Shown: piece after piece, positions 1 to 64,000 of the stretch
Layout of the letters: each line of letters starts with the position of its first letter
Position numbering within the stretch: position 1 is the stretch's first letter
Source of the DNA: a virus
IMG/VR virus record: IMGVR_UViG_3300007512_001547
Coordinates: 1-64,000 of that record
Reading direction: 5' to 3' (one strand)
Length of the DNA: 64,000 nucleotides
The notes under the pieces: model-generated
Seen by the model: the letters and a program-made list of their open reading frames with translations, nothing else
Told to the model about the DNA's origin: nothing
Database searches by the model: none
Program-made: the position numbers and the translations under genes

Positions 1-27
1 TAACTCGCTAACTTAGGAGGAAAGCAC

Positions 28-480
28 ATGAAAAACAATCTATCTATCTTTAATAACTTAAGACCCATAACAGTAGGGTTTGACAATATGTTTGATCATT
101 TTGAACATATGTTAGACGACGGCGGTTTCTTTAGAAACGGTACTGTTAGTAACTTCCCACCTTACAATATTGAAAAGACTGGAAAAAATTCTTATAATGT
201 AGAACTTGCACTTGCAGGTTTTAATAAAAAGGATATAGAAGTTACATATGAGGATAACCTTTTATCAGTAAAATCTAAAAAAGAAGATACTACTGAACAA
301 ACTGATGCCGATGGTAATATGATTCATAGAGGTATTTCAAAAAGATACTTCGCAAAATCATTTACTATTGCAAACGACGTTGAAATAAAAGGAGCTGAAC
401 TTAAAGATGGTTTACTTGTAATTGCTTTGGAACGAATACTTCCGGAGGCAAAAAAAGCAAAAACTATCGAAATAAAGTAA
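28..480 (+). CDS. Small heat-shock protein Hsp20 (alpha-crystallin family)
   Basis: FPPYNIEK, ELALAGF, GAELKDGLLVIALER motifs; AGGAGG RBS upstream. Confidence 0.95.
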   Translation: MKNNLSIFNNLRPITVGFDNMFDHFEHMLDDGGFFRNGTVSNFPPYNIEKTGKNSYNVELALAGFNKKDIEVTYEDNLLSVKSKKEDTTEQTDADGNMIHRGISKRYFAKSFTIANDVEIKGAELKDGLLVIALERILPEAKKAKTIEIK

Positions 481-490
481 GCAATATGAT

Positions 491-515
491 AGGTAGGGTG
501 GTAATCACCCTACTT
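491..515 (+). terminator. Stem-loop after hsp20, probable intrinsic terminator
   Basis: GTAGGGTG-gtaat-CACCCTAC perfect 8-bp stem; short T tract. Confidence 0.6.
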
Positions 516-520
516 GTCAA

Positions 521-548
521 TAGACAAATTTAAAAAATGTGTTATAAT
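521..548 (+). promoter_or_regulatory. Sigma70-type promoter upstream of dnaK
   Basis: TAGACA-16 nt-TATAAT followed by AGGAG RBS. Confidence 0.6.
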
Positions 549-564
549 AAGGAGATAAAACATT

Positions 565-2454
565 ATGAGTAAAATTATAGGAATAGACTTAGGTACTACA
601 AATTCATGCGTATCATTAATGGAAGGTACACAGGCAAAAGTATTAGAAAATGCAGAAGGCAAAAGAACAACACCTTCAATAGTAGCATTTGGAGATGAGA
701 AATTAGTTGGAGAACCTGCTAAAAGACAAGCGGTTTCAAATCCAGCAAATACAATATTCGCGGCTAAAAGATTAATTGGAAGAAAATTTGATGGAGATTC
801 TGTACAAAAAGATGTACAAACATCACCTTTTAAAATAGTAAAAGCAGATAATGGAGATGCTTGGATTGAAGCAAAAGGTAAAAAATATTCACCAGCACAG
901 ATCTCAGGTTTCGTTTTACAAAAAATGAAAGAAACTGCTGAAAAATATTTAGGACAAGAAGTTAAAAAAGCTGTAATAACAGTACCAGCATACTTTAATG
1001 ACTCACAAAGACAAGCAACAAAAGACGCAGGTAAAATTGCAGGACTTGAAGTTGAACGTATTGTAAACGAACCAACTGCGGCGGCACTTGCATATGGTTT
1101 AGATAAAAAGAAATCAGGCACAGTTGCAGTGTACGACCTAGGTGGTGGTACATTTGATATATCTATATTAGAAATAGGCGACGGAGTATTTGAAGTTAAA
1201 TCTACAAATGGTGATACATCATTAGGTGGAGAAGATTTTGATAATGTTCTAGTTGATTATCTTTGTAGTGAATTTAAAAAAGATACTGGTATAGACATAA
1301 AAACAGACAATTTAGCACTTCAAAGAATTAAAGAAGCGGCAGAAAAAGCTAAATGTGAATTATCATCAGCATTACAAACAGATATTAATTTACCATTTCT
1401 TACTGCTGATAAAACTGGACCAAAACACTTAAACATTAAACTTACAAGAGCAAAATTTGAATCATTAACAGAATCATTAATTAGAAAAACATTTGCTCCT
1501 TGTAAAACAGCATTAAAAGATTCAGGAATTAGTAAAGACAAAATAGATGAAGTTATCCTTGTAGGAGGTATGACTCGTATGCCAAAAGTATTAGAAACAG
1601 TTAAAAGTTTCTTTGGCAAAGAACCACACACAGGAGTTAATCCAGACGAAGTTGTAGCAATTGGAGCCGCAATACAGGGTGGAGTATTACAAGGTGACGT
1701 TAAAGATGTATTACTTTTAGATGTAACACCTTTATCACTTGGTATTGAAACACTTGGTGGTGTTGCTACTAAACTTATTGAAAAGAATACAACAATACCT
1801 ACAAAGAAAAGTCAAGTATTTTCAACTGCTGAAAACAATCAAGCGGCAGTTACAATTAGAGTTGTACAGGGTGAAAGAGAAATGGCTACTGACAATAAAC
1901 AACTTGGAAACTTTAACTTAGAAGGCATTCCACCAGCACCAAGAGGTGTACCTCAAATTGAAGTAACATTTGATATAGATGCAAATGGTATTGTAAATGT
2001 GTCTGCAAAAGATAAAGGCACAGGTAAAGAACAAAAAATTACAATACAAGCATCAGGTGGATTAAGTGAAGCCGATATTGAAAAAATGGTTAAAGATGCT
2101 GAAGCAAACAAAGAAGCAGACAAAAAGAAAAGAGAAGAGGTTGATGCTAGAAATCATGCTGACACACTTGCTGACTCTACAGAAAAATCACTTAAAGAAC
2201 ACGGTGACAAAGTTTCTGTAGAAGATAAAACAAAAATAGAAACTAGCCTAGCTGATTTAAAAGAAGCACTTAAAGGTAATGACGTTGAATCTATAAAAAG
2301 TAAAACAGGTGCCCTTACCGAAGCATCAATGAAACTAGGTGAAGCAATCTATAAAACTCAACAAGAACAAGCAAAACCAGAAGCAACTGAGAGTACATCA
2401 GGCGGTGAAAAAGAAGACGTTGTTGATGCAGATTTTGAAGAAGTTAAAAAATAA
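565..2454 (+). CDS. dnaK: Chaperone DnaK (Hsp70)
   Basis: [27 protein letters not shown], full-length 629 aa ending DADFEEVKK. Confidence 0.99.
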
Positions 2455-2517
2455 CCAATAAATATGTATAATATAGACAATGTCAAATTTAAAAAGTAAA
2501 CAAAACAAAGAGTTAAG

Positions 2518-2817
2518 ATGGCAACAAATATACAAACACTAACCAAAGAAAAAACTAAACTTGATGAACCAAGTTTATACGATGTTATTTTTTTAAATGA
2601 TAATATTACTACGCAGGAATTTGTAGTTAGGGTTTTAAAACAAATTTTTAATAAATCACAAGAACAAGCAGAAGCAATTATGAAAAAAATACATAATGAC
2701 GGACAAGGTACTGTAGGTTCTTATGTCCACGAAGTTGCAGAACAAAAAGGCATTGAGACTACTTTACTTGCACGGCAAGAAGGAATGCCACTGCAAATAA
2801 AAGTTAAGAGACAATGA
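2518..2817 (+). CDS. clpS: Clp protease adaptor ClpS
   Basis: YDVIFLND...EFVVRVL..IF...IH..G.G.VG.Y..EVAEQK pattern. Confidence 0.93.
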   Translation: MATNIQTLTKEKTKLDEPSLYDVIFLNDNITTQEFVVRVLKQIFNKSQEQAEAIMKKIHNDGQGTVGSYVHEVAEQKGIETTLLARQEGMPLQIKVKRQ

Positions 2818-3158
2818 ACCTAAAAGATTTTGTATTAGAAAATCAAAAAATAATTGAATTAGTTAAAGACAGAGTTGGTGGGCACGATGTTGTTGATACA
2901 TATTACGGCACACTTGATTATGCTACTGCAAGATTTAATACAATACTAATAAAACTTTCACAAGACAAAATAAAAGAAGTAGAACATACAACAGAAGTGT
3001 TAGAATGTTTTGATGCAATACAAGACTTCTATAATAATGTCCAACGATATCGTTTTTGGCCAAAAATTGCACGTCCATTTATTAGATTAAACTTATACGG
3101 TATTGGCACAAGACGTATTCCTAAAATAAAAAACCTATTAGATAAACTCGATAATTAA
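2814..3158 (+). CDS. Hypothetical protein
   Basis: 114-aa ORF coupled (ATGA) to clpS. Confidence 0.7.
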   Translation: MNLKDFVLENQKIIELVKDRVGGHDVVDTYYGTLDYATARFNTILIKLSQDKIKEVEHTTEVLECFDAIQDFYNNVQRYRFWPKIARPFIRLNLYGIGTRRIPKIKNLLDKLDN

Positions 3159-3162
3159 CAGT

Positions 3163-3363
3163 ATGATCAAGAACTGGTTATTCTGGGCAATACCTGAACA
3201 ATATGCGATGAGGTATATGGTAACTTTATGGTTTATAATGTTTATTCTTCCTACATTTGTTCTTGGAGTACAATTTACAAGATTAGGATTTGTTATAAAT
3301 TTATTATGGTATGATATTATATGGTACGGATGGATTAAATCCAAAGAAAGGAACGACAGATGA
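3163..3363 (+). CDS. Small hypothetical membrane protein
   Basis: Two hydrophobic Trp-rich segments; coupled to next gene. Confidence 0.65.
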   Translation: MIKNWLFWAIPEQYAMRYMVTLWFIMFILPTFVLGVQFTRLGFVINLLWYDIIWYGWIKSKERNDR

Positions 3364-3584
3364 AAGCAATAGTATGGAGCAATATCGGATGTCATTTTTG
3401 TGAACAAGCAAAAACATTATTAAAACAAAAAGGAATCGAATACGAAGAACGAAATTTAGCAAAGGACTGGAAAATACAAGATTTATTAGAAGCAGTACCA
3501 AATGCTAGAACTGTTCCACAAATATTCATTGACGACAAGTATATTGGTAGCTACGATAAACTGGTAGAATATTTAAAAAAATAA
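3360..3584 (+). CDS. Glutaredoxin
   Basis: CHFC active site, TVPQIFI, IGSY. Confidence 0.93.
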   Translation: MKAIVWSNIGCHFCEQAKTLLKQKGIEYEERNLAKDWKIQDLLEAVPNARTVPQIFIDDKYIGSYDKLVEYLKK

Positions 3585-4918
3585 TGCACTTTGACTTTCC
3601 TATTGAAAAAATTAATTTTGACTTTGAAAAGCAAGGAAATTGTAATTTAAAAATTTATTGGAATGATCATGAAGTTAAAAATAATGTTATATGTGATTCT
3701 GATATAAAAGACAAAAATATATTAAAAGTTATTTTTACTAAAAACGATCCTACAGATACTAATTCGTTTGCAAAATTAAAAAGTTTTAAAATTAATAATG
3801 GAGATTTTACTACTTGGTTTTGTAAATTTGATTATAAAATTGATCAAACGCACCATAAAGATTCTAGAGAATTAATTGTTAATAACGGATATTTTGGTTA
3901 TATAGGTAGTATGAAAATTAATATTAACCAATGTAATAGTCTTTTGAAAAAAGCGGCATGGACAATTGCAGATAGAAATTTTCTAAACCCAAAAGAACGT
4001 GGAAGAGGCAATTTATATCGTGAAAAAACATTTAATACTGTATATGATGATGCAAGATGGATGTATACCGGATCATGGCCTCCAAATGTAAAAGAAATGA
4101 TCGATTATGTTGATCAATTTACAATAAAACAAACAAAACTACCAGTTATTTTTGAATCATTTAGAAAAGAAACAGAAACATGGTTAACAAAATCAAATAG
4201 AGTAAAACTAAAAAACTTTGATAACTTTGATCATTTTTGCTTTGACAAAGGTATTTTAACTTTTATTAATAGTTTTTTATTAAGATATAACGTAATTTAT
4301 AAACCACCAAAAATATATCAATTTGTAGGAGAAATATCAGAAAATAAAAACATAATTTATAAGGATATTTTTGGTGAGATTGAAAAGAACTCTACAGTTT
4401 ATTTAGAATTTCCAAGTCCGTGGTATGATAATAATAAACTTCTTGAAATTATAAAAGAAGCAAAAAGTAAAAATTGTTATACTGTTGTTGATTTAATTTG
4501 GTGCCCGGTTGCTCAAAATAAAATAGATTTAGACCTTGATTTATTTGATGAAGTATGGTTTAGTATGAATAAAACGTGGCCAATAAGCCATTTACGTCCA
4601 GCAATTAGATGGTCAAAAAAACGTATTAATGATATTTCTACTTTTATTAATAAATGGGGATATTATCCAAAAGTTGAAGCAAACATATTTTTAAATTTAA
4701 TTAAAAAATACAGTTATGATTTTATATTTGAAAAATATAAAGAAGATGCAAAAAGTATTTGTAAAACTTTTAATTTAAAACCAACTGAAGTATTATGGTT
4801 TACAAAACATGAATCAGCACAACATAAAGAAAACAATTATATTACAAAACATTTCTTTTTAGATGATTTTATTTGTATAAGAAAATTATTAGAACACAAA
4901 GGAGAATATTTCTGGTAG
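3584..4918 (+). CDS. Two-domain protein: N-terminal phage beta-rich domain plus C-terminal PLP-dependent transferase-like domain
   Basis: VVDLIW and FSMNKTW...RPAIR resemble the fold-type-I Asp and S-x-S-K/R motifs. Confidence 0.55.
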   Translation: MHFDFPIEKINFDFEKQGNCNLKIYWNDHEVKNNVICDSDIKDKNILKVIFTKNDPTDTNSFAKLKSFKINNGDFTTWFCKFDYKIDQTHHKDSRELIVNNGYFGYIGSMKININQCNSLLKKAAWTIADRNFLNPKERGRGNLYREKTFNTVYDDARWMYTGSWPPNVKEMIDYVDQFTIKQTKLPVIFESFRKETETWLTKSNRVKLKNFDNFDHFCFDKGILTFINSFLLRYNVIYKPPKIYQFVGEISENKNIIYKDIFGEIEKNSTVYLEFPSPWYDNNKLLEIIKEAKSKNCYTVVDLIWCPVAQNKIDLDLDLFDEVWFSMNKTWPISHLRPAIRWSKKRINDISTFINKWGYYPKVEANIFLNLIKKYSYDFIFEKYKEDAKSICKTFNLKPTEVLWFTKHESAQHKENNYITKHFFLDDFICIRKLLEHKGEYFW

Positions 4919-4947
4919 TTGACAACAACTAATAACTATTATAAAAT
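4919..4947 (+). promoter_or_regulatory. Sigma70-type promoter for thyX
   Basis: TTGACA-17 nt-TAAAAT, 7 nt before ATG. Confidence 0.7.
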
Positions 4948-4954
4948 TAGATAA

Positions 4955-5590
4955 ATGAAAATTGAACTAATAGATACAATGGGTACAGACTTAACAGTGG
5001 TAAATGCCGCTAGGGTTTCTTACGCAAAAACTAAAGAACAGTTTGAAGATAACGATGAAAAGTTAATTGCATTTTTGGCAAAACATAACCACTGGTCTCC
5101 GTTTGCACATACATCATTACAATTTAGAATTAAAGCACCTGTGTTTGTTGCAAGACAATTAGTTAAACACCAAGTTGGATTAAGTTGGAACGAAGTTAGC
5201 AGACGTTATGTAGACTTTCCACCTGAAGTATACAAACCAGAATCATGGAGAGGACGTCCTATTGATTCTAAACAAGGATCTGCAGGCACAGTAGATTTAG
5301 GACATACTGTTAATCATAACTTAGAAACAGTAACAGAAAGTTGTTTAATACTTTATAACACATTGATTGATAAAGGTGTTGCACCAGAACAAGCAAGAAT
5401 GGTATTACCGCAATCAATGATGACTGAATGGTATTGGTCAGGAACGTTATATGCTTTTGCTAGAGTATGCAACTTAAGGTGTGCTAAAGACACACAAAAA
5501 GAAACACAAGACGTCGCGAATGCAATTGCGACGCATTGTAGCAAGGAATTTCCAATTAGTTGGAAGTACTTAATTGACAAACATACATAA
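4955..5590 (+). CDS. thyX: Flavin-dependent thymidylate synthase
   Basis: VNAARVS, HWSPF, FVARQLVKHQVGLSWNEVSRRY, EQARMVLP. Confidence 0.97.
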   Translation: MKIELIDTMGTDLTVVNAARVSYAKTKEQFEDNDEKLIAFLAKHNHWSPFAHTSLQFRIKAPVFVARQLVKHQVGLSWNEVSRRYVDFPPEVYKPESWRGRPIDSKQGSAGTVDLGHTVNHNLETVTESCLILYNTLIDKGVAPEQARMVLPQSMMTEWYWSGTLYAFARVCNLRCAKDTQKETQDVANAIATHCSKEFPISWKYLIDKHT

Positions 5591-5601
5591 TAGTATATAA
5601 T
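5574..5601 (+). promoter_or_regulatory. Sigma70-type promoter for the suf cluster
   Basis: TTGACA-16 nt-TATAAT, 8 nt before ATG at 5610. Confidence 0.65.
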
Positions 5602-5609
5602 ATACACAA

Positions 5610-5816
5610 ATGATAAAAGAAGCACTTATAAAAAAACTAGAAGGCGATATTGCTAAAATAGAAGCTAACATTGTAACTTACCTAAGCAATCCTATTTCTG
5701 TAGTAGCAGATCATATTGATTATATTACTCCTATTGAAAAGGAATTAGAAAAGTTATCTGCGGCGAAAGGTAAATTAGTATCTTTAAAAAATATTAAATT
5801 TAAGTTAGATGAATGA
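5610..5816 (+). CDS. Hypothetical helical protein
   Basis: 68-aa ORF between promoter and sufB. Confidence 0.7.
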
Positions 5817-7239
5817 TGTACTTCAAGACCGACTTAACAAAAAATATGATGCTGGGTTTACAACAAACGTTGAATCAGTAACATTACCTCCAGGCCTTAA
5901 CGAAGACATAGTAACACAAATCTCAAAAATTAAAAAAGAACCTAAATGGTTGCTTGAATTTAGATTAAAAGCATACCAACGATGGAAAATTTTAAAACAG
6001 CCTGATTGGGCAAATCTTAATATTAAACCTATAGACTATCAAGCAATATCATATTACTCAGCACCAAAGCCAGGTCCTAAATCATATGATGATGTAGATC
6101 CTGAAATTAAAAAAGACTTTGAAAAGTTAGGCATACCATTAGCAGAAAGAGCCGCACTAGCAGGTGTAGCCGTTGATGCAGTATTTGATTCTGTATCTAT
6201 TGCAACTACATTCAAAGATAAGTTAGCAGAACTAGGAATTATATTTTGTTCATTCTCAGAAGCAGTACAAAAACATCCTGATCTAGTAAAAAAATATATG
6301 GGCTCTGTTATTCCAATTACAGACAATTATTTTGCAACATTAAATTCTGCTGTCTTTACAGATGGAACTTTTGTTTATGTTCCTAAAGGAGTAAGATGTC
6401 CTATGGAACTATCTACATACTTTAGAATCAATGCGGCTAACACAGGACAATTTGAACGGACTTTAATTATAGCTGACGAAGGAAGTTATGTAAGTTATTT
6501 AGAAGGCTGTACTGCACCAATAAGAAAAGAAAGTCAATTACACGCCGCCAACGTAGAACTTGTAGCATTAGATGATGCAGAAATAAAATATTCAACAGTA
6601 CAAAATTGGTACCCAGGAGATAAAGATGGCAAAGGCGGCATATACAATTTTGTAACTAAACGTGGAAAATGTAAAGGAACAAACTCAAAAATTTCTTGGA
6701 CACAAGTAGAAACAGGATCAGCTATTACTTGGAAGTATCCAAGTTGTATATTACAAGGAGATAATTCTACTGGTGAATTTTATTCTGTTGCTGTAACAAA
6801 CAATTATCAACAAGCAGATACAGGTACTAAAATGATACACCTAGGCAAAAATACAAAATCAACTATTGTATCTAAAGGAATTTCGTTAGGACACTCATCA
6901 AATACATATAGAGGTTTAGTAAAAATTAATAAAAATGCTGACAATTCAAAAAACTTTACTCAATGCGATTCATTAATGCTAGGTAATAATTGTTCTGCTA
7001 GAACTATACCATATATTGAAAATAAAAATGTATCTAGTAATTGCAGTCACGAAGCAACTACATCCAAAATTAATGATGAACAATTATTTTATGCAAGGCA
7101 ACGTGGACTAGACGAAGAAAATGCTACTAATTTAATTGTAGCAGGATTCTGTAAACAAGTATTTCAAAACTTACCTATGGAGTTTGCAGTAGAAGCCAAT
7201 AAACTATTAGAAGTTAGTATGGAAGGAGCAGTTGGATAA
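5809..7239 (+). CDS. sufB: Fe-S cluster scaffold SufB
   Basis: [34 protein letters not shown] motifs; full length. Confidence 0.98.
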
Positions 7240-7667
7240 TGGCAAATAGATTTCATTTAGCAATACCGGCTGGAGATATAGATACGTCAATAAAATTTTA
7301 TTGTGACATATTAGGCTGTAAAAGAGGTATGGCAGAATTTAAGTATCCAGATGCTTGGGCAGACATTGACTTTTGGGGCAACGAATTAACACTACACGCA
7401 ACAGATCCTAACAAAAAAAATATAGGTGAAAGACACAATGTAGATATGGGTAATGTATCTGTTCCTCACTTTGGTGTGCATTTAGACGCACAAACATTTA
7501 AAAATGTAAAAGAAAGACTAATACAAAATAATATAAAATTTATAGATCCACCTTTTATAAGATTTAAAGGTGAAAGCAGAGAACAGGAAACAATGTTTAT
7601 CGAAGACCCAAATGGCAACTGCTTAGAAATTAAAACAATGAGGAATCCTGATGAATTATTCAAATAA
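7239..7667 (+). CDS. VOC/glyoxalase family protein
   Basis: FHLAIP, DFWGNELTLH, VPHFGV, FIEDPNGNCLEIK (H/E/H/E metal ligands). Confidence 0.9.
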   Translation: MANRFHLAIPAGDIDTSIKFYCDILGCKRGMAEFKYPDAWADIDFWGNELTLHATDPNKKNIGERHNVDMGNVSVPHFGVHLDAQTFKNVKERLIQNNIKFIDPPFIRFKGESREQETMFIEDPNGNCLEIKTMRNPDELFK

Positions 7668-8058
7668 ACTTACAGAATATAAAAATAATATCGAAGCCTT
7701 ACAAGAAATCGATAATTTAGAAGTTTATAGATGGTTAATTTCACTTGGTGCAAAGTTAGACGATGATCCTTTAAGTGAAGAAAAACGTATTGACAAAAAT
7801 AAAGTTAGTCGTTGTCAATTTGACTTATACGTTGATTTTGAAGATGGCAAATTTAAAGCATGGAGTAATGCCGCAATAGCAGGTGGCTATGCTTATATAT
7901 TGTTAGATATTTTTAATTCACTACCTCCAACAACAAAAATTACAGTAGAAGATTTTCAACAAATTAAACTAGACAAACTATTAACAATGAATAGAACAAC
8001 CGGCTTCTATCAAATGATTGAAATGATTATAAAGAAAATACAAAATGCTAAAAATTAA
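7651..8058 (+). CDS. sufE: SufE-like sulfur acceptor
   Basis: Y..LI.LG, KVSRCQ (conserved Cys), S.A.I..G, LTMNR..GF. Confidence 0.8.
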   Translation: MNYSNKLTEYKNNIEALQEIDNLEVYRWLISLGAKLDDDPLSEEKRIDKNKVSRCQFDLYVDFEDGKFKAWSNAAIAGGYAYILLDIFNSLPPTTKITVEDFQQIKLDKLLTMNRTTGFYQMIEMIIKKIQNAKN

Positions 8059-8782
8059 AAATTTAAAAGTATCAATTAATAATAAAGAAATAATAAAAGA
8101 TTTAAATCTTGAAATTAAACAAGGCGAGATTCATGCCCTCATGGGTCCAAACGGTTCTGGCAAAAGTACTTTGTCTAATGTTTTAGCTGGAAAAGATGGC
8201 TATAATGTTACAGGAGAGATACTTTACAAAGGAGAAGATCTTTTAAAAATGTCAATAGAAGAAAGAGCAAGAAAAGGATTGTTTATGGCTTTTCAATATC
8301 CTATAGAAATTCCTGGTGTTAATACAATTAATTTTTTAAAAAGTTCTTTAAATGTGGTTCGAAAATCTAATAAAAAAGAAGCAATAGATACTTTTGAATT
8401 TTTAGATTTAGTAAAAGAAAAAGCTAAAGCTCTTAATGTTAATGGTTCTATACTTAATAGACATCTAAACGTAGGGTTCTCGGGTGGAGAAAAAAAGAAA
8501 AATGAAATATTACAAATGTCTGTTTTAGAACCTATGTTTGCTATTTTGGACGAAACAGATTCTGGATTAGACATTGATTCTTTAAAAATAATTTCTAATG
8601 GTATTAATTCTTTAAGAAGTATATGTAGATCTTTTTTAATTATTACACACTATCAACGTTTATTAGAACACATTAAACCAGACTTTGTTCACGTACTTGC
8701 AGATGGAAAAATAATCAAAACTGGTTGCAGTGAATTAGCTGAAGAATTAGACAAAGTAGGATATGGAGATAAAAATAGTTAG
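8045..8782 (+). CDS. sufC: Fe-S assembly ATPase SufC
   Basis: GPNGSGKS, FQYPIEIPGV, GFSGGEKKK, ILDETDSGLDID, ITHYQRLL. Confidence 0.98.
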   Translation: MLKIKNLKVSINNKEIIKDLNLEIKQGEIHALMGPNGSGKSTLSNVLAGKDGYNVTGEILYKGEDLLKMSIEERARKGLFMAFQYPIEIPGVNTINFLKSSLNVVRKSNKKEAIDTFEFLDLVKEKAKALNVNGSILNRHLNVGFSGGEKKKNEILQMSVLEPMFAILDETDSGLDIDSLKIISNGINSLRSICRSFLIITHYQRLLEHIKPDFVHVLADGKIIKTGCSELAEELDKVGYGDKNS

Positions 8783-10436
8783 AATAGTTCTAATATTATT
8801 CTTTGCATGGATTACTACGATTCAAGCAGAGATTGTAACAATAGAAAAACGTGGTGTTGCAGATGATATTATAACTTGTGAATGGGAAAACCAAGCAGGT
8901 GTTCCTTGTGTTACAATTAGCAAATCATTACCCAATTCAAATGCAATATCAGATAAAGTTTCTCCCACAACTGTAATCACTAAAAAACAAATTGAAGAAA
9001 ATAATTTAATTGACTTACCTAAAGTTTTAAATTTTGTTAATGGTATCAATGTAACACAATCTGGATCAACTGGACAACAAACGTCTGTGTTTATGAGAGG
9101 TACAAACTCAAACCATACATTAGTTTTATTAAATGGCATACCTATTAATGATTTTTCTACTCCAACAGGAGCATTTGACTTTGGACAAGACTTTATGTCT
9201 ACTGTTACGCAAGTTGAAGTTTATAAAGGAAGTGCTGGTGCTCACTTCGGTGCTGATGCTATTGGTGGTGCTATTAATTTTGTAACTACTGTTGACTATG
9301 AAAACAAATTTTCAGTTGGTGGCAATGGTGACAGTAAAACTATACAAGGAAATTACACAAAAGTTTTAAACGACTGGCATATAAACGTACAAGGTGGAAC
9401 ACACGAATCTGAAACAGTATCAGCATTATCAGGTGGTGCTGAAACAGATGGAACTAAAAATAAATCAATTGGCGTTAATATTATAAAATGGTTTTCAGAC
9501 AAATTAAAATTTAGATCTAGTTTGTTTACACGAAACACATTTACAGAGTTAGATGGACATTCGTTGGCTATTGAAAATGGATTTAGCGATAATTCGTTTT
9601 ATGCTTTTCAAACCGGATTTGATTATATAACTAAAGACTCCATCAACTCCCTAACACTTCATACACACGAATACGATAGAGAATATGAGTCTGACAATTA
9701 CAATTCTAAATCTTATACTATCAGAACAGAACACCAAACTAAAAAGTATGGATTAGGATTTGATTACAAATACGATCAATCACTAACTGCTGATAATGAT
9801 AATGTTGGCTTATTTGGAAATTTTAATTACAACATTTTTTCATTTCATGCAAGAAAAGATAATGACAACGATAGTTATAAAGTAGGATTTTTTAAAGAGA
9901 TAGCACCTAACTTTAATATTAGAGGTAACCATTCAACAGGATATAAAAATACAACTCTTTATACACTAGAAGAACAAAGTAATTCAAACGAATTAAGTTT
10001 TGATTATAATGATTTGACATTATCTCTTTTTCAATCTGATATTGGTGATTTAAACACAGATGGCGTAGAACTATCTTATAATATTGACAACTTTACAATA
10101 TATGGATCACATTTAAACAGTAAGAAAAATGATACAATTCAATTAAGACGTCCTGAATGGATTCTTGGTGTTAATCATAATACACTATTACCTGACAATT
10201 TCCAATTAATTACAAATTACAAATTTGTAGGAGAGCATCTAGACGTACATAATTCCAATTGGTCTACTATTCCTATGCCAGAAACACACTTATTAGACAT
10301 AGGTATAACAAAAAACTATTGGGGTTACGAGTTAGGTTTAAATATTAATAACATATTAGATGAAGATTATGAAGCACCACATGGTTTTAGTCAAAATGGT
10401 CGAAACCTTAATTTTATCTTTAAAAGAAAATTCTAA
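8763..10436 (+). CDS. TonB-dependent outer-membrane receptor, BtuB-like plug
   Basis: Signal peptide; plug motif FMRGTNSNHTLVLLNG, VEVYKG..GA..GADAIGGAIN; C-terminal Phe; NNILDEDYE...GRN. Confidence 0.9.
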   Translation: MEIKIVRIVLILFFAWITTIQAEIVTIEKRGVADDIITCEWENQAGVPCVTISKSLPNSNAISDKVSPTTVITKKQIEENNLIDLPKVLNFVNGINVTQSGSTGQQTSVFMRGTNSNHTLVLLNGIPINDFSTPTGAFDFGQDFMSTVTQVEVYKGSAGAHFGADAIGGAINFVTTVDYENKFSVGGNGDSKTIQGNYTKVLNDWHINVQGGTHESETVSALSGGAETDGTKNKSIGVNIIKWFSDKLKFRSSLFTRNTFTELDGHSLAIENGFSDNSFYAFQTGFDYITKDSINSLTLHTHEYDREYESDNYNSKSYTIRTEHQTKKYGLGFDYKYDQSLTADNDNVGLFGNFNYNIFSFHARKDNDNDSYKVGFFKEIAPNFNIRGNHSTGYKNTTLYTLEEQSNSNELSFDYNDLTLSLFQSDIGDLNTDGVELSYNIDNFTIYGSHLNSKKNDTIQLRRPEWILGVNHNTLLPDNFQLITNYKFVGEHLDVHNSNWSTIPMPETHLLDIGITKNYWGYELGLNINNILDEDYEAPHGFSQNGRNLNFIFKRKF

Positions 10437-10452
10437 TCTGTTATAATATAGT

Positions 10453-11997
10453 ATGAAACGAGTAGCACTCTTAATAGCACCACGAATACAAGATGATTTT
10501 GGTTATACTCCTGCAGGTCCGGCTTTAGTAAAAGGATCAATTAAAAAAGCAGGACATGACTGTAAAATTTTTGATTTTAACAGTGATCTTGAAAGAGAAT
10601 ATCAAGATTCAGAAATAGTTCCAATTGATAATTGGTTTATGAATCACAATTTCTATTCTGATAAAATCTATAAAAAAATACATGCTTTAATAGACAAGTG
10701 GACTGATGACGTCTTACAGTATGCACCAACCGACGTCGGAATAAGTGTATTTTCGTACAACAGTCAACGAGCAACTATAATGCTGGCAACAACCTTAAAA
10801 AGTAAAAATCCAGATATAAAAGTTTTTATTGGTGGAGCAGGATTAAACACTGATAACAAGTTTGGCAAATATTGTATGGATGAAAAAATTATTGACTGCT
10901 GGATACGTGGAGAGGGTGAACTATCAGTTCTAGCATATCTAGAAGGAAATCTTTCACATCCTGGACTTAATGGAATTCCACCAAAACAAATAGACAACAT
11001 TGACGATTTAGAATTTCCTGATTACAGTGATTATGAACTAGCCTCATATACTAACAAAAAAGGATTAGTTGCTTTACCTATTACAGGATCTAGAGGTTGT
11101 GTTAGAGCCTGTACATTTTGTGATATTGCAAGTATGTGGCCAAAATATAAATTTAGATCAGGTAAAAGTATTGCAAAAGAAATTAAAACACAGGTTAAGA
11201 AGTATGGTGCTAAAGCATTTAGATTTACCGATAGTTTAATTAATGGTTCAATGAAAGCATTTAGAGATATGACATACGAACTATCTAAATTTAGAATGGC
11301 TATAAAACCTGAAGATAGATTTATTTGGGATTCTCACTTTATTGTAAGAAATGAAAAACAAATGCCACCTCAGGACTTTAAAGTAATGGCAGAGTCTGGT
11401 GCAGGAACTTTACTAATAGGAGTAGAATCTGGATCAGCAAAAGTAAGAGAACATATGAAAAAAGGTTATACTGACGAAGATTTACATTACAGTCTCGAAC
11501 AAATATTTAAAAACAATATTAAAGTAAGATTTTTAATGATAATAGGGTACCCTACTGAAACAGAAGAGGACTTTCAACAAACATTAGACTTTTTTAATAG
11601 GTATGCTGAATATGGTCGCCAAGGATTAGTTGAGGAAGTAAATTTAGGACTTACTTTAAATCTTTTACCTAACACACCTTTATATGATAATGCTGAAAAG
11701 TTTGGACTTGATACAACAAAAGATCACATAAATGATTGGATATGTACTCAAAACCCAACATTAGATTTTAAAGAACGATTAAAAAGAAGAATAAATGCTC
11801 AACACTATGTTGAAAACTTAGGTTATAAAGTTTTTGAATCTAAAAATTATACTAGAGCATTGTCAATTGCTTGGAACGAAGTTAGTAAAATACAAATAGA
11901 TAACACTATTAAAATTGATGCTAGTAAAATAAAATTTGATAGAGAAAAAGGAATATTGGAACAGTCACCAGACTTTGATCCATTAAGAACTTATTAA
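10453..11997 (+). CDS. Cobalamin-binding radical SAM enzyme
   Basis: N-terminal B12-binding-like domain (GISVFS, VFIGG, GEGE); SRGCVRACTFC CxxxCxxC; IGVESGS; IIGYPTETEEDF. Confidence 0.92.
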   Translation: MKRVALLIAPRIQDDFGYTPAGPALVKGSIKKAGHDCKIFDFNSDLEREYQDSEIVPIDNWFMNHNFYSDKIYKKIHALIDKWTDDVLQYAPTDVGISVFSYNSQRATIMLATTLKSKNPDIKVFIGGAGLNTDNKFGKYCMDEKIIDCWIRGEGELSVLAYLEGNLSHPGLNGIPPKQIDNIDDLEFPDYSDYELASYTNKKGLVALPITGSRGCVRACTFCDIASMWPKYKFRSGKSIAKEIKTQVKKYGAKAFRFTDSLINGSMKAFRDMTYELSKFRMAIKPEDRFIWDSHFIVRNEKQMPPQDFKVMAESGAGTLLIGVESGSAKVREHMKKGYTDEDLHYSLEQIFKNNIKVRFLMIIGYPTETEEDFQQTLDFFNRYAEYGRQGLVEEVNLGLTLNLLPNTPLYDNAEKFGLDTTKDHINDWICTQNPTLDFKERLKRRINAQHYVENLGYKVFESKNYTRALSIAWNEVSKIQIDNTIKIDASKIKFDREKGILEQSPDFDPLRTY

Positions 11998-12590
11998 TGA
12001 AAATTCAAATTATTATAGAACCAACATTTAGTAAACAATGGCCTAAATTAAGAATAAGGTTAAATGATACTGACTGGTTTAATGATTTTTGTAAACCCAA
12101 TGAAGGAAAACATTTTGTTTTAACAATGTATCCTGAAGAAATTAACCTTCAAGACTCTAATGCAATATCAATTAAACATTATGATAAATCTAGAAACGAT
12201 ACAATAGTTGACAAAGAAGGCAATATTGAAAAAGATAGAGCAATAATATTAAAATCAATATCTTTTAACGACTTAAAAGTACCAGAAGTTATTCTATACA
12301 AACAACGTTTCTTTCCTGACTGGCCTGATCAACCATTCTACACCACGAACAATTTATATTTTGGATACAATGGGGAATATTTTTATAATTTTAAAAAAGA
12401 TGTTAACAAAATGTACTATGAAAATTTAATACAAAAAGAATTACTAGCAAATATTAATAATAAAAAAATTATGACTTTACCAAGTGGAGAGGAAATAGAA
12501 AGTTTTGAATTTACAGGAAAATTAGTTAGTGGTAGCGAAAAAGAAAACATTACCTTAGATGAATTGTATAACATAGTTAATAAAAAATGA
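11997..12590 (+). CDS. Hypothetical protein
   Basis: 197-aa ORF; NNLYFGYNG motif shared with N-terminus of 3584..4918. Confidence 0.75.
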   Translation: MKIQIIIEPTFSKQWPKLRIRLNDTDWFNDFCKPNEGKHFVLTMYPEEINLQDSNAISIKHYDKSRNDTIVDKEGNIEKDRAIILKSISFNDLKVPEVILYKQRFFPDWPDQPFYTTNNLYFGYNGEYFYNFKKDVNKMYYENLIQKELLANINNKKIMTLPSGEEIESFEFTGKLVSGSEKENITLDELYNIVNKK

Positions 12591-13003
12591 AAATAAAATT
12601 AAATTTAGAAACCGAATATAATAAAACTGCTCCACAATGTAGAATTTTTAGTCTAAAAGATTCTGAAACTGTTCAACTTGAAAAAGAATCAGTTGTAGAA
12701 TTAGATTTTAACTTACAAAATAAAGATACACTATCAATAAATTTTTTTAATAAAGATGGAGTTGACGATAATGTAATTAAAATTAATGAAATACATATCG
12801 ATGATATTAATATACAACATTTTATATACAATAGTACATTTTTTCCAGAATATAATGAAAATTGGTATGCTGAACAAGTTGTAAAGCCTCCTAAGTTTTA
12901 TTCTCCTTGTACAGAATTGCGACACAATGGTATATGGATTTTAAATATTACTACACCCATATGGAAAATGATGATGAACGAATGGATTAAAGATGACAGA
13001 TAA
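12587..13003 (+). CDS. Hypothetical protein
   Basis: 138-aa ORF, similar layout to 11997..12590. Confidence 0.75.
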   Translation: MKIKLNLETEYNKTAPQCRIFSLKDSETVQLEKESVVELDFNLQNKDTLSINFFNKDGVDDNVIKINEIHIDDINIQHFIYNSTFFPEYNENWYAEQVVKPPKFYSPCTELRHNGIWILNITTPIWKMMMNEWIKDDR

Positions 13004-13718
13004 TATTCCAAAATTACTACAAGATGCAATTAACGAAAACACTTACGACATCGATGTAATAACAAAGAATTTAAAACTGCCATGGCTTAAACTAGATCTC
13101 AAATTTGATCAACCTACTGACAAAGACATTAATGAATTGATTGCTACTGACGATTGGCGTAAAAAATGGAACTTTACAGGTTTAGAAAAGAATGCATATC
13201 AAGTAAAAAATTGGAATGGTAATATTTTCTTTGGTCCTAAAGATTTCCAAAACTTTTTAAAAATATCTAACGACTTAGAACACGACCATGATGAAGATAG
13301 TAAATGTAGATTTTTTAGAAACAAAATAGAATACGATTGGTACGTTGATTCTAATAATTTTACAAGACAACAAGTTGAAAAATTACTTCCAGATGTTAAT
13401 GACATTAATATAGTAAATTCTTATACACTTCCACCCGGAGGATACGTATTTCCGCATAGAGATTATGCTATTGATAAAATGGGTCTTGCAAAATTATATG
13501 TTGCAATCAAATGGGGTGATGGTAATATTTTTGGACAATATGGCTGTGGTAATATTCCTATAAACGAAGGTGATATATTTTTAATTAACAATTACACTCT
13601 TCCACATTGGGTTTATAATGGCAGTAAAGAAAACAGAATTGTAATTGATATAAGTGCTAATTTAAATTCTCCAAACATTAAAGAAAGTATTATTAGGGCA
13701 TTTAAAAAATGGAAATAA
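12993..13718 (+). CDS. 2OG-Fe(II) oxygenase (Asp/Asn beta-hydroxylase-like)
   Basis: LPPGGYVFPHRD (HxD) and distal H in PHWVYNGS..NRI. Confidence 0.85.
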   Translation: MTDNIPKLLQDAINENTYDIDVITKNLKLPWLKLDLKFDQPTDKDINELIATDDWRKKWNFTGLEKNAYQVKNWNGNIFFGPKDFQNFLKISNDLEHDHDEDSKCRFFRNKIEYDWYVDSNNFTRQQVEKLLPDVNDINIVNSYTLPPGGYVFPHRDYAIDKMGLAKLYVAIKWGDGNIFGQYGCGNIPINEGDIFLINNYTLPHWVYNGSKENRIVIDISANLNSPNIKESIIRAFKKWK

Positions 13719-14275
13719 AAAACAACTACAAAAAAATTATAAACTTAAAAGAAAATTCAGTATTAAATTACAACTTAAAAGCAAACTCGTCTGCTTGTTT
13801 ATTCTTTTGTGATTATGCTGGTTTCATAACAGAAATTAACATAAACCTAGATACAAATTCTTCATGTGAGTTATATGGTTTCTTTAAAAATACTAATGAA
13901 AACACTGCTGTTATTACTAAAGTAATACACAAAGGTAATAATTCAAAATGCGACCAAGATTTTAGATTTGTAAACAAAAATAGTATTAGTTCTTTTAAAG
14001 GTTTAATATCTGTTCCTAAACATATTAAAAATTGTGAAAGTCATATGACAAACAAGAATCTTTTACTAGATAATACTTCTCAAGCATTCGCAAAACCAGA
14101 ATTAGATATTAAAAATTCTAATGTTGTTTGTACACATAGCAGTACAACTGGCACGTTAGATGAAGATCAAATATTTTATATTCAAAGCAGAGGACTTTCT
14201 TACGAGGAATCTGTTAATATGCTCATAGAAGCATTTTATCAAGATATTAAAAGTAAAATGGAGGCAAGTTTATGA
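13709..14275 (+). CDS. sufD: Short SufD-like protein (C-terminal beta-helix half only)
   Basis: NLLL, KPELDI, VCTHSSTTG.LDEDQIFYIQSRGL...LIEAF. Confidence 0.85.
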   Translation: MEIKNNYKKIINLKENSVLNYNLKANSSACLFFCDYAGFITEININLDTNSSCELYGFFKNTNENTAVITKVIHKGNNSKCDQDFRFVNKNSISSFKGLISVPKHIKNCESHMTNKNLLLDNTSQAFAKPELDIKNSNVVCTHSSTTGTLDEDQIFYIQSRGLSYEESVNMLIEAFYQDIKSKMEASL

Positions 14276-14526
14276 AAGTAATAGAAATATTAATATATGG
14301 TTTAGGTGTTCTAGAGTTTCCGTTTGATGACACTCAAAAATGTAGACCACAAGCAGAAGAACTTCTACAAGAAAAAACAATTTGGGTTGATGAAATTAAT
14401 CGACCCGAATTTTGGGCAGAAGGCGATTACTGGATTGGCGACGATGGTAAACATTACCGTCTTGCTGGTTTTAGATGCATTGATAAGGAAACCGGAAAAG
14501 AAGTTGGCAAATCAGGATGGTACTAA
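14272..14526 (+). CDS. Hypothetical protein
   Basis: 84-aa ORF coupled to sufD-like gene. Confidence 0.7.
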   Translation: MKVIEILIYGLGVLEFPFDDTQKCRPQAEELLQEKTIWVDEINRPEFWAEGDYWIGDDGKHYRLAGFRCIDKETGKEVGKSGWY

Positions 14527-14535
14527 AATACTAAT

Positions 14536-15339
14536 ATGAAACTAGGTATTGTAGGACATGGTTTTGTTGGTTCAGCTGTTAATCAAGGTTTTACCAAAGA
14601 CACCAAAAAATATATTGTTGATCCAAAGTATTATAGCAGTAATACTATAGAAAGTTTAATTCAATTTAACCCTGACGCAACTTTTGTAGCCGTACCTACA
14701 CCAATGTTAGAAACAGGTGAATGTAATACTGACATATTAGAATCAATATTACAAAAATTAAATCAATACAAAGGACATCTTGTTATTGTTAAAAGTACTG
14801 TACCTGCATATAAGTTACAAGCAATACAAGAAGAGTGTGTAGATTTAAAAATAGTATACAATCCAGAATTTCTTACAGAAAAAAATCATGTAGAAGATTT
14901 TAGAAATCCGCCCATGCAAATATTTGGTGGACGAAATACAGATACAGATGCAGTAGAAAAGCTATACAAAGAACATTCAGTTTGTAAACCTTGTCCTACA
15001 TACAAGACAGACATAGTAACAGCAAGTATGGTTAAGTATTGCATTAACAGTTTCCTTGCAACTAAAGTCACATTCATGAACGAAATGTATGATGTATTAA
15101 AATCATCAAAAGGTTGTGACTGGAATACTTTTATAAAAATTATATCTAATGATACACGTATAGGTAAAACACATATGAAAGTACCAGGCAATGATGGAAT
15201 GCGTGGCTATGCAGGATCTTGTTTTCCTAAAGATACAAATGCACTGGCTTGGTTTGCACGAGAGATACTTAATAAACCTTTTACACAACTAGAAACAAGC
15301 ATTAAAATTAACGACAATTTGAGAAAAAGGCAACAATGA
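14536..15339 (+). CDS. UDP-glucose/GDP-mannose dehydrogenase family (lacks C-terminal domain)
   Basis: GIVGHGFVG, VPTP, VKSTV, YNPEFL, GYAGSCFPKD catalytic Cys. Confidence 0.92.
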   Translation: MKLGIVGHGFVGSAVNQGFTKDTKKYIVDPKYYSSNTIESLIQFNPDATFVAVPTPMLETGECNTDILESILQKLNQYKGHLVIVKSTVPAYKLQAIQEECVDLKIVYNPEFLTEKNHVEDFRNPPMQIFGGRNTDTDAVEKLYKEHSVCKPCPTYKTDIVTASMVKYCINSFLATKVTFMNEMYDVLKSSKGCDWNTFIKIISNDTRIGKTHMKVPGNDGMRGYAGSCFPKDTNALAWFAREILNKPFTQLETSIKINDNLRKRQQ

Positions 15340-16097
15340 TATTACTTTTAGGCAATTGTATTGCACTAGGAGAACACACATTATTACCAGAAATAACTGG
15401 CAATCCTAACGTCACAACAAAACACGATTATAGTTTAACTAGTCGAAAATGGAGGAAAGAAATTACTGCATGGTTTTTAAAAAAATATTATAACCAACAA
15501 AAAGTTGCTGACAAAGAAATTTTAAGAACAGCGTTTAAAGAAAAACAAAAACAAGAAAAAAAATTAGCATTTCCTAACTACATCAAAGACTGTGTAAATG
15601 CATCAACATATGGTGCTACCTTTTTAGGAATTCATCAACAATGTAAAATATATTTGGAAAAAAACCAAAAACCTGATCTTGTACTAATCACAGACTTTCC
15701 ATTTGAAAATAGAGGTATTGCTATACATCATAACCAACAAAAATTCATAATCGAAAGTGCCATGTATTTTGTTGATCATAATCCAGAATTTGTGCCAAAA
15801 CAAGCATATCAAAAATTTTTAGATAAAAGGAAATTACAAGAAAAAGTTGGGGAAACTTTTATTAATAAAAAACGTCAAAAAAGTTACAAACTTTTAATCA
15901 AGTTTTTGCATCATCATAATTTAAAATATAAATTTGTTATTTTCTACAAAAAAAATAAAAACTTTTTTGCTGAACACAATTACATAGATTGCACACATTT
16001 TGTGGACCAATTTACAAATTCTGATCACTACCAACTATGTGCTAAAAAACTAGAACTGCAAAAACCTATTGCTGAACATATCAAAAAGCATATATAA
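15336..16097 (+). CDS. Hypothetical protein, possibly degenerate SGNH-like
   Basis: Starts ILLLGNCIALG; 253 aa; weak resemblance only. Confidence 0.6.
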   Translation: MILLLGNCIALGEHTLLPEITGNPNVTTKHDYSLTSRKWRKEITAWFLKKYYNQQKVADKEILRTAFKEKQKQEKKLAFPNYIKDCVNASTYGATFLGIHQQCKIYLEKNQKPDLVLITDFPFENRGIAIHHNQQKFIIESAMYFVDHNPEFVPKQAYQKFLDKRKLQEKVGETFINKKRQKSYKLLIKFLHHHNLKYKFVIFYKKNKNFFAEHNYIDCTHFVDQFTNSDHYQLCAKKLELQKPIAEHIKKHI

Positions 16098-16100
16098 ACA

Positions 16101-16733
16101 ATGCTAGATCTTAAAGTATTACAGCCAAAAAAAATTTTAGGGTTAGGTAGATACCCTTTACCACACCAAGGAGATTTGTCAAAACCATACTTTATAGCTG
16201 TTGGATGTAGTTTTACAGCTGGAGCAAGAATAGATTACAATGATGTTTGGTGTAATCAGTTAGGTAACAAATTAAATTTAGAACATATAAATTTAAGTTA
16301 TCAAGGTTCTTCATTAGAATATCAGTATGAAAAAATATTACAATCAGAAACAATATTGTCCAATGCAAAATTTATTTTATGGATGCAAACATATCCTCCA
16401 CGATCTCATAGATTTTTCTTAAGAGATATAATTGGAGATCTCTATTCAAAAATTATTGCTCCTGATAAACCAATTATTTGGGAGAAGGTTGAATATTATT
16501 ATAATTTAGTTTCACACAAAAAAATTTTAATAACTAATTGTTGGGGTTGGGATTTAAAAACTAAAATTTTACTAAAAGCTAAAATTTGCAAAAAAAATAA
16601 AAACTATTTTTTTAATAAAAACAACCCTATAGATTATGGATCAGATAACCTTCATCCTGGTCCAAAATCACATTCAATACTAGCAAATGATATGTATGAT
16701 CATATGACAAAACATTTTTCCAGTTGGATTTAA
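16101..16733 (+). CDS. SGNH/GDSL hydrolase-like protein
   Basis: VGCSFTAG, INLSYQGSS, DNLHPG motifs. Confidence 0.7.
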   Translation: MLDLKVLQPKKILGLGRYPLPHQGDLSKPYFIAVGCSFTAGARIDYNDVWCNQLGNKLNLEHINLSYQGSSLEYQYEKILQSETILSNAKFILWMQTYPPRSHRFFLRDIIGDLYSKIIAPDKPIIWEKVEYYYNLVSHKKILITNCWGWDLKTKILLKAKICKKNKNYFFNKNNPIDYGSDNLHPGPKSHSILANDMYDHMTKHFSSWI

Positions 16734-16755
16734 CAATGCTGATAATTATTAACAT

Positions 16756-18102
16756 ATGTGCGGAATAGTCGGAATATACAACGTTCCTGAAGCCTCTAAA
16801 ATTGCGGCCTTAGGAATTCATGGATTACAACATCGAGGACAAGAAGGTGCGGGAATTATTTCATACAACAAAGAATTTCATATCCATGGCGACTATGGAC
16901 GTGTTGATCATATTTTTGGTAGCGACAAAGTTATAAAAAATCTTCCAGGTAGTACAGCAATTGGACACGTTAGATACAGCACTACTGGAGGCACAGGAAA
17001 AAGTAATGTTCAACCTTTATTTTATAATTTAGACTTTGGCGGCTTTGCTATTGCCCACAATGGTGACTTTACTGATTCTGCATATTGGAGAGAAAAGCTA
17101 ACCAAAGAAGGTGCAATATTTCAAACAACAACTGACACAGAAATTATTCCACATTTGATTGCTCGAACAAAAGGTATTGATCCTGTGGATCGTTTACTTA
17201 CAGTATTGAATAAAGTAGAAGGTGCATTTAGCATAGTAACTTTACTTGATGATAAATTAGTTGTTGCTCGAGATCCATATGGCTTTCGTCCTTTAGTTAT
17301 AGGTCAATACGAAGAAGGGTACGCAATAGCATCAGAAACCTGTGCTCTTGATTTAATTGGTGCAACAAACATTAAAGATATCGATCCTGGTACAGTAATC
17401 ATATTCAGTAATGGAAAAAAAGAAACATTTTATTTAGATAAAAAAGTTACAAAACATTTTTGTATATTTGAACACATTTATTTTTCACGTCCTGATACTG
17501 TTATTGATAATCAATTAGTATACGAAGTTCGTAAAAGAATAGGAGAAGAATTAGCAAAAGAAAGTTATGTTGAATCTGACATGGTTGTTCCTGTACCTGA
17601 TTCTGGAATGGCATCTGCACTTGGATATGCTAATCAATCAAAAGTACCTTTTGAACTAGGACTTACACGAAGTCATTACAAAGGAAGAACATTTATTGAA
17701 CCTACACAAAAAATACGAGACTTAGGTGTAAGATTAAAACATAGTGCTATGCAATTGTTTAAAGATAAAACAGTTACCGTTATTGACGATTCTATTGTAC
17801 GTGGAACTACATCTAAAAAAATTATAAAAATGATACGAAAAGCAGGTGCTAAAAAAATACATATGCGTATCTCATCTCCTCCTGTAACTGGACCATGCCA
17901 TTATGGTATTGATACTCCAAACAGAAAAGAACTTATAGCTGGAGAAAGTAATGTAAACGAAATTAAAGAATTTATTGGTGCTGATTCATTAGAGTATATT
18001 TCTATAGAAGGACTACATAAAGCTATGAAAAGTAAGGGCTACTGCGACGCTTGTTTTACAGGCAACTATCCAGTTAAAAAACAATTGGCTATAAACGATT
18101 AA
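16756..18102 (+). CDS. purF: Amidophosphoribosyltransferase
   Basis: N-terminal MCGIVG, QHRGQEGAG, GHVRYST, AHNG, VIDDSIVRGTT; four Fe-S Cys (FCIFE, PCHYG, YCDAC). Confidence 0.98.
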   Translation: MCGIVGIYNVPEASKIAALGIHGLQHRGQEGAGIISYNKEFHIHGDYGRVDHIFGSDKVIKNLPGSTAIGHVRYSTTGGTGKSNVQPLFYNLDFGGFAIAHNGDFTDSAYWREKLTKEGAIFQTTTDTEIIPHLIARTKGIDPVDRLLTVLNKVEGAFSIVTLLDDKLVVARDPYGFRPLVIGQYEEGYAIASETCALDLIGATNIKDIDPGTVIIFSNGKKETFYLDKKVTKHFCIFEHIYFSRPDTVIDNQLVYEVRKRIGEELAKESYVESDMVVPVPDSGMASALGYANQSKVPFELGLTRSHYKGRTFIEPTQKIRDLGVRLKHSAMQLFKDKTVTVIDDSIVRGTTSKKIIKMIRKAGAKKIHMRISSPPVTGPCHYGIDTPNRKELIAGESNVNEIKEFIGADSLEYISIEGLHKAMKSKGYCDACFTGNYPVKKQLAIND

Positions 18103-18110
18103 ATACACAT

Positions 18111-19742
18111 ATGAAACCATGGTTTGAAAGAGAATTAGCAGAAGCGGATATAATTAAATTCCCAGAGCCTGAAGCTAAAGTCGTACAAATGCCAAATGTG
18201 CAGGAGTATCCAGACTTTATTACAGGTGTACAAGATTTACAATCCAAGCAAAAAGACGGTACAATATCACAAGAATCATACGATAAACTTTACACAGAGC
18301 TAATACACAGATTTATGAAGAAAGAGAGTTTTGAAACTCCTTGGTTCATAAGAGAAGCTAATTTGAGCAGAGTTTCAACAGGATCACGAACACTTTATAT
18401 CAACAATATTAATAAATTATTAAAAAAAAATACACCTTTTCCTATTGGTAGACAAAAGAAAAAATTAAAAGGCACCTTTGTTCCCGATCCAGGACAAGAA
18501 ATTAAAGATTTCAGCGATACACTTACAGGAAAACTTAATGGAGAAGAAGTTGAAATAGCGGCAACTTCTCTTTTTAAAAGTGCAGATATAAGAGGTGGTC
18601 AAACACTAAAAACAGGAGAAGCGAAAAAACTTTGGAATACTGGATATGTATCGGAAGGTCTTTTTGGAATGGGATTATTCTTAGCATTATTATTAGATCG
18701 TCCACTATCAGATATTGATATCAAAGACGGAGTTAAAAAATTTCTTAAAACAAATGGTGGTACAGTAACAAAAGTTAATCCAAAAACTAAAGATAGTGTC
18801 TCACTAAAAATTTATTTGCCAGAAGTAGATTGGGACGGTTTAATTAATCCAAAAACATATGAGCATCCAGACATAATAGGACATTCTAAATCAATTGCTG
18901 ATTATACTAACAGCTCTGCAGATTGGAAAGAAATAGACAACAGTTTTGTAAAAAATCAAAAGATTGATAATATAGAAGTAATCGCAGATGGGACATCTGC
19001 ACAAAAAGCAACCAAGGTTGATGTCTATATCAAATATGCTAATGGCAAACGAATGAAATTTGAACGTTCAATTAAAAGTGGAAAGGTAAAACAATTTGGG
19101 CAAGGTCCAGTAGGTGGTGCTTTAGGACAACGAGAAAAAAAATATGGCGAGAAAGGAACATCGCACCATTCTTGGTATCCTGGAAAAGGATCTAGAGAGG
19201 CACGTTGGAGTTATCAAGAAGATTTTTGGAATAATATGGGTGTAAATATCTCAAATGCAGAAAATGATTTTATGGGATATAAATCTGATATTACAGACAA
19301 GTTAAATAAAAAAGCAAAATGGACAAAAAAAGACAAAGATATAGCCATAGACATTGAAAGAGAAATACATTATTTTCCATATCAAGTAGCTACAAAAGAA
19401 TTGAATGATAAGTTAAAAGGAAATAAAGATGAATACAAAACACTTATACACATTAATGGAGCATTACAAGATTATGCTGGTGCCAAAATGATTCACATTT
19501 ATTCTGGAGGATACAGAGTAATGGATTTTAAAAAACTAGATAAGTTAGTTGGTGCCCTTGACCTAAAAGCATTTTTCAAAGATACAGGAATGTATCCTAA
19601 AGTTATTATTGGAGACGATGATACACCTGCTGGAGAATTTATATCAGTAACTCTTAAAACGGATCAAGGCAAAGCATCAAACCAAGTTGATATGGGCGAA
19701 TTAATTAAAAAAGTAACCACTGTTGAAAAACGCGACTATTAA
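18111..19742 (+). CDS. Large hypothetical protein, possibly virion-packaged
   Basis: 543-aa ORF after TAAATA motif; KVDVYI...SIK segment. Confidence 0.75.
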   Translation: MKPWFERELAEADIIKFPEPEAKVVQMPNVQEYPDFITGVQDLQSKQKDGTISQESYDKLYTELIHRFMKKESFETPWFIREANLSRVSTGSRTLYINNINKLLKKNTPFPIGRQKKKLKGTFVPDPGQEIKDFSDTLTGKLNGEEVEIAATSLFKSADIRGGQTLKTGEAKKLWNTGYVSEGLFGMGLFLALLLDRPLSDIDIKDGVKKFLKTNGGTVTKVNPKTKDSVSLKIYLPEVDWDGLINPKTYEHPDIIGHSKSIADYTNSSADWKEIDNSFVKNQKIDNIEVIADGTSAQKATKVDVYIKYANGKRMKFERSIKSGKVKQFGQGPVGGALGQREKKYGEKGTSHHSWYPGKGSREARWSYQEDFWNNMGVNISNAENDFMGYKSDITDKLNKKAKWTKKDKDIAIDIEREIHYFPYQVATKELNDKLKGNKDEYKTLIHINGALQDYAGAKMIHIYSGGYRVMDFKKLDKLVGALDLKAFFKDTGMYPKVIIGDDDTPAGEFISVTLKTDQGKASNQVDMGELIKKVTTVEKRDY

Positions 19743-19785
19743 TCACTACACATTAAATCCCAAAAAATAAACCATAAGTATTAGT

Positions 19786-20364
19786 ATGACGGATACTCAA
19801 GGCAAATTACTTGTAGCACCACCTAGTATGCCAGATTGGAGATTCCAAAAAACTGTTCTCTATGTTTGGCGTCATGACATATCAGGTGCGGCGGCAGTTA
19901 TTATTAACAAAAAGTGTAATCACCCTGATTTTAAGCACATATGCGAAGAAGGTCGTGTTGATAGAAACTTACAAATTAATCTACCTGTATATTATGGAGG
20001 CCCAATCTTAAACAATATTATTGGCGTCCTACACACAAAAGACTTTCAATTAGGAAGTACAAACGCAAATAGCAACTATCCACTAGCATTTACATTAGAT
20101 AAAAAAATGCTTGAAGTTCTTGCAAAAGGAGGTGGACCTAAACAAAAAATGATTACAATGGGGATGGCAAGTTGGGAATCTCAACAACTTGAAGACGAAA
20201 TAGATGCATTACCTCCAAGAAAACGTGCAATGAGTTGGTTAATATTACCGTATGATGAAAAAATTGTATTTGGACCACAACCAGAGGATCTTTGGGAAAT
20301 GTGCGTTTCACGTGCTGTAGAAAATAAAACTAAAGAAATTACTAATAAGATTTTTAAAATATAA
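19786..20364 (+). CDS. YqgE/AlgH (DUF179) family protein
   Basis: LLVAPP.MPD.RFQKTV, IINK, VYYGGP, GMASW...QLEDEI..W. Confidence 0.9.
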   Translation: MTDTQGKLLVAPPSMPDWRFQKTVLYVWRHDISGAAAVIINKKCNHPDFKHICEEGRVDRNLQINLPVYYGGPILNNIIGVLHTKDFQLGSTNANSNYPLAFTLDKKMLEVLAKGGGPKQKMITMGMASWESQQLEDEIDALPPRKRAMSWLILPYDEKIVFGPQPEDLWEMCVSRAVENKTKEITNKIFKI

Positions 20365-20793
20365 TTACCCGTACGGGCCAGCAATTGGACAGGTACTAGT
20401 TAATAAGTGCCAAAGTTTGTCATAGTCCCAATCAAAATTATGCTGTTCTTTTAAGTATTGTTTCTGCAATGGCCAAGCATCTTTCTCCATTTGATTTACA
20501 CAATCATAATCTATTTCATTTATATCCTGCAGATAATGAATTACTTCATGTAATAATACTGATAGGCTCCATGGATCAGTTCTATCCCATGTGTCTGGCA
20601 ATATTATTAAATCAAGTTTAATATCATAAAATCCATGTAATGTAACACCTTCATACTTTTCACCACCATAATATGCTTCTTCCATTTTATCCTGTGTTAC
20701 AAACAAAATCGTTGGTTCAGGAACATCTATATTATAATTTGTGTTAGCTCCTATCCAAATCATCAGAGCCATAATAATTTCTTTCATTGACAT
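20365..20793 (-). CDS. Secreted/membrane-anchored protein with HExxH motif
   Basis: N-terminal hydrophobic segment; GFYD..., LLHEVIHYLQ, E.DAW.LQ; one of only two convincing minus-strand genes. Confidence 0.75.
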   Translation of the reverse strand: MSMKEIIMALMIWIGANTNYNIDVPEPTILFVTQDKMEEAYYGGEKYEGVTLHGFYDIKLDLIILPDTWDRTDPWSLSVLLHEVIHYLQDINEIDYDCVNQMEKDAWPLQKQYLKEQHNFDWDYDKLWHLLTSTCPIAGPYG

Positions 20794-20839
20794 TATTTAA
20801 TACTTTCGAGTTTAAAAATTTATAACAATAAATATCATA

Positions 20840-21901
20840 GTGAAAAAGATCTTTTTAGTTACAGTGTTTGTTCTCTTTTCCTCAATATCTTTTGCCGAAA
20901 TTGATATCGATTGGAAGTGGGGAAAGGTATTCGATAGTGTTGTATTAATCAGCGGTGAGAATGTAGCTGAAACAATACCTAAAAGTCCTGACGTAGCACC
21001 ACACGAAAAAGAACAAAAGTTTGATTCTCTTAAACCAAGGATTATTCCATATGGCATGGGAACAGGTTTTTTTATTAATAAAATTCATATAGTAACAAAT
21101 TATCATGTTATTAAAAATTTTGATAAGATATCAATTTATGCTTTTAATCATTTGTTTCCAATAACAGATGTTACACTTGTAGGTTATGATGAAGAAATTG
21201 ATATTGCAGTACTACAAATTAATGAAGACGTTGAACATCATTTTTTAAGATGGTCAGATACTGCTCCTCTTATCGGGGAAGATGTTTATGCACTTGGACA
21301 TGGAATGAGTCAATTATGGTCATTAACAAAAGGTATTTTAAGTTATGATTATCGACAAAATCCAGGCACAAGTTTTGTTCATTATATGCAAACTGATGCT
21401 GTTATAAATTCTGGTAACTCGGGAGGTCCATTGCTTAATGAAGATGGCGAAGTTATAGGTGTTAATACCTTACTAATCTCACCAGACAAATATTATGTTG
21501 GATACGGTTATATCCTTCCAACGCCTTTAGTCAAACGAGCAGTTACTCAAATTTTAGCAACTGGAGAACACATTAAACCGTTTATGGGAATTCTAATGGG
21601 TCATATTGAAGGACGAGAACAGTACGAAGAATTAAAAGCAAAAGAAATAGGTCACTATTTAGAAATTAAAGAAGTTACTAAAAATTCGCCAGCAGACCAT
21701 TTTGGATTATTAGCAGGCGATATAATAATTTCAATTGACGATAAAGATATTCAAGTAGTACCTCAAGTAATTGAATTGCTATGGGAACGAAATCCTGGTG
21801 ACCAAGTAAGTTTCAAAGTTTATAGAGATCATGAATATCATACTATCGATATCGTTTTAGGAAAAGCAAAAAACCAAAAACCCAACAAATATCCAAAATA
21901 A
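20840..21901 (+). CDS. HtrA/DegP-like periplasmic serine protease with one PDZ domain
   Basis: Signal peptide; GTGF, TNYHV, DIAVL, QTDAVINSGNSGGPL; C-terminal PDZ (SPA...GL.AGDII). Confidence 0.93.
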   Translation: MKKIFLVTVFVLFSSISFAEIDIDWKWGKVFDSVVLISGENVAETIPKSPDVAPHEKEQKFDSLKPRIIPYGMGTGFFINKIHIVTNYHVIKNFDKISIYAFNHLFPITDVTLVGYDEEIDIAVLQINEDVEHHFLRWSDTAPLIGEDVYALGHGMSQLWSLTKGILSYDYRQNPGTSFVHYMQTDAVINSGNSGGPLLNEDGEVIGVNTLLISPDKYYVGYGYILPTPLVKRAVTQILATGEHIKPFMGILMGHIEGREQYEELKAKEIGHYLEIKEVTKNSPADHFGLLAGDIIISIDDKDIQVVPQVIELLWERNPGDQVSFKVYRDHEYHTIDIVLGKAKNQKPNKYPK

Positions 21902-21969
21902 ACATTATATACGCATAGATAATAAATGCACATATTATTAAATATCTATGAGCGAGGTTAACGTACAAA

Positions 21970-22110
21970 ATGGCAGGTCGATCAAAAAAGATCTATCAAA
22001 TAACTCACACTCTCGTAACGACAAAAGAATCTAATCTCAAAGGCAACATAACTAATCTCTTGGCTATACATAGCCAGCCTCTTGACCACGGCATGAGTGT
22101 CTTTGAGTAG
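21970..22110 (+). CDS. Candidate 46-aa small ORF (not in ORF track)
   Basis: MAGRSKKIYQITHT...GMSVFE; preceded by TAAATATnnnTGAGCGAGGT, also found upstream of the next gene. Confidence 0.4.
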   Translation: MAGRSKKIYQITHTLVTTKESNLKGNITNLLAIHSQPLDHGMSVFE

Positions 22111-22131
22111 ATTCTATCTCTAATACACCCA

Positions 22132-22139
22132 TATAAATA
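22132..22139 (+). promoter_or_regulatory. T4-type late promoter TATAAATA
   Basis: Exact T4 late consensus 17 nt upstream of the giant-protein ATG, followed by GAGG RBS. Confidence 0.6.
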
Positions 22140-22156
22140 TTGCTGAGCGAGGTATT

Positions 22157-25100
22157 ATGTCAGAGCATTCCATTGGAAAAATTACAATTACTGACGGTGT
22201 CGTTGTAATTCAACGAGATAATCAGTCAATAGAACTACAAGAAGGCGATTCTATCTATCTTAATGATGTTGTAGAAGCCAAAGGCGGTTCTGTTGGTATT
22301 GCATTTGCTGACCAAACCTCAATGTCAATTGATCCAGGTGCAAAAATGGTCATTGACGAATTTGTTTATGACCCTGAAGATCCTACAACAGGTTCAATGA
22401 GCGCCAATGTAATCACAGGAAACTTTTCTTTTGTTTCAGGACAAATTGCCAAAGTGGGTAATGATGCAATGAAAGTTACAACACCTGTGTTAACAATTGG
22501 TGTTAGAGGTACACAGGTTGCAGGTAAGGCCAATACAGATGGTGAAGAAAACGAGATAGTTCTACTGCCAAACGATGATGGCACAGTTGGACAGATTATG
22601 ATCAAAAACGAATCTGGCGAAGTGTTATTGACAAAAGCATTTGAGGCAACAACAATTATAAATGCTTATACTGTTCCTACTGTACCTGTTATATTACCAA
22701 AAGAAATAGTTCTTAAAAAGTTTGCTTCTACTATTGCAACAACTAGAAAAACAGAAGCAAAAGCAGAAGTAGAAAGAGAAACGGAAGAAGCAGTTAGAGA
22801 AAAAGAAAAAGCCGAGGATGAAAAAGAAGAACTAGAAGAGGAAAAAGAAAAACTTGAGGAAGAACAAGAAGAACTAGAAGAAGAAAAGGAAGAACTAGAA
22901 GAAAAAGTTGAGGAACTTGAAGAAGAGAAAGAGGAAGTAGCAGAAGAGAAAGAAGAAATCGAAGAGAAACTTGAAGAAGTATTTGAAGAGAAAGAAGAAA
23001 TCGAAGAGAAGAAAGAAGAAGTTGTAGAAGAAATTGAGGAACTCGAAGAGAAATTAGAAGATGCCAACATACAAGAAAGACAGGCCATCGAGAAAGAACT
23101 AGAAAAATTAGAAGAAGAATTTGAAGAGATAGAGGACGAAGTACAAGAGATCGAGAAAGAGATTGATGTAGTTGCCAAAGAGAAGGTAGCGGTTGAGAAG
23201 AAAGTACGAGAGATTGAGAAAGAATTCGTTGAAGCAAAAAAAGATTTTGTTGAGATAGAACAAAAAGTAGAATTTGTTGAAAAAGAAGTATTAGAAGTAA
23301 TTGAAAAAGAACTAGTGATAGAGCAAGAGATTAAACTAGTTGAAGAAAAATTTGAAGCCATTGTAGAAGAATTTGAAGTGTTCCAAAAAGAATTCGTGCA
23401 GGAGTTCGAGGACTTCATTCCAGAAGAGGAGATACAACAGTTTATGGAAGAAGCACCAATAGAACTTATTGAGGAATTCCAAGAAAACATAATAGAAAAA
23501 TTAGAAGAAGAAAAAGTAAACATACAGGAAAATGAGAACGAAGTAAAGAAAGATGAGGAAGTAGAAGATCCATTTGCTGAAGAAAACGTTGAGAAGGCTA
23601 TAAAGGACTTGGACCAAAAGCAGGAAGAACTGATAGGTGAAGTAGACGAACTGATAGAGAAAGATATGGAACTTCAAGAAGAGGCTAAGGAACTAGATGA
23701 GAAAGCACAGCAACTTGAGGAAGAAGCACAGGAATTAGAAAAGGAAGCACGTCAATTAGAAGAAGAGGCAGAGAAAGCCTACGCAAACAATGACGAAGAA
23801 GCAATACAGGAAATCGAAGAAAAGTTCCAAGAACTAGATGAGAAGTTTGAGGAAGTTGATCAAGGGTTCCAACAAATTGACGAGGGTTTCCAAGAATTAG
23901 ACAAAGAGTACAAAGAACTTGACGAACAGTTCCAAGAGGTCAACGAGCAGTTTATCGATATAGATGAACAATTTCAGGAAGTGATAGAGTTCGAGCAGAA
24001 ACTTGAAGATAACCAACAGGTTGATGGACCAGGGTTCAACGAAGACAATGATGTGTTTAACGTGCCTGAAGATCAACAAGTAGACAACATAAAAGTAGAA
24101 CAGTTTATAAAGGAAGAAAAAGAAAAAGCACTAGAAAATAATGTGTTTGCCCAAGAGGCAGAGGATTTCTTTGAAAACGAGGAAGTTATCATAAACGAAG
24201 ATGTAGATGATCAAGTAAAAGATTTGTTTATCCTTAATGCACAAAACATTGATCAATTTATAGAAGGTGCTGGTAGTGGTATTAATAATGCAGAAGATTA
24301 TGAGGATCAAGAAAATGAATGGGCAGACTATGATGCCATAATGGACTACAACGAAGAAGCATACGAAGATCAACTAGAAGCAGATGCATGGTTTGATCAA
24401 TGGATAGCAGATTTGGCTGAAGAACAAAATATAAACGTTGCTCCATGGTTAGATATGCCAAACGATACAAGTGTTGCTGAAAGCCTATCTGTAGGAACGA
24501 CTTTAGGTTATGTGTATGGTTCAGACGCAAACGGTGATCAATTAACTTACAGCATATTAAGTGATGCATCAGGCAAGATTGCAATAGACGGAAGTAGATT
24601 GTATTTGAAAGAATCATTTGATACCATTTCATCCGACACAGAGTATTCCGTATTATTAAAAGTGCAAGATCCATATGGTGCATCTGATGTGGACGAATGG
24701 ACAGTTACAGTTGAGAACAACCACTCGCCTGTGATATCCAACACTAGTGCTGTGTCATTAGCAGAGAACGTTAGCACAGGTACAGCGGTGGCAACAATAT
24801 CTGCCTCTGACGCTGAAAGCGAAACAATAACATATTCAATAACAGCAGGTAATGACGAAGGCAAGTTTTCTATCAACAGTTCAACAGGTGTAATCACATA
24901 CAACACACAGACGGCTGTGCTGACCACAGAAACGTTTGAAAGCACTTCCGATGGTGCAACACCAACAGGTTGGACAGGATCAACAGTTGACGCCACGACC
25001 TACTACGGAAAAATATTAGGTAGGTTCAATGGAGATTCAAACACAGGACAGGATGTCTACAAGACATTTGATTTCAACAGTTCACACGCAGGCAAACGAG

Positions 25101-27247
25101 TCGAGATAGATTTCAACTTCTGGGAGTTTGGTACGTGGGACGCAACTAATCACGGATCACTGGATCAGAGATTCATGGTGTACGTGAACGACACGTTAGT
25201 TGTGCAGGACTTGAGAAGATACACAGGCTCAAACCAACAGAAGTATGGAGAAACAGTGGGTAACCTAGGCACAGGTTGGCAGGCGGCACCAGTTGAATCT
25301 GGCATGGCTATTGTAAACCAATATCAAGAAGGTGAACTTTACAGGGTGTACGGTACACTAGACAGCAATGGTGACATAAAATTAGGATTTGGTGCGAGAC
25401 TGGACGAGGGTATCAACAACGAGAGTGGTGCTGTTGACAACATAAAGATATCACTAACAGATTTAAATTACGAGGACGACACGCAACACGTTCTCACAAT
25501 TACGGCGACCGACGCAGGTAACAACACAGACACAGTTACACAGACAATCAATGTGACAGACGTCAACGAAGCACCATATTTCATTGACAATGTGTATGCG
25601 GCGAGAACGATAGCAGAGAACGGCTCGTCTGGTACAGATGTTGCCAAGGTACACGCAGAAGATCTCGAGGGAGATTCCATAACATATTCAATCACAGCAG
25701 GTAACACCGGCAATAAATTTACAATTAACTCATCGACGGGTCTGATCGAGACAGCAGGTGCACTGGACTATGAGACGACCAGTTCATACACATTAACGAT
25801 TACAGCAACTGATGAGCATAGTGCAACCGACACAACCACGATAACAGTGAACGTGTCTGATGACACATCGGACAATAGTTTCGCCCAAGGCATAAGCAAC
25901 ACTTCTATAGATGCCTGGGGAGCAAGATACTCGCATGACATGGTATTAAACAACGCATGGGCGGAAGGTAATGTTTTAGTGATGCACGGTGACAGAACTT
26001 TAAGCGGTAGCACCCAACTGGGTGGCAATCTTGGAGATACTCAGGCTGGATCATTATCTGTTTCCTACGATAATGATAGTGCTGGTAATTTTTCTACTAT
26101 GAGTTTGGCATACGTATCACAGTTTTCACAGATTTGGGATGGAAATTGGAACACAAGGGTTAATAGCAATAGTGATCTAACTGATCTTTGGGGCAAATAC
26201 CTCATGGCAGGAGGCTCGTTGGTTGTAGTCACAGAACACTCTGGTTGGGACAATGCCAAGAATGCCGACGTAGAAGATTTCATCAATGTGATTGACACAA
26301 CGTCATCGACTAACAACAATTTGATCAGTGGATCCGGTCCAACTCCACAACACCTACAACCAGATTACCTAGGGTACTCTGAAGGAAGTTCGGAACTGGA
26401 GTTAAAGCCGGGACAGTCAACATCAACCTATCACAAAGAGTACATGGGTAGAGGAGATCTGGTGTTCCAAGAAACAGGTAATGACAACGATGGTGCAGTG
26501 GCAGAATGGAGCAGAGAAGACACAGAAGCGGTGTACACAGGAGCATTCCTTGCCTGGGGTGACATTGATGCTCACAGTCACATCTCTTCTTTTGGATCAG
26601 AACAAGCACATTGGGAGATTGCTAGATGGTTAACAGAACAGAACGAGGACGCAATGACAGAATCGGACGGTGCAGGCATAGTGGTTGACTCTGAATACCT
26701 TCCGAGGTTTGCAGATTCATATGGATCCGGGATACACGAGACAGAGAATGATATTACTGCTATAGAATCACTTCACCTAGGTAACAATGTGTACATTGGG
26801 GGTGGTATGGATCACATCGACCTTGTGTGGGATGACTCGGCGGACGCCGCATACTGGGCCTTTAACTCAGACATGGACAACGGTGCAACACCAACTCAAG
26901 CAGATGATCACTATGGTGTGATAGGTTATGACCGGGACGGTGATGGAGATCTCTGGGAGACCACTGACACATTCACCCTAAACAAAATCAAGATACTGGA
27001 TGACTCGGAGGACTACCTGACACAAGACCCAGATGCCAGTGGCGATTATTACTTTAAAATAACACCGGTTGTTTACGCTGGTGGCAGTTGGCAAGTGGTC
27101 ACCTCACAAACAGTGACAGTTTCAAACACAACAGGCTACAACGATTACCTTGATTTAGATGCAGTTTCTGATGCTTTCGACAACATAAATTACGCACTGA
27201 TCGAGACAGAGTCGGCACTAATATCAGAAGTTGTGGTTTCTACATAA
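22157..27247 (+). CDS. Giant acidic T1SS-substrate-like protein: FecR/retention-module N-terminus, Glu-rich coiled coil, three cadherin repeats, inserted lectin-like domain, C-terminal domains
   Basis: IGKI...G.V.I.R...GDSIYLND...TTPVLTIGVRGT; heptad repeats; LDYE/DVNEAP cadherin motifs; no Sec signal. Confidence 0.85.
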   Translation: MSEHSIGKITITDGVVVIQRDNQSIELQEGDSIYLNDVVEAKGGSVGIAFADQTSMSIDPGAKMVIDEFVYDPEDPTTGSMSANVITGNFSFVSGQIAKVGNDAMKVTTPVLTIGVRGTQVAGKANTDGEENEIVLLPNDDGTVGQIMIKNESGEVLLTKAFEATTIINAYTVPTVPVILPKEIVLKKFASTIATTRKTEAKAEVERETEEAVREKEKAEDEKEELEEEKEKLEEEQEELEEEKEELEEKVEELEEEKEEVAEEKEEIEEKLEEVFEEKEEIEEKKEEVVEEIEELEEKLEDANIQERQAIEKELEKLEEEFEEIEDEVQEIEKEIDVVAKEKVAVEKKVREIEKEFVEAKKDFVEIEQKVEFVEKEVLEVIEKELVIEQEIKLVEEKFEAIVEEFEVFQKEFVQEFEDFIPEEEIQQFMEEAPIELIEEFQENIIEKLEEEKVNIQENENEVKKDEEVEDPFAEENVEKAIKDLDQKQEELIGEVDELIEKDMELQEEAKELDEKAQQLEEEAQELEKEARQLEEEAEKAYANNDEEAIQEIEEKFQELDEKFEEVDQGFQQIDEGFQELDKEYKELDEQFQEVNEQFIDIDEQFQEVIEFEQKLEDNQQVDGPGFNEDNDVFNVPEDQQVDNIKVEQFIKEEKEKALENNVFAQEAEDFFENEEVIINEDVDDQVKDLFILNAQNIDQFIEGAGSGINNAEDYEDQENEWADYDAIMDYNEEAYEDQLEADAWFDQWIADLAEEQNINVAPWLDMPNDTSVAESLSVGTTLGYVYGSDANGDQLTYSILSDASGKIAIDGSRLYLKESFDTISSDTEYSVLLKVQDPYGASDVDEWTVTVENNHSPVISNTSAVSLAENVSTGTAVATISASDAESETITYSITAGNDEGKFSINSSTGVITYNTQTAVLTTETFESTSDGATPTGWTGSTVDATTYYGKILGRFNGDSNTGQDVYKTFDFNSSHAGKRVEIDFNFWEFGTWDATNHGSLDQRFMVYVNDTLVVQDLRRYTGSNQQKYGETVGNLGTGWQAAPVESGMAIVNQYQEGELYRVYGTLDSNGDIKLGFGARLDEGINNESGAVDNIKISLTDLNYEDDTQHVLTITATDAGNNTDTVTQTINVTDVNEAPYFIDNVYAARTIAENGSSGTDVAKVHAEDLEGDSITYSITAGNTGNKFTINSSTGLIETAGALDYETTSSYTLTITATDEHSATDTTTITVNVSDDTSDNSFAQGISNTSIDAWGARYSHDMVLNNAWAEGNVLVMHGDRTLSGSTQLGGNLGDTQAGSLSVSYDNDSAGNFSTMSLAYVSQFSQIWDGNWNTRVNSNSDLTDLWGKYLMAGGSLVVVTEHSGWDNAKNADVEDFINVIDTTSSTNNNLISGSGPTPQHLQPDYLGYSEGSSELELKPGQSTSTYHKEYMGRGDLVFQETGNDNDGAVAEWSREDTEAVYTGAFLAWGDIDAHSHISSFGSEQAHWEIARWLTEQNEDAMTESDGAGIVVDSEYLPRFADSYGSGIHETENDITAIESLHLGNNVYIGGGMDHIDLVWDDSADAAYWAFNSDMDNGATPTQADDHYGVIGYDRDGDGDLWETTDTFTLNKIKILDDSEDYLTQDPDASGDYYFKITPVVYAGGSWQVVTSQTVTVSNTTGYNDYLDLDAVSDAFDNINYALIETESALISEVVVST
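22810..23400 (+). repeat. In-frame imperfect 21-nt (7-aa) repeat array encoding acidic heptads
   Basis: EKEELEE/EKEKLEE/EQEELEE/KVEELEE/EKEEIEE...; boundaries approximate. Confidence 0.8.
23590..24000 (+). repeat. Second heptad array in giant protein
   Basis: AQQLEEE/AQELEKE/ARQLEEE and KFQELDE/KFEEVDQ/GFQQIDE/GFQELDK/QFQEVNE; boundaries approximate. Confidence 0.75.
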
Positions 27248-27265
27248 AATAAATATACATATTAA

Positions 27266-29116
27266 ATGAAAAAATTAGTTAATTACATCCTAATAGCAAT
27301 AATGCTGAACTGGAACGTGACTGTTTTTGCGGACGACGATGTTGAGGGTTGTAAATGGGAAGTAGTTGAAGAAACTGAACAGTATCTACAGGAACAATGT
27401 ATAGGAGTAGACGGTCAATATAGTGCAAGAATAAGATCTAAACCTATCGACAACAGTATAGTATATGTAAAAACTGAAAAGAAAGATGCAAATCCTATAC
27501 AAAAATATAGAGACAGTGAAGTATTAAAAACACCGATTGGTGTACATGACGATTTAAAAATTGCAGAGTTAAAAGAAGAAGTTGAAACAACTGCAAAAAA
27601 AATTGATCAACTAAAAATAGATCAAGCAGTAGAAGAAAAGAAAAAAATTGAGTTAGATGTAGTTGAAAAAGCAATTGAACACATTGAAGAAAAGAAAACT
27701 GCAGAAACAGAAAAAGCACAAGTACTTGATCCAAAACTTAAAAATGAATTAAACAAAAAAGACATACATGAAGAGTCAGATAAAAAAATTATTGCAGAAG
27801 CAGAAGAAAAAGAATGGAAAGAAGTAGATGAAAATGTTGAAGTTGCGGAAGTAGAAAAAGAGCCTAAAATTAATTGGATGACATTGTATCAAATGTTACC
27901 AAGACTTATTTTAGAAAACGAAAAAGTTAAAGCGGCAGAATTAGATTATGAAGCGGCATTAGAAACATTAAAATCAGAATATTCTGCATACTATCCTCAA
28001 GTAACAATTACTGTAGGAAACAACTGGGAAGACGACAGATCAGTTTCTAAAGGCACATATCCTAGCAATACAATTACACATGACGGAAAACACGGTGTAC
28101 AAAAATCTATTTCAATTACACAAATGTTATGGGACTTTGGAAGAACAACGGCTGTTATCGACAAAGCAAAACACACAGCACAACAGGCCTATTATAGATT
28201 AGAACTTGCAACAGAAGATGTTGTTATGGAAGCCATTAATGCATGGTTAAATCTACAGAAAGCATACAACACACACGAAGCAAATAAAAAAGTAGAAGCA
28301 AATGCAAAAATTACACTTGCAATGACAATAGAGAAAGTTAAAGCAGGACAAGGTTCTAAACTAGAACAACTGCAAATAGAACAGCAATATAGAACATATC
28401 AAACAATAGTAATGACAAGTAACCTACAACTTGATTCAGCAATACAGAGATTCCAAAATGTATGGAGATACTATCCTACAGATGTTGCAAGTATGCCAAT
28501 ACCATTTGCAGACTTATTAGGTATCATACCTGATTCAGGAAGATCGGTAACTGACAACACTACATTAAAAATTGCACATTTAGATATTGAGATTGCAAAA
28601 GAACAAAAGAAATTTAGCGATGCAGAGTTTAGACCTAGAATAGATGGTAAACTTTCTTACACAGAAAAAGACGGAGAGTTAAGTGGTGGATATGATACTG
28701 ATGACGCACAAAAAGAAGAGTTTAGAGCAGATATTACATTAACTTGGAAACTGTTTGCTGGAGGTAAAAACAAACATATGAATAGTGCTGATAGAATAAG
28801 AATGGAAGCCGCTATTACAAGATATGCTGATACTAAAAGAACAGTACAAGAACAATTTACCAATGCATGGAACAACTATGTATTAGTTGAAAAAAATCTA
28901 GAGACTCTAAAAAGAACAGTAGAAATCAATGATGAGATGTACAAACTTACACTTGCAGACTTTCAAGCAGGTAATTCACCTATAATGGCTGTGTTTGGCA
29001 TGAAGACAGCACATATTATGAGTGAAGTTGCTTATGCAAATGCTCAACTAGATTTATTAATTGCTAGATACCAATTACATAAAGTTCTAGGACTCGTAGA
29101 TCCAAAACTAGACTAA
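27266..29116 (+). CDS. TolC-family outer-membrane channel with about 180-aa charged N-terminal extension
   Basis: Signal peptide; AYYPQV, TQMLWDFGRT, EFRPRIDG, LTWKLFAGG, YQLHKVLG. Confidence 0.9.
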   Translation: MKKLVNYILIAIMLNWNVTVFADDDVEGCKWEVVEETEQYLQEQCIGVDGQYSARIRSKPIDNSIVYVKTEKKDANPIQKYRDSEVLKTPIGVHDDLKIAELKEEVETTAKKIDQLKIDQAVEEKKKIELDVVEKAIEHIEEKKTAETEKAQVLDPKLKNELNKKDIHEESDKKIIAEAEEKEWKEVDENVEVAEVEKEPKINWMTLYQMLPRLILENEKVKAAELDYEAALETLKSEYSAYYPQVTITVGNNWEDDRSVSKGTYPSNTITHDGKHGVQKSISITQMLWDFGRTTAVIDKAKHTAQQAYYRLELATEDVVMEAINAWLNLQKAYNTHEANKKVEANAKITLAMTIEKVKAGQGSKLEQLQIEQQYRTYQTIVMTSNLQLDSAIQRFQNVWRYYPTDVASMPIPFADLLGIIPDSGRSVTDNTTLKIAHLDIEIAKEQKKFSDAEFRPRIDGKLSYTEKDGELSGGYDTDDAQKEEFRADITLTWKLFAGGKNKHMNSADRIRMEAAITRYADTKRTVQEQFTNAWNNYVLVEKNLETLKRTVEINDEMYKLTLADFQAGNSPIMAVFGMKTAHIMSEVAYANAQLDLLIARYQLHKVLGLVDPKLD

Positions 29117-29139
29117 CAGATTCATTAAATACACATATA

Positions 29140-29895
29140 ATGAAAAACCTAATACGACATCTGTCCAAAGAACCAGGCACGGCATCAATGCTGTTTACCA
29201 GCAGTTTCATAATTGGTATTTGTGCTTTGGCCCCTGCACTATTTGTTATAATTGTTCTTAACAAGTATCTAACATCAGGTGTCACAGCAACATTAATAAG
29301 TTTGTCAATTGGAGCAGTGTTGGCCATAGCATTTGAGTTCACTTTTAGACAGAACAGAGGCAAGATGATGACCGCTTTCAACCAACGTGTGTATGATCCT
29401 CTGTTGAAAGCATTTGGAGAAAAATTTAGCAAAGCAGGACAACTCACTGCACAGCAGTATAAAAAATTAGACAGTGCAGGCACAATGATTAAAAATATGA
29501 GGACATCATCGATGACTAGTTGGATATTGGACTGGCCTTTTGTGTTGATGTTTTTGATTGTGTTGCTGTACATAAATTGGGCCGCATCAATAATCACAGC
29601 AATATTCATGTTGGTAATGTACTTTTTGATAACATGGAAAAAGAACGTGTCCATGTCACAGGACACACAGAGCAACATAGAAATATTTTTAAACGGATTA
29701 CAGACAATCGTGATCATGTCAGTTGGTGCAATGATGATTATAGCCGGCACACTGGACATTGGATTACTGATCGGTTCTAACATATTGGCCGCCCGAGCAT
29801 TACAAGGAACCAGCAAGTATGCCAAGGCAAACGAATTTTTAAAGCAACGAGATCAAGCAGTTGGAGAAATAATAAATTATGTCAAAAGCAAGTAG
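29140..29895 (+). CDS. T1SS ABC-transporter membrane domain only (no nucleotide-binding domain)
   Basis: S.FII.I.ALAP.LFV, FEF.FR..R, LDWPF, G.LDIG.LI...IL.ARAL resemble PrtD/LapB TMD; stop codon follows directly. Confidence 0.8.
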   Translation: MKNLIRHLSKEPGTASMLFTSSFIIGICALAPALFVIIVLNKYLTSGVTATLISLSIGAVLAIAFEFTFRQNRGKMMTAFNQRVYDPLLKAFGEKFSKAGQLTAQQYKKLDSAGTMIKNMRTSSMTSWILDWPFVLMFLIVLLYINWAASIITAIFMLVMYFLITWKKNVSMSQDTQSNIEIFLNGLQTIVIMSVGAMMIIAGTLDIGLLIGSNILAARALQGTSKYAKANEFLKQRDQAVGEIINYVKSK

Positions 29896-30580
29896 TAGAT
29901 TCTTTTTTGCGATAACAACACTGTTTGTTATATTCTTCGTTTGGATGGTATTTGCAAAAGTAGACATAACAACACAGGCAGTTGGAATTGTTGTACCTGA
30001 GAAAAACATCACAAAACTAGGCACAATGGTCACAGGAGAAATTGTTGCTGTGAATTACAAGCAAGGAGATGTTGTCAAGAAAGGTGATGTCATAATAACA
30101 ATCAATCCAGGAGTTGGTTACGAACCTAGAAACATTGTGGCAAACATTGATGGCAGGATACAAGAACTCACTTATAGAAATCCAGGTTCCGTTGTAAAAC
30201 AGGGTGACGGACTTGCAATACTTGTACCATTAGATCAGAAACTTATAGTTAATGGAAGGCTTCTTGTAAAAGATAGAGGTTATGTCAAGGTTGGAATGGA
30301 CGCAAAAGTGAGACTTGCCAATCAAGACCAATTAAAATTTGATAGCATTGATGCAAAAATAATATCCATATCTCCAGATGCTGTACAGTCTGACAGTGCC
30401 GCATGGTATGACATAGAACTAGAAATAGAAAAAGAATTTTTCACAAGTGGTGACACGACTTACAATCTTGTGCCTGGTATCCATGTGTATGTTTTCATAT
30501 TAACAGGAGAGAGAACAGTATTAAGTTATATAACAACACCTTTCCATAACGGAATAGGGCAGGCACTACAGGAAAGGTAA
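29879..30580 (+). CDS. Short HlyD-family membrane-fusion protein lacking alpha-helical hairpin
   Basis: N-terminal TM, WM.FAKVDI...G.V.P, GDVVKKGD, DRGYVKVG, ISPDA, LVPG, I.TGERTVLSY. Confidence 0.88.
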   Translation: MSKASSRFFFAITTLFVIFFVWMVFAKVDITTQAVGIVVPEKNITKLGTMVTGEIVAVNYKQGDVVKKGDVIITINPGVGYEPRNIVANIDGRIQELTYRNPGSVVKQGDGLAILVPLDQKLIVNGRLLVKDRGYVKVGMDAKVRLANQDQLKFDSIDAKIISISPDAVQSDSAAWYDIELEIEKEFFTSGDTTYNLVPGIHVYVFILTGERTVLSYITTPFHNGIGQALQER

Positions 30581-32508
30581 TGAGATTTTTTACAAGCATA
30601 TGGATGGTTATTATTGTTGCTATTGTATTGCTAGGTGTCAGAGTAAACAATAACGATACTGTAAAAACTTTAAGATACAAAACGTGGGATTACTTTCAAA
30701 CTATACATCCTAGACAAGACGTTAGTGATTTAGTTACTATTGTTGATATAGGCGAAAAAGATATTGCAAAGTATGGACAATGGCCATGGCCTAGACATAT
30801 AATGGCAATGCTTCATGCACGATTAGGCGACGCAGGAGCAGTAGTAATTAATTACAATATTCTTTTTGCTGAACCAGATCGTATGGGATCAACCCAATAT
30901 CTAAATTCTTTTCCGATGTCTGATGAAACTAGAGAACTATTACAAAAAAATTTAGTAGACACAGACAAAGTTTTTTCTATAGTAATAAAAGAATCTGGCA
31001 ATACTATTTTAATGATGAGTGTTAAAAATAACATTGATAACATTTTACCTAGCACAACGCAAATTATAAAAAAAGGAAATGTAGAGCCATGGTTATGGAA
31101 CTATGCAGGTATAGTACCTCCTTTGACTGAACTTACAGTAGGTGTAGCAGGAAGTGGTGTAAATGTAACAGCACCCGAACCTGATTCTGTTGTAAGAAAA
31201 ATGCCAATACTAATAACAATAGGCAACAAAATATATCCTAGTATGTTAATTGAAAATGTTAGAGTAATTAACAAATCGAAAAGAATTAAAGTTGTTGCTA
31301 AAGAACACGGTATAGACGAAATCCTTGTTAAAAAGAATGCTGGAATACCTGTAAATCATAATGCAGAAATGTATATAAATTATGCAGATCCAAAAAAATA
31401 TAATCACGTATCTGCTGACTATGTTTTAAGTTCTGAATTTGATGCAAATACAGTTAAAGGAAAAATAGTAGTTGTTGGATTAGATGCCGCGGGATTAAGT
31501 GTGTTAAAATATACACCGTTTGGATTAGCTACAGATCAAGAAATTACTGCTCAAGCATTAGATACATTACTAACAGGAAAATATTTGACTAGGCTTCCAC
31601 AGGCAGATACATATGAAATTTTGTTTATGGGTTTACTAGGATTATTAATGATTATATTAATTCCTAGAGTATCAGTATTATTTTCTATTCCGTTATTAGT
31701 TTTTGTATTAGGTGGAATAAGTTATGCATCATTTATGGCTTATGCAAATAAAGGATTTTTAATTGACCCATCATTTGCAGTACTTTATATATTTTTAATT
31801 TGGTCACATAGCACATACAATAATTTTGCAACACAAAGTAGATTAAGAAAACAAATTAAAAAACAATTTGAACATTATTTAGATCCTGGCATGGTTAAAA
31901 AGTTACAAAAGAATCCATCATTGTTAAAATTAGGTGGCGAAACAAAAACAATGACTTTCTTATTTTCAGACATAAGAGGATTTACACCTATTAGTGAAAA
32001 GTATAAAGGTAATCCAGAAGGACTTACAAAATTAATTAATAGATTTTTAACTAGGATGACCAATGTTATTATTGCTAACGGCGGCACAATAGATAAATTT
32101 ATGGGCGACTGTATAATGGCATTTTGGAATGCTCCACTTGATGTACCAAATCATCAAGTATTAGCAATACAAACTGCTCTACAAATGCAAACCGAATTAG
32201 CAAAATTAAATAAAGAATTAGAAGCTGAAGGATTACCAAACATTAACATAGGCATAGGAATCAACACAGGTGAAGCACTTGTAGGCAACATGGGTTCTGA
32301 TCAAAGATTTGATTATTCTGTAATAGGTGACTCTGTTAACCTTGCATCACGTTTAGAAAGCTCTAGTAAAACATTAGGAAAAACTTTAGTAATTTCAGAC
32401 AATACAGTGCAAGATATTTACGAAGGTGTATTTCCGTTTGAGTATATTGACCATATTACAGTCAAAGGCAAAACAGAAGAAATCAAAGTGTATACAATCA
32501 AAAGTTAA
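30580..32508 (+). CDS. CHASE2-domain class III adenylate cyclase
   Basis: VDIGEKDIAKYGQWPWPR, three TMs, FSDIRGFT, IDKFMGDCIMAFW, YSVIGDSVNLASRLE. Confidence 0.96.
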   Translation: MRFFTSIWMVIIVAIVLLGVRVNNNDTVKTLRYKTWDYFQTIHPRQDVSDLVTIVDIGEKDIAKYGQWPWPRHIMAMLHARLGDAGAVVINYNILFAEPDRMGSTQYLNSFPMSDETRELLQKNLVDTDKVFSIVIKESGNTILMMSVKNNIDNILPSTTQIIKKGNVEPWLWNYAGIVPPLTELTVGVAGSGVNVTAPEPDSVVRKMPILITIGNKIYPSMLIENVRVINKSKRIKVVAKEHGIDEILVKKNAGIPVNHNAEMYINYADPKKYNHVSADYVLSSEFDANTVKGKIVVVGLDAAGLSVLKYTPFGLATDQEITAQALDTLLTGKYLTRLPQADTYEILFMGLLGLLMIILIPRVSVLFSIPLLVFVLGGISYASFMAYANKGFLIDPSFAVLYIFLIWSHSTYNNFATQSRLRKQIKKQFEHYLDPGMVKKLQKNPSLLKLGGETKTMTFLFSDIRGFTPISEKYKGNPEGLTKLINRFLTRMTNVIIANGGTIDKFMGDCIMAFWNAPLDVPNHQVLAIQTALQMQTELAKLNKELEAEGLPNINIGIGINTGEALVGNMGSDQRFDYSVIGDSVNLASRLESSSKTLGKTLVISDNTVQDIYEGVFPFEYIDHITVKGKTEEIKVYTIKS

Positions 32509-32519
32509 ATACACACATA

Positions 32520-32801
32520 ATGAATCAATTTTTTAGTCTAGTAGCAGAATTAGGATTACCAATTGCCGCAACAGTGGGAATGGGTGTATTCATACTGTTC
32601 ATAATCAAATATATTTTAAACGGTATTGTAAATTCAATTAAATTTATTGAAAGTGTTATATCTCAACTTGATAACAGAGTAAAAACAATGAACAACGATA
32701 TTATAAAAATTGATCAAGAAGTGTCAGAGCAACTAGGCATACCTGTAGACACAGACAGAGTGGCTAGGGCAGACGGCAAAGTAGATGCGAGGAAAGACTA
32801 A
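32520..32801 (+). CDS. Small single-TM membrane protein
   Basis: ELGLPIA + TM + LDNRVKTMNNDII coiled coil; paralog of next gene. Confidence 0.8.
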   Translation: MNQFFSLVAELGLPIAATVGMGVFILFIIKYILNGIVNSIKFIESVISQLDNRVKTMNNDIIKIDQEVSEQLGIPVDTDRVARADGKVDARKD

Positions 32802-33049
32802 TGGACGTTGTAAGCAAAACAATGACAGTAACGACAATCATACAGGACTATGGGTTCCCCACTGTCGCTGTGTTCTTCCTTGCATATTTTATATGGTTCC
32901 TTTGGAAATACATTACAAACGAAATTACTCCAAAATTAAATTCCACATCAGCAACACTTATCAAACTCATTGATAGAGTACGTATGCTGGACAATGACCT
33001 TATTCGACTACAGGCTAAAGTGAGAACTGTTAGCAAAAAGAAGAAGTAG
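32801..33049 (+). CDS. Small single-TM membrane protein
   Basis: DYGFPTV + TM + LIDRVRMLDNDLI; paralog of previous gene. Confidence 0.8.
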   Translation: MDVVSKTMTVTTIIQDYGFPTVAVFFLAYFIWFLWKYITNEITPKLNSTSATLIKLIDRVRMLDNDLIRLQAKVRTVSKKKK

Positions 33050-33118
33050 TCTTATAACTTCTAATAGCAGATTACTTACAATTCACAACACGTAAATAAA
33101 TTTGGTCGGGAGAGAAAA

Positions 33119-33370
33119 ATGAATTTCATAATGGTAATAATAATATGTCTTGGTGCGAATTGCCAAGCAATTTGGGACAAGCAACAATATTCAACTATTA
33201 ACGATTGCCTTGTGGCATCAGGACCTGTTAAAGAATATATGATGCAGGTTTATCCAACTTCGGCTGGCCAAATATACTGCATGGACGAACAACAATTTAA
33301 AAATTACCAAGAATATATAGAAAATGGTGGTAAACCTACCATAGAAGAATATAACAAACCATCATCTTAA
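33119..33370 (+). CDS. Small secreted Cys-containing hypothetical protein
   Basis: Hydrophobic N-terminus, four Cys, GGAG RBS. Confidence 0.7.
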   Translation: MNFIMVIIICLGANCQAIWDKQQYSTINDCLVASGPVKEYMMQVYPTSAGQIYCMDEQQFKNYQEYIENGGKPTIEEYNKPSS

Positions 33371-33399
33371 TTGACAGATTTTGGTTTTCGCAGTAAAAT
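33371..33399 (+). promoter_or_regulatory. Sigma70-type promoter
   Basis: TTGACA-17 nt-TAAAAT, 5 nt before ATG. Confidence 0.7.
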
Positions 33400-33404
33400 A
33401 AACT

Positions 33405-33728
33405 ATGGAAAGTAAAATCAGAAGAAGTCTGGTTAAAACCTTGACTTGGAGAATCCTTGCGACTACTGATACATTTTTAATCAGTTGGATAATTACAGGT
33501 TACTTAACACTAGCCGGTGCCATTGCAGGTATTGAGGTAATAACAAAAATGTTTTTATATTATGCTCACGAAAGAGGTTGGAGCAAAATTAAATGGGGTT
33601 ACATAGGACCTGAGGAACACACTCATATATTTCCTTTTGCAGAAGATTGGAAACCTATAAAATACGATTTTAGAGATAAAAATACTCATATAAAATATGA
33701 TTTTAGAGATAAAAAAAACGATGAGTAA
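33405..33728 (+). CDS. DUF2061-family membrane protein
   Basis: RSLVKTLTWR..AT.DT, IEVITKMFLYYAHER.W. Confidence 0.85.
   Translation: MESKIRRSLVKTLTWRILATTDTFLISWIITGYLTLAGAIAGIEVITKMFLYYAHERGWSKIKWGYIGPEEHTHIFPFAEDWKPIKYDFRDKNTHIKYDFRDKKNDE
33656..33715 (+). repeat. Tandem duplication, 33-nt period
   Basis: TATAAAATA(C/T)GATTTTAGAGATAAAAA at 33656 and 33689. Confidence 0.9.
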
Positions 33729-33891
33729 CTATATTAAAAGTTTAGCAAGTTTTTTATTCAATAAAATGAATAATTATCAAAATGATAACAAAGTAAGAAA
33801 AGAAAAACCAATGCTTTGGCCTTCTGGAATATATTTCACAGAAAAAAATATAGAAAATTGGATAAAAGAACACGATAAAAAAAATGACTAA
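33721..33891 (+). CDS. Hypothetical protein
   Basis: Start reassigned to ATG 33721 overlapping previous gene end. Confidence 0.6.
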   Translation: MSNYIKSLASFLFNKMNNYQNDNKVRKEKPMLWPSGIYFTEKNIENWIKEHDKKND

Positions 33892-34075
33892 ATGTTGGGA
33901 ATTTAAATTGAAACTAGAAAAGAAAACTATTAAAACTTTTGTTTATAGTAATGATGGAAAAGATATTGAATTAAGATTTCCTAATAACAAGGTTACTAAT
34001 ATAAAAGAGATTGACGATCCATTAAAAGATGTTTCTTGGACTGGGTGGAAACCAAAGAAAAAGGAATACACATGA
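33884..34075 (+). CDS. Hypothetical protein
   Basis: 63-aa coupled ORF. Confidence 0.65.
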   Translation: MTKCWEFKLKLEKKTIKTFVYSNDGKDIELRFPNNKVTNIKEIDDPLKDVSWTGWKPKKKEYT

Positions 34076-34605
34076 TCCACGCAATGATAGACTTAGAAAC
34101 GTTAAGCACAAATCCTGATGCAGTAATTTTAACTGTTGGTGGTGTTAAATTTGATCCATGCACTCACGCAGAACCATCACAAGGAATGTATTTTAGAGTT
34201 GACGTAGATTCACAAACTGCAAAAGGCAGAGAAGTAATGCAAGAAACATTAGACTGGTGGAGTACGCAACCAAAAGAAATATCCGATGAAGCACTAGGTG
34301 ACAAAGATAGAATTAGTTTAGAAGAAATGATTAAAACTATTAACAAATGGTCTGTTGGCGTTGATGTATTTTGGTGTCAAGGCCCATTATTTGATTATGC
34401 TATACTACAAAATTTATATAAACAATTAGGTCATCCAGTTCCATGGCAATACTGGCAAATACGAGATTCGCGAACTTTGTTTAGTCTAGTACCACGTGAT
34501 TTAAATGAAAAGAGAACTGGACTACACAACGCATTAGAAGATTGTTACTTTCAAGCAAAGAAAGTACAAAAAGTATATAAACAATTAGGAATTAAAAATG
34601 TATAA
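34072..34605 (+). CDS. DEDDh 3'-5' exoribonuclease (Rv2179c-like)
   Basis: MIDLETL, WCQG..FD, RDSRTL, HNALED. Confidence 0.9.
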   Translation: MIHAMIDLETLSTNPDAVILTVGGVKFDPCTHAEPSQGMYFRVDVDSQTAKGREVMQETLDWWSTQPKEISDEALGDKDRISLEEMIKTINKWSVGVDVFWCQGPLFDYAILQNLYKQLGHPVPWQYWQIRDSRTLFSLVPRDLNEKRTGLHNALEDCYFQAKKVQKVYKQLGIKNV

Positions 34606-34918
34606 ACCTCTTCCAGATGGAATTACAATTAAATATTCTAAAATACAAGGCTTAGGTTTATATGCTACAAAAGATTTTCCAAAAGATACAGTATTTGGAA
34701 TTGTACATATTAAAAATAAAAATTTTCCACATGGTCATATAAGAACAGCTTTAGGTGCATTTTATAATCATTCAGAAAACCCAAATTGTAAAACATATCA
34801 AGGATTTTGGCATCAATTGCCAGTAGTATATCTTATGTCAATTAAAGACATTAAAGCAAATGATGAATTAGTTGCCAAATATACATTATACATGGATTTT
34901 GATGACGACGGAAATTAA
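34598..34918 (+). CDS. SET-domain protein
   Basis: SKIQGLGLYA, FYNHSENPNC, KDIKANDEL..KY. Confidence 0.88.
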   Translation: MYKPLPDGITIKYSKIQGLGLYATKDFPKDTVFGIVHIKNKNFPHGHIRTALGAFYNHSENPNCKTYQGFWHQLPVVYLMSIKDIKANDELVAKYTLYMDFDDDGN

Positions 34919-35273
34919 TTGGTATTCTATTGAGGATTTATACACAATAGAAAAATATAAAATACGACACAATAAAAATCCAGTTACTAAATGGATCAAA
35001 TTACCTTGTGTGTATAAAATAAAAATTAATAATAAAATTGTACACGTAGGGAGATCAGACACTTGTAAAAAACATGGTGGTGCTGAAAAAGTAAGAAAGG
35101 CGTTGGTTAACCTATTAAATGTTTTAGGACACAATCCAAGTGTTACAAAAACCAAATATTGGGGAAAAATTAGATTGCAACATAAACCAAATTCTAGTAA
35201 TATTAAAATAGGAATCATAAAAACTAATGCCATCAAAAAAACCTACATACAAGAAACCCAGAGAAGTAATTGA
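34902..35273 (+). CDS. Hypothetical protein with GIY-YIG-like N-terminal motif
   Basis: CVYKI.....VHVGRS; start reassigned. Confidence 0.55.
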   Translation: MTTEINWYSIEDLYTIEKYKIRHNKNPVTKWIKLPCVYKIKINNKIVHVGRSDTCKKHGGAEKVRKALVNLLNVLGHNPSVTKTKYWGKIRLQHKPNSSNIKIGIIKTNAIKKTYIQETQRSN

Positions 35274-35640
35274 ATACTACGAAGAATGTACTTGGCTTAA
35301 TCCAACGAACGTACCACCAATGTTTCAAAATGAGAAAGTTTCTGTATTTTACGACAAATATCCTGTTGTAAAAGGACATTTATTGTTTGTTCCAAAAAAA
35401 AATGATATTGAACACGTAGGTGAAGCATACAAACTTGCTTTTTATTGTGGGGAACAATGGATTAAAGAAAAGAAAATGGATGGTTTTAATATTGGACAAA
35501 ATATAGGTAAGGCGGCGGGTCAATCTATTATGTGGCCACACGTACATTTTATTCCTAGACGCAATGGAGACTGTGATAAAAATACAAATAACGGAATTAG
35601 ACTATCTCATCCTAAAGGTGACCACAAGGAATATTATTAA
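35227..35640 (+). CDS. HIT family hydrolase
   Basis: DKYPV..GHLLFVP, FNIGQN.G.AAGQS...PHVHFIPR. Confidence 0.9.
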   Translation: MPSKKPTYKKPREVIEYYEECTWLNPTNVPPMFQNEKVSVFYDKYPVVKGHLLFVPKKNDIEHVGEAYKLAFYCGEQWIKEKKMDGFNIGQNIGKAAGQSIMWPHVHFIPRRNGDCDKNTNNGIRLSHPKGDHKEYY

Positions 35641-35873
35641 TGGCAATTTATATTTCACCAGATGGAGGAGAAACTGTGTACAGACAAAAAAAAGATGGTA
35701 CTCGAGGCAAACTTGTTTCACAATCACAGTATGCTAAAGATATAGAAAAAGAAATCGACGAAGCAGAAATGGTTGGCAGAGAAGCAATCAAACTAAGACG
35801 TAAGTATCCTACCCTACAAAAAGCATGGGATAGATATGTTACCATATGGCATTTAATTAACGATAATGAGTAG
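35640..35873 (+). CDS. Hypothetical protein
   Basis: IYISPDGGETVY start; 77 aa, coupled. Confidence 0.75.
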   Translation: MAIYISPDGGETVYRQKKDGTRGKLVSQSQYAKDIEKEIDEAEMVGREAIKLRRKYPTLQKAWDRYVTIWHLINDNE

Positions 35874-35953
35874 TAATACACATATGCCCAAAAACAATTT
35901 TACCATGCGTATACGTGGCTCTATGTGCGTTTAAAGGGGTATTAAATAGTAGT

Positions 35954-36586
35954 ATGACCAAGTATGTTTCTATAATAGGCAATGGTGAATCACGAAGAGG
36001 ATTTGATATAAGTCCTTTAAAAGACTTCTCAACTGTGGTTGGCTGTAATGCTTTATACAGAGATTATATGCTTGAATATGTTGTATGTTGCGATAAACAT
36101 ATGTGCCAAGAGGCCGCAAATACAGTCAGTAAAAATACAAATATTTTTACCAGAGATAGATGGTTTAAACAATTTCAATTTTGGCCAAATGTAAAAAGAT
36201 TACCAGAATTACCTTACGAAGGAGACAAAAGACAAGACGATCCTTTTCATTGGGGGACTGGACCTTATGCAGGAGTGTTAGCATTAACTTTTAAACCAAA
36301 AGCAATTTTCATGTTAGGGTTTGATCTCTACGACCGAAATAAAAAAATTAATAATATGTACACAGGTTCACATGGATACACTTATATTAAAAGACCTGTA
36401 GATCCATCTTATTGGATATATCAATTTGATAAATTAATGAAATTATCACCTGACGTACGATGGATTGTGGTAAATGAAGAAAATTGGAAAATGCCAAAGG
36501 AATGGAAAGCACATAAAAACGTTTTCCAAGAATCATATGAAGGCATGGCTAAATTTATTAATAAGCAGTTGACAAAATCTAAATAA
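35954..36586 (+). CDS. MptE/sialyltransferase-like (DUF115-type) Rossmann protein
   Basis: IIGNGESR, GCNALYRD, GTG, MLGFDL; start reassigned; paralog of 40120..40890. Confidence 0.6.
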   Translation: MTKYVSIIGNGESRRGFDISPLKDFSTVVGCNALYRDYMLEYVVCCDKHMCQEAANTVSKNTNIFTRDRWFKQFQFWPNVKRLPELPYEGDKRQDDPFHWGTGPYAGVLALTFKPKAIFMLGFDLYDRNKKINNMYTGSHGYTYIKRPVDPSYWIYQFDKLMKLSPDVRWIVVNEENWKMPKEWKAHKNVFQESYEGMAKFINKQLTKSK

Positions 36587-36596
36587 CGTTTATACT
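36569..36596 (+). promoter_or_regulatory. Sigma70-type promoter
   Basis: TTGACA-16 nt-TATACT, 6 nt before ATG. Confidence 0.65.
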
Positions 36597-36602
36597 AATA
36601 CT

Positions 36603-36908
36603 ATGTTTAATAATTTTAAAGAAGGAAATCTTGTTACTTTAAAACTTACATCAGGTGAAGAAGTAATTGCAAAATTTAAATTACTTAATGATGATTATAT
36701 TAGCATTGAGAAAGCACTAGTATTAATGCAAGGACCACAAGGATTGGCATTTGGAACATTTTTTTCAACTGCTGAACAAACAGAACCTATTAATATTGCT
36801 AAAGATAAAGTTACATCTATTGCAAACATTAATGATAAAATTAAAACAGAATATGAAAGAATATTTTCTACAGTGAAAATGCCTGACAAACCAAAAATTA
36901 TAGTATAA
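36603..36908 (+). CDS. Sm-like fold phage protein
   Basis: LVTLKLTSGEEVIAK...Y...F...P..I motif typical of T4-like phage Sm-like proteins. Confidence 0.65.
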   Translation: MFNNFKEGNLVTLKLTSGEEVIAKFKLLNDDYISIEKALVLMQGPQGLAFGTFFSTAEQTEPINIAKDKVTSIANINDKIKTEYERIFSTVKMPDKPKIIV

Positions 36909-37165
36909 TGACACATTTTGACAAACATAGTAAAAGTATTAAAGCATTACTTGATGTTACAGAAGCGATGCTTCATGCAATGGAAAAACACGATGTTGAC
37001 CCTGAATCTGTTGCAAACAGACCTGAATTTTCTGTATTAATTCACTTCTTAAAATCTATTCTAGATGGTGAATTAAATATACCAAACGAACTTACTGACA
37101 GCATACGAAACAAATCTGAAGAATTAGGACTTGATTTTGAAAAATTTAAAAGGAGATTACACTAA
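36908..37165 (+). CDS. Hypothetical protein
   Basis: 85-aa coupled ORF. Confidence 0.7.
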   Translation: MTHFDKHSKSIKALLDVTEAMLHAMEKHDVDPESVANRPEFSVLIHFLKSILDGELNIPNELTDSIRNKSEELGLDFEKFKRRLH

Positions 37166-37665
37166 TGGCTGACGATTATGATAATGTAACAGAAGAATGT
37201 TTTACATCAACAAAAAGTTTTTGGAACTTTCCTTGTGCTCATAGACAATATAGACACGATGGCAATTGCCATTTAATTCATGGATACAGCAGAAGTTTTC
37301 ACTTTGTATTTGGTTGTAAAAGTTTTACTAAAGAAGGTTTTGTAGTTGATTATGGCGATCTAAAAGATGTAAAAGCACATTTAGATCATATGTATGACCA
37401 TACATTGGTGCTTGATGAAGAAGATCCATATATGGATACTTTTAAAAAATTAGAACAAGCAGGTGTATGCAGAATTAGAACTCATCCCATGGGGCCTGGC
37501 ATGGAAGGTACCGCACATTATCTTTGTGAATGGGCAGACAAACTTTTACGTGAAAAATCTCGTGGACGTGCTTGGGTTATTAGTGTTGAGGCTAGAGAGA
37601 ATGACAAAAATAGCTCAATCTATACAAACCCAAATGCAGGATTCAAGGGATGGACAAACACATAA
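37165..37665 (+). CDS. queD: 6-carboxytetrahydropterin synthase (QueD/PTPS family)
   Basis: CAHR, NCHLIHGYS, VVDYG, DH, E at VEARE. Confidence 0.85.
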   Translation: MADDYDNVTEECFTSTKSFWNFPCAHRQYRHDGNCHLIHGYSRSFHFVFGCKSFTKEGFVVDYGDLKDVKAHLDHMYDHTLVLDEEDPYMDTFKKLEQAGVCRIRTHPMGPGMEGTAHYLCEWADKLLREKSRGRAWVISVEARENDKNSSIYTNPNAGFKGWTNT

Positions 37666-38792
37666 CAGATAATTTCCTATATGAAAACATTGTTATTCGA
37701 CTTAACAATAAACAGTTAAGAATAAACATCTACGATACACCATTAGGCAAAAGATGGTTAGAAGCATTAAGAGATAATCTAAAACAAAAAAGAATATTAG
37801 AAAAAAACTTCTGCTTTTTAGGCTGGGCAGATTCCAAAAGAGATTTAACTTATCTTTGCGAAGAATTAAACAAAAATATAGCACAAATTAATTCATTTAA
37901 TTTTAACCCACCATATCCTAAATTAAAAACTTTCACAAACGAAGATTTTCAATATTCGGATAAGTTACCAATTGGCTACATGATAGATAATGATCCAATG
38001 AAAACTCCAGGTTTAAGATTAAAACACGATGCTTGTAATTTATTACATCGTTACTTTGAAGAACTACAAGGTACTGCTTGGAACCTTTCAACATGGTACA
38101 AACAAGCAGACAATGATACAAAATATGCAATAAGACAATTAAATATTTTATGTCACGAAATAGAAAGTTGGGTTCATGCCTATAGAAAAAGTAAGATCGA
38201 ACCTGAATGGATGAGATGCAGTCAAATTACAACTTTTTTAAATGCACCAAGATATGATTTACATGAAGAAGATTATGAATTATTCAAACAAAACAGATAT
38301 GATAGAGAATTAGGGGGAGTATATCTACATTGGAGTCAGGTAGGAAAAACACTTTACGAAGTTTGGAGAGATGAAGATGCACCAGAAATGGATGAAACAA
38401 CCTGTTCTGCTATAAATCACCAAAAATATTATAGTGGAGAGTTTGATATTGATTGGGGACAAACAATTACTGAAGATACTTTTGATTGGAAAAAAGGAGA
38501 GATGGACAATTATAAAAATTGGTTAAAAGAAAATAATTACGATTGGGGAGATCCCAAATTATCACTTGGCTATATTAAATTAGGACAGGTAGATATGAAA
38601 CTGGCATTTCAAAATAAACCTTTTCTGGAAGTTTACAAACAAATGAAAAATAATTTAAATATAAAAAGTATCCATATCATTGGTTCATATACGACAGAAT
38701 GTGAATATCCATACACACTAGATAATGACGATTGGAAACAAAGACAAATGGAAGGATTAAAACGAGGTTATGAATCATATAGTATGCGTTAA
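37650..38792 (+). CDS. Hypothetical protein
   Basis: 380-aa aromatic-rich ORF. Confidence 0.8.
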   Translation: MDKHITDNFLYENIVIRLNNKQLRINIYDTPLGKRWLEALRDNLKQKRILEKNFCFLGWADSKRDLTYLCEELNKNIAQINSFNFNPPYPKLKTFTNEDFQYSDKLPIGYMIDNDPMKTPGLRLKHDACNLLHRYFEELQGTAWNLSTWYKQADNDTKYAIRQLNILCHEIESWVHAYRKSKIEPEWMRCSQITTFLNAPRYDLHEEDYELFKQNRYDRELGGVYLHWSQVGKTLYEVWRDEDAPEMDETTCSAINHQKYYSGEFDIDWGQTITEDTFDWKKGEMDNYKNWLKENNYDWGDPKLSLGYIKLGQVDMKLAFQNKPFLEVYKQMKNNLNIKSIHIIGSYTTECEYPYTLDNDDWKQRQMEGLKRGYESYSMR

Positions 38793-39465
38793 ATGGGGTA
38801 ACAAATACATTTCACAATATGTAAATGTACTTTATAATATGGTTAAAAGGAATACTACCGTGCCTTTTGAATTTCACTGTATTACTGACGATATCAAAGG
38901 ATTAGATCCACATATCAAAACAATAAAACTGCCAAATGACCCATGGATTAAAACATGGTGGAGTAAGTTATGGATGTTTGGTGGACATTTTCCATTACAA
39001 GGCAATATATTATATTTTGATTTAGATGTAATTGTTTTTAAAAATATTGACGAATTATTCAATTATAATCCAGACAAGTTTATGATTATTAGAGATTTCA
39101 ATAGATGTAGAATTAAAGATTGGAAATTATGCAATTCAAGTGTAATGAGATGGAAAACAGGTACTGTAAATTACCTATGGGATGACTTCGTTTCTAAACC
39201 TAATGTAGTAATGGGAGACAACCATGGAGATCAAGATTGGATTACTAAAAGAGCAAAACAAGATACAAACCACTGGCCAGATGATTGGATACGTTCTTAT
39301 AAATGGGAAATGATTGGTTACAAAGACACAAAAGCAAGACGTGGACCAAAACTTATATTTGACCGACCTCCAAAAATTATAGAAGCAAACAAAGTAGCAG
39401 TTTTTCATGGTGAACCTAAACCGTTTAACTGTGGAGATGCTTTTGTTGAGGAAAATTGGAAATGA
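38770..39465 (+). CDS. Glycosyltransferase (GT-A fold)
   Basis: VCVKWG.KY, WWSKL, YFDLDV (DxD), NSSVM, GDQDWI, VFHGEPKP. Confidence 0.88.
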   Translation: MNHIVCVKWGNKYISQYVNVLYNMVKRNTTVPFEFHCITDDIKGLDPHIKTIKLPNDPWIKTWWSKLWMFGGHFPLQGNILYFDLDVIVFKNIDELFNYNPDKFMIIRDFNRCRIKDWKLCNSSVMRWKTGTVNYLWDDFVSKPNVVMGDNHGDQDWITKRAKQDTNHWPDDWIRSYKWEMIGYKDTKARRGPKLIFDRPPKIIEANKVAVFHGEPKPFNCGDAFVEENWK

Positions 39466-39776
39466 AAAAGTTTGGTAAAGTAAAAATAGCAAGTATGAAA
39501 CCATTAGAGGAGATTCCTGACGACTGTGGTTATGAAAAAAGATTCAAATACGATATTGATATGCAATCAAATGGCATAATGGGTGAATGTATAGAATGGT
39601 GTCAAATTAATTGTAAAAAGAAATGGGGTTGGTGGTTTGAGGGGCCTGATTTAACTAATCCCTATAATCATAATTGGGAAAATCAAAACAGTTATATGAG
39701 TTTTGAAAATAAAAGAGAAGCTATGGCATTCTTTTTGGCCATCGGAATACAAAATATGGGAGATACAAACAAATAA
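39462..39776 (+). CDS. Hypothetical protein
   Basis: About 104-aa coupled ORF. Confidence 0.7.
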   Translation: MKKFGKVKIASMKPLEEIPDDCGYEKRFKYDIDMQSNGIMGECIEWCQINCKKKWGWWFEGPDLTNPYNHNWENQNSYMSFENKREAMAFFLAIGIQNMGDTNK

Positions 39777-39784
39777 ATATTAAT

Positions 39785-40120
39785 ATGAAATGGTTTGATA
39801 TAACAGATTCAGCAAAAGCACAAATGGAAAAATTGCTTTCTAAAAATCCTGGCAAGTATGCTGTAAGTTTGGCAGTATTAGGAGGAGGATGTGCAGGTTT
39901 CAAATACGATTGGGGATTTATTGATTCTAAAGATAAAGTAGGCTCCGAAGACATCACTGAAGATTGGGGTACTGGTCGTTTTGTTGTTGATGAAACTTCT
40001 ATGCTCTATATTGCAGGCACAAAAATTGATTGGATAGAAGAAACATTTGGTTCTCAATTTGAAATTGTCAATCCAAACAGTTCAAGCTCTTGTGGATGTG
40101 GAGAAAGTTTTGGTGTCTAA
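39785..40120 (+). CDS. A-type Fe-S carrier (IscA/SufA/ErpA, HesB family)
   Basis: GGGCAGFKY, G.KID, NPN....CGCGESF. Confidence 0.96.
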   Translation: MKWFDITDSAKAQMEKLLSKNPGKYAVSLAVLGGGCAGFKYDWGFIDSKDKVGSEDITEDWGTGRFVVDETSMLYIAGTKIDWIEETFGSQFEIVNPNSSSSCGCGESFGV

Positions 40121-40890
40121 TGGACACAGCATTCATAATAGGTAATGGCGAGTCAAGAAATATATTTCCAATAAAAGATTTAAAAAATAAAGGCATAATA
40201 TATGGTTGTAATGCCATATACAGAGACTATCCTGAACTATGTGATCATATTGTAGCAGTTAATCCACCAATGTATGAAGAATTAAAACAATGGTATGATG
40301 AAACAAATCCTAATCTAAAAATACACGGACTTGATGACATATCCAAATGGAATTATCTATGCGATGGAGACTCACAAGCCAATTTCTCTCCAAATGCAGG
40401 TATACCAATAGGTTTAAAACTTTATAGAGTTTGGCGAGGAGGTGACATTAAAAAAGGTAATGAAATTAGAACAATTGATTTTACTGAATCAAAAGGATCT
40501 GGTACTTCAGCAATATTACTAGCCGTAGAATCAGGTATTAAAAATATAGTAATATTGGCGTTTGACATACTAGGTTCAAGACAATGGGAATTTAGCAAAA
40601 GAGGAGAACATAGCAGAGAACAAAATAATATGTACAAAAATACAACAAATTATCCTTCAAGAATCAACATGAAAGCCTATCTCAAATATGAATGGCTATT
40701 TCAATTAAGACAAACATTCCGTAAACATCCAAATACAAATTTTTATTTTATTAATCGTAGAGAATACCTAGATGGTAATCATTTTTTAAGATCTTACTTT
40801 GATCAACCTAATATTAAAGTTGGAATTTATGCAGATTTAAGACGTTGGGTAGACGGAGATCGTGATAAAATTAATTGGCGGAAATTATAA
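40120..40890 (+). CDS. MptE/sialyltransferase-like Rossmann protein, paralog of 35954..36586
   Basis: IIGNGESR, IYGCNAIYRD, GSGTSA, LAFD. Confidence 0.6.
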   Translation: MDTAFIIGNGESRNIFPIKDLKNKGIIYGCNAIYRDYPELCDHIVAVNPPMYEELKQWYDETNPNLKIHGLDDISKWNYLCDGDSQANFSPNAGIPIGLKLYRVWRGGDIKKGNEIRTIDFTESKGSGTSAILLAVESGIKNIVILAFDILGSRQWEFSKRGEHSREQNNMYKNTTNYPSRINMKAYLKYEWLFQLRQTFRKHPNTNFYFINRREYLDGNHFLRSYFDQPNIKVGIYADLRRWVDGDRDKINWRKL

Positions 40891-41163
40891 AGTAACTGTA
40901 CTCGAAGCATCAAGTTTGTAAATCTTACGCATTTTAATACCTACTTTTTGAGCAAATTTCTTGCTATCACAATACGAACAAACGTGTTTATAATCATTAC
41001 TTGCTCTATCTGGATCTACTTGTGACCTAGGTCTTAAAAATGTTACTCCACACGAATCACATTTAAAATAATATATGGTATTTTTTCTATGAAACGTATG
41101 ATATACGCCTAATTTACTTTGACGTTCATACAATCTCATCGTTTTCAACGTTTCTATGAACAT
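40885..41163 (-). CDS. Small Zn-finger-like hypothetical protein
   Basis: CDSC and CSYC pairs; start reassigned to 41163 with TAAATA 5 nt upstream on minus strand. Confidence 0.7.
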   Translation of the reverse strand: MFIETLKTMRLYERQSKLGVYHTFHRKNTIYYFKCDSCGVTFLRPRSQVDPDRASNDYKHVCSYCDSKKFAQKVGIKMRKIYKLDASSTVTL

Positions 41164-41168
41164 ATAAG

Positions 41169-41181
41169 TATTTAATAAATA
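41169..41181. promoter_or_regulatory. Back-to-back late-type promoters
   Basis: TATTTA (41169-41174) and TAAATA (41176-41181) between divergent genes. Confidence 0.5.
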
Positions 41182-41195
41182 CGTATTATAATAAT

Positions 41196-42605
41196 ATGGC
41201 ACGATTAATAATAGACACTGGAACAGAAGGAAACACGGCAACAGGCGATACTTTACGTGGCGCTATGGCGAAGATCAACGCGAATTTCGTAGAGGTCTAC
41301 GATGATTTAGCCGGATCTAGTTTGGGTGGATTATTCACAAACAACCAAACCAATGGTGATGTAAAAATACAAGCCAATGGAACGGGTATAGTCGAAATAG
41401 ATCAATTACAAATTACAGATGATGCAATAACTTCGCTTGTTACAAACGGTGATGTGACACTAGCAGGTAACGGCACAGGTGTGGTACACGTGAACGATAC
41501 ATTAACAGTTGGTGTTAACAATACCAATGCAACCATAACAACTCTTGGAACTGGTGATTTAACATTAAGCACAAACAGTGGCACAAATTCAGGTACAATA
41601 AAAATAGCTGATGGTGCAGGTGGAAACATCACAGTTGAGCCTAATGGCTCAGGTGACATTTTATTAAAGGCAGGTGGTCAAGTTGGTATAGGAGATGTTA
41701 GTTCACCTGACACTTCATTACATATTAAACAATCCACTGCAACCATAACACTCCAGAGAACAAGTGATGCAAACACACCAGGTATTGATTTCCAAAGTGC
41801 CGGCGGTGACGTCAGAGCCAAGATGTACATGGATGGTACTAATGGAACAAACAAAGAAATTATTTTTAAAGTAAGAGATAATTCAAGTACGGACGAAAGA
41901 TTTAGAGTTACATGGACCGGGGCCAGTGTAACAGGAACTTTTAACATTATGAGTGATAGTGATTCTTCTTTAAGTGATGCTACCATCAGCATGACTGAGA
42001 ACAAAATTACAACATTAAGATCTAACGATAATCTAGAATTATCTGCGAATGGTACAGGCAAGGTCTATACAGACAGTAATTTACATTTACATTCTGCTAC
42101 ACCGCTTATTCAATTTCAAAGAACAGACAACGCAAACGTGCCTGGAATAAGTTTTTTAGGTGATGGTGGAACAGAAGGGGCCAGTATTAAATTTGATGGA
42201 ACTGATGGTACAACAAACGAAATAATTTTAAGTTCTTTTTATTCTAGTGCTGTAACAGAAAGACTTAGAGTTACAACAACAGGAGCCAAAGTTTCAGGCA
42301 CTTTGGACGTAGACGGTGCCATCACGATAACAGATAACAAAATTAGTGCTTCAAGAAGTAATGACGATTTAAATTTAGCGGCGTCAGGAACTGGTAATAT
42401 TGTTGTTGGTGCAATTACAATAAACGGTACAACTATAAGTTCAGCAGATTCAACAAAAATATCAATTGCAGAAGCAGTAGATATAAATGGTAATTTAGTT
42501 GCAACAGGATCACAAATAGATTTTACTAATCTTCCAACATCGGATCCAAGTGTTGCAGGAAGACTTTGGAGAAGTGGAACAGATCTAAAAATTAGTATAG
42601 GATAA
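41196..42605 (+). CDS. Tail fibre/baseplate-attached fibre protein, T4 gp9-like N-terminus
   Basis: LIIDTGTEGNTATGDTLR..MAKINANF; Gly/Thr/Asn-rich repeats; internal ~80-aa duplicated module. Confidence 0.75.
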   Translation: MARLIIDTGTEGNTATGDTLRGAMAKINANFVEVYDDLAGSSLGGLFTNNQTNGDVKIQANGTGIVEIDQLQITDDAITSLVTNGDVTLAGNGTGVVHVNDTLTVGVNNTNATITTLGTGDLTLSTNSGTNSGTIKIADGAGGNITVEPNGSGDILLKAGGQVGIGDVSSPDTSLHIKQSTATITLQRTSDANTPGIDFQSAGGDVRAKMYMDGTNGTNKEIIFKVRDNSSTDERFRVTWTGASVTGTFNIMSDSDSSLSDATISMTENKITTLRSNDNLELSANGTGKVYTDSNLHLHSATPLIQFQRTDNANVPGISFLGDGGTEGASIKFDGTDGTTNEIILSSFYSSAVTERLRVTTTGAKVSGTLDVDGAITITDNKISASRSNDDLNLAASGTGNIVVGAITINGTTISSADSTKISIAEAVDINGNLVATGSQIDFTNLPTSDPSVAGRLWRSGTDLKISIG

Positions 42606-42611
42606 TAAACA

Positions 42612-43610
42612 ATGGCACAGACAACAATTAATGTAGGTAGTAACGCAAATGACGGAACAGGTGATGATTTAAGATCAGCATTTATTTCTGTAAATGCTAA
42701 CTTCACAGAATTATATGCGGCATCTCCTGCAACTTCTTCAATATCACTTGCAGGAAATACAATTTCTACAAATGCCTCAAATGCAAATTTAAAATTATTA
42801 GCATCTGGTACAGGTGTTATAGAATTAGAAGGAATTCAAATTAGAGATAACCACATTGAAGGTACAAGATCAAATGAAGATTTAATTGTATCTGCATCAG
42901 GTACAGGAAACATTATTGTAGGTGCAATTAGAATTAATGGTACAACTTTAAGTGCAGATGATTCTAGTTCAATTAAAATTAATGAAACATTACAAGTCAA
43001 TACAATTTCTTCTGATGATTCTAGTGCTGTAACAGTCTCAGACAATTTAAATATATCTGGAACTTTAAGTGTAAACACAATTGATACCAATTCAATTTCA
43101 TCTTCAGACTCAACTGCAATACAAATTAATGATGCATTAAACGTTTCTGGAACTTTAAGTGCAAACATACTTGACACAAACGTAATATCGTCTACAGATT
43201 CTAGTGCTGTAACAATATCAGACAACTTGCAAGTCAATGGAACACTAACAGCAACATCAATTACTGGATTAACCGTATTAAACAATTCTTCACAATCAGA
43301 TGGCACAGTAACACACGCAGGTTCATCTGGACAACAACCATTAGACAGTTTTGTTCATGCAACTTACAGAAGTGCAAAATATCAAGTTAGTATTACAGAT
43401 GCGGCAGAGAGTAGATATGCACTTGACGAAATCTACGTAACTCATAACGGTACAACTGCTTTCATATCAACAACAGGTGTAAGTTCAACTGGAGCATCAT
43501 TAGCAACTTACTCAGCAGATATTAGTGGTAACAACTGTAGAATTTTAATAGTTCCTGTATCTAATAATTCAGTTACATATAAGTTTGTTAAAACGTTAAT
43601 CAAAGTATAA
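42612..43610 (+). CDS. Fibre protein, T4 gp10-like N-terminus
   Basis: INVGSNANDGTGDDLR..F..VN.NF.ELY; ~30-aa repeats. Confidence 0.75.
   Translation: MAQTTINVGSNANDGTGDDLRSAFISVNANFTELYAASPATSSISLAGNTISTNASNANLKLLASGTGVIELEGIQIRDNHIEGTRSNEDLIVSASGTGNIIVGAIRINGTTLSADDSSSIKINETLQVNTISSDDSSAVTVSDNLNISGTLSVNTIDTNSISSSDSTAIQINDALNVSGTLSANILDTNVISSTDSSAVTISDNLQVNGTLTATSITGLTVLNNSSQSDGTVTHAGSSGQQPLDSFVHATYRSAKYQVSITDAAESRYALDEIYVTHNGTTAFISTTGVSSTGASLATYSADISGNNCRILIVPVSNNSVTYKFVKTLIKV
42950..43260 (+). repeat. In-frame ~30-aa repeats in fibre gene
   Basis: ISS.DS.A..I.D.L..SGTLS.N..DTN repeated 3-4 times; boundaries approximate. Confidence 0.75.
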
Positions 43611-43666
43611 AATTACATTCGGTTTATAAAATTTCTAATAAATAATCATATTAGGAGATTTAAAAC

Positions 43667-45529
43667 ATGGCACAACAAACAGTTAGCATAGGTTCATCAG
43701 CAAATGACGGTACAGGTGATCCATTAAGAACAGCATTTACAAAGATAAATGCAAATTTTACAGAATTATACGGCGATACTGCCGAAGCAAATGATATACT
43801 AGATGATACATCACCCCAATTAGGTGGTAATCTAGATATAAACGGATTTAATATTACATCAGCAAGATCAAACGAAAATATTAGAATTATTCCTAACGGA
43901 ACAGGTACAGTTGAGCTTGAAGGAACAACTAATGTTACAGGAAGTTTAACAGCAACAGGAAATATTTTTGCAAATGGAAACATTAACCTTGGTGATGGTG
44001 CAGGTGACCAAACAAAAGTAACTGGTGTATTTGAAGCAGACCAATTACAAATTGATGGTACAACATTAACAAGCACAGTTACAAACGGTGACGTAACTAT
44101 AACTGGAAATGCAACAGGTGGTGTCATTATTGAAAATTTAACTTTTAATGATAACACAATAACCTCACCTTCAAACAGTCATATATCAATTCAACCAGGT
44201 GGAACAGGTAATGTTGTAGTAGGTGCAGTAACAGTTAGTGGTACAACTTTAAGTGCGGCAGATTCATCTCAAATTACAATAGCAGAAGCATTACAAGTTA
44301 ACGGTGCGGCAACTTTAGGAACAAGTGTAACATTGGCAACAGGTGCAACTGTAACAGGTATCTTAGATGAAGATGCTATGGGAACAAATTCAGCAACACA
44401 ACTTGCTACACAACAATCAATAAAAGCATATGCAGATACAAAAGCAGTATTAACAGGTTCAACTAATAATACTATTACAACAGTAACAGGTGCTCATGCA
44501 TTCCAAGGTGAAGCAAACTTAACTTTTGATGGTAGTACACTAGCCGTAACAGGAGCAGGAACATTTAGTACTACTTTAGGAATAACTGGAACACTAACAA
44601 CAGCAGATATTACTACAACTGGAACACACACAGTTACAGGACAATCAGATATTGACTATGTAAGAATTAAAGATCATGCAATTACAACAAATGCCTCAAA
44701 TGCTAACTTAGACCTTTCAGCAAATAGTACAGGTGTTGTTAATGTTGCATCAGCAATGACAACTATTGGACAAACTATTACAGGTGACGTTGTTGTTACA
44801 GGTAGAATGGATGTTGACAACGTTGCAATAAACGGAAACGGTATTATAGCAACAAATTCAAATGGTGCGTTAAACATAAATCCTAATGGTACAGGTATAA
44901 TCACACTGGGTGGATCTTATGTTCATGTACCTGAACAAATATTATGTGGAGAACTATGGTGCGATTATGGTATAGAAATGGGCACAGGAGCCACTATTGC
45001 ACAACGATCAACTAACGAAAATTTAGTATTTGAAACTAACGGTACTGGAGTAGTAACTACTGCTTCACAATTAACATTGACTGGATCTTTTAAACCAGCA
45101 ATACATACTTTCACGGCAACTGATGCAATTACAGAAACAGAACACGCAGGTAGAACATTATTACTTGGTGAAGTAGGTGGTAATGCACTAGTTACATTAA
45201 CACTACCAGACGCAACAGGTTCAGGTGCAACATACAAATTCATAGTAACAGTTGTGAACACATCAACCTATGTAATCAAAGCACCAGATGCCAATAACAC
45301 TATTGACGGTATCATGATGTACCTAGATGAAGACGCAACGGCAGTTACAGCATTTCCAACAGTAGCGGCTACTGATACTATCACCATTAATGGTGGTACA
45401 ACAGGTGGTCAAATAGGTGACTATCTTGAACTAGTTGATATAGCAACTGACCAATGGCACGTTAGAGGAACTATGAGATGCCTTACAGGTGTTAATCCAG
45501 CAACTTGCTTTAGTGCTACTGTATCTTAA
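43667..45529 (+). CDS. Fibre protein, T4 gp10-like N-terminus
   Basis: SANDGTGDPLRTAFTKINANFTELY; SPQLGGNLDING; repeated I...NGTG units. Confidence 0.75.
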   Translation: MAQQTVSIGSSANDGTGDPLRTAFTKINANFTELYGDTAEANDILDDTSPQLGGNLDINGFNITSARSNENIRIIPNGTGTVELEGTTNVTGSLTATGNIFANGNINLGDGAGDQTKVTGVFEADQLQIDGTTLTSTVTNGDVTITGNATGGVIIENLTFNDNTITSPSNSHISIQPGGTGNVVVGAVTVSGTTLSAADSSQITIAEALQVNGAATLGTSVTLATGATVTGILDEDAMGTNSATQLATQQSIKAYADTKAVLTGSTNNTITTVTGAHAFQGEANLTFDGSTLAVTGAGTFSTTLGITGTLTTADITTTGTHTVTGQSDIDYVRIKDHAITTNASNANLDLSANSTGVVNVASAMTTIGQTITGDVVVTGRMDVDNVAINGNGIIATNSNGALNINPNGTGIITLGGSYVHVPEQILCGELWCDYGIEMGTGATIAQRSTNENLVFETNGTGVVTTASQLTLTGSFKPAIHTFTATDAITETEHAGRTLLLGEVGGNALVTLTLPDATGSGATYKFIVTVVNTSTYVIKAPDANNTIDGIMMYLDEDATAVTAFPTVAATDTITINGGTTGGQIGDYLELVDIATDQWHVRGTMRCLTGVNPATCFSATVS

Positions 45530-45573
45530 TAGTATCTAAAACTCAATAAATACTGGTGAAGGAGTAAGTTCTA

Positions 45574-48075
45574 ATGTCGACACCAGTGTGGTCAACCACA
45601 GCAGGTAAACTTGCATCAATTGATGAGCAAGTGTCATATTCGCTACAATTAGAAGCGAATACAGCCGATTCTACGGCTATCACTTACTCCGTAATTGCAG
45701 GGAGCCTACCTTCAGGAATGGAACTTACTTCAGCAGGCTTACTTACAGGGATTCCAGCTGAGGTTTCGAAAAGAACTAGATACACCTTCGTTGTACGTGC
45801 CACAGCTGGAACAACAATTACAGATAGAAATTTTTATTTAGATATAGAAGGTGCAGACGCACCAACATTTACAACTGCATCAGGACAACTCCAGTTAGAT
45901 GACTCTTCAAGAGTTGGTTTATATTGGATATTGGATGGATCATCGTTATCATTCCAAATAGCGGCAAGTGATACAGATACAAGAGCAGGACAATCGTTAG
46001 TTTATGAAATTGTACAAGGTGCATTACCACCAGGTATTACTATGTCAGCAACAGGATTAATATCTGGAATAGTACAACTTACAGAAGATGAACGATATGG
46101 ACCACAAGGTGGATATGCAGAAGATTATGATGATTATGTTTACGATAGAACAGTATTTTCAAAATCTAGATCAATAAATTATGATTTTATAGTAAGAGTT
46201 TCAGATAGTACAAGTTATGTAGATCAAAATAATTCAATATTTGTTTATACAGCAGATTATTGGAGAGTATCAAATTCAGAAATTACAGTAGACATGAATG
46301 AAATAGGGGGTTCAGCATTAACAGTTGATTTTAGTGCTAATAGAAGACCAATTTTCAAAACAGCATCAGCCCTTGGAACATTTAGACATGACAACGCCTG
46401 TGTAATTAAAATTGACGTTGAAGATTTTGATCCATTACAAGCAGATTTAGAATATTCAATCGTATCAGGTGCTATGCCTTCAGGTTTATCAATTAATATT
46501 AGCTCTGGAGAAATATATGGAACATTGGCAAGACAGACCGCTATTGAAACAAGTTATACATTTACAATAAGAGCGAACAGAGTTGTATCAACTGGAATAA
46601 ATGTGTTCACTGATCAAATATTTACAATGAAAGTAATTGGTGAAATTGATATTGGAATTACATTTACAACTCCAGCAACCATTGGTACATTGACGGCAGA
46701 TATTCCAAGTATATTATCATTTTCAGCAGTAGCAGAAGAAACAAATAGAGTTTTAACTTATAGTTTAACATCTGGATCGTTGCCAACAGGTATAACATTA
46801 TCTCCACAAGGAAATTTAATAGGAACAATTGATCCAAGTGACTTTACTGATTCAACTCGAGCATATACATTTACAGTTACGGTTAGTGACCAATATCAGT
46901 CATTAGCAACATCAAAAGAATTTACATTAAACATTGACATACCATATACTACTATTGAATATGGTAATATGACCGGACATTCAACATCTTTTATTGATCA
47001 AAATATATTTTATAATATTGCACAAGATCCAAATATTAATTCTCCTGAATATATTTACAGACCAGAGGATAATAATTTTGGAATGAAACTAAATCCTGAA
47101 ATGTTAATGATGGCAGGATTACAAGCACAAACACTTACAGCATTCCAACAACAAATGGAACAAAATCATGCTCCAAAAACTTTATATTTTGGAGAATTAA
47201 AAACAGCAGTTGCAAAAGAAAACAATATTATAAAATATGAAGTTGTTTATCTTGAAATGACAGACAAACTTGTTAATAATGATGGTACAGCAATTAGTTC
47301 ATCGGTTTCATTAAGAACAGATGTTGCAAAACCTATGTTAGGTCCAAGAGCAGGAACAGTTAATTTAACTACTGATATGGATGACTTCAATATTACAACC
47401 TCTGGCGGATTATCATTTAGCACGTCTGGCTCTAAAGTTCCATATGCTGGTCAAATTTCAGCAGATTTAGATTATATGGCAACACTTTATCCAAATGCAG
47501 TTGCAAATATGAGAAGTAGAATGAAAACTTTAGGACATAAAGAATGGGACCATTTGCCTTTATGGATGAAAACAACACAATCAGGTGACCTAGCACCATT
47601 GGGGTTTGTATTAGCAGTACCTATATGTTATTGCAAGGCAGGTACATCTGCTTTGTTAAAGAAAAGAATAAAAGATAAAGGATTAATTTTTAGAAATATT
47701 GACTTTATTGTAGATAGATATCAAGTTAGTAAAAGCAAAGTTACACCTGCTAAATTCACAGCAGATGGCTCAACTACTACATTCCAATTAGATGAGATTG
47801 TACATGAAGAAGATATTTTGGTTAAAGAAGGTAGTGATATTGTTTATGCTGGAGACGGAGTAACAGCAGACAATAACCAAAAGCCAACAGATTTAACTGC
47901 TGATGGTGAATTAAGATCTGCAGACCATGAATATGGCATTGAACTTACTCATAATACTTCAACTAGTAAAACTACAATTACTTTTACCAAAGAAGTACCG
48001 TCAGACGGCACTATTATTACAGTCGAAAGAGCTAACGATAAATATCTTAAATTTAGAAGCAAAGGAATATTTTAA
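45574..48075 (+). CDS. Baseplate wedge-like structural protein with Ig-like repeats
   Basis: Repeated YS..SG.LP.G..L...G.I.G Ig-like units; position among fibre genes. Confidence 0.7.
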   Translation: MSTPVWSTTAGKLASIDEQVSYSLQLEANTADSTAITYSVIAGSLPSGMELTSAGLLTGIPAEVSKRTRYTFVVRATAGTTITDRNFYLDIEGADAPTFTTASGQLQLDDSSRVGLYWILDGSSLSFQIAASDTDTRAGQSLVYEIVQGALPPGITMSATGLISGIVQLTEDERYGPQGGYAEDYDDYVYDRTVFSKSRSINYDFIVRVSDSTSYVDQNNSIFVYTADYWRVSNSEITVDMNEIGGSALTVDFSANRRPIFKTASALGTFRHDNACVIKIDVEDFDPLQADLEYSIVSGAMPSGLSINISSGEIYGTLARQTAIETSYTFTIRANRVVSTGINVFTDQIFTMKVIGEIDIGITFTTPATIGTLTADIPSILSFSAVAEETNRVLTYSLTSGSLPTGITLSPQGNLIGTIDPSDFTDSTRAYTFTVTVSDQYQSLATSKEFTLNIDIPYTTIEYGNMTGHSTSFIDQNIFYNIAQDPNINSPEYIYRPEDNNFGMKLNPEMLMMAGLQAQTLTAFQQQMEQNHAPKTLYFGELKTAVAKENNIIKYEVVYLEMTDKLVNNDGTAISSSVSLRTDVAKPMLGPRAGTVNLTTDMDDFNITTSGGLSFSTSGSKVPYAGQISADLDYMATLYPNAVANMRSRMKTLGHKEWDHLPLWMKTTQSGDLAPLGFVLAVPICYCKAGTSALLKKRIKDKGLIFRNIDFIVDRYQVSKSKVTPAKFTADGSTTTFQLDEIVHEEDILVKEGSDIVYAGDGVTADNNQKPTDLTADGELRSADHEYGIELTHNTSTSKTTITFTKEVPSDGTIITVERANDKYLKFRSKGIF

Positions 48076-48638
48076 TGGCAAGTAACATAGTACCAGGTAA
48101 CGTAGACGGCACTTATCCTAAAGCAGGACAGGATAACAGTTCACAAGGATTTAGAGATAATTTTAGTGCAATTAAAAACAATTTTACTGAAGCAGTAACA
48201 GAAATAGAAGCATTACAAACAAACAAAGCAAACTTAAACGCTTCAAGTGATTTTGCTGATAATGAAGTTATTAGAGCAAAATTTAAAGATACATCAGAAA
48301 CAGTATACGCACATGGTACAACTGGTGGTGCAATTACATTAAATCACCAAAATGGACATTACCAAACTATAACGTCTAATGCATCTATAACATTATCATT
48401 TACCAATTGGCCTGCTACAGCAACACTGGGTAGAATTGTATTAGATATTACGTTTGCATCTACAGCACACACGATTACAATTCCAACTGCTGTATTAGTA
48501 TCTGGTTTAGTATTAGGTGGAGATGGCTCTTCTAATACAATAACTTGTCCAACATCTGGAAGATATGTTTACGAGTTTACAACTCCAGATGCAGGTACAA
48601 CAATTTTAATGAACCAATTGGGTAACAACTACATCTAA
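48075..48638 (+). CDS. Virion structural protein (putative)
   Basis: YPKAGQDNSSQGFRDNF..IK.NF N-terminus; beta-rich C-terminus. Confidence 0.65.
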   Translation: MASNIVPGNVDGTYPKAGQDNSSQGFRDNFSAIKNNFTEAVTEIEALQTNKANLNASSDFADNEVIRAKFKDTSETVYAHGTTGGAITLNHQNGHYQTITSNASITLSFTNWPATATLGRIVLDITFASTAHTITIPTAVLVSGLVLGGDGSSNTITCPTSGRYVYEFTTPDAGTTILMNQLGNNYI

Positions 48639-48650
48639 TAGGAGGTAGTA

Positions 48651-48902
48651 ATGTATTTTCATCCATTACAAGAAGAAATCGGAAATTTATCTGAAGAAGA
48701 TATCTCCAAAAGAATAAAAGAGCTTTCTAGAAAAGTTGCTATTGCTAGACGAGGCAGAAATCCAGACATGTTACAAAAACTACAACATGCACTTGGAACT
48801 TATCAAGATGCTATTAGACAAAGAAGAGTTGAACAATGGCACAAAGACTTTAAAAAAGCAAGAGGCGAACCAGATTTAGGTGATTTAATCAACATTGAAT
48901 AG
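48651..48902 (+). CDS. Hypothetical protein
   Basis: GGAGG RBS; 83-aa helical ORF. Confidence 0.75.
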   Translation: MYFHPLQEEIGNLSEEDISKRIKELSRKVAIARRGRNPDMLQKLQHALGTYQDAIRQRRVEQWHKDFKKARGEPDLGDLINIE

Positions 48903-48914
48903 TAAGTATGTTTA

Positions 48915-49547
48915 ATGCCAAATTCATTTAGTTGGAAAACAAAATTTAAATCAATTATAATTGTAGACGGTGAATTATTCGCAAACGAATATAGTATTAA
49001 ACTTTTCATAACACCCTACACTGCAAATTTAAAAGAACAAACAGAATATTTTGATAGATTAAAAAATCTCTTTGAAATGGTAATGGCGAATACAATTACT
49101 ACATGGAAAGATGAACCTCTTTACCATACTTTACAAAAATCATCTAACAATAGATTTATAGAATTACCAAAGCCACCATATGATCAAATAATGGCGGCGG
49201 TATGCTTCTGCAAAGCAAATGCAATTTTAGATTCTGTAATTGTAGTGAATAAATTAGAACTTTCTAGTTGGCAAGGGGATGGTATTACATATTCGGTTGA
49301 CAAAGATAGTAAAGAACTTATACTATTAGATACACCTGATTGGTTTTCAAAAAAATATGAAGGTTTTGATCCATGGTGGTTAAGGGCAGACACGGCAACA
49401 TATGATAGAGAACTTGATAAAGGCATATACACAGGACACTTTAGTTGGAATAATAAAATACCAGTTGACAAGAAGCACGAAACCCATGCTAAAATATTTG
49501 AGTTTAATCCAAAGGTTTTAGATGGTGGGAAAGATAAAAATAAATGA
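48915..49547 (+). CDS. Hypothetical protein
   Basis: 210-aa ORF directly upstream of DnaE fragment. Confidence 0.75.
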   Translation: MPNSFSWKTKFKSIIIVDGELFANEYSIKLFITPYTANLKEQTEYFDRLKNLFEMVMANTITTWKDEPLYHTLQKSSNNRFIELPKPPYDQIMAAVCFCKANAILDSVIVVNKLELSSWQGDGITYSVDKDSKELILLDTPDWFSKKYEGFDPWWLRADTATYDRELDKGIYTGHFSWNNKIPVDKKHETHAKIFEFNPKVLDGGKDKNK

Positions 49548-50043
49548 AACAGGTGATTGTATCTTTACAGAAGAAGATGCAATAGATTCACTCTATACTA
49601 ATCCAGACTTCGATATATCAAAATTATTCTTTGAAGACACTGAACAATACAATAACAGCATAAAAAATACCGGAATTGATCTACAACAATTACAAACTGT
49701 ACCAAAACGACCTACTCCAGCAAAAGTTGATGCAACAAATATTGCTAATTGGCACATGCCACAAAAGTATTATGAATTAAATGTATTGGAATGGTTATTG
49801 AATAAGTGTCAAAACGATTTTGAGAAAAAAAGAGTAGAACAAGAATATTTGTTATTTGAAAAGAAAAACTTTATAAAAGTATTACAATTTTTAATCTACT
49901 TTGTAGATACATTACGAAAAAACAATATAGTATGGGGTGTGGGTAGAGGTAGTAGTGTGGCAAGTTTTTGTTTATTTTTAATTGGCGTACATAAGATAAA
50001 TCCATTGCAATATAACTTAAATATCGCCGAATTTTTAAGATGA
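49522..50043 (+). CDS. DNA polymerase III alpha (DnaE) N-terminal-palm fragment
   Basis: KRVEQE..LF...F...L....D......I.WGVGRGSSVAS..LFLIGVHKINPL.Y.L...FLR. Confidence 0.85.
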   Translation: MVGKIKINETGDCIFTEEDAIDSLYTNPDFDISKLFFEDTEQYNNSIKNTGIDLQQLQTVPKRPTPAKVDATNIANWHMPQKYYELNVLEWLLNKCQNDFEKKRVEQEYLLFEKKNFIKVLQFLIYFVDTLRKNNIVWGVGRGSSVASFCLFLIGVHKINPLQYNLNIAEFLR

Positions 50044-50069
50044 TAAGTAAAATATAATAGGAGCATAAA

Positions 50070-50456
50070 ATGGTAGCAAGAGCACCCAGAAAAAGAATGT
50101 ATAGAACAATGCAAGGTCGTATGGTAGATATTGAAAAATTACGAACGGCAAACGAAACAGTTAGAGCCGTTGGTAATATGAATGTTAATGCTAGAGGTGA
50201 TGTATTAGGACCACATGGACAAATTGTAACATCAAAAGCAGAAGTAATGAAAACATATTACGAACAACCAAAAGGTAAGGTTGATGATACACCTGCAAGA
50301 GCAAAACCTACACCTCCAAGAAAAACACCTCCAACACCAGTACAAAAAATGACTCCAGTGGAATCAAAACCAACTGCTAAACCAGTAGAAACATTTAAAC
50401 CAAAAACTCCCACTGAGAAAAAAGGTATTGACGCCGCACTTGACGGATTAGAATAA
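50070..50456 (+). CDS. Hypothetical protein with Pro/Lys/Thr-rich tail
   Basis: AGGAG RBS; YRTMQGRMVDIEKLR..NE...AVGNMNVNARGD. Confidence 0.75.
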   Translation: MVARAPRKRMYRTMQGRMVDIEKLRTANETVRAVGNMNVNARGDVLGPHGQIVTSKAEVMKTYYEQPKGKVDDTPARAKPTPPRKTPPTPVQKMTPVESKPTAKPVETFKPKTPTEKKGIDAALDGLE

Positions 50457-50474
50457 ATCTTATATAATACTTCT

Positions 50475-50918
50475 ATGTCACAAATAGAGGACTTACAAGC
50501 AAAAGGATTTGGATCGCATGGCGGTAAACAATACACCGTTGATCATGATATCACTCCACTTAAAAAAAGAGTATTAGTATCTGATATGCACTTCGGTGAA
50601 ACAAGATCTAAAGGCGGTATTATACTTGTAGATGACGATGGATCACAATCAGGTATTCATCCTAGATGGGCAAAAGTTTATGCTATTGGAAATCAACAAG
50701 AAGATGTAAAAATTGGACAATGGCTATTAGTTTCACACGGTCGTTGGTCTAGAGCATTCAAAGTTGCTAAAAACGGTATTGAATTAGAAGTAAGAATGAT
50801 TGACGAAAACGATATCTTGCTTGTATCAGACGAAGAGCCAGAACAAAATAGAAAACAAGCCGGATATGTCAACACAGGTGGACACCAACAAATGACTAAA
50901 CTTCCCGGCAATGACTAA
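50475..50918 (+). CDS. GroES/Cpn10-like co-chaperonin
   Basis: PLKKRVLV, SKGGIIL, KVYAIG, DVKIG. Confidence 0.85.
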   Translation: MSQIEDLQAKGFGSHGGKQYTVDHDITPLKKRVLVSDMHFGETRSKGGIILVDDDGSQSGIHPRWAKVYAIGNQQEDVKIGQWLLVSHGRWSRAFKVAKNGIELEVRMIDENDILLVSDEEPEQNRKQAGYVNTGGHQQMTKLPGND

Positions 50919-51297
50919 AAAAATTAAACTTAAAAGAATGTTTGTGCCTATAGACAAACTTGTCACAATGGCCGAACTAGGGTTGGGTGCAAAACGACCA
51001 CTCAACAAAGAAAAAAGAGGTTGGATAAACAAACTAAAAAAACAATCAGAGCCGTTGGATCCAATACTTGTAACACCTATAAAAGATTCTGGTTACTTTC
51101 TATTAACAGATGGATGGCATAGAGTACAGGCGGCAAAAGCAATGAAAGAAAAAGAAATCGAAGCACTACCATTACCAGCAGATATAGGATTAAGCATGGC
51201 TAAAGCAAATAAAATTTTACGAGATATCGATCGTCAATATGGATTTAAATTAGAATGCAGTGAAATTATAGGAGAATGGGCATTCTACAAAGATTGA
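50911..51297 (+). CDS. Stand-alone ParB/sulfiredoxin-like domain protein
   Basis: PILV......LLTDGWHRVQA. Confidence 0.75.
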   Translation: MTKKIKLKRMFVPIDKLVTMAELGLGAKRPLNKEKRGWINKLKKQSEPLDPILVTPIKDSGYFLLTDGWHRVQAAKAMKEKEIEALPLPADIGLSMAKANKILRDIDRQYGFKLECSEIIGEWAFYKD

Positions 51298-51328
51298 CAA
51301 TTAACAATAATTTATATATTATTACTAT

Positions 51329-52255
51329 ATGAAAGAACTTTGGGTAGAGAAGTATAGACCAAAAACATTAAAAGAATATGTTGTTCGTGATGAAGCACAA
51401 CGACAACAAATACAATCTTGGATAAATGATAAAGCAATTCCACATTTATTATTAAGTGGTGCACCTGGTGTTGGTAAAACTACACTTGCAAAAGTATTAT
51501 TCAACGAACTTGAAGTAAGCAGTTATGATATATTAGAAATAAATGCTTCTAGAGAAAATTCTGTAGATATTGTAAGAGAAAAAATTAATAACTTTGTACA
51601 AATTATGCCATTTGGTGCATACAAATATGTATTACTTGATGAAGCAGACTATATGAGTCCAAATGGACAAGCGGCATTACGTGGTGTAATGGAAACATAT
51701 CATACTTCAGCAAGATTTATAATAACTTGCAATTATCCAAATAGAATTATTCCGGCACTTCATAGTAGATGTCAAGGTTTCCATATGGAAGTAATTGACA
51801 AAACAGAATTTACAGCAAGGGTAGCAGAAATATTAATTTCTGAACAAACTGAACAAGACATTGAAACTCTAGACACTTATGTAAAAGCAACATATCCTGA
51901 TTTAAGAAAATGTATTAATATGATACAGCAAAATTGCAGAGATGGCAAACTTATGCCACCAACAAGTGGAGATTCAGGACAACAAGATTATAGATTACAA
52001 ATGGTTGAGCTGTTTAAAGCAGGTAAAATAAACGAAGCAAGAAAATTAGTATGTAGTCAAGCAAGGCCCGAAGAATGTGAAGAAATATACAGATGGTTGT
52101 ATGATAATTTAGAAATAATATCCAAAGAAGATGAGCTACAAGACAAAGCAGTGCTAATTATTAAGCAGGGATTAGTAGATCATTCATTTGTTGCTGATCC
52201 TGAAATAAATTTAGCAAGTGTTATGATTAAACTAGCAAGGTTAAACAATGGGTAA
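51329..52255 (+). CDS. Clamp-loader AAA+ subunit (T4 gp44/RFC-like)
   Basis: LWVEKYRP, GAPGVGKTT, INAS, LLDEAD, NY...II.ALHSRC, YPDLRK. Confidence 0.95.
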   Translation: MKELWVEKYRPKTLKEYVVRDEAQRQQIQSWINDKAIPHLLLSGAPGVGKTTLAKVLFNELEVSSYDILEINASRENSVDIVREKINNFVQIMPFGAYKYVLLDEADYMSPNGQAALRGVMETYHTSARFIITCNYPNRIIPALHSRCQGFHMEVIDKTEFTARVAEILISEQTEQDIETLDTYVKATYPDLRKCINMIQQNCRDGKLMPPTSGDSGQQDYRLQMVELFKAGKINEARKLVCSQARPEECEEIYRWLYDNLEIISKEDELQDKAVLIIKQGLVDHSFVADPEINLASVMIKLARLNNG

Positions 52256-52526
52256 AAAACATAATAAAAAAAGATTCTTTTGTGTCAAATACATTATAAA
52301 ACCGGATAAAAAGTTTGACGAATTTGTAGAACTATCCAAAAAGAAAATTGGTCCTGGAAAAATGTTAGAATACACTGTGGTGTTAGATCTTGTAAATGAG
52401 GAAATTATTAAGAACGATCTGCCTGGCATACCAGTTGCAGAAAGAGATAATATACCCTATTCACGTATTCTAGACCACTATAAAAAGTGGTATGCCGAAG
52501 CAATTAATACCTTTCTTGAGTCATAG
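52248..52526 (+). CDS. Hypothetical protein
   Basis: 92-aa coupled ORF. Confidence 0.7.
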   Translation: MGKKHNKKRFFCVKYIIKPDKKFDEFVELSKKKIGPGKMLEYTVVLDLVNEEIIKNDLPGIPVAERDNIPYSRILDHYKKWYAEAINTFLES

Positions 52527-52549
52527 TCTAATCGCTAAATAGTAGCATT

Positions 52550-53032
52550 ATGCATGATGTATTAGATATAATCCGTAACGTACAGTCTTTATACGCAGTA
52601 GGACCTACTTTAACAATTTTAAAAGATTTTGAAAGAGTTTTAGACGAGTTAGATGTGTATGTTTTTCAAAATTGGGAAGATGGTGAATTACTATCAGGAC
52701 CAGTTGATTCAAGACATTTTGTTACTTGTTCATTTATGTGGCCTGCTGATAAAATGCCTGACCCTTCAGGTGGCAAAAGATTGTTAGACAGAGGTTGTAA
52801 AGTTACATATGCAAAAGACGAATTACTAAAACCAAGAGAAATAAAGTCTCCGGAAGATTATAGACCAGGTACAACTAAAGGTAAAATTGATGGGCACGAT
52901 ATTTGGGTAGTAGAGATTAAAATGCCAAAAGAATTAATTGGTAATTTTAAACATGGCAAAGACGAAATTGATAGCCAAGACGAATCTGATATGGGTGCAG
53001 GGGACCTAAATAGTTTAGATGCAACAATTTAA
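52550..53032 (+). CDS. Hypothetical phage protein
   Basis: 160 aa after TAAATA motif. Confidence 0.75.
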   Translation: MHDVLDIIRNVQSLYAVGPTLTILKDFERVLDELDVYVFQNWEDGELLSGPVDSRHFVTCSFMWPADKMPDPSGGKRLLDRGCKVTYAKDELLKPREIKSPEDYRPGTTKGKIDGHDIWVVEIKMPKELIGNFKHGKDEIDSQDESDMGAGDLNSLDATI

Positions 53033-53759
53033 TGAAGGATTAAAAGCTGGCGATTTAGAAGGCGTTGTTTCAAAAACGTTCTCAGTAGATCAATATAAAT
53101 CAAAAATGGGCGATGACAGGAACATTATGGTTCTTGCATTTGTTGTTAATGGTTTAGCACCAGCAAAAGATTTAGAACGTTTCGCTGAAACTGGATACAA
53201 AGAAGTATTAGATGCAGATGCTACGCCAGGCACAATGGCAGATGGCAAACATAGAGTATTTGTTGAGTTTCAAAGAGATGAAAAAGTTGATCGACACATT
53301 TATAAATTTTTAGAAGACCTTAAAAAATTAACTAATATTGAGACGTTCCATTTTACATATCATAAAAGAGATGTACCATTTGAAGCATCAGCAAAGAATC
53401 TAGCGGATGTATTACCAAGAACACCAATAGCATACACACAAAAAATTAGTTCATTAAGATTAGGTGAAGTAAAAAATTTCTTTGATAAGTTTAATATGAT
53501 GGAATTTAAGTTAGATAACAATATTGTTGACATAAAAAAACAAAATGCAGAAGCACTTAAATTTGAATTACACGCATTTGGTGATACACAAATGATAATA
53601 AACGAAGTAAAAGCATTTAAAATAGATCAAGAAGCAATGAGTGAGTGTATCTACCTCACAAAATATTTTGGACCATATCAAATTACCAAAACTACAGAAG
53701 ACAGATTCATTTTTTCTAAAGGCCAAGAGTCGGCTTTGTTAAGTAAAAGTGGATGGTAA
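53019..53759 (+). CDS. Hypothetical phage protein
   Basis: 246-aa coupled ORF. Confidence 0.75.
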   Translation: MQQFNEGLKAGDLEGVVSKTFSVDQYKSKMGDDRNIMVLAFVVNGLAPAKDLERFAETGYKEVLDADATPGTMADGKHRVFVEFQRDEKVDRHIYKFLEDLKKLTNIETFHFTYHKRDVPFEASAKNLADVLPRTPIAYTQKISSLRLGEVKNFFDKFNMMEFKLDNNIVDIKKQNAEALKFELHAFGDTQMIINEVKAFKIDQEAMSECIYLTKYFGPYQITKTTEDRFIFSKGQESALLSKSGW

Positions 53760-54217
53760 GATTAAGCGAAAATTTCAGTTTACAAGAATTTACTAAAAGT
53801 CAAACTGCTGAACGAAGAGGCATTGATAATACTCCTGTTGAAGGACATTTAGAAAATGCAAAAGCATTATTTGAAAATGTAGTACAACCTGTTAGAGATA
53901 ACTTTGGCGTAACAGTAATTAATTCAGGATATAGAAGTGGTGATTTAAACTATGCAATTGGTGGTTCAAATACTTCACAACATTGTAAAGGACAAGCAGT
54001 AGATATAGAATGTCCAGGCACTCCAAACTATGACGTTGCCAAGTGGATTGAAGATAACCTTGATTTTGACCAATTAATTTTGGAATTTTACACACCAGGC
54101 ATACCAGATTCTGGTTGGATTCATGTTAGTTATAAAACAGAAGACAATCGCAACGCATCATTAACAGCGATGAAAGAAAATGGAAAAACAGTCTACAAGC
54201 CTGGTTTAATTCAATAA
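53753..54217 (+). CDS. Peptidase M15A, probable endolysin
   Basis: INSGYRS, SQHCKGQAVDI, WIHVS Zn ligands. Confidence 0.92.
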   Translation: MVRLSENFSLQEFTKSQTAERRGIDNTPVEGHLENAKALFENVVQPVRDNFGVTVINSGYRSGDLNYAIGGSNTSQHCKGQAVDIECPGTPNYDVAKWIEDNLDFDQLILEFYTPGIPDSGWIHVSYKTEDNRNASLTAMKENGKTVYKPGLIQ

Positions 54218-54228
54218 ATACGTACATT

Positions 54229-54702
54229 ATGTTCGGACAAATTAGAATGATTTTTACCCTAATTATCATTATGGGTATAGCAGGTGCAGGTATGTATGTT
54301 TTCAAATTGAGAGCAGACAATGCCACACTTAAAGCAAACCAAATACAATTAGAAACTGCTATTACAGAACAGAACAAAGTTCTAGAACAACAAAAAGCAG
54401 ATTTTGAAGCAATCATGGAAAGTAATAAAAAATTAAATGTCTTAATACAAACATTTAAAAAAGATTTAGACGATTTAGATAAAAGATTTAATAAGAAAAA
54501 AAGAGATGTTGGCAAACTAGCAATAGCAAAAACAAAATCAGTTGAAAGAATTATAAACAAAGGTGCTGAGAATGCCCAAAGATGTGTTGAGTTGGCATCA
54601 GGTGCTGAACACACAGAAGAAGAATTAAAAGCAACAAAACGATCGGAGATTAATACGGAATGCCCAAGTTTAGCAAACCCGAGTTACGTACATTATGAGT
54701 AA
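54229..54702 (+). CDS. Putative i-spanin
   Basis: N-terminal TM, long coiled coil, C-terminal Cys residues; follows endolysin. Confidence 0.65.
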   Translation: MFGQIRMIFTLIIIMGIAGAGMYVFKLRADNATLKANQIQLETAITEQNKVLEQQKADFEAIMESNKKLNVLIQTFKKDLDDLDKRFNKKKRDVGKLAIAKTKSVERIINKGAENAQRCVELASGAEHTEEELKATKRSEINTECPSLANPSYVHYE

Positions 54703-55045
54703 AATTATTGCATTAGTATTAATAGTGTTTTTAACTGGTTGTTCAATCGGTGGTGAGAAAAAAATAAAAATATTTTCAGTCGAAGAGCCAAGACAAAAAT
54801 TAGATTATCCAATGCCTACTGCATTACAACTTGAACAACTTAAATGGATAGTCATTACAAGTGCAAACGCAGAAGAAGTATTTAAAAAATTAGAAGAAGC
54901 AGGAATTGATCCTGTATTATTTGGATTAACAGATAAAGATTTTGAAATGCTGGCAAAAAACTTTGCACAAATAAGACAAAAATTACAAGAAACTAACAAT
55001 TTATTAGAAGAATACAAAAAATATTACGAAACGGAAAGTGAATAA
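54695..55045 (+). CDS. Putative o-spanin lipoprotein
   Basis: Lipobox LTG-C; overlaps i-spanin end. Confidence 0.65.
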   Translation: MSKIIALVLIVFLTGCSIGGEKKIKIFSVEEPRQKLDYPMPTALQLEQLKWIVITSANAEEVFKKLEEAGIDPVLFGLTDKDFEMLAKNFAQIRQKLQETNNLLEEYKKYYETESE

Positions 55046-55272
55046 TGTTTATCTTTCATTGGATTAAAGAATTTTTTTTAACAATATGGTTTTGGATCGT
55101 AGGACATCCTTTGGAACTAACTTATTGGTTTGAAGGAACTGAATTTAAAGTACAAGTACGTAAATTTAAAGAAGTAAAACCAAATCATATTGTTTTTAAA
55201 AATATGGATACTGATAAACACGTTGTTGTTAAATCAGATGTACCAATCAAATATATAGTAAGGGAAAAATAA
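55045..55272 (+). CDS. Hypothetical protein
   Basis: 75-aa coupled ORF. Confidence 0.65.
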   Translation: MFIFHWIKEFFLTIWFWIVGHPLELTYWFEGTEFKVQVRKFKEVKPNHIVFKNMDTDKHVVVKSDVPIKYIVREK

Positions 55273-55709
55273 TGTACGAATATAGATGTAAAGTGTTAAA
55301 AGTAATTGACGGTGATACTGTTGATGTTGATATTGACTTAGGTTTTGGTACGTGGATACACAATGAACGTGTTAGAATTATGGGAATAGACACACCTGAA
55401 TCAAGAACAAGCAATGACATAGAAAAGAAATTTGGATTAGCGGCTAAAAATAGATTACAAGAGTTATTAGGTGAGAATGCTATTTTAAAAACACAAGTAA
55501 GCAAAAAAGGTGAAGATATGAAGGGTAAATTTGGACGTATCCTAGGTAATTTTAAAACTGAAGATGGGCGTATATGTGCAACTATACTTTGTGAAGAAGG
55601 TCATGCTGTGGCTTATTTTGGTGGTGCTAAAGAAGATATACACGAACAACACATTAAAAATAGAAAAAAACTTGTTAAAGAGGGTCTAGTTGAAGGCCCA
55701 ATTCAATAA
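55272..55709 (+). CDS. SNase/thermonuclease-like nuclease
   Basis: VIDGDTVDV, RVRIMGIDTPE, GKFGRILG. Confidence 0.9.
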   Translation: MYEYRCKVLKVIDGDTVDVDIDLGFGTWIHNERVRIMGIDTPESRTSNDIEKKFGLAAKNRLQELLGENAILKTQVSKKGEDMKGKFGRILGNFKTEDGRICATILCEEGHAVAYFGGAKEDIHEQHIKNRKKLVKEGLVEGPIQ

Positions 55710-55730
55710 ATACGTATAAAAAGGAAAAAC

Positions 55731-56321
55731 ATGGAATTTATAATAACACTTGCAATGAAATTTTGGCAATGGACTTTAGTGATTGTTTTTATTCTAATAG
55801 GTTGGCTTATAAACGTATTAGATAAAAGAAAACCACCTAAAGTAGAATTTACATATAAAGAATTTCCACATATGCAACCATTAAAAATATCTACAAAAGG
55901 TATAGGATTTTTTAAAGGTATATTAATGTGGATACTATCAACAAGAAACTGGACTGTCACAAAAGATTGGTACTACAACATAAACGGAACTGATTACGTA
56001 ATACCTGCAGGATTTACATTTGATGGTGCAAGTATTCCAAAATTCCTAAGAACTTTTTTCTCTCCAGTTGGAGTATTATTAATGGGTGGACTTGTACACG
56101 ACTACGGTTACAAGTATCAAACACTACTTCTTAAAAACAAAAAAGAAACTATTGGCATTAAAGATCAAAAATGGATGGATAAAACATTCAGAGATATTAA
56201 CATCTTTGTTAACGGGTTTTATACTATGAACTACCTATCATATTGGTCATTGAGACTTGGCGGTTTTATGGCATGGAACGGACACAGAAAAAGAAATGCT
56301 AAAATTGAAGGTATAAAATAA
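55731..56321 (+). CDS. DUF1353-family protein with N-terminal TM
   Basis: IPAGF.FDGASIP, LVHDYGY, D.TFRDI. Confidence 0.8.
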   Translation: MEFIITLAMKFWQWTLVIVFILIGWLINVLDKRKPPKVEFTYKEFPHMQPLKISTKGIGFFKGILMWILSTRNWTVTKDWYYNINGTDYVIPAGFTFDGASIPKFLRTFFSPVGVLLMGGLVHDYGYKYQTLLLKNKKETIGIKDQKWMDKTFRDINIFVNGFYTMNYLSYWSLRLGGFMAWNGHRKRNAKIEGIK

Positions 56322-56644
56322 TGGCTGACGATTTAGTTAAAGTTAAAAAAACTACAGAAGAATACGAATTAAAAAAAAGCGATCTTGTTCCAGAAACTGG
56401 TGATGACGCTCCTACGGTAACAAATAAAATTGCAGGATTATTAGATAAATTTAGAGTTATTCCTCGACTAGTAATGTTGGCCTACATCTTTGCTTTTTAT
56501 ACATCAGTTAAATGGTTTATGGGTTTAGAAGATCCAACAAATGCTCAAGCTATGTTTATATCAACAATAGTTGGTGCCGGTGCGGCATTCTTTGGATTGT
56601 ATGTTGGTAAGCCAGGAGCAACACTTCCAAAAAACAAAAAATAA
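56321..56644 (+). CDS. Two-TM holin-like membrane protein
   Basis: Two hydrophobic helices, basic C-terminus, near lysis genes. Confidence 0.5.
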   Translation: MADDLVKVKKTTEEYELKKSDLVPETGDDAPTVTNKIAGLLDKFRVIPRLVMLAYIFAFYTSVKWFMGLEDPTNAQAMFISTIVGAGAAFFGLYVGKPGATLPKNKK

Positions 56645-56654
56645 TTACCAAACA

Positions 56655-56684
56655 TTGACAATTCACAGATCTGTAATATAATAA
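56655..56684 (+). promoter_or_regulatory. Sigma70-type promoter for dnaJ-def-clpA
   Basis: TTGACA-18 nt-TATAAT. Confidence 0.55.
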
Positions 56685-56693
56685 TTACTGTAA

Positions 56694-57536
56694 ATGAAGA
56701 ATTATTATGATATGCTAGGTGTGGCTGAAAACGCATCTAATGACCAAATAAAAAAGGCTTTTAAAAGTATTGCTAAAAAAGAACACCCAGATCGTGGTGG
56801 CGATGAAGTAAAATTTAAAGAAGCCAACGAAGCATACGACACATTAAAAGATACAAAGAAAAGACACGAGTATGATACTGTAAGAAAGTATGGTCAAAGT
56901 ATGGGTGGACAAGGTGGAAACTTCCATTTTACTTCAGAAGACTTTTTTGGCGATGATATATTTGAAAATTTCTTTTCTGGATTTGGCGGACCTAATGTGC
57001 GAACAAGATTCCGTCAAAGACAACGTGCAAACAAATCAGTAAATGTACGTATGGCAATATCAATTAAAGAAGCAATGAATAGTATGGAAAAAACTATTAA
57101 CTATAGATTGCCATCAGGCAAAGAAGAATTTGCCACAGTTAAAATACCTGCTGGTATACAACATGGAGTAACTTTCAAATATAAAGGTATGGGAGATAAT
57201 TCACTTAAAAGTATACCACGTGGAGATTTATTAGTACAAATGAGTGTATTAGATTCTGATGGTTATACAAGAGACGGAAACGACTTACATACTAATAAAA
57301 CTATTGATTGTTTTCAAGCTATAAGAGGATGTGTAATAGAATTAAAAACATTAACTGATTCTACTATAAAAGTGCAAGTACCTGCAGGCACACAACCAGA
57401 TACATTAATTGCTTGTAAGGGACAAGGTATGCCTATACACAAAACGTTAAATATTAGAGGAAATCTGTATGTGAAAATTATAGTTTTAATTCCACAACTA
57501 TCAGCTGGTGACTTAAAGAAAATAAAAGATTTATGA
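56694..57536 (+). CDS. DnaJ class B (CbpA-like) co-chaperone, no Zn finger
   Basis: YYDMLGV, HPD, EANEAY..L, G/F-rich linker, GDLL, RGNLYV. Confidence 0.93.
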   Translation: MKNYYDMLGVAENASNDQIKKAFKSIAKKEHPDRGGDEVKFKEANEAYDTLKDTKKRHEYDTVRKYGQSMGGQGGNFHFTSEDFFGDDIFENFFSGFGGPNVRTRFRQRQRANKSVNVRMAISIKEAMNSMEKTINYRLPSGKEEFATVKIPAGIQHGVTFKYKGMGDNSLKSIPRGDLLVQMSVLDSDGYTRDGNDLHTNKTIDCFQAIRGCVIELKTLTDSTIKVQVPAGTQPDTLIACKGQGMPIHKTLNIRGNLYVKIIVLIPQLSAGDLKKIKDL

Positions 57537-58036
57537 TACAATTATTCTCATGGCCACATCAAGTATTAAATGAAGTAAGTTCTGTTTGGACTAAAGAAGA
57601 TTCTATTAAAGGTTACAATGACATAGAACAATTTGAAAATGATATGATAAAATTTATGTTAGAAAATAAAGGAATGGGTCTTGCGGCAAACCAAATAGGG
57701 ATTACCAAGCGATTCTTTGCAATTGGTAGTGATACGTTTGACAAATTTAAAAAACCTGTTATAATATGGAATCCACGGGTGATAACAGAAAGTGAAGAAA
57801 AAGTTATACACGAGGAAGGGTGTTTAAGTTTTAAAGGCATCTTTATAAAAGTAGAAAGACCAAAAGTAATAGAAGTAGAATATGAAACAACGCAAGAAAC
57901 AAAAGAAACAGCAAGACTGGACAACATGGAATCCAAGTGTTTCCAACATGAACTTGATCACCTTGAAGGTATTACGTTTAATAAAAGAATTAGTAAATTA
58001 CGATGGGACATGGCAAAGAAAAAAATAACAGGATAA
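57533..58036 (+). CDS. def: Peptide deformylase
   Basis: GMGLAANQIG, EGCLS, QHELDHLEG. Confidence 0.97.
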   Translation: MIQLFSWPHQVLNEVSSVWTKEDSIKGYNDIEQFENDMIKFMLENKGMGLAANQIGITKRFFAIGSDTFDKFKKPVIIWNPRVITESEEKVIHEEGCLSFKGIFIKVERPKVIEVEYETTQETKETARLDNMESKCFQHELDHLEGITFNKRISKLRWDMAKKKITG

Positions 58037-58201
58037 AAAAGAAAAAGGTATGGAAAATTTTAGATGGAACTTACAAGAAACCAATAGGCAAAGAGGATGT
58101 AGAGAGACTAATAGCGGCAGTACAACAGGAATGCTATTGGGACGACAGAGATGTGGAAACTTGGGACGAAATAAACTCGGGCAAAATAGATTGGAGTGGA
58201 G

Positions 58202-60544
58202 ATGTTAGAAGCAAACGAAAGCCTAGAAAACATATTCGAAAACGCAGTTAAAGAAGCAGAGAATAGAAAACACGAATACGTTACTATTGAACACGTACTT
58301 CTTGCACTTATAAAAGACGAACATATTAGCACAACACTAACTGAATTTAAAATAAATGTTGCAGGACTAATAAAAGATATTGCAGAATACCTTGATACTA
58401 AATGTAATGATATTATTTCAAAAGCTACAACTAAGGTAGTTCCAAGAAAAACTGCTTCATTAGAAAGATTAATGAATAGAGCGTTTACTCAAGCACTATT
58501 CCAAGGTAGACAAGATGTATCATCAATTGATATTTTAATATCTATATTTTCTGAAAAGAAAAGTTATGGTGCATTTTTCTTAAAGAAACATCAAGTAAAC
58601 AAACAAGATTTACTTGATTTAGTATCAACTGAAACTATACTCGATGAAGGTATGGCAACTTTAGGTGGAGGTTTAAGTGGAGGTCAACCACAATCAGAAC
58701 AAAAACTAAGACCTAACCAAGCAGATAGAGTATTAAAGAGTTATTGTGAAAATTTAAACCAAAAATATTTTGATAAGAAAATTGATCCTGTTATAGGCAG
58801 AGAAGACGAAACAAATCAATTAAAACAGATATTAGCAAGAAGAAATAAAAATAATGTATTAATAGTAGGTGATCCTGGTGTTGGTAAGACAGCAGTGGTA
58901 GAAGGACTAGCAAGACGTATTGCAAAAAACAAAGATGATGTACCTGAATACATTAAGGATCACATAGTTTGGAATTTAGATGTAAACTCTTTAATAGCAG
59001 GATCTAAATTTAGAGGAGATTTTGAAGAAAGATTAAAACTAATTGTAAATGCATTAGACCAAAAAGGCAAATCGATATTGTTTATTGATGAAGCACATAT
59101 GATGGTTGGTGCTGGTGCTACTGGAAGTGGTAATAGCATGGATATGGCTAATATGATTAAACCTGCATTACTAAAAGGTAACATAAAAGTAATTGCATCT
59201 ACTACATGGGAAGAATATAGAAAATATTTTGAAAAAGATAGAGCATTAATGAGAAGGTTCCAAAGATTACAAATAGGTGAGCCTAAAAATGAAACTGCGA
59301 TTAAAATATTAAAAGGTGTAAAACAATATTATGAAAAGTTTCATAAATGCACAATTACTGATGAGGCTTGTGAAGACGCAGTAGAATATTCATCAAAATT
59401 TATAGCAGATAAAAAATTACCTGACAAAGCAATTGATATTATCGACGTTGCCTGTGCAAGATTAAGATTAAATGGAACTAAAGATGGTAAAATAGATCAC
59501 GAAGAAATTATACACGAGATTGCGGCAATAACTGGTATTAGTATTGAACAATTATCTCAAAAACAAGCAAGTAATTTAAAAACATTAGAAGAAAAAATGA
59601 AATTACAAGTGTTTGGGCAAGATAAAGCAATTAACACTATTGTAGACAAAATATTAGTTGCAAGAGCAGGATTAAAAACTTTAAACAAACCAATTGGTTC
59701 ATTTTTATTTTTAGGACCAACAGGTTGTGGTAAAACTGAAACTGCAAGACAATTAGCAAAAACTTTAGGTGTTGAACTATTAAGATTTGACATGTCAGAA
59801 TATCAAGAGAAACATTCTATTGCAAAACTAATTGGATCACCTCCAGGTTACGTTGGATTTGAAGATACTACAATGGGTGGTGGTATGTTTATAAACGAAG
59901 TAGAAAAAAATCCACACGCAGTTGTATTATTTGATGAAGTAGAAAAAGCACATCGTGATGTATCTAATATGTTGTTACAAGTTATGGACTATGGTACAGT
60001 GACTGGTTCTAATGGTAAAAAAGCAGATTGTAGGAATATTACACTTATTATGACTTCTAACCTAGGTGCAGAAGAAATGGAAAGAAACAGTATTGGCTTT
60101 GGTCCTAGTGAAAGAACAGGCGAAGATGATGCCGCATTAAAACGATTCTTCCCACCAGAATTTAGAAACAGATTAGATGCAACAATTAAATTTGATAAAC
60201 TAGCAAAAGACACAATGAAATTAATTGTTAAAAAATTCTTAGCAGAACTTAATGCAATGACCATTGAGAAAAATGTAGAAGTTAATGCTACCAACGAAGC
60301 TATTGAATTTTTAATTAAAAAAGGATTTAATTCTAAAATGGGAGCAAGACCTTTACAAAGAGTTATTGATGATGAAATTAAAAAACCATTATCTCGAATG
60401 ATCTTGTTTGGTGAACTTACAGAAGGCGGAATGGTAGAAGTAAATTTATCTAACGACGTTATACCAAAACTTACAGTTGCATTTAAAACAACTAAAATTA
60501 TAGATAATTTTAAACCTAAAATTAAAAATGAGAATCCATCATAA
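58202..60544 (+). CDS. clpA: ATP-dependent Clp protease ATPase ClpA
   Basis: N-domain HEYVTIEHVLLAL; GDPGVGKT and GPTGCGKT Walker A; no M-domain; IGF loop; GARPL. Confidence 0.96.
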   Translation: MLEANESLENIFENAVKEAENRKHEYVTIEHVLLALIKDEHISTTLTEFKINVAGLIKDIAEYLDTKCNDIISKATTKVVPRKTASLERLMNRAFTQALFQGRQDVSSIDILISIFSEKKSYGAFFLKKHQVNKQDLLDLVSTETILDEGMATLGGGLSGGQPQSEQKLRPNQADRVLKSYCENLNQKYFDKKIDPVIGREDETNQLKQILARRNKNNVLIVGDPGVGKTAVVEGLARRIAKNKDDVPEYIKDHIVWNLDVNSLIAGSKFRGDFEERLKLIVNALDQKGKSILFIDEAHMMVGAGATGSGNSMDMANMIKPALLKGNIKVIASTTWEEYRKYFEKDRALMRRFQRLQIGEPKNETAIKILKGVKQYYEKFHKCTITDEACEDAVEYSSKFIADKKLPDKAIDIIDVACARLRLNGTKDGKIDHEEIIHEIAAITGISIEQLSQKQASNLKTLEEKMKLQVFGQDKAINTIVDKILVARAGLKTLNKPIGSFLFLGPTGCGKTETARQLAKTLGVELLRFDMSEYQEKHSIAKLIGSPPGYVGFEDTTMGGGMFINEVEKNPHAVVLFDEVEKAHRDVSNMLLQVMDYGTVTGSNGKKADCRNITLIMTSNLGAEEMERNSIGFGPSERTGEDDAALKRFFPPEFRNRLDATIKFDKLAKDTMKLIVKKFLAELNAMTIEKNVEVNATNEAIEFLIKKGFNSKMGARPLQRVIDDEIKKPLSRMILFGELTEGGMVEVNLSNDVIPKLTVAFKTTKIIDNFKPKIKNENPS

Positions 60545-61208
60545 TAAATTATATTACGGTAAGTACCAATTTAAAAATATCTTTAAAATGCCATGGGCAG
60601 GTATTTTATATCCCACAACAGATCAAAAACTTTTAGAGATGATTCAAGGTAAAGATAAAAGTGTAAGGTATCTTAATACAAAATGGTATAAAACATCACC
60701 AGATGTAATTAAATTAGCACAATTTATTTTAGATCATAGAACAAAAATGAAATTTAGGCTACAACAAAAGTATGCAATTTTTTATTCTAATAAAAGTCTG
60801 GCACAATTATTAATTGAAACATTTTGGGATTCTTGGTATGGAGCAAAAAGCATTGATCCAAAATATAATAAATTAGGTAAAAATACAATTGGGTGTCGAA
60901 GATTACCACACGACAAATATCAATATCAAATACATTTAAAGAAAGACGTACATCAACATATTACAAAACAAGAAAGACAAAACCTATGGCACTTCTTAGA
61001 ACGAAATGTGGATAACTGTTTAGTTACTAACAAATATGTATTAGACTATCTTGAAGGAAAATATCCACATTGTTATCACGGGTATTTTTATGTAAGTGAG
61101 CAAAAAATGTTAACTCCAATCTATATGTTAGCACAAAAAGCAATAGATAAAGTTATAAAATATGTAAAAATAAAAAATGAAAGCAATAAAAAAATTAAAA
61201 GAAAATAA
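60528..61208 (+). CDS. Hypothetical protein
   Basis: 226-aa aromatic/basic ORF. Confidence 0.75.
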   Translation: MRIHHNKLYYGKYQFKNIFKMPWAGILYPTTDQKLLEMIQGKDKSVRYLNTKWYKTSPDVIKLAQFILDHRTKMKFRLQQKYAIFYSNKSLAQLLIETFWDSWYGAKSIDPKYNKLGKNTIGCRRLPHDKYQYQIHLKKDVHQHITKQERQNLWHFLERNVDNCLVTNKYVLDYLEGKYPHCYHGYFYVSEQKMLTPIYMLAQKAIDKVIKYVKIKNESNKKIKRK

Positions 61209-61473
61209 TATATTTGGGGAAGATTCTATTGTAGAGTCCTTTATTGAAAAACAATTATGGGGAACACCGTTTTTTAAGAAAGCATATTTACGAGTAAAAA
61301 TTGCAAAAAATAATTATTGTATTTGTGAAGAACGTGGTGAGGCTGACGGTAAAGCACACAAAATAAAATACATTAATATACTGACTGTTGATGGGCAAGA
61401 ACCAAACGAATTGGCCGCAGTATATGGATTAGGTCCAAAAACCGAAAGATTCAAGAAGCATAGAAACAAATAA
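61177..61473 (+). CDS. Hypothetical protein
   Basis: 98-aa overlapping ORF. Confidence 0.7.
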   Translation: MKAIKKLKENNIFGEDSIVESFIEKQLWGTPFFKKAYLRVKIAKNNYCICEERGEADGKAHKIKYINILTVDGQEPNELAAVYGLGPKTERFKKHRNK

Positions 61474-61483
61474 ATAACAACAA

Positions 61484-62059
61484 ATGGCACAGACAAGCAC
61501 AACAGTATTAGCATCAAAGTCACATAAAGCAAACGTAACAGGTACGGATATCAGTTTTACTGCTACAGGTAGTGAATATAAAATTTCAGCAACAAGCACT
61601 ACATTAAACAATTTTGCGGTACGTGATTTAATTACAGTATCAGGAACTACAAACAACAATTCAACGTTTACTGTAAAAACTGTATCATCTAGCACAGAAC
61701 TTATTGTCGAAGAAATTGTTACAACAGAAACATCAGATGGTTCTACTACAACTACTTTAGATCATACTGGATTTGTTTCTAATAAAATTAAAGGTGATGG
61801 ATATTATTCACAACCAGACGGTGTACATACTGTGGCACACAAAGTTTCTGCAACATTAACTGGTGCAATTAAAATGCAGGGTTCACTTGCAACAACACCA
61901 TCTGAAGATGACTGGTTTGATATTTCAGGCACTACATTTACAACAGATCAAAGCACTACAATATCTAGTTCCAATTTTACTGGCAATTTTGTTTGGGTTA
62001 GAGCAAAAGCAACATCAGTTACAGCCGGTACAATAACTTCTACACAATTAAATCACTAA
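61484..62059 (+). CDS. Probable virion structural protein
   Basis: Thr/Ser-rich beta protein after TAAATA; GDGYY, DWFDI, NFTGNFVWVRA. Confidence 0.6.
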   Translation: MAQTSTTVLASKSHKANVTGTDISFTATGSEYKISATSTTLNNFAVRDLITVSGTTNNNSTFTVKTVSSSTELIVEEIVTTETSDGSTTTTLDHTGFVSNKIKGDGYYSQPDGVHTVAHKVSATLTGAIKMQGSLATTPSEDDWFDISGTTFTTDQSTTISSSNFTGNFVWVRAKATSVTAGTITSTQLNH

Positions 62060-62121
62060 CTTATCCACAATTACCAAAAATAAACCGTTGATTTACTAGG
62101 TCTATATAAGACCAACTTTGG

Positions 62122-62149
62122 TTGACATTTACCATTAATATGCTATACT
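62122..62149 (+). promoter_or_regulatory. Sigma70-type promoter with extended -10
   Basis: TTGACA-16 nt (ending TGc)-TATACT, 7 nt before ATG. Confidence 0.7.
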
Positions 62150-62156
62150 AGTATTA

Positions 62157-62342
62157 ATGGACGATAAAGAAATTGAAAAAATACAAACAATAGATATTAC
62201 AGTTACAGCTGAATCATTAGATGCTCATGTAATTTGTCTAAGACAAAATGGGTATTCCGTACAAAAAGCATATTATAGATTAACACAATTAGCAATAGCA
62301 TTTTTATTAGGTGCATTTATAATGGGTACTATATTAAAATGA
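62157..62342 (+). CDS. Small membrane protein
   Basis: C-terminal hydrophobic helix; ATGA-coupled to next gene. Confidence 0.65.
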   Translation: MDDKEIEKIQTIDITVTAESLDAHVICLRQNGYSVQKAYYRLTQLAIAFLLGAFIMGTILK

Positions 62343-64000
62343 CATCTAAATTTAAAAATACAATATTAGCTGGATTGGCAGGATTATCATTAACCGCTTG
62401 TGGTGGAGGAGGTGGTGGTGCTCCGGGTGCCGTTAACGATTTTATTAATGATGATTTATCCAATTTATCAGGTTCTGAATCTATTGTAAGTTCATATTCA
62501 AGTTTATTATCAAGTTTTCAATCAACTATATCAGGTGGTGATTATTCTGCCATACAGGCAGTATTAACAGGACCTAATGCAGAAGATATTGCAACCGCAA
62601 ATACATTATTAGGACAACTTAATCAAGCAGAAGCACTTTGGTCAGCAACAGAAGATTTAATCGCACAACAAAGCGATGGTGACAAATACACAATTTATAA
62701 CTCTAACTCATACAAAGAAGCATATGCGGCCATTCTCTATATGAAAAATTATGTTAAACCTATTATACAAAAAGTATCAAATGGTAATGCAGTTTCTATT
62801 ACAGAATATAATTTAGTTGTAAAAGAAGCTAAAGCACAAGAAATTATTAATATAGAAAAAGATACAACTGCAACAAGTTATGCTGAAACTAAAAAAATTA
62901 AAAGTACGGCAACAATTGCTGGCACACCTACAATTTCTACTGTTGATTCACAAGGTGAAGTACAATCATCTACTAGTTCATGGGTAACTGTATATCAAGG
63001 GGGTGGACAAGAAACAAGAACAATTACAACTACTACACCTAATTATCGAACTACTACAACAACACCTTGTACGATAGTTAGAACGACTTTATTAAATGGT
63101 TCAACTGTTGATAGTGCCTGCACATATGGAACACCGACTGTTTCTACAACAACTTTAGACCCAACAATTACAGAAGTTACTGAAACTAGAGAAGGAGACA
63201 ATCCAGTTACAGGTACAACAACATTAGAAGCAACAGTAACTACGGTTACTGAAACAAGCGACAACTATGTTGTAACAAATTATGCAGATGGTGACGAACA
63301 AACATCTACTACAAATGGCACGACAACAACTACAACTGCTAATAGAGATGTAGTAACTGACGTTAACAATGGAAACAATACTACAACAAGAACGACAGTT
63401 AGATATGTTGATACTACCGTGACAACTCCTGTAACAACAAGAGTATATTTTGTTAGAACATACACAGATATTACAAAGAAAAATACAAGAACAATTACAA
63501 CTACTACACCTAAAATACAAAACACATACAAAGATGGTACAACTGAAATTATAAATGGTACTGCAACAGTAGTGACTGGCGACTGGGTGGCTTCTACTAT
63601 TGATACTTCTACAAGAACCGAAGAAAGAGAAGTAAGTTCAACAACTGCAAACACAGTTAGTACAACTGCTGATTCAGGTACACAGATTGCACAGGTTGTT
63701 ATATCAAATGCATACACAGATACAGATAACACACTTGGAACAAAAACAGAAAATATGTCTACAGTTGTATCAGATCATAAAACTACTGAATTTAATAGAA
63801 ACCACGGATTGAATACAATAAATGCCGCGGAGGCTTATGCTAAAGGGTGGACAGGTAAAGGTGCAGTATTAGGAGTAATTGATACATACCAACAAACTAA
63901 TCACCCAGAATTAAATGGCAAATATAAATTTTACAATGATTATACAAGATATGACAACACGGTATCTACTTCAGGTAATACACAGGTTCACGGTACACAC
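62339..64000 (+). CDS. Lipidated S8 subtilase (NalP/SphB1-like), 3'-truncated by window end; absent from ORF track
   Basis: Open frame to window end: MTSKFKNTILAGLAGLSLTA-CGGGGGG lipobox, Thr-rich linker, INAAEAYAKGWTGKGAVLGVIDT (catalytic Asp) and final HGTH (catalytic His). Confidence 0.85.
   Translation, partial: MTSKFKNTILAGLAGLSLTACGGGGGGAPGAVNDFINDDLSNLSGSESIVSSYSSLLSSFQSTISGGDYSAIQAVLTGPNAEDIATANTLLGQLNQAEALWSATEDLIAQQSDGDKYTIYNSNSYKEAYAAILYMKNYVKPIIQKVSNGNAVSITEYNLVVKEAKAQEIINIEKDTTATSYAETKKIKSTATIAGTPTISTVDSQGEVQSSTSSWVTVYQGGGQETRTITTTTPNYRTTTTTPCTIVRTTLLNGSTVDSACTYGTPTVSTTTLDPTITEVTETREGDNPVTGTTTLEATVTTVTETSDNYVVTNYADGDEQTSTTNGTTTTTTANRDVVTDVNNGNNTTTRTTVRYVDTTVTTPVTTRVYFVRTYTDITKKNTRTITTTTPKIQNTYKDGTTEIINGTATVVTGDWVASTIDTSTRTEEREVSSTTANTVSTTADSGTQIAQVVISNAYTDTDNTLGTKTENMSTVVSDHKTTEFNRNHGLNTINAAEAYAKGWTGKGAVLGVIDTYQQTNHPELNGKYKFYNDYTRYDNTVSTSGNTQVHGTH

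Follow-up and report, generated by a model that had tools for sequence, protein, structure and literature searches.

Pelagiphages carry a published gene cluster in which curli secretion (T8SS), FecR and a cyclase are encoded together (Wittmers et al. 2022, PMC9599517; Zaragoza-Solas et al. 2020, PMC7029224; Buchholz et al. 2022, PMC9004378). In HTVC008M and Melnitz, the genes are arranged in the order small, small, CsgF, CsgG, curlin, FecR, curlin, cyclase. From bacteria, FecR and CHASE2 sensor pairs have been described in the Burkholderia BiofilmReg operon (PMC5192318), as have the CHASE2 cyclase CyaD1 and the FecR-domain protein SMc02177 of S. meliloti (PMC5498481). The bacterial pairs resemble the phage locus analysed here in that the gene for a periplasmic FecR-domain protein lies beside that for a CHASE2 transmembrane sensor, but their FecR is small and Sec-exported, their output is sometimes a histidine kinase, and the described units include neither a secretion system nor a surface fibre. 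Retained type I adhesins are represented by LapA/LapBCE (Smith et al. 2017, bioRxiv 10.1101/198937). Further systems used for comparison were the type I systems HlyB/HlyD/TolC and PrtD/E/F.

Gene content, phage setting and promoter-like motifs

The 64-kb window, the whole stretch of DNA that was analysed, appears to be part of a marine jumbo phage genome. The contig to which it belongs is 137 kb long and amounts to ~29% of the estimated genome, so parts lacking from it may be located elsewhere. Between positions 22157 and 33049 on the plus strand, seven co-oriented ORFs were found, which encode in sequence a giant FecR/cadherin protein, a TolC, an ABC membrane domain, an HlyD, a CHASE2 cyclase and two small paralogues. 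A preliminary description of this DNA had proposed seven contiguous co-oriented genes belonging to the phage. The first part was borne out by the ORFs and their domain calls, and the second by T4-type late-promoter motifs within the cassette and by baseplate wedge and clamp loader genes flanking it. The GC content is 0.37-0.42 over 22-28 kb and ~0.31-0.33 in the surroundings. An HtrA/DegP-like protease encoded at 20840-21901 was considered as an analogue of LapG and rejected; because it is not kept beside the cassette in relatives, it was left out of the parts list.

Synteny analysis agreed with the expectation that these genes co-occur in other phages, as the cassette recurs in many viral contigs and is present in at least 16 distinct ones, with phage genes on either side. 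The genes for TolC, the membrane domain, HlyD and the cyclase are kept together in 11 viral loci, all but one of which also have the pair of small proteins, and the giant gene adjoins the export genes in every viral locus having enough upstream DNA. Further viral cassette loci were recovered via a search with the cyclase. Phages with this TolC/membrane-domain/HlyD form seem to be jumbo phages rather than 140-kb pelagimyophages or podophages. A DNA search of the 11-kb region against isolated phages gave no match. The isolated-phage search also returned weak partial matches, to HlyD only, in doubtful 'phage' records.

The TAAATA sites that had been noted at 22134, 27250, 29126 and 32506 were all located and, judged from sequence comparison, are conserved late-promoter-like motifs whose placement goes beyond chance. 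The heptamer ATAAATA is found in 12 copies on the plus strand and none on the minus strand (~30 expected), and 11 of the 12 copies lie 12-37 nt ahead of the next listed ORF start, including those of three baseplate-wedge genes; for the remaining copy, at 2458, the distance to the following start is 356 nt. The giant gene is preceded by the T4-type late-promoter-like sequence TATAAATA (22132-22139, plus strand), which has the gene start 18 nt downstream and occurs in a single copy in 64 kb versus 13 expected; TAAATA at this place is kept in the related contigs L010 and L015. An ATAAATA ahead of tolC (27249-27255, plus strand) is kept in L005, L007, L008, L010, L015 and L096. The motif TTAAATA stands 8 nt before the membrane-domain gene (29125-29131, plus strand), where six relatives have TAAATA at equal spacing, and again 8 nt before the first small gene (32505-32511, plus strand), where, of the two contigs examined, L015 has the identical motif and spacing and L096 has none. 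Across six related contigs, the motif lies ~8-10 nt upstream of the ATG of the giant gene, tolC and the membrane-domain gene and is missing ahead of hlyD and the cyclase gene. A scan of the sequence for sigma-70 promoters and terminators returned chance-level matches only.

Predicted proteins and the reduced export machinery

The giant protein (1696 aa; 22157-27247, plus strand) matched the Pfam families FecR (residues 39-135, E 2.4e-5) and Cadherin (E 5.4e-30) as well as cadherins in the PDB. It begins with a FecR domain (aa 5-180), followed by an acidic stalk (~aa 198-759) of ~560 polyanionic residues, two cadherin-like repeats assigned by position (aa 760-925) and, further on, a cadherin domain (aa 1137-1233). 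The net charge of the whole protein is -288. An insert (926-1136) and the C-terminal region (1234-1696) have no assignment. The lectin domain that had been proposed was not recovered, as residues 926-1136 lack any family or PDB match. AlphaFold2 models of the C-terminal 456 aa from five sequences had a mean pLDDT of 40 and were unusable, and an ESM Atlas search with this region was uninformative (top score 0.77). Sequence and hydropathy analysis revealed neither a signal peptide nor a TM segment in the giant protein, and Pfam detected no RTX/HemolysinCabind repeats. Its FecR domain is 40% identical to the FecR of HTVC008M, 37% to that of Melnitz and 32% to that of an Afipia FecR-RTX protein. 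The curli-type FecR proteins have a Sec signal peptide, and the giant protein begins at the residue after the cleavage site; by this alignment, the signal peptide is lost relative to the curli-type homologues. At the other end, an acid-plus-hydrophobic tail, here ending in SEVVVST, is kept in L007, L010 and L096 and resembles a type I C-terminal signal. The protein resembles substrates of type I secretion, and its N-terminal FecR domain would have to reach the periplasm, in keeping with the earlier proposal of an exported giant protein with a periplasmic FecR domain: it is substrate-like and, unlike its HTVC008M and Melnitz homologues, lacks a signal peptide.

The outer-membrane factor of type I secretion is present as a TolC-family channel of 616 aa with a signal peptide (27266-29116, plus strand; OEP, E 6e-49; TIGR01844 at residues 206-610, E 3.8e-36). 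When aligned with a 463-aa bacterial TolC (alignment A3), it has a phage-specific N-terminal extension of ~180 aa, consisting of a small domain with two conserved Cys and a K/E-rich linker of variable length. The AlphaFold2 model has a core with pLDDT ~90 and a TolC-like helix/strand pattern, with low confidence for the extension.

The other two export proteins are shorter than their bacterial homologues. The ABC exporter membrane domain (251 aa; 29140-29895, plus strand) had no Pfam match and no significant PDB sequence match, and its NCBIfam match, to the type I secretion ABC permease/ATPase model TIGR03375 (positions 153-301, E 1.9e-18), is confined to the membrane part. It has no nucleotide-binding domain, and ~58 residues are missing from the stretch between TM3/4 and TM6, where full exporters have their second cytoplasmic coupling loop; in a BLASTP comparison with the full ABC protein of the alphaproteobacterial locus L107, residues 22-145 aligned to 181-308 and 194-219 to 415-438. 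A total of 836 homologues of the membrane domain were found, and 113 of the 120 listed are 248-251 aa long. One of the 836, all metagenomic, lies on a 295-kb contig, and the JGI label for homologues of the phage membrane domain is 'LapB'. The HlyD-family adaptor (233 aa; 29879-30580, plus strand; type_I_hlyD, E 5.6e-45) matched TIGR01843 at 24-90 and 272-422 only, leaving ~91-271 unmatched, and residues 115-296 of the syntenic Afipia HlyD (445 aa) have no counterpart in it. It is without the alpha-helical hairpin, which in HlyD proteins normally docks TolC, and without nearly all of the cytoplasmic N-terminus. These profile matches agree with the earlier description of the set as a reduced type I system: the ABC protein lacks its ATPase and the HlyD its hairpin. 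The dN/dS is 0.03-0.07 for the membrane domain and ~0.04 for HlyD. These low values (0.03-0.07), the fixed lengths and the absence of stop codons show strong purifying selection on the reduced genes.

Neither the 137-kb contig nor five related ones, in which no ABC_tran match exceeded the cut-off, yielded a type I secretion ATPase. An ABC ATPase ORF at 8045-8782, tried as the missing motor, was rejected: it encodes SufC within a suf operon and is the only ABC_tran domain in the 137-kb contig. No type I system is known to operate without an ATPase, and its lack is a difficulty for the secretion step. With the ATPase and the adaptor hairpin both missing, two defining features of type I secretion are absent. 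HlyB/HlyD/TolC and PrtD/E/F have a homologous membrane domain, adaptor and outer-membrane factor and a substrate that, like the giant protein, is without a signal peptide; they differ in having the ATPase, second coupling loop, adaptor hairpin and adaptor cytoplasmic N-terminus that are missing here.

Downstream of the export genes, a protein of 642 aa (30580-32508, plus strand; CHASE2, E 2.4e-41; Guanylate_cyc, E 1.7e-23) comprises a periplasmic CHASE2 domain, TM segments and a cytoplasmic catalytic domain. In alignment A1 the metal-binding Asp pair, the substrate Lys and Thr and the transition-state Arg (D464, K506, D510, T563 and R591) are invariant, and the transition-state Asn, N587, is present here and replaced by Ser in Melnitz, so that Pfam matches and alignment together predict a CHASE2 class III adenylate cyclase. 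Full-length identity is 37% to the HTVC008M cyclase and 33% to that of Melnitz. The first small protein (93 aa; 32520-32801, plus strand; phrog_18771, E 1.5e-29) starts with a single TM segment, after which a helical region is predicted, and is 52% identical to the HTVC008M ORF directly upstream of csgF. The second (82 aa; 32801-33049, plus strand) is 42% identical to an HTVC008M ORF and 49% to a Melnitz ORF, and because it matches the same family (phrog_18771, E 1e-23), the two are paralogues. A search for cyclic-nucleotide-binding proteins found none in this contig, in three large contigs or in the complete genomes of HTVC008M and Melnitz.

Relationship to pelagiphage curli clusters and bacterial loci

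The cassette shares with the curli cluster its FecR (37-40% identity), CHASE2 cyclase (33-37%) and pair of small single-pass proteins (42-52%), and both encode an outer-membrane channel and a surface protein, whose export is predicted here. The small pair are probably, judged by position, the 'histidine kinase' genes of PMC9599517. In a cyclase tree, the phage cyclases of the T1SS-derived and curli types form a single clade with 100% support. Where the curli cluster has CsgF, CsgG and curlin-repeat proteins, however, TolC, the ABC membrane domain and HlyD are found here, and FecR, without the signal peptide that it once had, forms part of the giant protein predicted to be exported. CsgG is absent from the contig, and curlin-like matches are absent from the T1SS-type loci. 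The system had been put forward as undescribed; this holds only in part, since the FecR/cyclase/small-protein core was already published with the curli clusters (PMC9599517) and complete versions of the cassette occur in alphaproteobacterial chromosomes.

FecR adjoins the CHASE2 cyclase in 25 of 43 bacterial cyclase loci, as had been claimed, and an ABC protein and HlyD lie beside the cyclase in 24 of 79 bacterial loci. The Afipia MAG locus L113 has its genes arranged as in the phage, for a FecR-RTX protein of 1267 aa, an ABC protein of 577 aa that includes a nucleotide-binding domain, an HlyD of 445 aa and a CHASE2 cyclase; the same order was found in L116 and L121. These alphaproteobacterial loci have the same gene set as the phage, a large FecR protein without a signal peptide and a cyclase 33-39% identical to that of the phage. 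They differ in having an ATPase on the ABC protein, a hairpin on HlyD and, where TolC is encoded (it is not in all), a TolC without the N-terminal extension; the Afipia FecR protein has RTX repeats, and the two small proteins are absent. FecR proteins at bacterial T1SS-linked loci are large (653-2128 aa) and without a signal peptide, and those at most other bacterial loci are small (165-443 aa) and have signal peptides, with five exceptions of 896-3313 aa. These comparisons indicate that the phage genes are reduced derivatives of the bacterial cassette genes. The preliminary description had counted an ordinary bacterial occurrence of the intact locus against its proposal; this applies in part: complete loci are common in alphaproteobacterial chromosomes (the 24 of 79 above). 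A literature search found no paper on alphaproteobacterial FecR/ABC/HlyD/CHASE2-cyclase loci.

Like LapA-type adhesins, the phage protein would, from its sequence, be a giant type I adhesin whose folded N-terminal module would stay periplasmic at a TolC-like pore. LapA-type proteins carry the LapA retention module N-terminally, whereas the phage giant has a FecR domain, and their regulator is a c-di-GMP receptor that works inside-out, whereas the phage partner is a cAMP cyclase, suggesting outside-in signalling. No LapG-type protease (Peptidase_C93) was found in the contig, which covers ~29% of the genome, and no TAAG-type site was seen on reading the giant-protein sequence.

Possible working and biological meaning

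Taking these data together, we lean towards the reading that the cassette is a phage-streamlined copy of a bacterial one in which a type I-exported large FecR-headed protein is paired with a CHASE2 cyclase, and that the pelagiphage curli-FecR-cyclase cluster is its sister form; we put the probability slightly above even. Expression would come late in infection, from four units each with a late promoter: one for the giant protein, one for TolC, one for the membrane domain together with HlyD and the cyclase, and one for the small pair. The giant protein would exit C-terminus first via the ABC-derived membrane channel and then TolC, placing its cadherin and C-terminal parts outside the cell atop the ~560-residue polyanionic stalk, with FecR held in the periplasm. 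There FecR would bind the CHASE2 domain of the cyclase, so that the state of the surface fibre sets cAMP output, and the two single-pass proteins, a phage addition, would probably modulate the cyclase. Energy might come from the membrane potential acting on the polyanion together with Ca-dependent folding outside the cell. We infer the export route, energy source, FecR-CHASE2 contact and any downstream effect of cAMP, be it on lysis, aggregation or exclusion, and the one basis for the contact is gene neighbourhood. In its most explicit form, namely ATPase-free export in which the potential pulls the stalk, Ca-dependent folding of the cadherins in seawater acts as a ratchet, and a FecR plug acts through CHASE2 so that cAMP sets lysis timing or exclusion, the proposal is doubtful.

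The absence of an ATPase from the phage set could instead point to dependence on the host: an ATP-driven host type I system would export the giant protein, the phage membrane domain and short HlyD would, as adaptors or partners, redirect that machine to the phage TolC, and cAMP would switch the host system on. A 2.0-Mb MAG, which includes L096 and a second phage-type contig, encodes a full C39-domain ABC protein (719 aa) beside an HlyD, and this HlyD has an N-terminal cyclic-nucleotide-binding domain (E 1.6e-18) that would be a ready cAMP receptor. We consider this explanation unlikely. The phage contigs are linked to the MAG by metagenomic binning only, and the phage membrane domain is 28% identical to the MAG ABC protein, no closer than to other bacterial ABC proteins. 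Moreover, type I ABC exporters are homodimers with two ATPase domains, and a partner without an ATPase should therefore poison the pump instead of assisting it.

Somewhat less probable still is a scaffold or pore that spans the envelope, made up of TolC, the short HlyD and the membrane domain and serving lysis timing, membrane depolarisation or uptake, with the giant protein being a virion fibre or released by lysis. All cytoplasmic parts of the secretion machine are deleted and the membrane and periplasmic parts retained, and the giant gene has its own late promoter, as structural genes do, both of which would fit this explanation. Phage fibres, too, commonly combine acidic coiled-coil with Ig/cadherin-like domains. 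A precedent is the lysis-timing role put forward for the phage CsgGF pore by Buchholz et al. (PMC9004378). However, the FecR domain is orthologous to Sec-exported periplasmic proteins and to the heads of bacterial type I substrates, the conserved tail of the giant protein resembles a type I C-terminal signal, the gene order equals that of bacterial substrate-ABC-HlyD-cyclase loci, and the giant gene lies beside the export genes wherever upstream DNA suffices. Finally, a decaying captured bacterial type I locus, or bacterial DNA mis-joined to a phage contig, might be suspected from the shortening of two of the three machine genes and the rise in GC, but is very improbable and already contradicted by conservation, given the low dN/dS, the near-constant length of the membrane-domain homologues, the late-promoter motifs that lie inside the cassette and are kept in relatives, and the recurrence on independent viral contigs between phage genes.

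What the curli cluster does in SAR11 phages has been termed a mystery since 2020. The finding of a second, unrelated export machine in the same FecR/cyclase/small-protein frame suggests that selection acts on a surface fibre that is exported and whose state a FecR/CHASE2 cAMP sensor reads, rather than on the curli amyloid or the pore as such. If the ATPase-free reading were true, the state of the fibre, whether intact, loaded, or touched by cells, particles or phages, would be reported as cAMP, and the complete bacterial cassettes would follow the same logic. That bacterial cassette, a type I-secreted FecR-headed protein with a CHASE2 cyclase, is apparently undescribed, and its occurrence in tractable Alphaproteobacteria (Bradyrhizobium and Afipia relatives) makes the question of the CHASE2 ligand directly testable. 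A type I set that is strongly selected without an ATPase, a coupling loop or a TolC-docking hairpin challenges ideas on how such systems are powered and how they bridge the envelope.

The cassette and its carrier phage

The seven contiguous, co-oriented ORFs of the preliminary description (+ strand, 22157–33049) are all real. Based on matches to Pfam and NCBIfam models, these encode a 1696-aa protein with a FecR domain and cadherin domains (the giant protein, 22157–27247), a 616-aa TolC-family protein (27266–29116), a 251-aa protein that matches type I secretion ABC permease/ATPases in their membrane portion only (29140–29895), and a 642-aa CHASE2 class III cyclase (30580–32508) that retains the catalytic Asp pair, Lys/Thr, Asn, and Arg. 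The 233-aa HlyD (29879–30580) matched the type I HlyD profile at its two ends only, and the two small proteins (32520–32801 and 32801–33049) fall into the same single PHROG family. The giant protein comprises the FecR domain (residues 5–180), a Glu-rich stalk of about 560 residues, cadherin-type repeats with a 210-residue insert of no assigned family, and a C-terminal region of about 460 residues, also of no assigned family; no confirmation was obtained for the lectin domain previously proposed. It has a net charge of −288 and neither a signal peptide nor a hydrophobic segment, and its tail is near-identical among relatives that are only 36–70% identical elsewhere.

The window covers the opening 64 kb of an IMG/VR contig of 137.6 kb (CheckV completeness, 29%), in which genes flanking the cassette include those for baseplate wedge proteins and a clamp loader as well as members of many PHROG families. 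The closest matches to the clamp loader are those of the jumbo phages PA5oct and Phosso, and assignment of the carrier as a 140-kb pelagimyophage was rejected. Based on these flanking phage genes and the clamp loader, the carrier is classified from sequence as a large marine phage, uncultured and with late promoters of the T4 type. Immediately upstream of the cassette, a gene preceded by an ATAAATA motif encodes an HtrA/DegP-like periplasmic protease (Trypsin_2 and PDZ; 20828–21901); this gene was not found adjoining the cassette in related contigs. Elsewhere in the window (5809–11997), a run of sufB, a VOC/glyoxalase-family gene, sufE, and sufC precedes the genes of a BtuB-like TonB-dependent receptor (557 aa, with a Plug domain) and of a B12-binding radical SAM enzyme, which together resemble a phage-borne cofactor supply set. 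The phage also encodes a PurF-like amidophosphoribosyltransferase (GATase and Pribosyltran; 16756–18102) and a large protein of the AAA+ "ATP-dependent protease" family (phrog_4871, 782 aa; 58196–60544).

The TAAATA motifs noted in the preliminary description are present and meaningful, as judged by their strand bias, their position before ORFs, and their retention in relatives. The + (coding) strand has 12 copies of ATAAATA and the − strand has none, so that the motif is depleted relative to the approximately 30 copies expected; 11 of the 12 copies are located shortly upstream of an ORF start, including those of three baseplate-wedge genes. The sequence TATAAATA occurs once in the 64 kb, immediately upstream of the giant gene. 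In six related contigs, the genes for the giant protein, TolC, and the membrane domain each have a TAAATA 8–10 nt ahead of the start codon. Of the two related contigs examined at the first small gene, one has the motif there as well; neither hlyD nor the cyclase gene is preceded by it. This distribution therefore divides the cassette into four late-type units. The end of ATAAATA is often only 5–10 nt upstream of the start codon, implying that late-gene mRNA leaders are very short or absent.

Relatives in phages and bacteria

Full-length homologues of the cyclase were found in Pelagibacter phage HTVC008M and Methylophilales phage Melnitz, in which the cyclase is the last gene of a curli cluster encoding CsgF, CsgG, a curlin-repeat protein, a FecR protein, a curlin-repeat protein, and the cyclase. 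The FecR proteins of these clusters are 37–40% identical to the FecR domain of the giant protein, and homologues of both small proteins are encoded immediately upstream of csgF. Sec signal peptides are present on the curli-type FecR proteins but not on the giant protein, whose first residue corresponds to the one after their cleavage site. Scanning IMG/VR with the cyclase alignment matched more than 579 viral contigs, and those with enough flanking sequence displayed only two architectures, the curli type and the giant–TolC–membrane domain–HlyD–cyclase–small–small type; co-occurrence of the cassette genes in other phages, proposed earlier as a check, was found in contigs of the second type. 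In a FastTree phylogeny, all phage cyclases group in a single clade that excludes the bacterial ones, and the two architectures are sister groups within it. Both cassette types can sit side by side in some phages, since a 4.4-kb viral contig (L024) encodes a cyclase 89% identical to that of the window, then a convergent second cyclase (547 aa), then csgF–csgG. At two other loci (L007:9008–9391 and L010:13175–13567), an extra conserved membrane protein of 127–130 aa is encoded between hlyD and the cyclase gene; this protein is absent from the window and the whole 137-kb contig. Phage-type cassettes (type I secretion type in L096, curli type in L137) and a cyclase within the phage clade (L099) also occur in records titled as bacterial metagenome-assembled genomes (MAGs), and are probably phage DNA binned into them.

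A scan of one bacterial genome per species identified 79 loci, mostly from Alphaproteobacteria, with cyclases 32–39% identical to that of the phage, and ABC and HlyD genes adjoin the cyclase at 24 of these. Among the 43 loci with full flanks, a FecR gene is beside the cyclase at 25, in agreement with the expected FecR–CHASE2 neighbourhood, ABC and HlyD genes at 15, all three at nine, and TolC at eight. An Afipia locus (L113) has the phage gene order, encoding an RTX repeat-containing FecR protein of 1267 aa, an ABC protein of 577 aa, a 445-aa HlyD, and a CHASE2 cyclase, but its ABC protein, unlike that of the phage, includes the ATPase; another locus (L107) additionally encodes a plain 463-aa TolC. 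FecR proteins at loci with an adjacent type I system are large (653–2128 aa) and lack a signal peptide, whereas those at most other bacterial loci are small (165–443 aa) and have one, matching the division that separates the two phage architectures. None of the bacterial loci encodes the two small proteins.

Reduction and precedents

The phage membrane domain aligns with TM1–3 and TM6 of full-length bacterial exporters, lacking about 58 residues between these segments as well as the entire ATPase domain. HlyD has no counterpart of residues 115–296 of a syntenic bacterial HlyD, which form the hairpin, and its cytoplasmic part is only about seven residues. TolC has an N-terminal extension of about 180 residues that is missing from a bacterial homologue and consists of a small domain with two conserved Cys residues followed by a charged linker of variable length. 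Rather than decaying, the reduced genes are maintained, as 113 of the 120 membrane-domain homologues listed (836 found overall) are 248–251 aa and pairwise dN/dS is 0.03–0.07 in the membrane-domain gene and about 0.04 in hlyD.

Papers from 2020 and 2022 described the pelagimyophage curli cluster and left its function open (PMC7029224, PMC9004378), and Wittmers et al. (2022) extended the cluster, in podophages and myophages alike, to include FecR, the cyclase, and a "histidine kinase" (PMC9599517). TolC goes unmentioned in these three papers. Our literature search found no paper joining CHASE2 to type I secretion, and the sole match for CHASE2 with RTX was unrelated. FecR–CHASE2 pairs have been described in Burkholderia (PMC5192318), a CHASE2 cyclase and a FecR-domain protein have both been studied in S. 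meliloti (PMC5498481), and retention of LapA in its TolC-like pore has been described (bioRxiv 10.1101/198937). Given this literature, the cassette, first put forward as an undescribed system, is better read from its sequence as a variant of the phage module already published and as a bacterial cassette copied in reduced form; the TolC form is nonetheless new relative to those papers, and the bacterial FecR–ABC–HlyD–CHASE2 cyclase cassette seems to be undescribed.

A proposed model for export and signalling

From the homology, synteny, reductions, selection, late motifs, and signal-peptide loss established here, we infer that TolC, the membrane domain, and HlyD would together take the giant protein as their substrate and that it would be displayed on the infected cell late in infection, with its FecR head remaining in the periplasm to act on the CHASE2 domain. 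No type I ATPase is encoded in the 137.6-kb contig (29% complete) or in five related contigs. Export could, we suggest, be driven by the membrane potential acting on the polyanionic stalk together with calcium-driven folding outside, the main alternative being a host ATPase. Searches of this contig, the complete genomes of HTVC008M and Melnitz, and three large contigs revealed no gene for a cyclic-nucleotide-binding protein. The 2-Mb MAG "Rickettsiales bacterium MED657," which also holds L096 and in which two contigs encode a phage-type 255-aa membrane domain, contains a type I system (L180) with a C39-domain ABC protein (719 aa) and an HlyD bearing an N-terminal cyclic-nucleotide-binding domain (E-value 1.6e-18). 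With phage and MAG linked by binning alone, this HlyD is a possible receptor for cAMP.

Follow-up and report, generated by a model that had tools for sequence, protein, structure and literature searches.

A type I secretion exporter membrane domain without ATPase or coupling hairpin, conserved beside a shortened HlyD in ocean phages

Type I secretion is thought to depend on an ABC ATPase, on a coupling helix and on an adaptor hairpin that reaches TolC, and the locus described here raises the question of what an exporter membrane domain is kept for in a phage when no ATPase follows it. The locus lies in a window of 64,000 nucleotides, the first 64 kb of a 137,583-bp IMG/VR virus record with a CheckV completeness of ~29%. 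The overall GC content of the window is ~32% and nearly every long ORF is located on the + strand. The phage identity is indicated by the IMG/VR virus record itself, three gp9/gp10-like baseplate connector paralogues and a clamp loader, and further by a virion structural protein and many PHROG-only families. A search with tblastn in the INPHARED phage collection gave a Salmonella chromosome record as the sole match, and in the literature on phage T1SS or NBD-less ABC proteins in phages no description of phage-borne T1SS remnants was found.

The ORF in question and its parts are the following:
29140..29895, + strand: PrtD-type T1SS ABC exporter membrane domain (TMD) without NBD and without ICL2, 251 aa (profiles, AF2, Foldseek, dN/dS)
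29350..29511, + strand: first cytoplasmic loop, retained, residues 71–124 (AF2 helices 49–98 and 104–120)
29638..29682, + strand: stub replacing the TM4-TM5 cytoplasmic hairpin with its coupling helix, residues ~167–181 (alignment, AF2 turn 171–173)
29815..29892, + strand: cytoplasmic extension of TM6, residues 226–251 (AF2 helix 207–249, alignment)

The ORF starts with ATG and overlaps the HlyD ORF, which begins at 29879, by 17 nt. When run against the NCBIfam profiles, residues 17–161 matched positions 153–301 of the 696 in the LssB profile TIGR03375 (E 1.9e-18), the PrtD profile TIGR01842 matched with E 2e-9 and residues 178–223 matched positions 365–410 of the HlyB profile TIGR01846. The protein has neither the NBD nor the coupling hairpin of the T1SS families and stays below their curated cut-offs (66.1 bits vs 693 for TIGR03375, 36.5 vs 510 for TIGR01842). 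Pfam ABC_membrane (PF00664) gave no match to the 251-aa protein at E <= 0.1 and nothing at E <= 1 when the whole record was searched in six frames, while a full-length bacterial relative (L016) does match it with 62.8 bits. A PDB search with a family profile made from 20 members had PrtD (PDB 5L22) as its sole match, in two blocks where query residues 6–172 correspond to chain residues 13–180 and 194–212 to 268–286. The profile alignment to PrtD-type exporters, proposed along with the original prediction, gave a partial collinear match in which 22 query residues (172–194) stand against 88 in PrtD (180–268).

Alignments located both losses, which are common to all short forms. In an alignment of 101 sequences a segment of 55–57 residues following residue 166 of the window protein is present in 88/88 full-length relatives and missing from 12/13 short forms. 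In a further alignment the protein ends ~17 columns beyond the point where the relatives continue into the NBD linker, its TM6 extension stopping at the start of that linker. The 101-sequence alignment gave an AF2 model with a pLDDT of 93.2 and a pTM of 0.85 (pLDDT was 52 with a shallow alignment of 20 close homologues), showing six TM helices at residues 12–46, 49–98, 104–120/125–145, 147–170, 174–201 and 207–249, where TM4 (147–170) passes into TM5 (174–201) via a 3-residue turn. The best Foldseek matches of the model were HlyB (8DCK, 7SGR), PCAT1, TmrAB and PrtD 5L22, with TMq 0.78–0.82 and probability 1.00, and the alignments of ~305–312 columns equal the query plus the missing hairpin. 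Both AF2 and Foldseek give the six-helix membrane domain of a type IV ABC exporter, and the ORF is confirmed as the membrane domain of a PrtD-type type I secretion ABC exporter without NBD. The prediction that it ends soon after the last TM and overlaps hlyD, leaving no room for an NBD, was borne out by the 17-nt overlap and by the end of the protein at the border between TM6 and NBD linker; the predicted cut of the TM4-TM5 loop to ~20 residues at 29630–29710 comes close enough to the stub at residues ~167–181 (29638–29682).

The retained first loop consists of the long TM2 extension, a 5-residue turn (99–103) and a return helix into TM3 in the AF2 model, and is collinear with the LssB and PrtD profiles. 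The structure of AaPrtD is without coupling helix 1, which was described as a peculiarity of AaPrtD (PMC8277102), and the TM2-TM3 loop of the model has the same PrtD-like form, a long TM2 extension and a loop instead of coupling helix 1. As this helix is already missing in the PrtD-like form and the TM4-TM5 hairpin has been removed, no coupling helix is therefore left. In comparison with the PrtD, LssB and HlyB exporters the phage protein shares the six-helix type IV fold, collinearity over TM1-TM4 and TM5-TM6 and the gene order with HlyD and TolC, but it has 251 aa against ~555 aa and lacks the NBD as well as the TM4-TM5 hairpin or coupling helix. Its nearest relatives are PrtD-type proteins of 545–570 aa.

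A motor could be encoded elsewhere, and an ATPase was searched for at several levels. At the locus of the membrane domain ABC_tran did not match in any of the six frames, and a six-frame search with PF00005 through the 137,583-bp record (~29% complete) found a single match above cut-off:
8045..8782, + strand: SufC, sole ABC-type NBD of the record and no partner of the TMD (PF00005; TIGR01978)

SufC was rejected as a motor acting in trans since it is a bona fide SufC (344 bits against a TIGR01978 cut-off of 213) located beside sufB and sufE, and a weak PF00005 P-loop match at 51446–51589 proved to be the clamp loader. None of five related viral records had an NBD above cut-off. A pattern scan of IMG/VR using the NBD of the nearest bacterial relatives, a type of scan by which diverged genes are missed, gave only generic ABC ATPases at 23–39% identity, many of them on giant-virus contigs. 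The orphan cognate NBD that the original prediction proposed to look for was consequently not encountered in the record, the five related records or the IMG/VR scan, and with its main NBD-docking element removed the membrane domain is unlikely to be driven by an NBD in trans.

The neighbouring adaptor gene was found to be cut as well:
29879..30580, + strand: HlyD-type membrane fusion protein, 233 aa, without the alpha-helical hairpin and the cytoplasmic N-terminus (TIGR01843, alignment)

Residues 85–233 of this HlyD match positions 272–422 of TIGR01843 (E 5.6e-45). In the alignment ~185 columns are gone, corresponding to the whole alpha-helical hairpin, and the lipoyl halves are joined by the sequence PGVGYE; the cytoplasmic N-terminus of 25–40 residues is gone too. 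The coordinated loss is in this way broader than was originally claimed. In established T1SS work (Koronakis and colleagues; the HlyB/D structures 7SGR and 8DCK) it is the HlyD hairpin that touches TolC, and substrate-triggered TolC recruitment reportedly requires the N-terminus of HlyD. Taken together, the losses in the ABC protein and in HlyD thus deprive the phage system of its motor and of the coupling to it, and also of the periplasmic bridge and the cytoplasmic tail of the adaptor, and judging from the alignments the phage lineage kept the membrane-embedded and membrane-proximal parts. A complex prediction with two copies of the membrane domain and HlyD scored 0.01, which speaks neither for nor against binding. 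HlyD has 233–242 aa in the phage-type loci with the exception of one locus, L111, where it has 292 aa. The latter (L111:1-8387, IMGVR_UViG_3300026267_000445) belongs to a divergent phage lineage and represents an intermediate state; its HlyD holds a hairpin remnant of ~70 residues, its membrane domain of 260 aa keeps 6 residues of the deleted loop and its giant gene is found on the opposite strand.

To what extent the short form is maintained was seen from its spread and its substitution pattern. Six IMG/VR loci hold complete copies of the short membrane domain at 65–96% identity, and a word-index search gave 836 homologues in marine metagenomes; the best 120 of the 836, which come from ENA, JGI, NCBI and Tara assemblies, are almost all 249–251 aa long, and some family members carry the JGI label 'LapB'. 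When phmmer was run exhaustively against 1.84 billion cluster representatives, clusters of ~250 aa appeared at 67, 47, 40, 38, 36, 35 and 30% identity, followed by hundreds of PrtD-type ABC proteins of 545–570 aa, which match at ~26–39% identity across the first ~165 residues. Short forms like P0124 (35%) and P0169 (30%) are found on IMG/VR contigs with the same neighbour genes; none like P0122 were found in the IMG/VR scan. In total the short form (248–260 aa) occurs in 12 phage-type loci down to ~30% identity, and the same boundaries of deletion and truncation are shared among short forms down to 25–36% identity. Pairwise dN/dS values (Nei-Gojobori) of the membrane domain gene are 0.03–0.11 at a dS of 0.4–1.0, and those of the neighbouring HlyD gene 0.04–0.12. 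Purifying selection and conserved length in diverged members, as in a functional family, make it well supported that the short membrane domain is under strong purifying selection and is not decaying. This agrees with the original claim of a coordinated in-frame loss under selection rather than random decay, in view of the dN/dS values, which are not pseudogene-like, of the 12 loci and of the single tree branch described below.

The conservation by region has the same profile in the short family as in the full-length family. The most conserved parts (mean identity 0.50–0.53) are TM1, the portion of TM2 within the membrane, and TM6 along with the periplasmic turn that joins it to TM5, and the least conserved ones, in both families, are ICL1 and TM4 (0.22–0.23) and also the stub. 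Since it is the membrane core and the periplasmic face that are conserved, selection therefore acts there and not on the cytoplasmic docking surface, a profile that points to a function in the membrane or on its periplasmic side rather than in NBD docking.

The membrane domain is linked to an HlyD-family adaptor and a TolC-family channel in the same order in all related loci, and is part of a cassette with three further genes:
22157..27247, + strand: giant protein with FecR and cadherin domains, 1696 aa, acidic (Pfam FecR, Cadherin)
27266..29116, + strand: TolC-family outer-membrane factor, 616 aa (Pfam OEP E 6e-49; TIGR01844 at residues 206–610)
30580..32508, + strand: CHASE2 sensor/class III adenylate cyclase, 642 aa (Pfam CHASE2 E 2e-41, Guanylate_cyc E 2e-23)

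The GC content rises to 36–42% over 22–30 kb as compared with ~30–33% in the rest of the window, which would fit a foreign origin of the cassette. The TolC-family protein has a charged N-terminal extension of ~200 residues. The giant protein, of which ~23% is Asp plus Glu, is syntenic in all loci and lacks a signal peptide. The phage copies share a conserved C-terminal tail (ending ...SALISEVVV..), and a short hydrophobic run closes the protein in the phage and bacterial homologues alike. From these features it is likely to be a T1SS-type cargo or anchor. The cyclase is the last gene of the conserved cassette and is present in every phage locus that extends beyond HlyD (locus L109 ends earlier).

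A pattern from a 10-sequence alignment was used in a scan of prokaryotes with one genome per species (185,579 species); a scan of the genome contigs with the single protein had no match. The pattern scan gave 78 bacterial loci from Rhodospirillaceae, Pelagibacteraceae SAGs, Magnetococcales, Desulfobacterales and some Gammaproteobacteria. In all loci that do not run into the end of their contig the ABC protein has 532–629 aa and HlyD at least 400 aa. Immediately upstream, many of the loci encode TolC and a giant whose FecR-type N-terminal region is homologous, and the full-length system of Desulfobacterales is accompanied by a homologue of the CHASE2 cyclase (E about 1e-100). The five-gene cassette therefore exists full-length in bacteria, and the combination of FecR giant, T1SS and CHASE2 cyclase appears not to have been described previously. 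Cassettes of marine Alphaproteobacteria and Desulfobacterales (for example L016, L013, L033, L045 and L057) have the same genes in the same order as the phage; they differ in an ABC protein of 532–629 aa with ABC_membrane and ABC_tran and an HlyD of 400–480 aa with the hairpin, both of which are short in the phage, and in giants with GGxGxD repeats, whereas the phage giants have cadherin domains and none of those repeats.

The short membrane domain and the short HlyD occur together in 12/12 phage-type loci. A tree was made from the concatenated membrane domain and HlyD using only the columns present in the short forms, so that the trait itself did not enter, and all ten short rows fell on one side of a single branch with a long stem (SH-aLRT 98), in a tree that is unrooted, built with a quick method and affected by long branches and composition bias. 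From this topology, one origin of the stripped architecture would fit.

Having lost the ATP motor and the loop that docks it, the membrane domain must act as something other than a self-powered pump, and the conserved core and periplasmic face together with the 17-nt overlap with hlyD point to a non-catalytic inner-membrane partner of the short HlyD. With moderate confidence we propose that it is a functional, ATPase-less derivative of a T1SS exporter which serves as a non-catalytic scaffold or anchor of the inner membrane in partnership with the short HlyD. Its identity, architecture, conservation, selection and cassette ancestry are shown by the data; the pairing with HlyD, read from the gene overlap and from homology, and the scaffold role are inferred. 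In such a course of events the ancestor of a clade of large marine T4-like phages would have acquired a bacterial cassette of a FecR-headed giant, TolC, ABC, HlyD and CHASE2 cyclase, whereupon its inner-membrane parts would have lost whatever projects out of the membrane. From the ABC protein the NBD would have gone, and so would the TM4-TM5 hairpin that bears the coupling helix; from HlyD, the alpha-hairpin and the cytoplasmic N-terminus. Besides the six-helix core in the membrane, the TM2/TM3 bundle is left, as is the extension of TM6. Such a protein can by itself neither bind nor hydrolyse ATP, and it would act inside an envelope module of the phage as the non-catalytic partner of the short HlyD.

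That the gene is a decaying pseudogene or an artefact of assembly or gene calling has a practically negligible probability; truncated phage genes are often relics and in the window the giant gene nearby has its 5' end in another frame, but this reading is refuted by the dN/dS of 0.03–0.11, by the recurrent length (almost all of the best 120 of 836 homologues have 249–251 aa, from hundreds of independent assemblies) and by deletion boundaries shared down to 25–36% identity, and hlyD follows directly with its 17-nt overlap. A rather unlikely alternative, which takes up the dominant-negative partner also considered in the original prediction, is that the stripped membrane domain and HlyD co-assemble with the full-length ABC protein and HlyD of the host, either blocking its type I secretion or re-directing its motor to the giant and TolC of the phage. 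A full-length system homologous to that of the phage is indeed present in candidate host groups (marine Rhodospirillaceae, Pelagibacteraceae and others), in many cases together with a FecR giant, and T1SS ABC genes of 532 and 722 aa occur in a 2-Mb MAG into which two phage-type contigs were binned. Type IV ABC half-transporters work as dimers in which the TM4-TM5 hairpin reaches the opposite NBD (PMC8277102), so that a hairpin-less subunit would cripple a heterodimer. The giant, moreover, resembles a T1SS substrate in need of an ATPase; its lack of a signal peptide and its conserved T1SS-like C-terminus imply that it still needs an energised exporter. The 251-aa protein cannot be such an exporter on its own, which speaks against the scaffold reading and keeps this alternative alive. 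Against it stand an identity of only ~23–37% to the bacterial relatives with a long stem branch, low for specific heteromerisation, and a complete, conserved parallel set in the phage (TolC, membrane domain, HlyD, cargo and cyclase) that goes beyond what an inhibitor needs.

It is quite improbable that the dimeric six-helix pathway works as an ATP-independent channel or secondary transporter, passive or driven by the proton gradient. SbmA, which has no NBD and is structurally related to ABC membrane domains, is such a proton-driven transporter (PMC8442886, PMC13316013) and is, in function, the closest precedent for an ABC-like membrane protein that does without an NBD; the membrane core and periplasmic TM5-TM6 turn are the most conserved parts here as in full-length exporters. 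The likeness is functional only, however: Pfam SbmA_BacA did not match at E <= 0.1, there was no SbmA chain among the Foldseek matches listed, and SbmA, which imports its substrates, has a fold variant of its own and no link to HlyD or TolC, while the phage protein is a recent, clean truncation of a T1SS exporter. ATP-free movement of a 1696-aa protein would also be without precedent, and HlyD lacks the hairpin that normally forms the conduit to TolC. Very improbable is a split transporter, in which a separate NBD encoded in the remaining ~70% of the phage genome docks onto the TM2/TM3/TM6 bundle. The record is only ~29% complete and both the TM6 extension and the ICL1 bundle are kept, but the TM4-TM5 coupling hairpin is deleted in the short forms of a protein type that is without coupling helix 1, ICL1 is poorly conserved, and no T1SS-type NBD was found in 137 kb, five related viral records and the IMG/VR pattern scan.

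The non-catalytic partnership with HlyD, to which preference is given, can be extended to the whole cassette. In bacteria, genes of FecR-domain proteins are documented next to those of CHASE2 sensors (PMC5192318, PMC5498481), and this neighbourhood suggests a periplasmic communication between the CHASE2 cyclase and the FecR head of the giant. The stripped membrane domain, HlyD and TolC would then form a static trans-envelope socket for the giant, no longer a secretion pump, which would hold the FecR-headed cadherin protein in the envelope of the infected cell and show FecR to CHASE2, a surface sensor of the phage setting host cAMP; this extension we consider distinctly unlikely.

Among known systems, the T1SS of LapB, LapC and LapE with the cargo LapA has a complete ATPase and MFP together with LapD/LapG-type regulators, and for such Lap-type systems there is the idea that the N-terminal domain of the cargo remains at the periplasmic side. 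The phage cassette resembles them in having the gene of a giant repetitive surface protein beside the TolC, ABC and MFP genes, but its N-terminal module is FecR-like and a CHASE2 cyclase takes the place of the LapD/LapG-type regulators. Widespread large ocean phages keep three T1SS genes under strong selection minus exactly the ATPase, the coupling helix and the adaptor hairpin, which may mean either a new role free of the motor (envelope scaffold, sensor socket or hijacker of host pumps) or type I export powered by undescribed means. The clean natural deletions delimit a minimal, foldable membrane core of an ABC exporter, useful for structural and engineering work, and the full-length cassette of bacteria gives an experimental handle on the poorly understood CHASE2/FecR signalling pair.

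When analysing the loci some further features were observed. The full-length bacterial ABC relatives (L016:9988-10677, L013, L033, L037 and L045) have the signature L-[ASP]-[VLF]-G-I-R-[RK]-R and not LSGGQ. Their Walker A and Walker B motifs seem undamaged, as does the H-loop in most cases, and from the degenerate signature motif the ATPase site may have been unusual already in the ancestral system. The MAG mentioned above is 'Rickettsiales bacterium MED657' (2 Mb), in which two near-identical phage-type contigs (L011 and L012; NZHE01000025 and NZHE01000018) carrying the stripped cassette at 57% identity are binned, and the 532-aa and 722-aa T1SS ABC genes are located on a large contig; the phage-type contigs may be either bin contamination or a hint to the host. 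In the window the first ~85 residues of the giant protein, as known from L007, L008, L012 and the bacterial homologues, are found only out of frame (21988–22303), where residues 44–82 of the L008 protein correspond to 21988–22107 in another frame, followed by a stop, and a new start of the ORF lies at 22157; this represents either a real truncation of the gene at its 5' end or a sequencing frameshift. The junction between HlyD and the cyclase is variable, the genes abutting at 30580 in the window and being 400–480 nt apart in relatives (L008:8913-9391 with a 127-aa ORF, L003:3301-3782 and L012:10429-10838).

Elsewhere in the window, sufB, a VOC/glyoxalase-family gene, sufE and sufC are consecutive in the phage at 5809–8782, and after sufC a fragment of a BtuB-like TonB-dependent receptor (Plug domain) and a B12-binding radical SAM enzyme follow (8763–11997). 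Three genes in a row at 41196–45529, encoding 469, 332 and 620 aa, have a common N-terminal gp9/gp10-like baseplate wedge connector module (phrog_677), and the next gene after them, at 45574–48075, encodes a protein of 833 aa rich in He_PIG Ig-like domains.
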